In this document: positions 1-32,000 of the stretch, piece by piece
Numbering within the stretch: the stretch's first letter is position 1
Layout: every line of letters starts with the position of its first letter
From: Chitinophaga solisilvae
GTDB lineage: Bacteria > Bacteroidota > Bacteroidia > Chitinophagales > Chitinophagaceae
Length of the DNA stretch: 32,000 nucleotides
NCBI RefSeq assembly: GCF_009928525.1
Contig: NZ_JAABOK010000011.1
Coordinates: 228,400-260,399 of the forward strand
Reading direction: 5' to 3'
Notes under the pieces: generated by a model
What the model was told of the DNA's origin: nothing
What the model saw: the letters and a program-made list of their open reading frames with translations, nothing else
Database searches by the model: none
Made by a program: the position numbers and the translations under genes

Positions 1-106
1 TTACCAGCGAAAGTTGTACCCATAGGGCAAAAGCGTAGCTTCCGTTACCGATAAACATCCAGGACACGTTTTTTTTGAGACTATTGCTCCGTTGACTGGT
101 ATTCAT
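1..106 (-). CDS. 5' end (first ~35 codons) of a membrane protein continuing beyond the window; possibly a polysaccharide flippase (Wzx/PST-like) by context
   Basis: ATG at 106..104 (minus) opens a frame that runs off the window edge: MNTSQRSNSLKKNVSWMFIGNGSYAFALWVQLSLV. It has a basic N-terminus followed by a hydrophobic stretch. It lies 36 nt downstream of the epimerase stop, in the same orientation, inside a polysaccharide locus. The functional call rests on context only. Confidence 0.35.
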   Translation of the reverse strand, partial: MNTSQRSNSLKKNVSWMFIGNGSYAFALWVQLSLV

Positions 107-142
107 AGTAATGGTGTTTGTATTAGCGGTTAGCCGTTTCCG

Positions 143-1132
143 TTAGTGGTCCGCAGCCAGCCGGTACCAGCCGGCGGTTATTCTCAGACCTTCACGTACG
201 GAAACTGCCGGGTTATAACCAATCAGTGTTGCAGCTTTGGAGATATCTGCCAGGCTGTGTCTTACATCGCCTTTGCGTTCTTCCCGGTAGATGGGCGCCA
301 GTTCAATACCGGTGATGTTGCATATTTCCTGCCACAGTTCATTGAGGGTGGTACGTTGCCCGAAAGCGATGTTCACCACTTCATGCCTGTCTATGATTTC
401 CGTCAGCAGCGCCCTGATATTGGCCTGCACGGCGTTTTCAACAAAGGTGAAGTCCCTGCTGGTTTCTCCGTCGCCGTTAATGAAAGGCGCCTGCTGTTCC
501 AACGCCGCTTCCATGTACAATGGTATCACTGCGGCATACGGCCCTTTCGGGTTTTGCCGGGGTCCGAATACATTGAAATAACGCAGCCCGACCGCATGAA
601 AATCATATGTACGCGAGAATACCGCGGCATATAGTTCGTTGACATATTTTGTGACGGCATAGGGAGAAAGCGGATTTCCGATCCGGTCTTCCACTTTGGG
701 CAGCCCCGGATGATCTCCGTAAGTACTGGAGCTGGCGGCATACACGAAGCGTTTCACGTTATGATCGCGTGCGGCCACCAGCATATTGAGGAAGCCGCTG
801 ATATTGACATCATTGGTGGTGATGGGATCGTTGATGGAGCGGGGTACCGATCCGAGCGCAGCCTGGTGGGTTACATAATCCATTCCTGCCACTGCCTTAC
901 TGCAATCTTCCGCGTGGCGGATGTCGCCTTCCATCAGTTCAAAAGCAGGATTATCTGCAAACGGGGCAAGGTTCTCCCTGGATCCTGTTGAAAAATTATC
1001 CAGCACCCGCACTTTACCGGCGCCGTTTTTCAGGAGGTATTCAACGATATGGCTGCCTATGAACCCGGCTCCGCCTGTTACCAGGAAGGAGCTACGGCTC
1101 AGGTCTTCAGTATGATATGGTTTCTTGTACAT
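143..1132 (-). CDS. NAD-dependent nucleotide-sugar epimerase/dehydratase (SDR family; WbpP/TviC-like UDP-GlcNAc(A) 4-epimerase)
   Basis: 329-aa ORF. N-terminal Rossmann motif [17 protein letters not shown] and SDR catalytic YAVTKYVNE (YxxxK) preceded by ASSSSTYG. It lies 20 nt downstream of a TviB/WbpO-like dehydrogenase, the classic pairing. Confidence 0.9.
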
Positions 1133-1152
1133 GGTTTTCGTTAAAGTTGCTG

Positions 1153-2445
1153 CTATAATCTTGCGTCTACAGCCTCTTTCTGCAATACGCCTTTTACATC
1201 ATATACCACTGCATTGGATTTACATAACCTGTTAATCTCAAGCGTCTCAAATTCGCGGTGGGCAACGGCCAGGATAACAGCGTCGAAATCACGGTGTCCG
1301 TTGAGCTGATTAATAGCTCCCCATCCATATTCGTGTTTTACTTCTTCCGGTTTCGCCCAGGGATCATAAATAGTAATATCTGTATCGTATCCTGATAAAG
1401 TATTGAGAATATCAACTACCCTTGTATTACGGACATCCGGACAGTTCTCCTTGAAAGTTACTCCCAGCACCAGAATCTTAGCACCTTTAATAGCAATATC
1501 TTTCTTTACCATCAGCTTCACCACTTCATGCGCTACGTACTCTCCCATACCGTCGTTCAGGCGTCTTCCGGCGAGGATGATTTCAGGATGGTAACCTGTT
1601 TCCTGTGCTTTCTGGGCCAGGTAGTAGGGATCTACCCCTATACAGTGACCACCTACAAGACCGGGTTTAAAGTTCAGGAAGTTCCATTTGGTGGAGGCAG
1701 CTTTCAACACATCATTGGTATCAATACCAAGGCGGTTGAGGATTTTTGCCAGTTCGTTCATGAAAGCGATATTAATATCGCGCTGAGAGTTTTCAATTAC
1801 TTTTGCAGCCTCCGCAACCCTGATTGAAGCAGCCTTAAAAGTACCGGCAGTAATAATGGATCTGTACAGTTCATCTACTTTCTCCGCTATTTCAGGGGTG
1901 GAACCTGCAGTTACCTTCCTGATTTTGGCAACAGTATGTTCCTTGTCCCCCGGGTTGATACGTTCCGGAGAATAACCGGCGAAGAAATCCACATTGAATT
2001 TCAGGCCGGAAACCTTTTCCAGTACCGGTATACATTCATCTTCCGTTACACCTGGATATACCGTAGATTCATATATTACTACATCACCCTTCTTCAGTAC
2101 TTTACCAACGGTTTCACTGGCTTTGTAAAGTGGGGTAAGGTCTGGTTTATTATGTTTGTCTACCGGTGTTGGCACGGTAACGATATAGTAATTGCAATCC
2201 CTGATACCATCAAGGCTGCAGGTACAGAACAGACCAGAGCCCGGGGCTCCTCCGTCTTTCAGTACACTTTTCAGCTTATCACCTTCTACTTCCAGAGTGA
2301 TGTCTATACCATCATTAAGTTGCTGAACTCTTCCCTGGTTGATATCGAAGCCGGCTGTGTTGTATCTGGTGGCGAATTCCACTGCCAGAGGCAAGCCTAC
2401 GTATCCTAATCCGACAATAGCAATCTTTACATCCTGCTGATTCAT
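1153..2445 (-). CDS. Nucleotide-sugar 6-dehydrogenase (TviB/WbpO-like UDP-N-acetylhexosamine dehydrogenase)
   Basis: 430-aa ORF. NAD-binding [17 protein letters not shown] and catalytic-Cys region [15 protein letters not shown], typical of the UDP-glucose/GDP-mannose dehydrogenase family. Substrate specificity is inferred from the adjacent epimerase. Confidence 0.88.
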
Positions 2446-2480
2446 ATTCTGCTTTTTTAATTGAAATACAATTTGATTAA

Positions 2481-4880
2481 TTATACTTTTGAGAAAGTTT
2501 TTTTGATTTTCCTGAACATACCTTTCCGGTTATTCTCTGTGCCATAACCATATCCATAGCCATAACCATATCCGTAACCGCTGCCGGCATCTGCCTTCAC
2601 ATCATTCACGATAAGATTCAGCTTGGGAAGTTTCTTATAGTAATACAGCTCCCTTGTCATTTGCACCTGATCTTTAAAGGTGTATCCCTGTCTTACCAGA
2701 TACAGTGTAGCATCTGCCTGCCTTGCGAGCAGCTGTGCATCCGTAACCAGACCTATCGGTGCTGTATCAATAATGATGTAATCGAACATTTCCCTTAACC
2801 GGTTGAACAGTTGAGTCGTTCTTTCCAGCATCAATAATTCTGAAGGGTTCGGTGGTAATGGTCCGGAAGAAATAATACTGCAGTTATCATGAATACCCGA
2901 AGGACGAATCAGGGCCTCCAATGGCGTTTGCCCCGCGGCATAAGTACTGAATCCGATGTTATTGGGAACACCCAGCTGCTGAGATATCCGGGGTTTGCGC
3001 AGATCCATTTCCAGCAGTACCACTTTTTTATTTGACAAAGCCAGTACTGCAGCCAGATTCACTGATACAAAGGTTTTTCCCTCGCCGCTCATGCTGGAAG
3101 TCAGGAGTATTACCTTTTCTTCCTTACCTGCTAAAATAAACTGCAGATTGGTACGCATGGCGCGGAACTGTTCTGCGATCACGGAAGTGGCCCCCTGCTG
3201 GGCTACAATCAATTCCCTGGAGGAGCTGTGGCCTATTTCACCCAGTATATGCACCGGCGTATAGTTGGTAATATCCTGCTTGCGGCTCACGCGGCGGTTA
3301 AGCGTATCCCGCAGATACAGCCAGCCTGCCGGGAATATCACCCCGAACATCAGTCCCAGCAGATATATCAGCGGACGTTTGGGAGAGAATGGCAGGGCAG
3401 CGGTTTTGGCACTGTCTATCACCCTCGCAACCGCCAGATTGGATGACTTGGAAATAGCTGATTCCTCACGCTTTTTCAGCAGGAACAGGTACAATTCCTG
3501 TTTGATGGATTGCTGACGGGAGAAGTCCAGGAAGATACGCTCCTTTGCAGGCACCTGCCTTATCTTGCTGTCCAGGCTGCCCGCACGGGATTTCAGCTCG
3601 CTGATACTGACCTCTACCCCTCTTTTGATAGTGGACAGGTTAGATTTCAGGTCTCCCCGCAGGCCGGCCAGCTGCCGGTCTGTATTCACCACTACCGGGT
3701 TGGAGGCGGTATTGGCCATGAGCAGGCGTTCCCGTTCCATCTGCAGGTTGTTATACTTTTCTACCAGCGACATAAACGTAGGGTCCTGCATAATCATGGC
3801 CGCGGGAACAATACGTTTGTTGTTTTTCTCGTCGCCGATATATTCTTCCAGGGTATTGATAACACTGAGGCGTACCTGCTGGTCTGTCAGCTGCTTTGTA
3901 AATTCACCGGTGCCTTGGATAAGTTGTTTGGATTGCTCCGTCAGGTCAGCCAGTTCATTGGACTGTTTGAATGACTGTATTTCCTTTTCCACGCCGCTCA
4001 GCTCCCGGCTCACGATTACCAGTCGGTTATCCACGAAGGCGATGGTACTGTCTACAATCCTGTTTTTGGCTTCCACGCTGGAACGCTGGTAGAAGTCCAT
4101 CAGCCGGTTGAGGATCAGTTCTCCCTTATCCGGTATGGTGGTGGTCAGCGTCAGATCCACGGTGCTCACCTGCAGGTTGGGAACGCGTACCTCCAGCAGT
4201 TTCTGGTAGTCAGATACTGCCTGATCAACAGATACCACGTTGATGAGAAATGGTTCGCTGCTCATTTCGTATGCGCGGTTACGTTGCATATGCAGGGTAC
4301 CTTCCGGCAGTACCAAGGTATCGCCCCAGGCGCCATCATGATCGTACCCTGGCTTTGACAGTGCGTATCCTGCATCTGTAGCCCTGAGCTTGTAAGTAAT
4401 TCCTTTCCCGATAGAATCTTTCAGGTTAAGCCACCGGAAAGTAAAGGGCATACGGCTGAATTCCTCCGTTTTCTTCACCCGGCCTTCCGTGTAGTAGGTT
4501 ACATTCAGTTGCAGGTCTTTTACCACCTTCTCCATCAGGGAGCGCGACTTAATAATTTCTACTTCATTGTCCACATTACTTTTGCTGTTGAATATCTGCA
4601 GCTGTGACAGTAATTCTTCACCGGGAGCATTTCCTCCCTTCTGTTCATCCTGAACAAGTATTTTAGCGGCCACTTTATACTGGGGCACTGCATAGCGGAG
4701 GTAGAGCCAGGCCGCCAGTACACCCACGATCAGGCAGATGGCAAACCAGTACCAGTATGCGAGAAACTGATCCAGTATCATCCGCAGATTAAATGAATTG
4801 TCTTTGCTCTCGACCGGCATATCCACCCCGTTACCGTTCAGGTGTATGCCGTTATGTTTAATAATTTCCTGCATAATCAA
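2481..4880 (-). CDS. Polysaccharide co-polymerase / tyrosine autokinase (Wzc/GumC-like, PCP-2a)
   Basis: 799-aa ORF. An N-terminal TM segment is followed by a long coiled periplasmic region and a second TM. The C-terminal BY-kinase domain has Walker [13 protein letters not shown], Walker A' [10 protein letters not shown], Walker [10 protein letters not shown] and a terminal tyrosine cluster [13 protein letters not shown]. Confidence 0.92.
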
Positions 4881-4893
4881 ACCTTAAAAAAAC

Positions 4894-5748
4894 TTAGAAG
4901 TTTACTCTCGACACAACAACAATCAGCAGTGATAATACTGAGGCCATGATAGAAATCCGTTTTACCTGTGCCATATCAGTTGAAGCAGCTTTTGATTTAT
5001 TCGGTTCCACGTAAACCACATCTCCCTGACGGAGGTAGAAATACGGAGAAGTAAACAGGTTGCTGTTATTGAGATTGAACCGCGCAAATTCTTTCCTGCC
5101 GTTATTTTCACGGATGAGGAGTACGTTTTCCCTTTTCCCGTAGATGGTAAGATCTCCGGCAACACCCAATGCATCGAGCAGGGTGACTTTTTCATTGGGC
5201 ATCACGTAGGTGGAGGGGCGGTTTACTTCTCCCAGCACAGTAATTTTAAAGTTGGCATAACGTACGTTTACCACCGGGTCTTTGTAGTACTCAGCCGCCT
5301 TTGCCCGGATGGTATCACGTACCTGGTCAGTGGATAATCCTTTTACCAGCACCTTGCCTACCAGCGGCAGTACGATGTTTCCTTCCTTGTCAACAAGGTA
5401 ACCCGCAACGCCGTTGTTGGCTGCAGCTGGCTGCAGGCTGGAATTTCCTGTTACCGGCCAGCTGGCGGTGTTCTGCTGGTTCAGTAAGGTGGTAGCTGCG
5501 GGGTCCAGTGTCTGGATGCTCACCTGCAGAATATCATCAGATTGTATTACCGGTGTTTTAAAGGCAGCCTGTGTTACCTCCCGGTTGTTCAATGTATCAG
5601 GCAGATCTTTGAAATAAGTAATATTCTTAGGCGCAGCACAGGAAAACAGGCATATGCTCAACACAGCCATCATGCTCCAGTCAGACCAGCTATTACCACC
5701 TAAACACTTAAAAAACAGGGAGCGATTTTCCCGCTTGAATAACTTCAT
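4894..5748 (-). CDS. Polysaccharide export outer-membrane lipoprotein (Wza-like; Poly_export + SLBB)
   Basis: 284-aa ORF with lipobox-like LSICLFSC and a Poly_export-like IQSDDILQVSIQ region. SLBB-like GEVNRPSTYVMPNEKVTLLDALGVAGDLT. The true start may be the internal MM near 5673 (MMAVLSICLFSC...). The gap to Wzc is 13 nt. Confidence 0.85.
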   Translation of the reverse strand: MKLFKRENRSLFFKCLGGNSWSDWSMMAVLSICLFSCAAPKNITYFKDLPDTLNNREVTQAAFKTPVIQSDDILQVSIQTLDPAATTLLNQQNTASWPVTGNSSLQPAAANNGVAGYLVDKEGNIVLPLVGKVLVKGLSTDQVRDTIRAKAAEYYKDPVVNVRYANFKITVLGEVNRPSTYVMPNEKVTLLDALGVAGDLTIYGKRENVLLIRENNGRKEFARFNLNNSNLFTSPYFYLRQGDVVYVEPNKSKAASTDMAQVKRISIMASVLSLLIVVVSRVNF

Positions 5749-5754
5749 CTTTTA

Positions 5755-7701
5755 TTACAGTTTTATTTTGTCTTTATCCAGTTCTTCGAAAGCAGAATTC
5801 TTACTGATGAATTCCGGTACCAGCGCTTTCATCAGCGCCACGGTAGGCGTCAGGTAATGCTGTTGCGCAGAGGCAATCAGTTCGCTGACTCTCGCGTCTA
5901 CTTCTGCAAAGCTGTAGCTGCGTACTTTGGCAATCAGTATTTTTTCATGATAGGTAGGCAGGGTATTTTCTGCGTTGTTGAGCAGTTCTTCATACAGTTT
6001 TTCTCCCGGTCTTAATCCGGAGTAAACGATCTGAATATCCCGGCCGGGTTCCTTTCCGCTCATGCGGATCATCTTCCGGGCGAGGTCTGCCACTTTCATG
6101 GGTTTGCCCATATCGAACACAAATATTTCGCCGCCCTGTCCCATAGCGCCCGCTTCCAGCACCAGCTGGCAGGCTTCGGGGATGGTCATGAAATAACGGG
6201 TGATTTCCGGATGCGTTACGGTGAGCGGACCGCCGCTCTCCAGCTGCTTTTTAAAACGTGGAATGACAGACCCGTTGGAACCGAGTACGTTGCCGAAACG
6301 GGTAGTGATAAAACGTGTAGGCGGCAGGCCGAATATGGGGCCTGTCTGCTTGAAATGCTCGTTTATGGAATTATTGAAAGATTGTGTGAAGATTTCAGCA
6401 ATACGTTTGGATGCCCCCATTACATTGGTAGGATTCACGGCTTTGTCGGTAGATACCATCACAAATTTCTCTGCACCGAATTCTACTGCGAGTTCCGCCA
6501 TGATTTTAGTTCCCAGCACATTATTCATAACTGCGATGGAAGGATTTTTTTCCATCATAGGCACATGCTTGTAGGCAGCAGCATGATATACGATAGCCGG
6601 TGCATATACTTCAAACAGCTGCTGCATACGTACTTTATCGCATACGTTACCGATGTACGGAATAACGGGCACATCGGAGCCTTTCTCCAGCATCTCCAGC
6701 TCCAGTTCATGCAGCGGCGATTCCGCCTTATCGCAGAGTATAATCACACTGGGTTCATACTTGATGACCTGGCGTACAATTTCAGAGCCGATAGATCCGG
6801 CAGCACCGGTTACAAGAATACTCTTTCCCTTCAGTTCCTCACTCAGCTGTTCATTCTTGATATTGATCACAGACCTTTCCAGGAGGTCCTCTATATTAAT
6901 ATCTTTCAATTGAATACCATTATTATGTGCGCCATCGATCCACTGATCAACGGAAATAATTTTCTGTACACGAATGTTTAGGGAGATACATTCTTCCACC
7001 AGCTCATTCAGGTGCGGCATATCCAGGTGGTCATCCGGAATCAGCAGCAGGGAGATTTTACCCTGACGGGCCATTTTGAACAACTGACCTTTGCGGGAAA
7101 CATACACCGGCAGGCCTTCAATAGATTTACCGGCATGAGATTTTGAATCTGCCAGGAAGGCCACAATACGGATATCGGAACCGGGATTGTCTGTAATAGC
7201 CTTACGCAGCATAAGGCTGGTATGTCCGGTATGATAAATGGCCGCACGTGTTCTGTTCACTGCCCGGAAATTGTTGTAATATTTGAACACCCATTTCACG
7301 AGCAGGCGGTACGATAAGAGGAAGAAGGAGCCTATAAAGAAATTAATCAGGACTACTGACAATGGAAACAGGTTGGCATCTGCATCCAGCACGTGACTAT
7401 AGCCTATGCTGACCAGCATACAGCAGCTGATGATGTTCATGCAGGCGATATTACCTATGTCTGCAAGGCTGGTATGTCTGACAATACCGCGGTAAGTACG
7501 CAGTATCAGTGATAGTATCAGGGTCACGCCTGTTACGAGGAGGGAAATTTCTTTCAGGGGATATCGGTAGAGCGTTTCTACCTCAAAGTTAAGTCTGAGC
7601 AGAAAGGCCAGATTGATGGCGAGAACGGAGCACCCAAGGTCTAAGAGCAAAATAAGCCATGACGGGGTAATCCATGATGATCTGTGCACCATAGGTTTCA
7701 A
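5755..7701 (-). CDS. Membrane-anchored nucleotide-sugar 4,6-dehydratase (CapD/WbpM/PglF family polysaccharide biosynthesis protein)
   Basis: 648-aa ORF with 4-5 N-terminal TM helices. Rossmann motif ILVTGAAGSIGSEIVRQ and a CapD-type core MVSTDKAVNPTNVMGASKRIAE. It is the first gene of the co-oriented EPS block, with a 6-nt gap to the Wza-like gene. Confidence 0.9.
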   Translation of the reverse strand: MKPMVHRSSWITPSWLILLLDLGCSVLAINLAFLLRLNFEVETLYRYPLKEISLLVTGVTLILSLILRTYRGIVRHTSLADIGNIACMNIISCCMLVSIGYSHVLDADANLFPLSVVLINFFIGSFFLLSYRLLVKWVFKYYNNFRAVNRTRAAIYHTGHTSLMLRKAITDNPGSDIRIVAFLADSKSHAGKSIEGLPVYVSRKGQLFKMARQGKISLLLIPDDHLDMPHLNELVEECISLNIRVQKIISVDQWIDGAHNNGIQLKDINIEDLLERSVINIKNEQLSEELKGKSILVTGAAGSIGSEIVRQVIKYEPSVIILCDKAESPLHELELEMLEKGSDVPVIPYIGNVCDKVRMQQLFEVYAPAIVYHAAAYKHVPMMEKNPSIAVMNNVLGTKIMAELAVEFGAEKFVMVSTDKAVNPTNVMGASKRIAEIFTQSFNNSINEHFKQTGPIFGLPPTRFITTRFGNVLGSNGSVIPRFKKQLESGGPLTVTHPEITRYFMTIPEACQLVLEAGAMGQGGEIFVFDMGKPMKVADLARKMIRMSGKEPGRDIQIVYSGLRPGEKLYEELLNNAENTLPTYHEKILIAKVRSYSFAEVDARVSELIASAQQHYLTPTVALMKALVPEFISKNSAFEELDKDKIKL

Positions 7702-8194
7702 TGATAAGATATGGTTATTAAATATATGCTCGTCTATTTTATAAGCGACGCCCTTTCCGGGTTTTCATAGTCGGCGTCTTTACCTACAAATCAGATTTCA
7801 GTTACAAACTCGCATGATATGGTTTTCAAAGTTCATGCAAAGTAAACACTAAATTTTGACATCTCTATTATGAAAAAGTAAACAATTTTAAAAAACATAA
7901 ACTTTTCAAAGATGACTTTCCCTGTGAACAGTAACTGATGTGACAGTAAGGACCCAACCTGAAAATACAATCCCCTGGCAGTCTTACCCGGCCTGTATTT
8001 CAGGCAGATTCGGACTACTAACAACATGGGATATACGAAAAGGGATACTAGCAGCAACAACTGCCAACGCCGGGCAGTTTCAACCGCTTATCATACTCGA
8101 GACTGCTGCTATATTTATTATTTCTCAAACATTTGCCCGCTGGCATAGCTAAGGTCTTAACACTTTGATACATGGTTCTTCGGTTTTTCCGGTT

Positions 8195-8310
8195 AACTAA
8201 AGTTCGCGATATGGTTCAATAATCAAACTACTAAAGTCTTTTTCAGACGGGCGTTAAGAAACAAACACCATACCAACTTTAGTAGAAACAATAAATTTCG
8301 AACTAAAGTT
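8195..8310. promoter_or_regulatory. Array of four AACTnnAGTT-type palindromic boxes (candidate operator cluster)
   Basis: The exact 8-mer ACTAAAGT occurs at 8196-8203, 8230-8237 and 8302-8309, and inverted (ACTTTAGT) at 8276-8283. The 10-mer AACTAAAGTT is exact at 8195-8204 and 8301-8310. Degenerate copies sit at 8311-8320 and 8332-8340. Function is unknown. Confidence 0.3.
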
Positions 8311-8371
8311 AGGTAAAGTGTTTACGATTTCAACTAAATTTTTTGAAAAAATTAAAAGATTAACGGGAAGA

Positions 8372-8941
8372 TTACAATGCGAATACAACCAGACTCTTTG
8401 CGCCATGTGCGCCTAATACGAGGGATTGCTCTATGTCAGCGGTTTTGGAAGGGCCCGCAATGAATACGCCAAAGCCGGTGAGGGGTAAACCAATTTTTTC
8501 ATATGCATCATGCATGGTTGCGAGGATGCGTTCCCGTGAGATAACGATTGCCAGATGCTGACAGATGAAAGGCAGTACGCGCACCGGCGCTTCTTCCTCT
8601 GTGACCCATACAGCGCCATTTTCCGCCACGGCCCACTGTCCGCGGATAACAGCCATATCCACATCCTCCAGCATATGCGGATCTTCGTGTATCCATGACC
8701 GTTCTCCTGATGTGGCTGCTATCACCCGCTTCATTTCTGGATAATGTTGCGCGAGCAAAGCAGGGATCTCCTTCTCATCGCTGATCTCAAACAAGCTGCC
8801 ACCAAGGCTTTCCAGCACCTTACGGTAGGCGTCCAAAGTAGCTGGCATAGCGCCGCGCAGACCATCCAGCGAAGGCAATGCTACCTGCTCAGGCTGATTC
8901 ATTTTTACGGCGCTTAATATTTTATCTCTGCTGCTCATCAT
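8372..8941 (-). CDS. lutC: Lactate utilisation protein C (LUD-domain protein)
   Basis: 189-aa ORF of LutC/YkgG size and composition. It is the last gene of a lutA-lutB-lutC order on the minus strand, 53 nt after lutB. Confidence 0.8.
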   Translation of the reverse strand: MMSSRDKILSAVKMNQPEQVALPSLDGLRGAMPATLDAYRKVLESLGGSLFEISDEKEIPALLAQHYPEMKRVIAATSGERSWIHEDPHMLEDVDMAVIRGQWAVAENGAVWVTEEEAPVRVLPFICQHLAIVISRERILATMHDAYEKIGLPLTGFGVFIAGPSKTADIEQSLVLGAHGAKSLVVFAL

Positions 8942-8994
8942 TATTTTTTTTGTGACACTACGATACTTATCTGATTACTACGATAAATATCCGG

Positions 8995-10401
8995 TTACTT
9001 TTTTTCTTCATTCGCTGCATACCATTCTGCAAAAGATTGTTTCGGCGGTGCAGGCATATCACGTTGTTTGTACCAGGGGTTCAGGCGGTTGTTCACCATG
9101 CCCGGAAAGGCGCGCATCACCCAGCGTCCCATCTTCCCCGCTCTTTTAAAGGTACCGGGCTTTGATAACACAGCGCTCATCATCTTCATCCCTGCAGTTT
9201 TCCCCGCAGTGGTATGCCCTTCCTTCACCAATACCTGCCGCCATTTATACAACTGCTGATGTATATCTATTTTCACCGGACAAACATTAGAGCAGGAGCC
9301 ACACAGGGTAGAAGCAAAAGGCAGGTCTGCATAATCCTTCATATCCAGGTTGGGCGCCAGGATAGCGCCTATTGGTCCTGCTACCGCAGTATGGTAGCTA
9401 TGCCCGCCGCTGCGGCGGTATACCGGGCAGGTGTTCATACATGCCCCGCAACGGATACACTTCAGCGAGTTACGGAAATCTTCCCTGCCCAGCTGCCTGG
9501 AGCGGCCGTTATCTACCAGCACAATATGCAGTTCCTTACCGGGAACGGGCGTACGGAAATGACTGGAATAGGTGGTGATGGGCTGGCCGGTGGCGCTGCG
9601 CGCCAGCAGCCGCAAAAACACCCCGAGGTGTTTACGCTGCGGAATAATTTTTTCAATGCCCATACAGGCTATATGCACATCTGCCAGGTGCGCCCCCATA
9701 TCGGCATTGCCTTCATTGGTGCAAACCACCATCTCTCCCGTTTCCGCTACTGCGAAGTTCACACCGGTGATCGCAGCCCTGGATGCCAGGAATTCCTTAC
9801 GCAGGTGTGCACGTGCCGCCGCAGTCAGCAACTGCGGATCAGCATTGCCGGCGGGTGTTCCCAGGTGTTCATGAAACAGCTCCCCTATCTCTTCCTTCTT
9901 CTTATGTATACAGGGCAGCACAATATGGCTGGGCGGCTCATCTGCCAGCTGTACAATGCGTTCTCCCAGGTCGGTATCTATTACTTCAATGCCGTTGGCC
10001 TGCAGATGCGGGTTCAGGTGGCATTCTTCCGTGAGCATGGACTTACTCTTCACCATCCGTTTCACGCCATGCTGCTTCAGTATAGCGGTCACTATTTCAT
10101 TATGCTCGGCAGCATCCGCGGCCCAATGTATTATTGCGCCGTTCTGCCGTGCCTGTTGCTCGAACTGCAGCAGGTAGCCGTGCAGGTTACCCAGCACATT
10201 CAACTTGATCTGCGAGGCAGCTTCGCGTAACTGTTCCCATTCAGGAATGCTCCATGCCTGTTTGTCGCGCTTGGCTCTCACCCACCACAACGTTTCATCG
10301 TGCCAGTTGACACGTGGTTCATTTTCATTGAATTTATCCGCCAGCGTGGCGTGGTCAGCTGTTTGCCTGTTCATCTGTTGTCTGGTTGAGGATTTCTGCA
10401 A
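8995..10401 (-). CDS. lutB: Lactate utilisation iron-sulfur protein B (LutB/YkgF-like)
   Basis: 468-aa ORF with two ferredoxin-type clusters, CIRCGACMNTCPVY and CGSCSNVCPVKI, plus an N-terminal LUD-like region. The first ATG (10401) overlaps lutA by 47 nt. An alternative ATG at 10374 overlaps it by 20 nt. Confidence 0.88.
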   Translation of the reverse strand: MQKSSTRQQMNRQTADHATLADKFNENEPRVNWHDETLWWVRAKRDKQAWSIPEWEQLREAASQIKLNVLGNLHGYLLQFEQQARQNGAIIHWAADAAEHNEIVTAILKQHGVKRMVKSKSMLTEECHLNPHLQANGIEVIDTDLGERIVQLADEPPSHIVLPCIHKKKEEIGELFHEHLGTPAGNADPQLLTAAARAHLRKEFLASRAAITGVNFAVAETGEMVVCTNEGNADMGAHLADVHIACMGIEKIIPQRKHLGVFLRLLARSATGQPITTYSSHFRTPVPGKELHIVLVDNGRSRQLGREDFRNSLKCIRCGACMNTCPVYRRSGGHSYHTAVAGPIGAILAPNLDMKDYADLPFASTLCGSCSNVCPVKIDIHQQLYKWRQVLVKEGHTTAGKTAGMKMMSAVLSKPGTFKRAGKMGRWVMRAFPGMVNNRLNPWYKQRDMPAPPKQSFAEWYAANEEKK

Positions 10402-11110
10402 TATGCATCACTTTCACCGGCTGATGCCCGCGGCGTAAGATACCTTCCAGGTGCATCAGGCAGCTCACATCCGTACCGGTAATCACGGTAGCGCCATGTT
10501 TAACGTGATCGGCTACACGGTCTTTTCCCATCTTGACAGACACGGCCTCTTCTGTTACACAGAAAGTACCTCCGAATCCGCAGCACTCATCTTTGCGGTC
10601 CAGCTCTACCAGCTCTACTCCATCCACCATCTGCAGCAGCTGTAAAGGTTTGGAGAAAGGCGCTGCCACCAGCTCGCTCATCTGCGCCAGCCCGAGGCCG
10701 CGCTGCCCGTGGCAGCTCTGATGCAGGCCTACCTTACAGGGAAACCGTGCAGGCAACGACGTTACCTTCAGCACATCCGTTAAGAATTCCGTCAGTTCGT
10801 ATATCCGTGATCGTATGCCGGCCGCTGCCGGCTCCTGCTCCGCATCATGCAGGTGCTCCCTGATATGCAGCACGCAGCTGCCCGAAGGCCCCACTATATA
10901 ATCATATCCGGCAAAATGCTCAATAAACAGGCTGTTGCACTGATGCGTCAGATGCTCATAACCGCTGTTCGCCATCGGCTGTCCGCAACAGGTCTGTCCC
11001 TGCGGATACTCCACTTCACATCCCAGCTTCCGTAAAAGCTGCAACGTGGCAATACCCACCTGCGGATAAAACTGGTCTATGTAACACGGTATAAATAATC
11101 CTACTTTCAC
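10355..11110 (-). CDS. lutA: Lactate utilisation protein A ((Fe-S)-binding CCG-domain oxidoreductase, LutA/YkgE-like)
   Basis: 251-aa ORF with two cysteine-rich CCG motifs (QTCCGQPMANSG and DECCGFGGTF). It is the first gene of the lutABC order. Confidence 0.88.
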   Translation of the reverse strand: MKVGLFIPCYIDQFYPQVGIATLQLLRKLGCEVEYPQGQTCCGQPMANSGYEHLTHQCNSLFIEHFAGYDYIVGPSGSCVLHIREHLHDAEQEPAAAGIRSRIYELTEFLTDVLKVTSLPARFPCKVGLHQSCHGQRGLGLAQMSELVAAPFSKPLQLLQMVDGVELVELDRKDECCGFGGTFCVTEEAVSVKMGKDRVADHVKHGATVITGTDVSCLMHLEGILRRGHQPVKVMHIAEILNQTTDEQANS

Positions 11111-11137
11111 GGATACAATAGTTTAAATGATCACCTG

Positions 11138-11145
11138 CAAATTTA
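11138..11145 (-). promoter_or_regulatory. Candidate Bacteroidota -7 promoter box (TAAATTTG) for lutABC
   Basis: The minus strand reads TAAATTTG, matching the TAnnTTTG consensus, 28-35 nt upstream of the lutA ATG (11110). I saw no convincing -33 TTTG. Confidence 0.3.
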
Positions 11146-11198
11146 GCGGTGAAGGCAGGAGGATTCCTTCCTGTTTTTTACCGCTTACTAACTTATTT

Positions 11199-11330
11199 TT
11201 AATAATTATGAATTAAGAATTATGAATTATGAGTTAAAGGGAGAAGATCCAAGCGAATAATAGAATAGTTATTCGCTTGGATCTTCTCCCTTTAACTCAT
11301 AATTCATAATTATTAATTCATAATTATTAA
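11199..11330. repeat. Long hairpin repeat element 1 (62-nt arms, 8-nt loop)
   Basis: 11199-11260 is the reverse complement of 11269-11330 with one mismatch (61/62). The loop is TAGAATAG. The outer arms are 7-nt tandem units (ATGAATT/AAGAATT/ATGAGTT). The right arm ends exactly at the stop codon (11331-11333) of the lipoprotein gene. 11211-11242 is 30/32 identical to 25596-25627 in element 3. Confidence 0.9.
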
Positions 11331-11921
11331 TTACAATTGGGTCTTAATAGTCACCTGCACCCTTTCCGCATTGATAGCGGTAACTTTCATCACCCCGAAT
11401 TTGCCGGCGGCATTTTTGAACAGTACCAGTCCCTTGTAGGTCATGGGGAAGCTGCCGTTGTCGGCGGCAGTAAACAGGTTATTCAGGGCAGCTACGTGCG
11501 ACAGCGTATCAAATTTAGCAGGATCCAGCTCGTTCGCCGAAGGATAGTTCCGGAACAGGGTGGTGGTGGCGCCGGTAATCTTTACCGTAAGGTTTTTGTT
11601 GTCAGGGCTGCTGAAGAAGAGCATCGCCGGATCCACATCTGCAAATACCAGGTCTATCTTGCTGCCGTCAGCAGGCAGGTTTTTGCGGAGATATACCTTT
11701 CCTTCCTTCGTGGAAAAGGCTACTCCATATTTATCCTTGTCAGGGGAGATGTCAAATTCAATGTCTTTGTAAACTGCCAGCGTATCCTTTTTGGTCACGC
11801 CAGGTACAGGTGTATTGTTATCCGGGTTACCACTGCCGGTATTGGTATCATCTTTTTTGGAACACGCAGTAATGACAGCGGCCAGCATAGCTGCGCCAAT
11901 AAACAGTTTCTTCATAGGCAT
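11331..11921 (-). CDS. Hypothetical lipoprotein (no family recognised)
   Basis: 196-aa ORF with signal peptide plus lipobox MPMKKLFIGAAMLAAVITAC|SKKDD, followed by a Thr/Asn/Pro-rich linker and a beta-rich body. Its composition looks like real coding sequence. Confidence 0.7.
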   Translation of the reverse strand: MPMKKLFIGAAMLAAVITACSKKDDTNTGSGNPDNNTPVPGVTKKDTLAVYKDIEFDISPDKDKYGVAFSTKEGKVYLRKNLPADGSKIDLVFADVDPAMLFFSSPDNKNLTVKITGATTTLFRNYPSANELDPAKFDTLSHVAALNNLFTAADNGSFPMTYKGLVLFKNAAGKFGVMKVTAINAERVQVTIKTQL

Positions 11922-11942
11922 TTGGATTATGGTAAGACGCTA

Positions 11943-11950
11943 CAAATATA
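11943..11950 (-). promoter_or_regulatory. Candidate -7 promoter box (TATATTTG) for the lipoprotein gene
   Basis: The minus strand reads TATATTTG (TAnnTTTG consensus), 22-29 nt upstream of the ATG at 11921. It lies between hairpin element 2 and the gene. Confidence 0.35.
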
Positions 11951-11988
11951 TGGTTATTTTATTATTTGATTATTTGAGATTTGATTAA

Positions 11989-12108
11989 CATTTACGGATT
12001 TTGGAATTTTGGAATTTTGAGATTTTGAAAATGCAGCGAAGACCATTGTGTAAATATTTGCTGCATTTTTAAAATCTCAAAATTCCAAAATTCCAAAATC
12101 CGTAAATG
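11989..12108. repeat. Long hairpin repeat element 2 (48-nt arms, 24-nt loop)
   Basis: 11989-12036 is the reverse complement of 12061-12108 with one mismatch (47/48). The arms are 8-nt tandem units (GGAATTTT GGAATTTT GAGATTTT GAAAAT). The right arm ends 1 nt before the stop codon (12110-12112) of the LLM oxidoreductase gene. The core 12017-12042 matches 16021-16044 (24 identical positions, two 1-nt gaps). Confidence 0.9.
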
Positions 12109-12109
12109 A

Positions 12110-13108
12110 TTATCTGATGCCGAAGCTCTGCGCCAGCAGTTCGTAGGAACGGAGGCGGTCTGCATGATCGGGGGTGATGGTGGCGATGACCAGTTCATCC
12201 ACGTCGTAGGCGGCGGCGAGCTGCTCCAGCTGCGCTTTTACCTGGGTGGGCGTACCGGCTACCATACGGCCGCGGTTGGCCTGGATACGTTGCTGCTCTT
12301 CCGGTGTGTAGGTGATATCCTTCACATCGGCGTAGTCGATGTTGAGGTCATAGCGACCTTTTTCAAAGCTAAGCAGGCGATAATCCATAACGGCCTGGAG
12401 TTGTGCAGCCTTTTCTTCGGTGTCGGCGCAGAACACGAATATGCCTACGCTGGCCTGGGGTGCGGATAGCCAGGCGGAAGGCTTAAACTGTTTGCGGTAG
12501 TTGCTCACCGCCTGAGGGCCGCCAACCGGGTAAATGAAGTGGGCGAAAGAAAGGGCCATCCCGAAGTGGGCAGCCAGCAGGCCGCTTTCCCCGCTGGAGG
12601 TAAGTATCCAGAGGTCGGGGGTGGTAGGAATAGAAGGAATGGCTCTCACCTTTTCCTGCATGGAGCCGGGTGCGGCTGTGTCGGTGAGCCATGCTTGCAG
12701 ATCTACGAGCTGCTGTACAAATTCTTTCGGATCGAAGGTGTTGGAAGGGTTCAGCAAATGCGCCGTTACGCGGTCGCCGCCAGGGGCGCGGCCTATACCA
12801 AGGTCTATCCTGCCGGGATACATGGCTTCCAGCAGCCGGAAGTTCTCCGCTACTTTCAGGGCACTGTGATTGGGCAGCATGACACCGCCCGATCCCAGCC
12901 GGATGCGTTCCGTGACGCCGGCCAGCCTGGCAATTAATATTTCCGGTGAAGCGCCGGCCAGGCTTTTTGTATTATGATGTTCCGATAACCAATAGCGTGT
13001 ATAACCCAGCTTGTCAGCCAGTTTCGCCAATTCCACGCTTTCGTGCAACGCTTCGGTGGCGTTGCTGCCTTTTCTGATGGGCGACTGATCCAGTACACTA
13101 AGTTTCAT
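12110..13108 (-). CDS. LLM-class (luciferase-like) flavin-dependent oxidoreductase
   Basis: 332-aa ORF. The N-terminus MKLSVLDQSPI...LGYTRYWLSEHHN and GRIDLGIGRAPGGD are typical of the YhbW/MsnO8-type luciferase-like monooxygenase family. Confidence 0.88.
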   Translation of the reverse strand: MKLSVLDQSPIRKGSNATEALHESVELAKLADKLGYTRYWLSEHHNTKSLAGASPEILIARLAGVTERIRLGSGGVMLPNHSALKVAENFRLLEAMYPGRIDLGIGRAPGGDRVTAHLLNPSNTFDPKEFVQQLVDLQAWLTDTAAPGSMQEKVRAIPSIPTTPDLWILTSSGESGLLAAHFGMALSFAHFIYPVGGPQAVSNYRKQFKPSAWLSAPQASVGIFVFCADTEEKAAQLQAVMDYRLLSFEKGRYDLNIDYADVKDITYTPEEQQRIQANRGRMVAGTPTQVKAQLEQLAAAYDVDELVIATITPDHADRLRSYELLAQSFGIR

Positions 13109-13186
13109 CTTGTTGTTCTTTTATATGATCTGAATGTATCTTGTCTGTGCTGTATGTCGTACTGGTAGCTGCCGTTTCCTGTTACG

Positions 13187-15424
13187 TTAATCCCGCATGA
13201 TTTCCTCCTCCTGCTGTTTTTTCAGATACCATTGTACTGCGCGTATTTCCGCAAAGCTGATGGCGGGTCCTACCCTTTCTTTGATAGGTCCTGTGGCGGT
13301 GGCGCCCAGTTCCTTTATGTGTGAGATAATCAGCTTTACATTGGATTCGCTGACGAAGCGGTGCAGGTCCAGCTCTCCGGCCTCCACGCATTGGGCCAGG
13401 TGGCTCTCAATGGTGCTGACGGCCAGCTGCCGCGCTACCGCGATATCCGGAATGGATTTACCTCCCAGGTACAGCTCCAGTGTGCCGCGGCGGCTGCTGC
13501 CTTTTTCCACCTTGCCTTTGGCCGGTGGTTTTACCGCCGGTACTTTTTCACCGGTGGTGGTAGCTTCTTCTTCCCGCAGCTGTAAATAATCTTTCAGTCC
13601 CTGTGTGAAATTCAGGTCCGCATAGGATACCTCCCATATCTGCCGCAGCTTATGCCAGCAGTCACTTTCCAGCCCCATCAGCTGCAGCAGGTATTTCTTC
13701 GATCTCGCCTTTCTGACGGTTTCGATATGTGCCTTCAGCGGCTTGATGAGATCTTCGTATATGCTTTGGGTGAAGTAGCCAATGGCTTTATTGACGCGCG
13801 CTTCCAGCTGTTCCGTTTCGCCGGTCTGCACCACGGTGTCCAGCAGCTGATGCAGCTGCACCACAAATTTGTTGGCTACTTCCTGCTGTTGTTCTGTTTT
13901 GCTGCTCAGATGCCGGCTCAGCTGAATAGACGCATCGAAGTCGGGCACTTTTTTATCCTGTATCCAGACACCATGACTCCTCATGGTAGCCTGCATACGA
14001 TACCAGTCAAACAGCTGCAGCAGCGTGGTAGCCTGGAATTTTTTCCTTTCCATCTCCAGCAATACTACCAGTTCATTGGCCGCTACTTCCTTCTCTGCAA
14101 ATTCAATCACCTGCCGGTCTGTTCTGATGCTGCCGTGGCTGATGCGTGAATGTAATACCAGTCCTTCGAGGGACGTGCAGCGGCTCAGCGCCACATATAC
14201 CTGTCCGGGTGCAAAGGCATATCCTGCATCAATGATGGCACGCTCAAAAGTAAGCCCCTGGCTCTTATGAATAGTGATAGCCCAGGCAAGCCGGATCGGA
14301 AACTGTGTAAAGCTGCCGATCTCTTCTTCTTCAATACTATTTTCTTCCTGGTTATAGGAATAGCGGATGTTACGCCAGGTTTCCTTTTCGAGTTTCAGCT
14401 CTTCATGGGATCCTGATAATACCAGCGTAATTTCCGTATCGTTGATTTCCTTTACGGTAGCGATTTTCCCGTTATAGTAGCGGCGGGGCTGGGCCAGGTC
14501 GTTTTTGAGAAACATGACCTGCGCTCCTATTTTCAGTTGCAGCACCAGCTCTGTGGGCAATGCCTTATCGCTGAAATCACCTTCTATCCTGCCTTCGAAG
14601 CGATATAGCTTTCCGGGCATATCTGCCAGGCGGCGGGTATTGATTTCATCCGCCTTGCGGTTATGGGTGGAAAGCACGATATATTCTCCGTCTTCTCCCT
14701 TGAAATCCGGTCTGTACAAGCTGTTCAGCGTAGTCAGGTCATCCTGCAGCACTTCACTGTTCCGCACGCGGTTGAGAATATCGATGAAGGTCTGTTCATT
14801 CTGCCGGTAGATCTTCTTCAGTTCAATATATAAAGGCGGCGCCTGGTCAATCACTTTGGCATCGAAGAAGAAGGAGCTGTTATAATATTCGGAGAGGAGC
14901 TGCCATTCGGCATCCGGCACTACGGGCGGCAACTGGTAAAGATCCCCGATGAACAGTACCTGTACGCCGCCGAAAGGCAACAGGGGCTTGTTCCGGAAGT
15001 GACGGAGGATGGTATCGATAGCATCGAGCATATCGCAGCGCACCATACTCACCTCATCAATAATCAGTAGTTCCATTTCCTGCAACAGCGCTTTCTTATC
15101 GTTGGTAAAGCGGATATTGCGGAAGAGGCTGTGTTTGTCCGTACTGCTGATTTCATCCATCGCGAAGCCTCTTTTCGTACCCGGAACAAAGGGGCCGAAA
15201 GGAAGCTGAAAAAAAGAGTGCATGGTTACACCGCCTGCGTTGATAGCGGCAACACCGGTGGGCGCTACTACTACCGTATTCTTTTTTGTATGTTCTTTGA
15301 TATACTTCAGGAACGTAGTTTTCCCTGTACCGGCTTTCCCGGTAAGGAATATATGGCGGTGTGTGTGGTTAATGAAATCTGCCGCCAGGTGAAAGATGGT
15401 ATTCGTATTATCCGGTTGGGGCAT
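13187..15424 (-). CDS. PIF1/RecD-like SF1B helicase with C-terminal helix-turn-helix domain
   Basis: 745-aa ORF with Walker A LTGKAGTGKTTFL, Walker B LLIIDEVSMV, FIGDLYQLPPV, ITIHKSQGLTF and YVALSRCTSLEGLVL. The C-terminal ~90 aa are HTH-like (IPDIAVARQLAVSTIESHL). Confidence 0.88.
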   Translation of the reverse strand: MPQPDNTNTIFHLAADFINHTHRHIFLTGKAGTGKTTFLKYIKEHTKKNTVVVAPTGVAAINAGGVTMHSFFQLPFGPFVPGTKRGFAMDEISSTDKHSLFRNIRFTNDKKALLQEMELLIIDEVSMVRCDMLDAIDTILRHFRNKPLLPFGGVQVLFIGDLYQLPPVVPDAEWQLLSEYYNSSFFFDAKVIDQAPPLYIELKKIYRQNEQTFIDILNRVRNSEVLQDDLTTLNSLYRPDFKGEDGEYIVLSTHNRKADEINTRRLADMPGKLYRFEGRIEGDFSDKALPTELVLQLKIGAQVMFLKNDLAQPRRYYNGKIATVKEINDTEITLVLSGSHEELKLEKETWRNIRYSYNQEENSIEEEEIGSFTQFPIRLAWAITIHKSQGLTFERAIIDAGYAFAPGQVYVALSRCTSLEGLVLHSRISHGSIRTDRQVIEFAEKEVAANELVVLLEMERKKFQATTLLQLFDWYRMQATMRSHGVWIQDKKVPDFDASIQLSRHLSSKTEQQQEVANKFVVQLHQLLDTVVQTGETEQLEARVNKAIGYFTQSIYEDLIKPLKAHIETVRKARSKKYLLQLMGLESDCWHKLRQIWEVSYADLNFTQGLKDYLQLREEEATTTGEKVPAVKPPAKGKVEKGSSRRGTLELYLGGKSIPDIAVARQLAVSTIESHLAQCVEAGELDLHRFVSESNVKLIISHIKELGATATGPIKERVGPAISFAEIRAVQWYLKKQQEEEIMRD

Positions 15425-15537
15425 GATTATTTAAAAATTGAAACTGCGAAGATAGAAAAAAAGCCGATAGCTTCATAGGCGTTCGCAGTACGGGTTAACA
15501 ATATGTGCATTCCTTCATGAAGATAACGAAAGATGGC

Positions 15538-15569
15538 AAAAAAAAACTGCCCAAGCTAAGCTTGGGCAG
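15538..15569 (-). terminator. Intrinsic terminator of the cold-shock gene
   Basis: The 11-nt stem CTGCCCAAGCT (15547-15557) pairs with AGCTTGGGCAG (15559-15569). On the minus strand it is followed by a 9-nt U-run (A-run 15538-15546 on plus). It starts 28 nt downstream of the csp stop. Confidence 0.8.
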
Positions 15570-15596
15570 TTAATAACAAAACTATTATTCAATAAG

Positions 15597-15788
15597 TTAT
15601 GCCAGTCTTACGTTAACAGCATTCGGGCCTTTTCTGCCTTCTTCCACGTCGAATACTACGCGGTCATTTTCGCCGATGCTTTCTTTGATACCAGATACGT
15701 GAACAAAAATTTCTTGTCCAGTTCCTTCGATTTTAATGAATCCAAAACCTTTAGCTTCATTAAAAAATTTTACTACACCTGTTTGCAT
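15597..15788 (-). CDS. Cold-shock protein (CspA family, CSD)
   Basis: 63-aa ORF MQTGVVKFFNEAKGFGFIKIEG...IFVHVSGI with RNP1 (KGFGFI) and RNP2-like (IFVHVS) motifs. Confidence 0.95.
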   Translation of the reverse strand: MQTGVVKFFNEAKGFGFIKIEGTGQEIFVHVSGIKESIGENDRVVFDVEEGRKGPNAVNVRLA

Positions 15789-16008
15789 TTATTTAATATT
15801 TAATTGTGAACTTGTTCTCGCCAATTATTAGACAGGCGGCTACCTGGGCGACTAGAAGAAAAAATGTAAAATAAAAGCTGAGTGTAAAAGGAGATTACCA
15901 ACAGAATTGAAATACAATATTCTTAAGAAGCGCAACGAAGATAAGAGTTTTCCGGAATACGAACCAAACTTTTTTTACCGCAAGGCCCCATCCCGTTTGA
16001 TTATTTAA

Positions 16009-16184
16009 TTATTTTATTATTTGAGATTTTGAAATGAGCGAAGATTTTTTAGGTTCATTTACCCTATTCTAATATCAAATAATAAGATGATAAAATAAAT
16101 TTATATTTTACTGTTTGAAGTTTAACATAAAATGTACTTCTCTTTTGAATTCTTGCTTTGCCTTCAAATCTCAGATAATAAAAT
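16009..16184. repeat. Degenerate/open member of the hairpin repeat family (element 4)
   Basis: ATTTTATTATTTGAGATTTTGAA (16011-16033) is an imperfect inverted repeat of 16163-16184 (one mismatch, one 1-nt indel), with a ~130-nt centre. 16021-16044 matches the element-2 core. 16009-16024 is identical (16/16) to 11954-11969. Confidence 0.45.
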
Positions 16185-16215
16185 AAAAAAATAACTACAT
16201 ATTTTAGCGGGTTAT

Positions 16216-17511
16216 ATGAAAAACACTGATACGTGGCGGATAAAAGCCATATTAACCGGGTCGGCGGGCAATCTGGTAGAATGGTATGACTGGTATGTCT
16301 ACTCTACTTTTGCTTTATATTTTGCGCCTGTCTTTTTTCCATCAGATAATTATACAGCACAGCTGCTCAATACGGCGGCTATCTTTGCGGTAGGCTTCCT
16401 CATGCGCCCTGTGGGCGGGTGGCTGTTTGGCGCCATTGCTGACAAGAAAGGGCGCAAAACAGCCATGACACTGTCTGTATTGCTGATGTCCCTCGGTTCC
16501 ATGCTGATTGCTTTTACCCCTTCGCATGCAAGCATTGGGGTGATGGCGCCTGTATTGCTGCTCCTGGCGCGGTTATTACAGGGCCTCAGCGTAGGCGGCG
16601 AATACGGCACTTCCGCGACATACCTCAGCGAAGTGGCAACCGCCAACCGCCGCGGGTTCTACTCCAGCTTCCAGTATGTAACACTCATAGGCGGCCAACT
16701 CACCGCACTCGGTGTTCAGATGATCCTGCAATCCCTGCTTACACGGGAGCAGCTCTACAGCTGGGGCTGGCGTATTCCTTTTGTAATAGGCGCCTTGCTG
16801 GCCCTGTTCACCCTCTACCTGCGCTCCCATATGCAGGAATCTACCTCGTTTGACAAATCCAAAGCGACAGATAAAAAAGGTTCCGTAAAAGAGCTGTTCA
16901 AAAAATATCCGCGGGCGGTGCTTACCGTCGTAGGACTCACCATGGGCGGCACGCTGGCCTTCTATACCTATACTACCTACATGCAGAAATTTCTGGTGAA
17001 TACAGTGAAACTAAGCATTGAACGGACAACCACACTCGTTTTCTTCCTGATGCTGATATACGCCTGCATGCAACCTCTGTTCGGGCTGCTGTCAGATAAA
17101 TATGGCCGAAAGCCTTTACTCATAGGCTTCGGCGTGCTCGGCACCCTCTTTACGGTGCCTATCTTAACCGGCATCAGTCAGACTACCTCAGAAAGCACGG
17201 CCTTCCTGCTGATACTGGTGGCGCTCATCATCGTAAGCGGGTATACCTCCATCAATGCGGTCGTAAAAGCTGAAATGTTCCCCGCTGAAGTGCGGGCGCT
17301 GGGCGTAGGCTTCCCGTATGCGCTCACGGTAGCGCTGTTTGGCGGTACCGCGGAATCCATCGCATTATATTTTAAGAAAACAGGACATGAATCCTGGTAC
17401 TACTGGTATGTGACAGTTTGTATTTTCATATCGCTGCTGGTATATATTACCTCCAAAGATACCAGGCGGAACTCCTATCTGGACAAGGATCTAACAGAAC
17501 CGTCCGCATAA
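16216..17511 (+). CDS. MFS metabolite:H+ symporter (KgtP/ProP/ShiA-like)
   Basis: 431-aa ORF with ~12 predicted TM segments. It carries the MHS-family N-terminus GNLVEWYDWYVYSTFALYFAPVFF and the MFS loop motif GAIADKKGRK. Substrate cannot be assigned from sequence. Confidence 0.88.
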   Translation: MKNTDTWRIKAILTGSAGNLVEWYDWYVYSTFALYFAPVFFPSDNYTAQLLNTAAIFAVGFLMRPVGGWLFGAIADKKGRKTAMTLSVLLMSLGSMLIAFTPSHASIGVMAPVLLLLARLLQGLSVGGEYGTSATYLSEVATANRRGFYSSFQYVTLIGGQLTALGVQMILQSLLTREQLYSWGWRIPFVIGALLALFTLYLRSHMQESTSFDKSKATDKKGSVKELFKKYPRAVLTVVGLTMGGTLAFYTYTTYMQKFLVNTVKLSIERTTTLVFFLMLIYACMQPLFGLLSDKYGRKPLLIGFGVLGTLFTVPILTGISQTTSESTAFLLILVALIIVSGYTSINAVVKAEMFPAEVRALGVGFPYALTVALFGGTAESIALYFKKTGHESWYYWYVTVCIFISLLVYITSKDTRRNSYLDKDLTEPSA

Positions 17512-18152
17512 CCGATGAGCAGACGGCTGGCGTAGCGGAGAAACAAGCCGTTCTCCACTACGCCGGGGATGTCATTGAGCTGCCGGTGCAGCTCAGGGGC
17601 GGCTGTAATCCGGCCGTAATGACAATCCAGGATATAATTACCGTTATCTGTAATAAATATTTTACCTTCTTTTCTACGGAGCACCGGTGATGCGCCTGAC
17701 TGCTCCAGGTGCCGGAAGGTGAACTCCCAGGCGAATGGAATGATTTCCACCGGCAGGGGAAAATTTCCCAGCTGTTTCACCAGTTTGGAAGCATCCATAA
17801 TCACCAGCATTTCCTTCGCGGCAGCGGCCACAATCTTCTCGCGCAACAAAGCGCCTCCGCCGCCTTTAATCAGTTGCAGCGATTCGTCTGCCTCATCAGC
17901 TCCGTCAATATCCAGGTCTATGCTGTCTACCTGTTCAAAAGGGATGATGGGGATCTGCTGCGCGCGTGCCAGTTCCTCAGAAGCGGCCGAAGTAGCGACA
18001 GCCTGCAGCTGCATCCCGTTCCTAACGAGCTCGCCTATACGCATAATCGCGTAATAGGCGGTACTGCCTGTTCCCAGCCCGATGGTCATACCGGGCTGAA
18101 TATATGCTGCCGCGGCTTCTCCTGCGGCTTTCTTTGCCAGATCCTGTTGCAT
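17475..18152 (-). CDS. rpiA: Ribose-5-phosphate isomerase A
   Basis: 225-aa ORF with GLGTGSTAYYAI, IDGADEAD and KGGGGALLREK motifs matching RpiA. Its 3' end overlaps the convergent MFS gene by 37 nt. Confidence 0.9.
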   Translation of the reverse strand: MQQDLAKKAAGEAAAAYIQPGMTIGLGTGSTAYYAIMRIGELVRNGMQLQAVATSAASEELARAQQIPIIPFEQVDSIDLDIDGADEADESLQLIKGGGGALLREKIVAAAAKEMLVIMDASKLVKQLGNFPLPVEIIPFAWEFTFRHLEQSGASPVLRRKEGKIFITDNGNYILDCHYGRITAAPELHRQLNDIPGVVENGLFLRYASRLLIGYADGSVRSLSR

Positions 18153-18169
18153 GCAACAAATATAAGGAA

Positions 18170-20473
18170 TCAGAATGAGGCAAGTACTTCGTCGAGATGC
18201 GCGAGCAATGCGTCTGTATTCGCCTTGTTAAACACCATGGGCGGTTTTATTTTCAGCACGTTATGCAGCGGTCCGTCGGTACTCAGCAGGAAACCTCTTT
18301 CCTTCATTGCCTCTACAATCTGGTCTATTTCCGGAACAGCCGGCTCCAGCGTTTCGCGGCTGCGCACCAGCTCTGCGCCGATGAAGAAACCGTGTCCGCG
18401 CACATCGCCGATGATGGCATGCCGTGCCTTTAGTTTTTCCAGGCCTTCCATGAAATAATTACCGGTAACGCGGGCGTGTTCCTGTAAGCCTTCTTCTTTG
18501 ATGACCTGCAGCACTGCCAGCCCGGTAGCCATAGATACGGGGTTACCGCCGAAGGTGTTGAAATATTCCATCCCGTTATTAAATGCGTCTGCAATGGCTT
18601 TGGTGGTTACTACGGCGGCCAGCGGGTGACCGTTGCCGATCGGTTTTCCCAGCACCACGATGTCCGGAGTTACCTCCTGTAATTCAAAGCCCCAGAAAGC
18701 GTCTCCTACCCTGCCGAAGCCAACCTGCACCTCGTCTGCGATACAAACGCCGCCGGCGGCGCGCACAGCGGCATACACGCTTTTCAGGTAACCGGGTGGT
18801 AATGGAATCTGGCCGCCTACGCCCAGCAACGTTTCACAGATATATGCCGCCACGCCTTTACCGTCCTGCTGCAGGCCGGTGATGATGCGTTGCACATCTT
18901 CCGCATATTTTTCTCCTGCCTGCGGATCATCACTACGGTATGGTCCGCGGAACATATCAGGATTCAGGGCTTTATGGGTATGCTCCGGTTTGCCGAATCC
19001 GCCTTTACCATCGAACTTATACGGACTCAGCTCCATCGCCACCGTAGAAGTGCCGTGGTAAGCATGATCCAGTACAACAACATCTTTCTGTTTCGTGAAA
19101 TGGCGGCTCATACGGATAGCCAGGTCATTGGCCTCGCTGCCGGAATTGGTAAAATAGCAGACTTCCAGACTGGAAGGCAACGTAGATAACAGGAGCTCCG
19201 CATAATCCACCAGGTTATCGTGCAGATAGCGGGTATTGGTATTCAGCTTCGCAATCTGGCGCTGCATCGCTTTTACCACGGTAGGATGGCAATGCCCTAC
19301 GTGACTGGGGTTATTCACACAATCAATATAGGTGCGGCCCTTATCATCATAGAGGTACTGCAGTGCGCCGCGTACTATTTTCAACGGCTTTTTATAGCTG
19401 ATACTGAGATTGCGGCCGATATGTGCCCGGCGGTTGTCTAACAGCGGTGCATAGGCGTCATCTTCCTGAATAACAGACGGAAACCCGCAAGCCAGGCGGA
19501 ATGCCTGTTGCGCAGCCACCGGGTTGATGGTAATCAGTTTGAACAGCAGCTGCCAGGCGCCGTTTTCTGTGATAAAGTGGAATTCATTATCACTGCCTTC
19601 CGCAGCTTTACCGGCAGAAGTAGTAACGCTGATGCATAAACGTGCAGCGATGAGGTAATAGAGCAGATCTGTTTCCTCCGGCGTGAGCGCATATGCCTGG
19701 TGGTAACCGCCCACCACTTCTACGGCGGCCTGCAACGGATCGGCTGCCTGCAGCATAACATAGGTACAGGCAATAGCCAGGTTATTCACCAGTGTGGTAT
19801 GTACCATATCGCCGAAATCAATCAGCCCGCTGATGGCATTATTTTCTACAAGAACATTATAATCGTTTGCATCATTGTGGATATATGCCTTACGCAGGGA
19901 AGAGAGCTGCGGTAAAACCTCCATTTCAAACTGCAACAGGAAATAGGCTGCCAGTCTGCGTTTCTCATGGTCTTTAATGCAGGGCAGCTGTGCACGTGCA
20001 TCCAGCGCCTGCGCAATATCCCACTTGATGTAACGGTGCATGGCCGGATGAGAAAACATTTCCAGGGCCTGATCCATTTTACCGAGGAAATTACCCAGGG
20101 AGACATTCAGTTCCCGTGTACCCTTTACCGTTACCATGGGCTTTCCTTCCAGCCAGGTATACAGGCGCATGTAATGTATTTCTTCGGGGAATATCAGCGG
20201 TGTAACTGCTTCCCCCTTCTTATTCTTCAGCACCTGCTGGAAATGCCCGGCGATATTGCTGCGGGACAGCTTATCCAGTATTTTTGCCTGCGCATCAAGG
20301 AAAGACGGGCTATGTGTATCATCTGCTACCTTACAGATATATTTCTTTCCGTTTTCATCTTCCAGGAAGAAGTTCGCCTCCTCATACCCTTCGAGTTCCT
20401 TGCCTGTCACATTGAGTCCGTAATATTCCTGCACCAGTTTAATGATGCCTGTTGTAGAAAAAGTATAGTACAT
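18170..20473 (-). CDS. Bifunctional fusion: N-terminal APH-fold kinase (hydroxylysine-kinase/HYKK-like) + C-terminal class-III PLP enzyme of the AGXT2L phospho-lyase type
   Basis: 767-aa ORF. Residues ~1-330 carry the APH-type catalytic loop [13 protein letters not shown] and GLIDFGD. Residues ~340-767 carry [83 protein letters not shown] (PLP Lys), [13 protein letters not shown] and NVLKIKPPM. From memory these closely parallel animal ETNPPL/PHYKPL. No signal peptide. Confidence 0.85.
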
Positions 20474-20483
20474 AATCCCGTTA

Positions 20484-25536
<5,053 letters not shown>

Positions 25537-25540
25537 TTAA

Positions 25541-25797
25541 GAATTGCGAATTACGAATTACGAATTGCGAATGATAGCGAAGATGGAAATCTGATAATTA
25601 AGAATTATGAATGATGAGTTAACGGGAAAATAGCAGCGAAGCTAAAAGCTGGCATAGGCATAAAGAACAAGTGTTAATAATGCTTCCATCTCCGCTCTTA
25701 TCTTCCCGTTAACTCATCATTCATAATTCATAATTCTTAATTATCAAATTCCCATCTTCGCTATCATTCGCAATTCGTAATTCGCAATTCGTAATTA
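25541..25797. repeat. Long nested hairpin repeat element 3 (~90-nt arms, imperfect centre)
   Basis: 25541-25628 pairs with 25703-25797, with a few mismatches and one 7-nt unit indel. The outer module is GAATTGC/GAATTAC heptamers + GAATGATAGCGAAGATGG. The inner module is AATTAAGAATTATGAATGATGAGTTAACGGGAA, homologous to element 1. The element fills the susD-GH2 spacer, including the susD stop codon, and ends 8-13 nt from the GH2 ATG. Confidence 0.88.
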
Positions 25798-27324
25798 TTT
25801 AGCAAGCGGGTTGTTTAATGTTTCTTTCAGCGGCAGCGGGAAATAGTTATTCGCTGTTGTCCAGGTACGGCCTGCAGCCTGCATGTTTGTTGCCAAAAGG
25901 CCCCAGCGGCGAAGGTCGTAGAAACGGCTGCTTTCCAGCGTGAACTCCATGACACGTTCGTGCACGATCTGGTTAAATACGTCTGCGGAGGCAGTCAGGT
26001 TCAGTGCAGGCATTGCGGAGCGTGCGCGCACATCGTTGACCTGTTCCATGGCTTTATCCTGGGCGCCGAGGTGGTTCTGTGTTTCCGCATACAACAGCTT
26101 CACGTCCGCAAAGCGGATGATAGGCATATTGATGGCGGTTGCGTTGCCCAGCAGGGCGCTGCTGGCAGGAATCCATTTGCGGAAGGCAATGGCGCCGTCG
26201 TTGTTTTTGAACACGTCGTCGTAGATCTCATCATATACGCGCGGGTTTGCGGGATCGTTGAAGTAGGCATCCTTGAAGAAAACAGTACTGTAGATACGGT
26301 GATCGTACAGGCCATCGGAGGCTGTTTTGCCTTCTTTCTTCATTTCTGCCAGCAGGCGTGGCGTACCATAGATTTCGCCGTAGCCGCCCAGTTCAAAGGC
26401 TGCGATCCAGTCGCTCAGCTGTGATTTGAAGTAGTTCCCATTGGATTCATCCATGGTCATCTGCAGTTCGAAAACAGATTCTTTGGAATTCTTCAGTGTA
26501 CCGTTGAACATGCCCATGAAATTGGATTCGAGGGAGTATTCATTGGAGTCCATCACTTTCTTCAGCCAGGTAGCAGCTTCTGTGTAGTATTTGGTTTTGT
26601 TGGCGGCATCTTCACCACCGCGGTAGATCAGCGCCTTGCCCAGGTAAGCCTGTGCAGCGCCTTTGGTGGCCCTTCCCAATTCCTTGTTAGGTCTGCCACT
26701 GCGGAGTGGCAGGTCAGCTTCCGCCAGCTTCAGGTCATTGATAATCAGATCCCATACTTCACTGCGGGAGGCAGGAGCTTTAGGCATATCAGATTCGCCT
26801 TCAGGCACTTTGTCACGGATGATTACCTTTTCGAAGTTGGTCAGCAGTTTAAAGTAGTAATAGGCTTCCAGGAAGCGGGCTTCCGCCAGGATAGCCTTGC
26901 GGCTGGCCTCGTCGATCTGGTTGTCGGTCATCGCCGCTACGTTGGCCAGCACCTGGTTGGTGAAGTTGATACCGCGGTAATTATCTTTCCAGAAATAATC
27001 GATGGCCACATTGTCTGACTGATAGGTGAAGTTGTATATCTCCATCCACCAGCTGTAGTTGTAGGCGTCTGTACCTGGTTCCACGAAATCTTCGCGGAAG
27101 TACTCGCGGCAGGAACGGCCTTCGATGAAGTTTTCCCAGCCTACGAAGCTCTCGACCTGTGAATAGGCGGCAGCCAGGCCGCTGAGTGCGCGCTCCCGGC
27201 TGTTCCAGAAGTTATCGGTAGTCAGCTTATCAGGAGAGTTCTGGTTCAGCAACTCCTTTTTGCAGCCGGTGCTGCAAAAAAGTCCTGCTGATACCAGCAT
27301 TGTATATAACAAAGATTTTTTCAT
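25795..27324 (-). CDS. SusD/RagB-family nutrient-binding outer-membrane lipoprotein
   Basis: 509-aa ORF with lipoprotein signal MKKSLLYTMLVSAGLFCSTGC and TPR-like SusD composition (LAEARFLEAYYYFKL; C-terminal RFYDLRRWG). It lies 11 nt downstream of a SusC-like gene. Confidence 0.92.
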   Translation of the reverse strand: MKKSLLYTMLVSAGLFCSTGCKKELLNQNSPDKLTTDNFWNSRERALSGLAAAYSQVESFVGWENFIEGRSCREYFREDFVEPGTDAYNYSWWMEIYNFTYQSDNVAIDYFWKDNYRGINFTNQVLANVAAMTDNQIDEASRKAILAEARFLEAYYYFKLLTNFEKVIIRDKVPEGESDMPKAPASRSEVWDLIINDLKLAEADLPLRSGRPNKELGRATKGAAQAYLGKALIYRGGEDAANKTKYYTEAATWLKKVMDSNEYSLESNFMGMFNGTLKNSKESVFELQMTMDESNGNYFKSQLSDWIAAFELGGYGEIYGTPRLLAEMKKEGKTASDGLYDHRIYSTVFFKDAYFNDPANPRVYDEIYDDVFKNNDGAIAFRKWIPASSALLGNATAINMPIIRFADVKLLYAETQNHLGAQDKAMEQVNDVRARSAMPALNLTASADVFNQIVHERVMEFTLESSRFYDLRRWGLLATNMQAAGRTWTTANNYFPLPLKETLNNPLAK

Positions 27325-27335
27325 AACGAATAATT

Positions 27336-30300
27336 TTAGAATTCCAGTTGCATACCAACCATAAACACTTTGTTCTGCGGATATTTCCAGCGATCGATAC
27401 CATTGCTCAGGCTACCGTATTTCCGGGTAGTGGGGTCGCTGTTCAGTGCGTCCGCATTACCGATTTCAGGATCCAGCCCTGAATATTTGGTGAAGGTGAG
27501 CAGGTTCTGTCCACTTACGTAGAGGCGTAACCGTGATATTTTAGCCATTTCCAGCAGTTTCGGAGAGAAGGCATAACCCAGCTGCAGCATCTTCAGGCGC
27601 AGGTAGCTGCCATTTTCCAGGAAGCGGGTAGATTCGCGGTTGTTTCTGTTCGGATCACCTAACACAGCACGTGGTATGCTGGTATTGGTATTCTGTGGCG
27701 TCCAGGCATTCAGGGTGCTCACGTCGAAGTTACGGCCGGCATCCATACCCTGGAGTTCATACATATTACCATTATAGATTTTGTTACCGGTAACACCCTG
27801 CCAGAACATCTGCAGGTCGAAGCCCTTGTACGCCAGGTTGATGTTCAGGCCGTATTCCAGTTTAGGGAAATAGCTGCCTTTATAGGTTTTGTCGTTATCA
27901 TCGATCACACCGTCGCCGTTGGTATCTTCAAAGCGGATATCACCGGCTTTTGCGGCAGGCTGTAATCTTTCGCCTTTGGCATTTTTATAGTTGGCCGCTT
28001 CTTCGTCAGACTGGAAAAGGCCCTGTGTCTGATACAGGTAGAAAGCGCCCATTTCCGTGCCTTCGCGGCTGCTGGTAGGGAATACGGAAGTACCGTATTT
28101 CAGACCAAGGCCATTCAGGTACTGTCCCTTGTTGGCCAGTTCCAGCACTTTGTTTTTCACCTGGCTAACGGTACCGGTTACACTATAGGAGAAGTCAGAT
28201 TTTTTATCAGCCCAGGTCAGGTCCAGTTCCCATCCGCGGTTGCCGATGCGGCCGGCGTTCAGGGTAGGCTCTACCAGACCGGCGCTTGGAGCCAGCTCCT
28301 TGGTGATCAGCAGGTCAACCGTCACGTTGTTGAAATAGTTGAAGGAACCCGTCAGTTTATTCAGCACACCAAAATCAAAACCAATGTTGCGGGATACGTT
28401 TGTTTCCCAGCGCAGATCTTTGTTTTTCAGATCCCAGGCGATACCGCCGGGCCATGCCGTGCTGCCATCACCCTGCACATATCCGCCGCCCATGTAGTTC
28501 AGTACGGAGATCAGCTGCTGGTGATCGTAATATCCGAGTACATCTTCATTACCCAGGCGGCCATAGCTGGCGCGTAATTTCAGCTGATTGAGCCAGGTCA
28601 GGGACTGCATGAAGTTTTCACTCTGCATGTTCCAGCCCACCGACACAGACGGGAATACTCCATAGCGGCGGTTTTCACCGAATTTGGAAGAACCGTCGCG
28701 GCGAACGGACAGCTGCAGGAGGTATTTACCATCGTATGCATAGTTAATACGACCCAGTGTAGACAGGCGGTAGTACTGCGGACGGGAGCCGGTTGCCTTG
28801 AAGGAACCGCCGGCAGCGCCATCCATAGTATTGAAGGAAGGATCCAGGAAACCGCCGGGAATCACATTGCTTTCAATAGCGCCATCGCCGTTTACGGTGT
28901 ATACGGTTGTTTTACCATCCGCCACGGTGGTAATGCTGTTTGTCTGATATTGCTGTGCAGTGTAACCCGCCAGCAGGTTCAGGCTGTGCTTACCGAAGGT
29001 GCGGTCATAGTATAACAGGTTTTCCATCAGGCGTTCGCGGTAGTTGGAACGGCCGTCTTCCAGCCGTGCAAAAGGCGTTTCCGGATCGTTTGCATTGGCG
29101 CGGTACGGCGGATGGAAAGCGTAGTTGATATAGTTGGTGTTCACCAGGTTGAGGTTCGTCACGAACTTCATACCCTGGATCAGCTGTAATGACAGGCGGG
29201 CGTTACCATTAAAATACTGGCTCTTGCTGTAGTTGTCGTTATAGAAGTTAACGCCTACAGGATTTTCAAACTTCGGCAGTTCGTTGATCTGCATCCCGTA
29301 GCCATATTTGGATTTTGCATCGTAAACAGACAGCAGCGGGGACTGGAAGTAGGCATCCTTGATGCTGTAAGCTACATCCTTGCGTTCAGTTTCGGCATAT
29401 ACCAGGTTAGCCTCAATGGTGAGGCGGCCTTTCTTATACTCGTTACGGGAACGGAGTGCTTTCTTCTTGAAGTCGCTGCCGATGAAAGTACCTTTATCAT
29501 TGGCGATGCTACCACTCAGGCCATAGTTGAAATAATCGCCGCCGCCGGTAACATTGAGACTGTAGTTTTCAGAACTACCGGAACGGGTGATTTCGTCCTG
29601 CCAGTTGGTGTTGGCAGTAACGCCTGTTTTCAGGTAAGCCGGACGTTTGGCCCTGGGTGCATTATCATACATCATGGTGTGTACTTTCAGGTAGCCTTCC
29701 GCATCCAGCAGTTTCATTTTACCGGTAGGGTTTACCATGCTGTACCAGGCGTTGAATTCCATTTTAGGCGCGCCTTTTTTACCTTTCTTGGTAGTTACGA
29801 GGATAACGCCGTTGGCACTCTTAGAACCGTAAATAGACGCCGCGGCGCCGTCTTTCAGTACTTCAATGGAAGCAATGTCATTATTATTCAGGTAATAGGG
29901 ATCTCCGGGGCTACCATCTATGATAAACAGCGGAGCGTGGGAACCATAGGTGCTTACGCCACGGAGCCTGATATCAGGCATGGCGCCGGGGGTACCACCG
30001 GTATTGTTGACGGTTAAACCCGCCACGCGGCCCTGTAATGCGCCTACAGGGTTGTTGCTGGCTACATTGGCGATCTCGCTGCCTTTAACAGAGGAGATAG
30101 CGCTGGACACCGTTCTTTTGCTCTGGGTGCCGTAGCCTACTACCACCACCTGGTCCAGTACCTTGGTGGAGGTATTGAGGGTAATATCCAGCACCTGCTG
30201 GCCGGTATATGCCACTTCCTGTTTATCGTAGCCGATAAAAGATACTTCCAGCACTGCGCCTGCGGGCAGGTCAGTGAAGCGGAAAGCACCCTTTACGTCA

Positions 30301-30758
30301 GTGAGCATGCCGCGTGAAGTTCCTTTCACGCGCACGCTTACACCAGGCAAAGCCTCTCCTGAAGCAGATTTCACCGTACCTGCCACCGGCTTTTCCTGTG
30401 CCGGTGCAGCTGTGGTTACCATTGCCACATTTCTGGCAGCAGGCACTTTCACCAGGATGATGTCTTCTGTCATCCTGAATTCAAGTGAAGTAACATGACT
30501 GATTTCCTGTAATAAATTCTCTACTGTTCTCTCTTTTTTATCGATCGTAACAGGTTTTAATTTTTCCAGATCGTCAAGATTGTACGAGAATTTCAGACGG
30601 GTATTTTTTTCGAGGTACTGCAGCACACCGAGTACTTTCGTTTGTCTGAAACCAACGTCGATCTTATCTTTCAGACCTTCTGCTATCTGTACCCAGCTTA
30701 GCAAAAGGAAGGACATGAGCATGCCAAAGCATGCCCTCAAAAGGGATGTTTTCGTCAT
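27336..30758 (-). CDS. SusC/RagA-family TonB-dependent transporter with N-terminal STN signalling extension (transducer type)
   Basis: 1140-aa ORF. An STN-like segment (VLGVLQYLEKNTRLKFSY...ENLLQEI) is followed by a carboxypeptidase-regulatory-like domain (VAGTVKSASGEALPGVSVRVKGT) and a SusC plug signature (VVVVGYGTQSKRTVSSAISSV). The barrel ends in F. Confidence 0.92.
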   Translation of the reverse strand: MTKTSLLRACFGMLMSFLLLSWVQIAEGLKDKIDVGFRQTKVLGVLQYLEKNTRLKFSYNLDDLEKLKPVTIDKKERTVENLLQEISHVTSLEFRMTEDIILVKVPAARNVAMVTTAAPAQEKPVAGTVKSASGEALPGVSVRVKGTSRGMLTDVKGAFRFTDLPAGAVLEVSFIGYDKQEVAYTGQQVLDITLNTSTKVLDQVVVVGYGTQSKRTVSSAISSVKGSEIANVASNNPVGALQGRVAGLTVNNTGGTPGAMPDIRLRGVSTYGSHAPLFIIDGSPGDPYYLNNNDIASIEVLKDGAAASIYGSKSANGVILVTTKKGKKGAPKMEFNAWYSMVNPTGKMKLLDAEGYLKVHTMMYDNAPRAKRPAYLKTGVTANTNWQDEITRSGSSENYSLNVTGGGDYFNYGLSGSIANDKGTFIGSDFKKKALRSRNEYKKGRLTIEANLVYAETERKDVAYSIKDAYFQSPLLSVYDAKSKYGYGMQINELPKFENPVGVNFYNDNYSKSQYFNGNARLSLQLIQGMKFVTNLNLVNTNYINYAFHPPYRANANDPETPFARLEDGRSNYRERLMENLLYYDRTFGKHSLNLLAGYTAQQYQTNSITTVADGKTTVYTVNGDGAIESNVIPGGFLDPSFNTMDGAAGGSFKATGSRPQYYRLSTLGRINYAYDGKYLLQLSVRRDGSSKFGENRRYGVFPSVSVGWNMQSENFMQSLTWLNQLKLRASYGRLGNEDVLGYYDHQQLISVLNYMGGGYVQGDGSTAWPGGIAWDLKNKDLRWETNVSRNIGFDFGVLNKLTGSFNYFNNVTVDLLITKELAPSAGLVEPTLNAGRIGNRGWELDLTWADKKSDFSYSVTGTVSQVKNKVLELANKGQYLNGLGLKYGTSVFPTSSREGTEMGAFYLYQTQGLFQSDEEAANYKNAKGERLQPAAKAGDIRFEDTNGDGVIDDNDKTYKGSYFPKLEYGLNINLAYKGFDLQMFWQGVTGNKIYNGNMYELQGMDAGRNFDVSTLNAWTPQNTNTSIPRAVLGDPNRNNRESTRFLENGSYLRLKMLQLGYAFSPKLLEMAKISRLRLYVSGQNLLTFTKYSGLDPEIGNADALNSDPTTRKYGSLSNGIDRWKYPQNKVFMVGMQLEF

Positions 30759-30792
30759 AACGCATTTTGGTTGTTTAGATGGTAGCGTGGTC

Positions 30793-31803
30793 TTATTTAG
30801 TTACTGCCTGTATGTATAAAATGTTGTTTTTTGTTGATGATGATAATCCGTTCACGAAGCACACTGCTGCCAGTACATCCTGCAGCGGCTTGTTGCTGAA
30901 TACGCCGTTGAAGCGGATAGGCTTGTATTTGCCTGGTTGTACCACTACTTTTATGCCGTACCAGTATTCGAGCGAAGCGGCAATATCTGCCAGGGACGCG
31001 TTGCTGAATATCAGCTGGCCTTTTCTCCAGGCCATTTCCCGGCTGGTGTCAAAGGTACTTTTGCGGAATGCCGGCTGTTCTTTACCGGTTGTCAGCTGTT
31101 CTCCGGGCTGCAGGTCTGCAGTAGCTGCCGCCTGCGCCACGCGTACCTTTCCGTTTACCAGCAGCACGGCGGCGGCGGTATCAAAGGGATAGGCGCGTAA
31201 TTTAAATGCAGTGCCCAATGCCTGTACATGCAGACTGCCACTGTTAACAATAAATGGTTTGTTTTCTACGCCTGCTACCTCGAACAACGCTTCGCCCTGC
31301 AGCTCCAGCCGGCGGTCCTGTTGGTTGTAACTGTGCGGTACTTTCAGCGTGCTGCTGGCATTCAGGATCACATGACTTCCGTCTGCCAGCATGATCTCGC
31401 GGCGTATGCTGCCGGCAGCGGTATATATCGTATATGTATCAGACTGTTGTGGTGTATGGCCCTGTCTTTTGCTCAGCAGCCAGCTACCCGCCAGTATCAG
31501 TGGCAGCATGACAGCAGCGGCTATACGTATTATTCTTTTCCGGGGAAAGGCCGACGGCGGCGTTGCTGCTCCGGCTACCGCCAGTTTCAGCTTGCCGAAC
31601 TCCGCTTCCTTTTCTTCCGGGGTAATGCGAAGCCCCAACCGGAACAACCATTCCCGCGCGATAGCCGCTTCTTCCTGCTTATGCGGATACCTTTCCAGCC
31701 AGTTCTCCCAGAACTGAATGTCTGATTCGTTACTGCGCAGGCAATAACGAACAAAGGAATCGTTGAGGATGAAGTCTTCCGCCTTGTATTGCTGTAAATC
31801 CAT
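30793..31803 (-). CDS. FecR-family anti-sigma factor / transmembrane sensor
   Basis: 336-aa ORF with an N-terminal cytoplasmic anti-sigma region, a single TM (IIRIAAAVMLPLILAGSWLL) and a periplasmic FecR-like domain. It sits between an ECF sigma and an STN-SusC. Confidence 0.88.
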   Translation of the reverse strand: MDLQQYKAEDFILNDSFVRYCLRSNESDIQFWENWLERYPHKQEEAAIAREWLFRLGLRITPEEKEAEFGKLKLAVAGAATPPSAFPRKRIIRIAAAVMLPLILAGSWLLSKRQGHTPQQSDTYTIYTAAGSIRREIMLADGSHVILNASSTLKVPHSYNQQDRRLELQGEALFEVAGVENKPFIVNSGSLHVQALGTAFKLRAYPFDTAAAVLLVNGKVRVAQAAATADLQPGEQLTTGKEQPAFRKSTFDTSREMAWRKGQLIFSNASLADIAASLEYWYGIKVVVQPGKYKPIRFNGVFSNKPLQDVLAAVCFVNGLSSSTKNNILYIQAVTK

Positions 31804-31856
31804 TCCGGGCGTTTAAGATAAAGAGGACCACCCGGTTAATTTTTTACCAAAGAATT

Positions 31857-32000
31857 TCAGGAATTTTTTTCTATGTCTATCAAAAGCAGCAGCAGCGCTA
31901 TAAATGTGGCATCTGTATATACTTCCCGGATACGTACCAGGGCGTTGTGAATGGTATTATAAATAGTACGGGGCGTAGCCGCCGTTTTCATGGCTATTTC
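31857..32000 (-). CDS. 3' end (last 47 codons) of an ECF-type sigma-70 family factor
   Basis: My own translation of the minus strand from the window edge gives EIAMKTAATPRTIYNTIHNALVRIREVYTDATFIALLLLLIDIEKNS*, with the stop at 31857-31859. The EIA...TIYNTIHNALVRIRE pattern fits a region-4 HTH. It lies 53 nt upstream of fecR. This ORF is not in the supplied track (<60 aa). Confidence 0.7.
   Translation of the reverse strand, partial: EIAMKTAATPRTIYNTIHNALVRIREVYTDATFIALLLLLIDIEKNS

Follow-up and report, generated by a model that had tools for sequence, protein, structure and literature searches.

In this study, we propose that the 132-nt palindrome at positions 11199-11330 of the window (the whole 32,000-nt stretch of Chitinophaga solisilvae DNA that was analysed) is probably a gene-less miniature of a heptamer-armed palindromic mobile element that sits in a terminator slot. 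Element 1, as it is called here, is a typical, well-preserved member of a family of 893 long hairpins in this genome. Whole hairpins of the family have been copied to new sites, in either orientation and without target-site duplication, and the surviving copies are found almost only directly past stop codons. The family seems to represent a gene-less version of a small cassette known from the intervening sequences of 23S rRNA. Element 1 probably serves as a two-way transcription barrier or as an RNase III site. Below, G000 denotes the C. solisilvae assembly, and the other labels of this type denote further genomes of the genus.

Element 1 is built from a left arm (11199-11260) and a right arm (11269-11330) of 62 nt each, complementary at 61 of 62 positions (98%) and separated by the 8-nt loop TAGAATAG (11261-11268); the near-perfect palindrome of the preliminary description was recovered on recomputation. 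The tandem 7-nt units reported for the outer arm are likewise seen, across the outer 38 nt of each arm (TTAATAA, TTATGAA, TTAAGAA, TTATGAA, TTATGAG, TTAAAGG). They belong to the AATTATG/AATTAAG dialect, and in the left arm about five of them (11199-11236) are followed by the core half AAGGGAGAAGATCCAAGCGAATAA (11237-11260), the right arm mirroring this order with one mismatch. Folded as RNA, the element reaches -87.6 kcal/mol, compared to -23.4 +/- 3.5 kcal/mol for shuffled sequences (n = 200; z = -18.5), none of which folded as well. Rfam gave no gathering-score match anywhere in the window.

As noticed earlier, the right arm runs up to the base before a stop codon: its last base (11330) adjoins the stop (11331-11333) of a minus-strand lipoprotein ORF of 196 aa (11331-11921), which has a signal peptide and a Cys lipobox. 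On the other side, 88 nt separate the left arm from the start of a lutA-like gene (10355-11110, minus strand), the first gene of a downstream lutABC unit. These 88 nt form a conserved upstream block (11111-11198, minus strand) that contains a -7 box, TAAATTTG (11138-11145). This box is of the Bacteroidota type and lies 27 nt 5' of the lutA start, and the block is conserved in at least ten species. The stop-codon-adjacent position of element 1 is where a transcription unit ends, lutA having its own conserved -7 box. In agreement with the initial view that the palindrome has no U-tract and is not a canonical intrinsic terminator, a T-tract is absent past the full stem on both strands, and a scan with the canonical-terminator consensus flagged nothing at 11199-11330. 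The inner core does end in CCCTTT and is followed by very A+T-rich arm sequence.

The window holds further members of the family. Element 2 (11989-12108), with GGAATTTT-type arms and a AAATGCAGCGAAG core, lies directly 3' of the stop codon of an LLM oxidoreductase gene, at a position where relatives have merely a short hairpin. Element 3 (25542-25796) consists of AATTACG-type outer arms around an inner module (25596-25735) in the same dialect as element 1. The reported identity of 30 out of 32 nt between both elements (11212-11243 and 25596-25627) stands, but the stretch concerned comprises the heptamer array's inner end together with the junction to the core and not, as had been thought, the innermost stem. 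A degenerate or opened family member is present in a divergent spacer (16001-16194).

To place these elements in context, the whole genome (7.99 Mb, 48.6% G+C, 50 contigs, 100% complete) was scanned for hairpins. At a minimum of 24 paired nt in each arm, the scan returned the 893 non-overlapping hairpins, with medians of 53 nt for the arm, 97% for complementarity and 19 nt for the loop. The suspected dispersed repeat family with copies beyond the window is thus real, and the ATGAGTTA junction of element 1 is common to 47 modules in the genome. Tandem-unit, A+T-rich arms are found in 816 of the 893 hairpins and come in several dialects (GAATTAC/GAATTGC; AATTATG/AATTAAG; TTATTTGAGATTT; GGATTTTGGAATTT). 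The number of units per arm peaks sharply at 4-5 and is equal in both arms in 364 of 505 copies, and most cores inside the heptamer arrays carry a GCGAAGAT-like motif. Forty-four elements of at least 200 nt are nested composites in which one complete element is located at the apex of another, as is the case for element 3. Since the repeats break the assembly, the real copy number probably exceeds 893; indeed, the first bases of contigs C4, C10, C16, C20, C24, C25 and C30 fall inside a hairpin copy. The pattern GAATTACGAATTGCGAAT was counted in G000 (618 occurrences), in G031 (67) and in 58 further genomes of the genus (0-3 each).

The hairpins are distributed unevenly over the spacers between the 5699 genes that were called with a purpose-made simple codon-usage gene caller. 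They are present in 342 of 868 convergent spacers (39%), 463 of 3917 tandem spacers (12%) and 52 of 877 divergent spacers (6%), while five copies are located inside genes. The outer edge of a hairpin lies at a median of 3-4 nt from a flanking stop codon (interquartile range -2 to 10) and of 59 nt from a flanking start codon, and 67.5% of the elements in convergent spacers have both stop codons within 12 nt. Canonical hairpin-plus-T-tract terminators begin at a median of 32 nt past the stop, which is about the length of one heptamer array. Stop-codon usage beside the elements is approximately that of the whole genome. Between tandem genes, 180 of 432 copies (42%) leave less than 40 nt to the next start codon. 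These copies must therefore be read through, and the family therefore cannot consist of absolute terminators throughout. The motif TAnnTTTG occurs in 8 of 86 element-to-start gaps shorter than 20 nt and in 3 of 727 element-free spacers shorter than 20 nt; promoter-like boxes might sometimes be supplied by the edges of the elements. The only reverse-transcriptase gene of G000 (C1:571506-573068) is followed, after its stop, by an AATTACG-type hairpin and two extra tandem copies of the right half-arm (C1:573071-573420). We do not regard this gene as relevant, as it seems to be an unrelated system in which a hairpin happens to lie past the stop.

The copies bear the marks of repeated propagation. 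Clustering at 88% identity over at least 85% of the length yielded two clusters of 168 and 166 copies together with many small ones. Among the copies with a CGAATG junction, 137 of 448 have an identical 26-nt core elsewhere in the genome, the median nearest neighbour being 1.5 differences away. Sibling copies at unrelated loci have an asymmetric loop in common and are found in both orientations. In the 166-copy cluster the core diverges by 21.7% between copies versus 2.8% between the two arms of one copy, and 549 compensated differences from the consensus stand next to 119 uncompensated ones. This arm-matched divergence fits a situation with many palindromic source lineages in which only hairpin-forming copies propagate. 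Compensated divergence does not tell whether mobility or host function was selected for, and in an analysis of private variants for arm-to-arm conversion the variants were saturated.

Target-site duplications are absent: direct repeats of 3, 4, 5 and 6 nt in the flanks numbered 17, 12, 2 and 0, with 19.8, 6.6, 1.7 and 0.6 in shuffled flanks, respectively. In the flanks, T|AATTACG...CGTAATT|A is weakly preferred, and the elements have ragged ends within the array. G000 gave no match to a Y1_Tnp/RAYT gene (PF01797), for which the control genomes did match, and no IS110 transposase was found in it. No transposase-bearing parent with arms of the family was found either; where relatives bear a gene, it is a PF05635 four-helix-bundle ORF. 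A classical DDE-derived MITE is ruled out by the lack of both a target-site duplication and a transposase-bearing parent. Insertion into terminator loops may occur, as in the copy surrounded by a full terminator at C6:773-983. It was dismissed as the main route, as only about ten AATTACG-type copies have a palindromic outer flank that is not itself repeat. Long palindromes are destroyed by SbcD in E. coli. SbcD (TIGR00619) has no match in G000, and it passes the cut-off in 20 of 151 sampled genera of the Chitinophagaceae and fails it in the other 131, whatever their repeat load. Its absence may provide a permissive background for long palindromes that is not specific to G000; loss of SbcD as the reason for the tolerance of palindromes in this genome was rejected on the same numbers.

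The comparison with relatives shows what they have in the slot of the element. The nearest species in the collection are rather distant (lutA is only 79-82% identical and the nearest genome about 82%), the lipoprotein of the element 1 locus has no record elsewhere, and the collection holds no recent pair of a filled and an empty site. The order lutA - lipoprotein - LLM oxidoreductase is kept in three relatives (G053, G056 and G011). In these, the lutA upstream block including its TAAATTTG box is conserved to the base that matches position 11199 of the window. Homology ends exactly at this left edge of element 1 and resumes at the lipoprotein stop codon, and the lipoprotein terminates at the same residue in G000 and in all three relatives. 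Their lipoprotein-lutA spacer of about 70 nt contains a GC-rich stem followed, on the sense strand of the lipoprotein gene, by TTTTTATTTT, and this combination is a canonical intrinsic terminator. In G000, the sole content of this slot between the stop codon of the monocistronic lipoprotein gene and the lutA promoter block is element 1 (about 131-132 nt), which has no sequence in common with the terminator at its site in the relatives. The apparent replacement of the terminator could be the result of an insertion followed by decay.

Similar differences are seen elsewhere. A comparison of 400 kb of G053 with G000 gave 100 syntenic adjacent gene pairs, 16 of which have an element in G000. At these 16 spacers, G053 has an element of another dialect or core in five cases, a canonical terminator in four to five and no spacer in three, where the stop codons overlap or only 16 nt are present. 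The C-termini of the genes are mostly unchanged at the compared sites, one being 10 residues shorter in G000. Moreover, a hairpin-plus-T-tract terminator is found at 46% of the convergent 3' ends of G000 that lack an element and at 18.5% of the ends that have one, and in the second group many of the terminators are the elements' own cores. To a large extent, then, a given position has either an element or a canonical terminator. At one locus both occur side by side: G000:C3:178241-178443 is a complete AATTACG-type hairpin next to a canonical bidirectional terminator that is conserved, and the orthologous site of G053 (piece 142031-142152) has a solo half-arm (CAAAATCTCCAAATAACTAAAT...) beside the same terminator.

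How element 1 would act at the end of the lipoprotein gene can be modelled from its build. Whichever side transcription comes from, the core stem of 25 bp would form first, and CCCUUU with the very A+U-rich RNA after the core would favour pausing and some release, giving a leaky bidirectional barrier. RNA that is read through would complete the 62-bp duplex, a textbook RNase III substrate, which the host enzyme may cut as RNase III does in the Coxiella intervening-sequence stem; an RNase III gene is present in G000. The predicted outcome is that the lipoprotein transcript is separated from lutABC, with a stem stub or hairpin-capped 3' end left on it. Selection on the RNA of one strand was considered for the family and set aside. 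Arm mismatches on the sense strand show no significant excess of G.U over A.C (310 vs 271, p = 0.11), and the orientation of the loop relative to transcription is random (40 vs 43; 44 vs 41), thus giving no sign of such selection. Together with the copies that must be read through between tandem genes, these results speak against a strong or exclusively RNA-based role.

The main competitor of this model is a purely selfish palindromic repeat without any host function, whose copies would persist past stop codons only since insertions elsewhere are harmful, and next to which the old terminators decayed or were deleted by chance. The lack of a strand-specific signature of RNA selection is in line with it, as are the recent bursts of near-identical copies, the lineage-specific occurrence of the GAATTACGAATTGCGAAT pattern and the contigs that break at copies. 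Yet, passive survival alone leaves both the 3-4 nt distance between edge and stop and the two-stop contact of about two thirds of the convergent copies unexplained. In addition, the presence of an element goes along with an about 2.5-fold depletion of canonical terminators, and the orthologous slots in relatives hold terminators, which suggests at least a functional substitution. A wholly selfish repeat is a possible but rather unlikely explanation.

The origin of the family as a mobile element with a role at gene ends, the reading we prefer, is illuminated by its gene-bearing relatives. G000 has two PF05635 genes (S23p/Avd-like four-helix-bundle proteins of about 120 aa; PF05635 proteins are homologous to Avd, an accessory protein of diversity-generating retroelements, PMC10053308), and both are located between arms of the hairpin family. 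The first (C4:159014-159370) has an AATTACG-type left arm that begins 5 nt past the upstream stop codon and a matching inverted right arm of two perfect consecutive units; the subterminal GAGCGGAGAT motifs of this cassette resemble hairpin cores. The second (C47:205319-205690) lies between TTATTTGAGATTT-type arms. Its left flank (C47:205100-205320) shows a local duplication, in that arm and subterminal sequence (TATTTGAGATTTTGTTTCAGCAAGTTGTC...) are present there twice in nearly identical form.

This arrangement recurs across the genus, where 28 of 103 genomes have a PF05635 gene. Inverted tandem-heptamer arrays at a distance of 415-520 nt flank the ORF in 22 of the 31 loci examined, compared to 11 of 458 (2.4%) for a control set of other G000 genes of 100-146 aa. 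The arms at these loci are of the AATTACG, AATTATG (x 11), AATTAAG, AGCNNAA, TAGCTNT, GTCCTAG or GGATTTT type. Gene-bearing copies of element 1's own dialect were not found in G000 but are present in G009 and G060. In the former, locus L059 (G009:C16, ~6400-6980) has the four-helix-bundle gene between perfect inverted arrays of 11 AATTATG units (80-nt arms), and many further AATTATG-type arrays occur in this genome. Given PF05635 genes between family arms and the build of the Coxiella intervening sequence, the best reading of the hairpins is that of cassettes which lost their gene through internal deletion. G015 and G012 have such hairpins while PF05635 has no match in them; the hairpins thus persist without the gene, whose product may not be the mobilising factor. 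On a wider scale, we tentatively suggest, as a possibility short of a probable reading, that the heptamer hairpins are the non-autonomous form of an unrecognised class of mobile element, with the PF05635 cassette, taken as identical with the 23S intervening sequence, as its gene-bearing form. Such elements would spread without target duplication into hairpin and terminator slots (the tips of rRNA helices, terminator positions, the apex of other copies), maybe via a hairpin RNA or single-stranded DNA, and would have taken over a large share of the transcription-unit ends of G000.

The gene-bearing copies also bear on the idea of a host-evolved, extra-long intrinsic terminator that is not mobile and has grown outward in place through slippage in the flanks and hairpin-templated repair. 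Many TTATTTGAGATTT-type copies have a canonical terminator core (A-tract, GC-stem, T-tract), arm lengths of 28-35 nt equal the usual stop-to-terminator spacing of 32 nt, and unit numbers vary, all of which would suit such growth. However, hundreds of copies at unrelated loci are alike over their whole length, asymmetric loops included, the same arms enclose a protein-coding cassette and element 1 has nothing in common with the terminator that relatives have at its site; growth in place is very unlikely. Likewise very unlikely is an element that acts at the DNA level only, as a cruciform or single-stranded hairpin that binds a nucleoid, topoisomerase or replication protein in the way BIMEs bind gyrase and IHF: arm symmetry kept without a preference for G.U over A.C, irrelevance of orientation and the lack of SbcD in G000 would agree with it, but no protein is known to bind it, most of the Chitinophagaceae lack SbcD irrespective of repeat load, placement tracks gene ends instead of a chromosomal periodicity and the published relative acts as RNA (PMC4990558).

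If the mobile, terminator-slot reading of the family is true, then in this soil bacterium (8 Mb) a mobile hairpin takes the place of the ordinary terminator at about one third of the convergent gene pairs, and a selfish repeat turns over gene-end signals. The family provides a handle on the nature and movement of the 23S rRNA intervening sequences and of the S23p/Avd-like protein; the genus is culturable, and G000 combines hundreds of young copies that lack the gene with two that carry it. From a practical point of view, the repeats break short-read assemblies and would confound the prediction of terminators and operons in Bacteroidota.

Several known systems resemble the family in part. Bidirectional intrinsic terminators are also located past convergent genes and have a GC-containing stem flanked by complementary A-/T-rich sequence. 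The stem of element 1 is, however, 62 bp long versus 6-15 bp and is not followed by a T-tract, and many family copies are situated inside operons and must be read through. The REP/BIME/REPIN elements of Proteobacteria are high-copy extragenic palindromes past gene ends as well, with compensated hairpins and no target-site duplication, and REPs are known as mRNA 3' stabilisers and partial terminators; they are 20-40 nt long, are characterised by a GTAG or CGTC head and need a RAYT, which is a Y1 transposase. The G000 family shares the high copy number and the extragenic position past gene ends (five of its 893 copies are inside genes), but it has arms of 50-60 nt made of tandem heptamers, no GTAG/CGTC head and no RAYT. 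Correia/NEMIS elements of Neisseria and ERIC elements of Enterobacteria are intergenic elements of 100-170 nt whose inverted ends form long RNA hairpins, which are processed by RNases and alter mRNA levels. Here, the difference resides in the termini, as those elements have fixed terminal inverted repeats and TA duplications, whereas the ends of the G000 family are ragged within the repeat array and not accompanied by a duplication. The original comparison to ERIC/REP elements therefore applies to placement (intergenic, past stop codons, enriched between convergent and rare between divergent genes); the family is no member of REP/REPIN or ERIC, as it lacks a RAYT gene, a GTAG/CGTC head and a TA duplication.

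The preliminary description also knew of no account of the family. It is not entirely undescribed, as inverted heptamer arrays of Xanthomonas (PMC4692102) and a heptamer-armed S23p intervening sequence of Coxiella (PMC4990558) have been published. The literature searched contained no account of hairpins with A+T-rich heptamer arms in Chitinophaga, nor did it connect gene-less hairpins between genes with the S23p cassette. The TAACTGA repeats of Beggiatoaceae (PMC4679880) were discarded as a relative, since they are direct repeats upstream of start codons. The inverted pairs of heptamer simple-sequence repeats in Xanthomonas (GGGAATC) and Nostoc (GGGGAYT) are closer (Rehm et al. 2015, PMC4692102). 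Arrays of the Xanthomonas type prefer about 4 units, occur as 70-75 convergent (inverted) pairs per genome, lie at most 50 bp from stop codons or overlap them, and are rare between divergent genes (PMC4692102). The G000 family likewise has about 4-5 tandem heptamers per array and convergent pairs near stop codons. The G-rich units of Xanthomonas and Nostoc were read as G-quadruplex formers and were not linked to a gene-bearing cassette (PMC4692102), whereas the AATTATG, AATTAAG and AATTACG units of G000 are A+T-rich and cannot form quadruplexes.

The closest parallel is offered by the ORF-bearing 23S intervening sequences of Coxiella burnetii, Leptospira and others, which are regarded as selfish (PMC4990558). 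That of C. burnetii contains an S23p ORF in the loop and a 28-bp terminal stem with 3-4 tandem heptamers, the number of which varies between strains, and RNase III cuts this stem at the first heptamer (PMC4990558). Element 1 differs in that it has no ORF (an 8-nt loop), is positioned between protein-coding genes, in the lipoprotein-lutA spacer and not in helix 25 or 45 of 23S rRNA, and belongs to a family of about 890 copies; RNase III cleavage, known for the Coxiella stem, is predicted here. It shares with them the long stem of inverted arms with tandem heptamers, and its gene-bearing relatives in the genus are built exactly as the ORF-bearing 23S intervening sequences.

What the first reader, a model, noticed from the sequence alone, without database searches (positions are those of the whole stretch)
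18170..20473. Single-polypeptide fusion of a hydroxylysine-kinase-like domain and an AGXT2L-type phospho-lyase domain
Seen: an APH-fold kinase (HNDANDYN catalytic loop, IDFGD) is fused in frame to a class-III PLP domain. By my recollection, its motif set ([52 protein letters not shown]) is that of animal ethanolamine-phosphate/5-phosphohydroxylysine phospho-lyases rather than ordinary transaminases.

Established: in animals HYKK (AGPHD1) phosphorylates 5-hydroxy-L-lysine. PHYKPL (AGXT2L2) then converts the phosphoester to 2-aminoadipate semialdehyde + NH3 + Pi (Veiga-da-Cunha et al., J Biol Chem 2012). As I recall, bacterial kinase/AGXT2L-homologue associations were noted there.

Inference: this fusion performs kinase-then-lyase removal of an amino-alcohol. 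Its physiological substrate in bacteria is, to my knowledge, not established.
Basis: partly seen in the sequence, partly recalled or inferred. Interest (0 to 1): 0.6.

Follow-up and report, generated by a model that had tools for sequence, protein, structure and literature searches.

The report
Fused hydroxylysine kinase and phospho-lyase
A soil Chitinophaga joins in one protein the two enzymes animals use to break down hydroxylysine; the fusion type has been known since 2012, but its gene neighbours suggest that it ends a bacterial route for eating the sugar-tagged hydroxylysine of collagen.

Summary
Window 18170-20473 (minus strand) is one 767-aa ORF. An APH-fold kinase (residues 1-335) is fused to a class-III PLP domain (residues ~340-767). 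The PLP domain aligns end to end with human ethanolamine-phosphate phospho-lyase (E 4e-146). The best hit that is not a phospho-lyase scores only 3e-51. The catalytic residues of both halves are invariant in 41 homologues.

This kind of fusion is not new. By my recollection, bacterial bi- and tri-functional kinase/AGXT2L proteins were the clue used by Veiga-da-Cunha et al. (2012), and NCBIfam holds models for them.

What the tools add is a substrate. The gene is the cytoplasmic last enzyme of an ECF-sigma/SusCD locus. That locus also holds a secreted GH2 beta-galactosidase and the genome's only GH63 alpha-glucosidase.

In 30 of 79 related loci a beta-galactosidase (GH2 or GH42) and/or an alpha-glucosidase (GH63 or GH31) lies next to the fusion. 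Other neighbours are HglS, piperideine-6-carboxylate dehydrogenase, Xaa-Pro aminopeptidase and galactokinase.

The most likely role is catabolism of 5-hydroxylysine freed from collagen-type Glc-Gal-Hyl. No biochemical test was possible. The scan has already reached the same reading on many other genomes (232 notes).

The parts
18170..20473 (-). Fusion gene, 767 aa, with no signal peptide (cytoplasmic). Proposed function: 5-hydroxylysine kinase / 5-phosphohydroxylysine phospho-lyase.
   Evidence: ORF and translation. Pfam APH + Aminotran_3. Single copy in the genome. N-terminus has no signal peptide. AF2 model has pLDDT 90 and pTM 0.90.
19469..20473 (-). Kinase domain (residues 1-335), APH / eukaryotic-like-kinase fold. 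Invariant residues: K48, D201, N206 (HNDANDYN loop), D219 and D222 (IDFGD).
   Evidence: Pfam. Invariant columns in alignments of 41 and 40 sequences. Domain model has pLDDT 96. Nearest solved folds are amicoumacin kinase, type II homoserine kinase and aminopropanol kinase, all at 16% identity or less. No PDB sequence hit at E<0.01.
18173..19456 (-). PLP-dependent phospho-lyase domain (residues ~340-767). Schiff-base Lys K610 lies in [10 protein letters not shown]580 lies in [11 protein letters not shown].
   Evidence: End-to-end alignment with human ETNPPL 6tor (E 4e-146) and Arthrobacter phospholyase 5g4i (E 2.5e-101). Foldseek: 6tor at 52% identity, rmsd 1.6 A, TM 0.95. K610 and D580 are invariant.
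20484..22457 (-). GH63 / MGH1-like (YgjK-type) alpha-glucosidase with a signal peptide. It ends 10 nt upstream of the fusion. It is the only gene of this family in the 8-Mb genome.
   Evidence: Pfam PF22422, YgjK_N and GH63. NCBIfam PRK10137 alpha-glucosidase, 385 bits, below cut-off. Signal peptide. Single copy.
22423..25527 (-). GH2 LacZ-type beta-galactosidase with a signal peptide. Its end overlaps the start of the GH63 gene.
   Evidence: Pfam GH2 domains. NCBIfam beta_gal_Bga2A, 974 bits against a cut-off of 999. Signal peptide.
25795..27324 (-). SusD-family outer-membrane binding protein.
   Evidence: Pfam SusD_RagB and SusD-like_3.
27336..30758 (-). SusC-type TonB-dependent transporter.
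   Evidence: Pfam CarboxypepD_reg and Plug.
30793..31803 (-). FecR-type anti-sigma factor.
   Evidence: Pfam FecR and FecR_C.
31857..32000 (-). 3' part of the ECF sigma factor gene that heads the locus. It runs off the window.
   Evidence: L082:457-1098(-) carries Sigma70_r4 domains.
17475..18152 (-). rpiA (ribose-5-phosphate isomerase A), 17 nt downstream of the fusion. It is a neighbour only in the closest Chitinophaga species and is probably not part of the pathway.
   Evidence: Pfam Rib_5-P_isom_A. Cluster c10 is present only in L001-L006.

Best explanation
The gene encodes a cytoplasmic bifunctional enzyme. Its N-terminal APH-fold kinase phosphorylates the 5-hydroxyl of free 5-hydroxy-L-lysine with a nucleoside triphosphate. 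Its C-terminal PLP domain binds the neighbouring epsilon-amino group as an aldimine on K610. It then eliminates phosphate and releases ammonia, giving 2-aminoadipate semialdehyde, which is in equilibrium with piperideine-6-carboxylate. The genome's own piperideine-6-carboxylate dehydrogenase and HglS carry the carbon on towards 2-oxoglutarate.

The hydroxylysine comes from collagen-type Glc-alpha1,2-Gal-beta-O-Hyl glycopeptides. SusC/SusD import these under ECF-sigma/anti-sigma control. The secreted GH63 alpha-glucosidase and GH2 beta-galactosidase encoded just upstream remove the two sugars in the periplasm.

Shown here: domain identities, conserved catalytic residues, operon layout and conserved neighbourhoods. 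Inferred: substrate identity, phosphate donor, order of steps, and any channelling between the two domains.
For: 1. Both catalytic sets are intact and invariant across homologues.
2. The PLP domain groups with the two characterised phospho-lyases, separated by a gap of about 50 orders of magnitude in E-value from the next class-III enzymes. The fold match to 6tor has TM 0.95 at 52% identity.
3. The operon is tight. GH2 and GH63 overlap, 10 nt separate GH63 from the fusion, both glycosidases carry signal peptides, and the fusion has none.
4. The fusion and the GH63 gene are each single copy in an 8-Mb genome, yet they are adjacent.
5. In 30 of 79 related loci a beta-galactosidase and/or an alpha-glucosidase lies next to the fusion. 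This is seen in Chitinophaga, Pedobacter, Flavitalea, Flavobacterium and several MAG lineages. Family swaps occur: GH42 replaces GH2 in L041, L047 and L067, and GH31 replaces GH63 in L013. That argues for selection on the two activities rather than on particular families.
6. Lysine-catabolism genes are fused into the same gene runs. HglS (2-oxoadipate dioxygenase/decarboxylase) starts 5-72 nt downstream in L010, L015, L032, L048 and L059. An ornithine-cyclodeaminase/ketimine-reductase family gene lies in L016.
7. An evenly drawn phylum sample gave L086, with HglS, P6C dehydrogenase, GH63, GH42 and the fusion on one strand. It also gave tri-functional relatives flanked by GH63 and GH2 (L093, L105) and relatives with galactokinase, a DHDPS-family gene and Xaa-Pro aminopeptidase.
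8. The window's own genome has a saccharopine dehydrogenase, HglS and P6C dehydrogenase operon that can take the product. The dehydrogenase scores 839 bits against a cut-off of 730.
9. Collagen-peptide peptidases recur: M24 in L016, L023, L026 and L067, and M28 plus M90 divergent from this locus's sigma factor.
10. E. coli YgjK, the closest named GH63, was crystallised with galactose in subsite +1 (PMC7263609). Animals cleave Glc-alpha1,2-Gal-Hyl with a dedicated alpha-glucosidase (PMC8626586).
Against: The PLP domain's best solved relative is the phosphoethanolamine enzyme, not the phosphohydroxylysine enzyme. No PHYKPL structure showed up in the PDB search, so this comparison is one-sided.

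Orthology of the kinase half to animal HYKK could not be tested. No named HYKK could be retrieved, and the nearest solved kinases share 16% identity or less.

More than half of the related loci show no glycosidase next to the fusion. Two of five such genomes checked have no GH63 homologue at all. The enzyme therefore also works outside this locus type.

No inner-membrane hydroxylysine transporter is identified. The convergent MFS gene is a generic metabolite/H+ symporter.

A source of collagen glycopeptide for a soil Chitinophaga is plausible but not shown.
Confidence: 0.65

Rival explanations
1. The fusion is an ethanolamine (or phosphoethanolamine-salvage) kinase / phosphoethanolamine phospho-lyase that yields acetaldehyde, ammonia and phosphate. 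On this reading, its place next to the glycosidases is unrelated to its substrate.
For: The closest solved homologue is human ethanolamine-phosphate phospho-lyase (E 4e-146, 52% identity over the structure). The bacterial phospholyase 5g4i is the second-best hit. By my recollection it was characterised on O-phosphoethanolamine.
Against: No acetaldehyde-handling or eut-type gene appears among the recurrent neighbours. The recurrent neighbours are instead HglS, P6C dehydrogenase, beta-galactosidases, alpha-glucosidases and Xaa-Pro aminopeptidase. By established knowledge, known ethanolamine kinases belong to the choline-kinase family, not to this APH branch. By my recollection the vertebrate ETNPPL and PHYKPL are close paralogues, so similarity to ETNPPL does not discriminate between them.
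Confidence: 0.1
2. The fusion acts on a different vicinal amino alcohol. Candidates are 1-amino-2-propanol (as in the mycobacterial microcompartment pathway), 4-amino-3-hydroxybutyrate, isoserine, or an as yet unknown glycosylated amino alcohol released by the same two glycosidases.
For: The kinase fold resembles the microcompartment aminopropanol kinase 6ef6 (E 4.7e-12). The kinase family is large and diverse, with 929 representatives at E<=1e-30, and many relatives sit in unrelated contexts. Substrate range may therefore vary across the family.
Against: Identity to 6ef6 is only 15%. None of the window genes scanned is a microcompartment shell gene. The links to HglS, P6C dehydrogenase and the OCD-family gene fit a six-carbon amino-acid product. 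By established knowledge, Glc-Gal-Hyl is the known natural glycoside that combines an alpha-glucose, a beta-galactose and an amino alcohol.
Confidence: 0.15
3. The C-terminal half is a conventional class-III aminotransferase, and the N-terminal half is a homoserine, antibiotic or protein kinase. The fusion would then be a transaminase with a regulatory or resistance domain.
For: Pfam names only the broad families APH and Aminotran_3. Some sources name relatives of the kinase 'Ser/Thr protein kinase RdoA' or '4-aminobutyrate aminotransferase-like'.
Against: No NCBIfam transaminase model comes near its cut-off; the best is 266 bits against 574. The homoserine kinase models score 55 bits against cut-offs of 256-271. 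There is a wide E-value gap between the phospho-lyases and all transaminases. The source names are automatic labels.
Confidence: 0.05

Closest known systems
Vertebrate hydroxylysine kinase HYKK (AGPHD1) plus 5-phosphohydroxy-L-lysine phospho-lyase PHYKPL (AGXT2L2) (Veiga-da-Cunha et al., J Biol Chem 2012; cited from memory and through the reference lists seen)
   Same: The same two chemistries occur in the same order: an APH-family kinase, then a class-III PLP ammonia/phosphate-eliminating lyase. The proposed substrate and product (2-aminoadipate semialdehyde) are also the same.
   Different: Here both activities sit on one 767-aa polypeptide, and the gene is embedded in a glycan-uptake locus. 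Animals have two separate proteins. Orthology to HYKK and PHYKPL could not be tested because neither sequence was available to the tools.
Human ethanolamine-phosphate phospho-lyase ETNPPL (PDB 6tor) and Arthrobacter aurescens phospholyase A1RDF1 (PDB 5g4i)
   Same: The PLP domain aligns over its whole length (E 4e-146 and 2.5e-101; 52% and 42% identity in the structural alignment). Motifs around the PLP lysine and the phosphate-binding loop are shared.
   Different: Those enzymes are stand-alone. ETNPPL acts on phosphoethanolamine, as its PDB name says, and by my recollection so does A1RDF1. This one carries its own kinase, and its neighbours point to a C6 amino-acid substrate.
Bacterial bi- and tri-functional kinase(-M23 peptidase)-aminotransferase proteins, NCBIfam PRK06148 / PRK06149
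   Same: The kinase and PLP halves are the same. The protein matches both ends of the 1015-position PRK06148 profile (979 bits). Tri-functional relatives of about 1010-1050 aa occur in Bacteroidota. The Peptidase_M23 domain was seen only as a precomputed annotation on partial relatives from other phyla.
   Different: The window protein lacks the middle segment of about 250 residues and falls below both curated cut-offs (1128 and 973 bits). NCBIfam names these families only 'hypothetical protein' and 'aminotransferase'.
Aminopropanol kinase plus amino-alcohol-phosphate phospho-lyase of the Mycobacterium/Rhodococcus microcompartment (kinase structure 6ef6)
   Same: The logic is the same: an APH-fold kinase feeds a class-III PLP phospho-lyase. 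That pairing is from my own knowledge. The kinase fold is related.
   Different: Identity is only 15%. The proteins there are separate and act in a protein-shell context on a different substrate (1-amino-2-propanol).
Animal protein-glucosylgalactosylhydroxylysine glucosidase PGGHG (GH65) (PMC8626586)
   Same: It performs the step proposed here for the upstream GH63 enzyme: removal of the alpha-1,2-glucose from Glc-Gal-Hyl.
   Different: It belongs to a different glycoside hydrolase family (GH65, not GH63). The bacterial enzyme's specificity is untested.

Membership tests
AGXT2L-type ammonio-phospho-lyases (ETNPPL / PHYKPL / A1RDF1), class-III PLP fold type I | Class-III aminotransferase fold with the PLP Schiff-base lysine and the pyridine-nitrogen aspartate. 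| tested here: met
   PF00202 at E 5e-77. K610 and D580 are invariant in 41 homologues. Foldseek TM 0.95 to 6tor.
AGXT2L-type ammonio-phospho-lyases (ETNPPL / PHYKPL / A1RDF1), class-III PLP fold type I | Closer to characterised phospho-lyases than to any transaminase, decarboxylase or racemase. | tested here: met
   6tor scores 4e-146 and 5g4i scores 2.5e-101, against 3e-51 for the next chain, a dialkylglycine decarboxylase. No NCBIfam transaminase cut-off is reached.
AGXT2L-type ammonio-phospho-lyases (ETNPPL / PHYKPL / A1RDF1), class-III PLP fold type I | Catalyses 1,2-elimination of phosphate and ammonia without an amino acceptor. | not testable with these tools
   This needs an enzyme assay.
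HYKK/AGPHD1-type hydroxylysine kinase | APH-fold small-molecule kinase with the catalytic loop (D..N) and the metal-binding DFG-like aspartate. | tested here: met
   PF01636 at E 3e-21. K48, D201, N206, D219 and D222 are invariant. Fold matches to small-molecule APH-type kinases.
HYKK/AGPHD1-type hydroxylysine kinase | Orthology to animal HYKK (reciprocal best match or a shared clade). | not testable with these tools
   No HYKK sequence or structure was reachable. There was no PDB hit, the top 120 and top 150 homologues are unnamed or bacterial, and name look-ups returned only metagenomic entries. The homology claim rests on my recollection of the 2012 paper.
HYKK/AGPHD1-type hydroxylysine kinase | Phosphorylates 5-hydroxy-L-lysine. 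| not testable with these tools
   Only indirect support from gene neighbourhoods.
NCBIfam PRK06148 / PRK06149 (kinase-M23-aminotransferase proteins) | Whole-protein score above the curated cut-off. | tested here: not met
   979 bits against 1128, and 643 bits against 973. Two separate stretches match the two ends of the profile, and the middle segment is absent.
Type II homoserine kinase (thrB_alt, TIGR00938 / PRK05231) | Score above the equivalog cut-off. | tested here: not met
   55 bits against cut-offs of 255.9 and 271.
Bacteroidota polysaccharide-utilisation locus (PUL) with trans-envelope signalling | An adjacent SusC/SusD pair with glycoside hydrolases, headed by an ECF sigma and a FecR anti-sigma. 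| tested here: met
   Pfam assignments for all genes on one strand. The same order is found in Chitinophaga, Pedobacter and Flavitalea.

The most novel reading that the evidence does not exclude
The fusion is the committing cytoplasmic step of a bacterial pathway, not described in any paper I could search, for using collagen's glucosyl-galactosyl-hydroxylysine. The steps would be SusCD import, GH63 (or GH31) de-glucosylation, GH2 (or GH42) de-galactosylation, and then kinase/phospho-lyase conversion of hydroxylysine to 2-aminoadipate semialdehyde, which feeds P6C dehydrogenase and HglS. If true, this would give the first physiological substrate for the bacterial bi- and tri-functional kinase/AGXT2L family. 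It would also identify YgjK-type GH63 enzymes as bacterial counterparts of animal PGGHG.
Probability: 0.55. Interest if true: 0.7.

Novelty: new member of a known kind. Interest (0 to 1): 0.5.

Why it matters
As far as I know and could find in the searchable literature, the bacterial kinase/phospho-lyase fusions served in 2012 as a clue to the animal enzymes, while their own substrate has never been established.

The conserved neighbours found here turn that gap into a concrete hypothesis that can be tested at the bench: bacteria harvest the glycosylated hydroxylysine of collagen. Animals themselves largely excrete this compound.

If confirmed, three things would follow:
- A new nutrient niche would be defined for soil, freshwater and marine Bacteroidota.
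- Specific functions would be assigned to a GH63 and a GH2 subgroup.
- Enzymes would become available for analysing or removing collagen glycosylation.

Tried and rejected
- **2012 paper.** I tried to read Veiga-da-Cunha et al. 2012 by PubMed id and by PMC id. It is not held, so what it says about bacterial fusions is cited from memory and from how PMC12138971 cites it.
- **HYKK comparison.** I tried to retrieve an animal HYKK. A word-indexed search with the kinase domain, an exhaustive search of representatives and two name look-ups returned only bacterial or metagenomic, mostly unnamed proteins. No kinase phylogeny with HYKK could be built.
- **Phospho-lyase phylogeny.** A tree of the PLP domain with PHYKPL and ETNPPL was not attempted. 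No PHYKPL structure appeared in the PDB search, and I expected the top lists to be filled with bacterial sequences.
- **Solved kinase structures.** A PDB sequence search with the kinase domain found nothing at E<0.01. Only fold comparison gave distant relatives.
- **Homoserine kinase and ordinary transaminase.** Both readings were rejected on NCBIfam scores.
- **rpiA as a pathway member.** Rejected, because it is a neighbour only in the closest Chitinophaga species.
- **Promoter/terminator scan.** Uninformative. The consensus used is not that of Bacteroidota, and only a weak terminator-like site was found after rpiA.
- **Literature on such a bacterial locus.** Searches found none in the held library.
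Full report
**1. Observation**

Window 18170-20473 (minus strand) is a single open frame of 767 codons with an ATG start. Pfam places an APH phosphotransferase domain at residues 28-249 (E 3e-21). It places a class-III aminotransferase domain at residues 363-764 (E 5e-77). The protein has no signal peptide and is single copy in the 8-Mb genome.

**2. The two halves**

*PLP half.* It aligns from end to end with human ethanolamine-phosphate phospho-lyase (PDB 6tor, E 4e-146) and with the Arthrobacter phospholyase A1RDF1 (5g4i, E 2.5e-101). The next solved protein, a dialkylglycine decarboxylase, reaches only 3e-51. An AlphaFold model built on 41 homologues has pLDDT 90 and pTM 0.90. Its PLP half superposes on 6tor with rmsd 1.6 A, TM 0.95 and 52% identity. 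No NCBIfam transaminase model comes near its cut-off.

*Kinase half.* It has no sequence relative in the PDB at E<0.01. A separate model (pLDDT 96) matches small-molecule kinases of the APH fold: amicoumacin kinase, type II homoserine kinase and the microcompartment aminopropanol kinase. All share 16% identity or less. The homoserine-kinase models score 55 bits against cut-offs of 256-271.

*Conservation.* Across 41 full-length homologues these residues are invariant: K48, D201, N203, N206, D219 and D222 in the kinase half, and D580 and K610 in the PLP half. Both active sites are therefore under selection.

**3. What is already known**

The fused architecture is catalogued. NCBIfam PRK06148 and PRK06149 describe proteins of about 1000 aa with the same two ends. 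The window protein matches both ends but lacks the middle segment, and it falls below the cut-offs. Homologue lists show three forms: stand-alone kinases of about 335 aa, bifunctional proteins of about 765 aa, and tri-functional proteins of about 1010-1050 aa. A Peptidase_M23 domain next to the kinase domain appears as a precomputed Pfam annotation on partial relatives.

By my recollection, such bacterial bi- and tri-functional proteins were the clue that led Veiga-da-Cunha et al. (2012) to HYKK, PHYKPL and ETNPPL. That paper was not held. PMC12138971 cites it in its passage on gene fusions that reveal enzyme functions. As a fusion, this gene is therefore a new member of a known kind.

**4. 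Context in the window**

All of these genes lie on the minus strand, in this order:
- an ECF sigma factor, which runs off the window;
- a FecR anti-sigma factor;
- SusC and SusD;
- a GH2 beta-galactosidase;
- a YgjK-type GH63 alpha-glucosidase;
- the fusion;
- rpiA.

GH2 and GH63 overlap. Ten nucleotides separate GH63 from the fusion. Both glycosidases carry signal peptides. The GH63 gene is the only member of its Pfam family in the genome. Just outside the window, M28 and M90 peptidase genes diverge from the sigma factor gene.

**5. Related loci**

A scan of one genome per species returned 79 related loci. The closest, at 78-81% identity, are Chitinophaga species. I clustered the neighbouring ORFs and annotated representatives with Pfam and NCBIfam.
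- **Full locus order.** The order SusC, SusD, GH2, GH63, fusion recurs in Chitinophaga, Pedobacter, Flavitalea and unclassified MAGs.
- **Glycosidase next to the fusion.** In all, 30 of 79 loci carry a beta-galactosidase and/or an alpha-glucosidase beside the fusion.
- **Family swaps.** GH42 stands in for GH2 in L041, L047 and L067. GH31 stands in for GH63 in L013.
- **Lysine catabolism.** HglS starts 5-72 nt downstream of the fusion in L010, L015, L032, L048 and L059. An ornithine-cyclodeaminase/ketimine-reductase family gene precedes the fusion in L016.
- **Collagen-type peptidase.** An M24 Xaa-Pro aminopeptidase lies upstream in L016, L023, L026 and L067.

On a tree of 66 fusion proteins these contexts are spread over the whole bifunctional clade, including its earliest branch, L077.

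**6. A less biased sample**

In 401 Bacteroidota genomes drawn evenly from the phylum (400 plus the window's own), 34 carry a kinase-domain homologue at E<=1e-30. I fetched all 35 loci of the other 33 genomes and compared them.
- L086 has HglS, P6C dehydrogenase (69% identical to this genome's), GH63, GH42 and the fusion on one strand.
- The tri-functional forms in L093 and L105 are flanked by GH63 and GH2. L102 has GH2 only.
- Four loci of one genus carry galactokinase and a DHDPS-family gene upstream (seen in three of them; the fourth contig begins at the fusion), and an M24 aminopeptidase downstream.
- M20 and M29 peptidases occur beside other copies.

Most remaining loci showed none of these genes. 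In five genomes where the fusion has no adjacent GH63, three have a GH63 homologue elsewhere and two have none. The link is frequent but not universal.

**7. Fate of the product**

The window's genome has an operon of saccharopine dehydrogenase, HglS and an aldehyde dehydrogenase. The dehydrogenase passes the NCBIfam equivalog cut-off for L-piperidine-6-carboxylate dehydrogenase (839 bits against 730). The predicted product, 2-aminoadipate semialdehyde / P6C, therefore has a dedicated route onward.

**8. Interpretation**

The best-supported reading is a cytoplasmic 5-hydroxylysine kinase / 5-phosphohydroxylysine phospho-lyase. It would finish the use of collagen-type Glc-alpha1,2-Gal-beta-O-Hyl after periplasmic removal of the glucose and the galactose.

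Two papers give outside support. YgjK, the closest named GH63, was crystallised with galactose in subsite +1 (PMC7263609). Animals use a dedicated alpha-glucosidase on Glc-Gal-Hyl (PMC8626586).

The rivals are less well supported by the neighbours but cannot be excluded without assays. They are ethanolamine, another amino alcohol as in the aminopropanol system, or an ordinary transaminase.

I give 0.65 to hydroxylysine as the physiological substrate. I give about 0.9 to the general mechanism of a kinase followed by a phospho-lyase acting on a vicinal amino alcohol.

**9. Limits**

- No comparison with HYKK or PHYKPL sequences was possible.
- No hydroxylysine transporter was identified. The convergent MFS gene is a generic metabolite/H+ symporter.
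- The held literature contains no description of such a bacterial locus. Much subscription literature is not held.

**10. Relation to the scan**

The scan holds 232 notes with the same reading in at least 190 genomes. I reached this reading, before consulting those notes. They are not independent evidence. Two of their leads were tested here: tri-functional forms inside GH63/GH2 operons, and hydroxyproline- or lysine-catabolism neighbours. The first was confirmed and the second partly confirmed.

Noticed in passing
L082:1285-3699 (+), just beyond the window's right end (G000:C3 about 261.1-263.5 kb): M28 aminopeptidase and M90 metallopeptidase genes are transcribed divergently from the ECF sigma factor that heads the locus. 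They may trim the imported glycopeptides.
   Followed up: partly
L081:6225-9792 (-) (G000:C1 about 509.2-512.8 kb): The window's own genome has an operon of saccharopine dehydrogenase, HglS and L-piperidine-6-carboxylate dehydrogenase. This is a lysine-catabolism route that can accept the fusion's predicted product.
   Followed up: yes
L086:1408-10754 (+): In one genome of the evenly drawn phylum sample, HglS, P6C dehydrogenase, GH63, GH42 and the bifunctional fusion lie on one strand. This is the most complete single cluster seen.
   Followed up: partly
L089:4805-13433, with the same layout in L091 and L094: Tri-functional relatives sit with galactokinase and a DHDPS-family gene upstream and an M24 Xaa-Pro aminopeptidase downstream. 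By my recollection the DHDPS family includes a hydroxyproline-pathway deaminase. The role of the ~250-residue middle segment of the tri-functional form (not scanned here; M23 by analogy with relatives) is unexplained.
   Followed up: partly
window 17475-17511: The 3' ends of rpiA (minus strand) and of the MFS metabolite/H+ symporter gene (plus strand) overlap by 37 nt. A weak terminator-like hairpin lies at 17396-17381 on the minus strand.
   Followed up: no
L027:4890-10279; L048:619-2922; L074:5656-7936: In three MAG loci the GH2, GH63 or fusion genes are split into several ORFs. This could be gene decay or assembly frameshifts.
   Followed up: no
window 25528-25794: The 267-nt spacer between susD and the GH2 gene is the only long gap in the locus. 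Earlier scan notes describe it as a nested hairpin repeat. I did not examine it.
   Followed up: no
window 143-7701 and 8372-11110: The left part of the window holds capsule/exopolysaccharide genes (an NAD-dependent epimerase/dehydratase, UDP-glucose/GDP-mannose dehydrogenase family, Wzz/tyrosine-kinase-like, Wza-like export, Polysacc_synt_2) and a lutABC-type lactate-utilisation cluster. Both are unrelated to the finding.
   Followed up: no

Follow-up and report, generated by a model that had tools for sequence, protein, structure and literature searches.

The REP, BIME and REPIN elements of Proteobacteria are high-copy extragenic palindromes that sit at the 3' ends of genes, are depleted from divergent (promoter) spacers, and form hairpins in which compensatory changes are frequent. 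The REP between malE and malF of E. coli is the closest functional analogue to the reading that we favor for the locus described here. This operon-internal REP (malEFG) was reportedly found by Newbury et al. in 1987 to stabilize the upstream mRNA and to set protein ratios, and Liang, Rudd and Deutscher are said to have found in 2015 that REPs within ~15 nt of a stop codon can reduce expression upstream. REPINs form clusters by inserting into or next to existing copies (PMC3116915). Inverted tandem heptamers build the stems of the ORF-bearing 23S rRNA intervening sequences (IVS) of Coxiella burnetii and Leptospira; RNase III cuts the 28-bp heptamer-repeat stem of the Coxiella IVS, and its heptamer number varies between strains (PMC4990558). 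Heptamer arrays are also found outside rRNA. Those of Xanthomonas (GGGAATC), Nostoc (GGGGAYT) and the cyanobacterial STRR class are strongly enriched within 50 nt of stop codons and where genes converge or run in the same direction, are under-represented where genes diverge and, in Xanthomonas, are transcribed (PMC4692102). MITEs, including the minisatellite-bearing MITE of Porphyromonas gingivalis (PMC4596501), are short, dispersed, non-coding elements with sharp ends and terminal inverted repeats, which can carry internal tandem repeats and spread in lineage-specific bursts. Finally, intrinsic terminators, with a GC-rich stem of 5–15 bp and a U-tract, directly follow stop codons and reach their highest frequency between convergent genes. 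To our knowledge, termination and mRNA processing have been little studied in Bacteroidota.

We analyzed a 32,000-nt stretch of the Chitinophaga solisilvae genome (the window; contig NZ_JAABOK010000011.1, positions 228,400 to 260,399), in which Pfam matches on the minus strand give, in order, FecR, SusC, SusD, GH2, a GH63-like protein and an APH::class-III aminotransferase fusion. All coordinates are those of the window, and the genes around the sequence of interest read on its minus strand (Table 1). The spacer between susD and the GH2 gene is 267 nt long and consists nearly throughout of one inverted repeat, a near-perfect hairpin at 25536–25799 that we refer to as element 3. Its 79-nt arms (25539–25617 and 25721–25799) are 92% complementary. 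A second diagonal of 54 nt (25596–25649 and 25682–25735; 85%) is offset from the first by exactly 7 nt, and thus the two arms differ by one heptamer. The sense RNA is predicted to fold with a minimum free energy of −153 kcal/mol, compared to −57.8 ± 4.6 for shuffled sequences (z = −20.7; none of 200 shuffles folded as well), and the predicted fold contains a single 7-nt bulge. The outer module is made of GAATTGC/GAATTAC units and GAATGATAGCGAAGATGG, while the inner module, AATTAAGAATTATGAATGATGAGTTAACGGGAA, is similar to element 1 of the same window. The 5' arm of this inner module gives 74 partial matches to other elements of the genome. Toward the center, 25629–25649 pairs weakly with 25682–25702. 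The 3' foot is followed by AAUCCGGAACC, and apart from element 3 the spacer holds only 9 nt (TAA-TCCGGAACC-ATG). A first-pass annotation of the window had described this anatomy, with its two stacked modules, the heptamers of the outer one and the element-1-like inner one, the one-heptamer difference between arms, the weaker central pairing and the inclusion of the susD stop in an element that ends close to the GH2 ATG, and each of these points is borne out here.

Table 1 Features of the susD–GH2 locus and of related elements in the window (window coordinates).
Feature	Position	Strand	Remarks
SusC	27336–30758	−	
SusD	25795–27324	−	
susD stop codon (TAA)	25795–25797	−	Overlaps the first bases of the element's 5' foot (T+AATTACG); lies in the hairpin foot
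Element 3, outer module, 5' arm (mRNA sense)	25743–25799	−	TAATTAC GAATTGC GAATTAC GAATTGC, then GAATGATAGCGAAGATGGGAATTTGAT; GAATTRC foot type common to ~406 family members
Element 3, inner module, 5' arm (mRNA sense)	25703–25742	−	GAATTAA/GAATTAT units and GAATGATGAGTTAACGGGAA; one GAATTAT unit more than the other arm
Element 3, center	25629–25702	−	Imperfect pairing, with a GCGRAG box on each side; 32-nt loop at 25650–25681
Element 3, inner module, 3' arm (mRNA sense)	25596–25628	−	
Element 3, outer module, 3' arm (mRNA sense)	25536–25595	−	Foot ends 8–11 nt ahead of the GH2 ATG
GH2 (beta-galactosidase family) start codon	25525–25527	−	11 nt from the last strongly paired base of element 3
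GH2	22423–25527	−	
Element 1, GAATTAW foot	11199–11330		Adjoins the stop codon of a lipoprotein gene
Element 2 site	11954–12114		Remnant left arm of TTATTTG type (11954–11982), then GGATTT-type element 2 (11983–12114)
Element 4, TTATTTG foot, long unpaired center	16001–16194		In a divergent spacer

A family of long palindromic repeats is found throughout the genome, and element 3 is one of its copies, a nested composite specific to this lineage. In the 7.99-Mb assembly (48.6% G+C, 50 contigs) we counted 914 long hairpins, defined by arms with at least 20 nt in exact 11-mer matches, with a median length of 127 nt and a total of 120 kb (1.5% of the genome), and element 3 ranks in the top ten by size. 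Members share an arm grammar in which a foot of tandem 7–8-nt units is followed by one or more GCGRAGA boxes, and four foot types are found: GAATTRC (~406 copies), TTATTTG (~250), GGATTT (~68) and GAATTAW (~24). The AT-rich arms are 50–110 nt long and end sharply, as (T)AATTACG...CGTAATT(A), in unrelated flanking sequence, and the elements contain 1125 of the 2108 GCGAAGA sites in the genome. The motif GAATTACGAATTRCGAATK has 967 occurrences in this genome and no more than 47 in any one of 40 relatives, which indicates a burst of the family at the level of the species. The whole window gave no match to an Rfam family at gathering thresholds, and literature searches by repeat sequence and for Chitinophaga palindromic repeats found no published description of the family. 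The first-pass annotation had overlooked this ~900-member family, and any explanation specific to the susD–GH2 locus must be weighed against its scale.

That annotation had also suggested that elements insert into or grow within one another, and nesting is indeed found genome-wide. Of the elements, 82 reach 185 nt or more; most of these are composites in which one complete module lies in the loop of another, and composites recur in both orders (GAATTRC around GAATTAW, TTATTTG around GGATTT, GAATTRC around TTATTTG, and TTATTTG around GAATTRC). Arrays of one left arm with three right arms are also present. The linker and center of element 3 match only themselves in the genome; this unique sequence indicates that element 3 arose by an independent nesting event and is not a copy of a recurrent composite.

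In its behavior, the family is an extragenic palindromic repeat similar to REPs, REPINs or MITEs, without the enzyme that defines them and with no recognizable target duplication. Like REP/BIME/REPIN sequences, it is a high-copy set of palindromes that follow genes and avoid divergent spacers, with compensatory changes in its stems and clusters formed by insertion into or beside existing copies. However, we found no match to a RAYT or Y1 transposase (PF01797) in the genome, which is 100% complete, whereas control genomes gave matches, and we therefore rejected membership of the RAYT-mobilized REP/REPIN group. The family elements are also longer (120–260 nt compared to 20–40 nt for REPs), have feet of AT-rich tandem heptamers in place of GC-rich stems with a GTAG/CGTC head, and show several foot types and frequent true nesting. 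With MITEs the family shares its short, dispersed, non-coding and sharply bounded units, its inverted repeats, the possibility of internal tandem repeats and the lineage-specific burst. No target-site duplication was recognizable: among 45 inspected of 420 sharply bounded copies there was no direct repeat in the flanks, and a palindromic TA/AATT duplication would be indistinguishable from the arms. In contrast to MITEs, the inverted repeats make up nearly the whole element, and no parent insertion sequence that encodes a transposase and shares the arms was found: the only cargo between widely separated arms is small, namely two PF05635 genes and a short gene for a GG-leader peptide. The heptamer arrays on which the family builds are like those of rRNA intervening sequences, and element 3, like the Coxiella and Leptospira IVS, has an inverted tandem-heptamer stem in which the number of units varies between strains. 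Unlike an IVS, element 3 has no ORF and sits in an mRNA spacer, not in an rRNA helix, and it belongs to a family with ~900 gene-less copies. Element 3 also resembles the heptamer arrays of Rehm et al. 2015 in that two or more of its tandem 7-nt units lie within 50 nt of a stop codon. The units of the family are nevertheless AT-rich (GAATTAC, GAATTGC, GAATTAT and GAATTAA), unlike the G-rich Xanthomonas and Nostoc arrays that have been discussed as quadruplex formers, and are always paired with an inverted array and joined to GCGRAGA boxes to give a long hairpin.

The elements are closely associated with the ends of genes, as judged from crude ORF calls, on which all the placement figures given here are built. 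We found 352 elements between convergent genes, 462 between co-directional (tandem) genes, 52 between divergent genes and 14 inside ORFs, and ~35% of convergent spacers hold one. The foot lies at a median of 3 nt from the stop codon (interquartile range −2 to 11) and at a median of 59 nt from the start codon. Where a convergent spacer bears an element, little else is left in it (median 9 nt outside the element); convergent spacers that lack one measure 45 nt at the median. We rejected the type of stop codon as an insertion target, as TAA makes up 63% of the stops beside a foot compared to 59% in the background and all three stops are used as in the background. A strict scan for terminators with a GC stem and T-run gave hits after 9.3% of element-free genes compared to 0.9% of control windows. 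Because 989 gene ends are followed by an element and only 448 element-free genes by a canonical terminator, the elements are the commonest structure at gene 3' ends. The family resembles intrinsic terminators in lying directly after stop codons and most frequently between convergent genes, and 93 of its members carry a canonical GC-stem-plus-T-run hairpin at their center. In contrast to intrinsic terminators, its stems are about tenfold longer and AT-rich at the base, and element 3 has no U-tract after its 3' arm; a consensus scan of 25300–26000 found no terminator-like sites. In addition, about 99 of the 462 co-directional elements fill the whole spacer, where read-through must occur, indicating that the family is not a strong terminator in general and that many copies may merely be tolerated.

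Within co-expressed gene pairs the distribution is different. None of 104 susC–susD junctions holds an element, compared to a baseline of 10.2% for co-directional junctions (p = 2.6e-5), whereas elements follow 16 of 82 co-directional susD genes (odds ratio 2.2, p = 0.009), a modest enrichment that rests on crude ORF calls, and 14 of 21 convergent susD ends. The elements thus seem to be selected against where two genes need to be expressed together and to be tolerated or favored at the boundary between transporter and enzyme genes.

The spacer itself can be followed in related genomes. Six congeners carry orthologous susD and GH2 genes in this order (SusD 59–71% identical), with spacers of 8–76 nt and no family element. 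Such short spacers suggest that a single operon was the ancestral state, so that the downstream genes would be read through element 3. The nearest relatives by SusD are C. flava (74% identity; L016) and a second congener (71%; G011), and in both of them the susD–GH2 spacer contains a GC-rich hairpin of 12 bp with a U-run behind it (z = −3.9 and −3.5). In C. flava, SusD has the same C-terminal sequence (NNPLAK*) and stops at the same residue, and the ~10 nt before the GH2 ATG are similar to those of both relatives. Element 3 therefore fills the exact interval of, and stands in the place of, the small terminator-like hairpin of its nearest relatives.

We also compared the locus with that of a sister strain, Chitinophaga sp. 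Mgbs1 (GCA_003994345.2), using 31 kb of its sequence. Over 21.3 kb the two strains show 1.28% substitutions, and no indel of 5 nt or more lies outside elements 2 and 3 in these 21 kb. Element 3 persists in Mgbs1 and changes by gain and loss of heptamer units. The two copies differ by four heptamer units: each inner arm of Mgbs1 carries an additional GAATTAA unit, so that the change is symmetric, and 14 nt are duplicated in tandem where the 3' foot meets the flank, which makes the foot 14 nt longer. There are also six substitutions, two of which change A–U pairs to sense-strand G·U pairs; these two stem changes fit pairing in the sense RNA, though two events prove nothing. At the element 2 site, Mgbs1 carries an intact TTATTTG-type hairpin adjoining the stop of a luciferase-like monooxygenase gene. 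Only the left arm of this hairpin remains in the window strain, where a GGATTT-type element stands instead of its loop and right arm, and the final codon of the monooxygenase gene differs as well (FGIR* and FGI*). The presence of different elements at this one site indicates that the family has turned over within the last 1.3% of divergence and that stop codons were remodeled in the process. Element 1 is conserved bar one substitution and one 1-nt indel.

The stems show compensatory changes between copies. Two length classes, with 95 and 71 distinct copies, had stem columns that were 96–100% Watson–Crick, with up to four pair types per column, including transversion swaps, and 0–2% wobble pairs. 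With the copies oriented by gene direction, G·U and A·C mismatches stood at 55:45 (p = 0.02–0.04), an asymmetry that we judged too weak and rejected as a sign of constraint on the sense-strand RNA. Strand-symmetric conservation of this kind is explained no less well by upkeep of a palindrome in the DNA than by selection on RNA, so that the covariation is no proof of RNA function. A candidate process is template-switch correction of quasi-palindromes during replication, which can yield symmetric arms without any function.

Element 3 probably uncouples expression of the transporter genes from that of the enzyme genes, and our analysis gives an even chance that it is an attenuator, an RNase III processing site or a stabilizer that lowers the enzyme message relative to that of susCD. 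Transcription would start at an ECF-sigma-dependent promoter upstream of susC, and a single susC–susD–GH2–GH63–kinase/lyase transcript would pass through element 3. The resulting RNA duplex of more than 100 bp would then probably have at least one of three effects: stopping part of the polymerases, being cut by RNase III in the manner of the heptamer-armed stems of 23S rRNA intervening sequences, or shielding the upstream susCD fragment from 3' exonucleases. The expected outcome is more SusC/SusD message than enzyme message, and the foot of the element, given its distance from the ATG, may also hinder initiation of GH2 translation. Element 3 itself would have arrived as mobile or copy-and-paste DNA, probably inserted into or replacing the resident hairpin. 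The points in favor of a functional role are indirect, and include the position homologous to the relatives' terminator-like hairpin, the contrast between the susC–susD and post-susD junctions (0/104 and 16/82) and the presence of an RNase III gene (rnc) in the genome. Against it stand the lack of a U-tract, the ~99 tandem copies that fill whole spacers, the strand symmetry of the stems and the modest size of the post-susD enrichment.

The main rival to this role as attenuator, processing site or stabilizer is that element 3 is a selfish or neutral repeat insertion that leaves transcription and translation unaffected, tolerated at a position where insertions are not lethal. We regard this as possible, though on the unlikely side. 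It would account well for the species-specific burst (967 motif matches compared to at most 47 in relatives), for the recent element replacement and unit-number changes between strains, for the ~99 other elements in tight co-directional spacers and for the strand-neutral symmetry of the palindromes, and the unique linker and center of element 3 argue against a conserved regulatory sequence. However, a neutral repeat should not be absent from all 104 susC–susD junctions, which points to non-neutrality within tightly co-expressed pairs, nor does neutrality explain why element 3 sits exactly where the two nearest relatives have a terminator-like hairpin. RNase III is, moreover, very unlikely to leave an RNA duplex of more than 100 bp alone. 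Another reading places the role of element 3 at the level of DNA, where a cruciform or a hairpin in single-stranded DNA would be bound or processed by a nucleoid protein, a topoisomerase or a recombination protein, as has been proposed for REP/BIME elements; effects on the operon would then be secondary. We consider such a role quite unlikely. The nearly exclusive Watson–Crick pairing of the arms, with transversion-type double changes and very few wobble pairs, is what it would predict, and the symmetric gain of one unit on both inner arms between strains and the conserved GCGRAGA boxes, with over half of the genomic GCGAAGA sites in elements, are in keeping with it. Against this, the same symmetry can be obtained from template-switch correction with no function needed, the analysis identified no candidate protein partner, and the strict positioning of elements behind stop codons, together with their scarcity between divergent genes, implicates the transcript.

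The remaining alternative is that GH2 and the genes downstream are transcribed independently, from a promoter within element 3. The first-pass annotation had reasoned that no promoter could fit outside the element, which holds, as only 11 nt remain before the ATG, and that the downstream genes must be read either through the element or from a promoter inside it. Of these two options, the comparison with congeners favors read-through, their 8-nt spacers being among those that suggest ancestral co-transcription, and element 3 is probably transcribed through. An internal promoter appears very unlikely indeed. Any separate promoter would have to sit inside the element, and each strand carries a weak sigma-70-like match, but these matches are mirror images created by the palindrome itself. 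The TAnnTTTG box (Bacteroidetes-type −7) occurs on neither strand of element 3, with one match at a single mismatch, and there is no ORF of at least 20 aa inside it; we thus rejected both small ORFs and an internal promoter. If element 3, as an attenuator, processing site or stabilizer, does split the PUL transcript, then a selfish repeat would have taken over the job of an operon-internal terminator and would set the ratio of outer-membrane transporter to glycosidase. Gain and loss of 7-nt units between strains could in that case let the ratio drift or be tuned rapidly. The genome also provides a large natural data set on the effects of long AT-rich hairpins on Bacteroidota transcripts.

The cargo genes provide a possible link between the family and rRNA intervening sequences. 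Only once among 970 GAATTRC arms is a gene tightly framed by a left and a right arm, and this gene belongs to PF05635 (E = 6.8e-21; G000:C4:159013-159369), the family of the 23S rRNA intervening-sequence protein (S23p), a four-helix bundle. The only other PF05635 gene of the genome (C47:205318-205689) lies between arms of TTATTTG type, so that both PF05635 genes occupy a loop between family arms, as in ORF-bearing IVS. Of 30 PF05635 loci from relatives, about half have inverted arrays of 7–8-nt units on their flanks. In three congeners the units that flank the PF05635 gene are those dispersed in the same genome and are absent from the others: (GAATTAT)n gives 242 matches, in G009 only, and AGCTKTTAGCYTTTAGC gives 129 matches in G022 and 146 in G020. 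The PF05635-flanking arm of a further relative (G028) is not amplified. What is added by the genome described here is the hundreds of gene-less copies that share their arms with single-copy, gene-bearing ones.

We hypothesize, tentatively and with the probability rather low, that the ~900 gene-less hairpins are non-autonomous derivatives of IVS-like PF05635 cassettes and act as mRNA intervening sequences cut by RNase III. Each dominant foot type (GAATTRC and TTATTTG) would then have one single-copy PF05635 'master' locus within its own arms, in parallel to RAYT and REPIN, and heptamer-repeat hairpins would have their long-sought trans factor in the PF05635 protein. The hairpins would insert into existing hairpin loops at gene ends and be cut out or cut through by RNase III, and element 3 would be an mRNA intervening sequence that splits the PUL transcript into transporter and enzyme halves. 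The cause could run either way, with the PF05635 cassette as the source of the arms or with the cassette preferring hairpin loops. In 400-kb samples of seven congeners, which as relatives are not independent samples, long-hairpin density was 2–18 per Mb in PF05635-negative genomes, where all but one (in G001) are ordinary terminator-like hairpins, and 2–92 per Mb in PF05635-positive genomes, compared to 95–114 per Mb in the genome described here. The correlation between PF05635 and hairpin density is only partial, as G009 and G022 are PF05635-positive yet hairpin-poor in the sampled stretch. The link between gene-less hairpins and PF05635 provides a testable handle on the function of the rRNA intervening-sequence protein and on the origin of heptamer repeats, and the interest of the locus would be higher if the connection to PF05635 and RNase III holds. 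The third cargo, the small GG-leader peptide gene, lies, like the second PF05635 gene, between TTATTTG arms.

The spacer between susD and GH2 in the nearest relatives, C. flava and a second genome (G011, locus L002), holds a 12-bp GC-rich hairpin with a U-run, whereas in more distant congeners the spacer is just 8 nt (TAAGGGAAAGTATG). An operon-internal hairpin at this junction therefore predates the repeat element.

Two strains 1.3% apart, our genome and its sister Chitinophaga sp. Mgbs1, carry different elements at the same site downstream of a luciferase-like monooxygenase gene, and the last codon of this gene differs between them (FGIR* vs FGI*). Thus element turnover rewrites gene 3' ends. 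In the unpaired centre of element 4, 15 of 194 positions (7.7%) differ from the sister strain, compared to 1.28% over the whole 21 kb, and this centre is evolving at a rate at or above neutral.

The genome contains only two genes for PF05635 (the four-helix-bundle 23S rRNA IVS protein), and both lie in the loops of family hairpins. Their arms represent the two commonest foot types, GAATTRC around the C4 gene and TTATTTG around the C47 gene. The loop of the C4 copy also includes its own canonical terminator and leader. Arrays of GAATTACGAATTACGAATT also precede a PF05635 gene in a different genus (G025), in the same order, so the heptamer also occurs outside Chitinophaga. Elsewhere in the window's own genome, a terminator-like hairpin and a small minus-strand ORF, reading MKKKISLNQKLSLKKETVGTLLPKQESAAWMAAVKGG..., lie between TTATTTG-type arms. 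The sequence of the ORF resembles GG-leader (RiPP precursor-like) peptides of Bacteroidota, and the ORF is a third kind of cargo enclosed by family arms.

In three multi-arm arrays the repeat unit takes in part of the loop, which suggests that they arose by tandem duplication of half-elements. Unit arrays can evidently also expand in a single arm, as in a strongly asymmetric hairpin with ~19 tandem TTATTTGA units in one arm and ~3 in the other, which surrounds a canonical GC-rich terminator (AAAAAAGCCCGCTGAACAGTTCAGCGGGCTTTTTT).

Positions of the features discussed (G000, the window's own genome; C, contig; L, extracted locus)
Feature	Position	Arms or type
susD-GH2 spacer with hairpin, C. flava	L016:3525-3593	
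Turnover site	window 11954-12114; sister strain L018:5752-5900	
Element 4	window 16001-16194	
PF05635 gene 1	L034:1488-1844 = G000:C4:159013-159369	GAATTRC
PF05635 gene 2	L048:1437-1808 = G000:C47:205318-205689	TTATTTG
PF05635 locus with GAATTACGAATTACGAATT arrays, other genus	L032 (G025:C1:182838-183301)	
Arms enclosing the GG-leader-like ORF (ORF on the minus strand)	G000:C34:396618-397180	TTATTTG
Multi-arm array	G000:C34:331933-332240	1 left arm then 3 right, or 3 left then 1 right
Multi-arm array	G000:C1:573069-573353	1 left arm then 3 right, or 3 left then 1 right
Multi-arm array	G000:C5:188063-188326	1 left arm then 3 right, or 3 left then 1 right
Asymmetric hairpin	G000:C48:38058-38392
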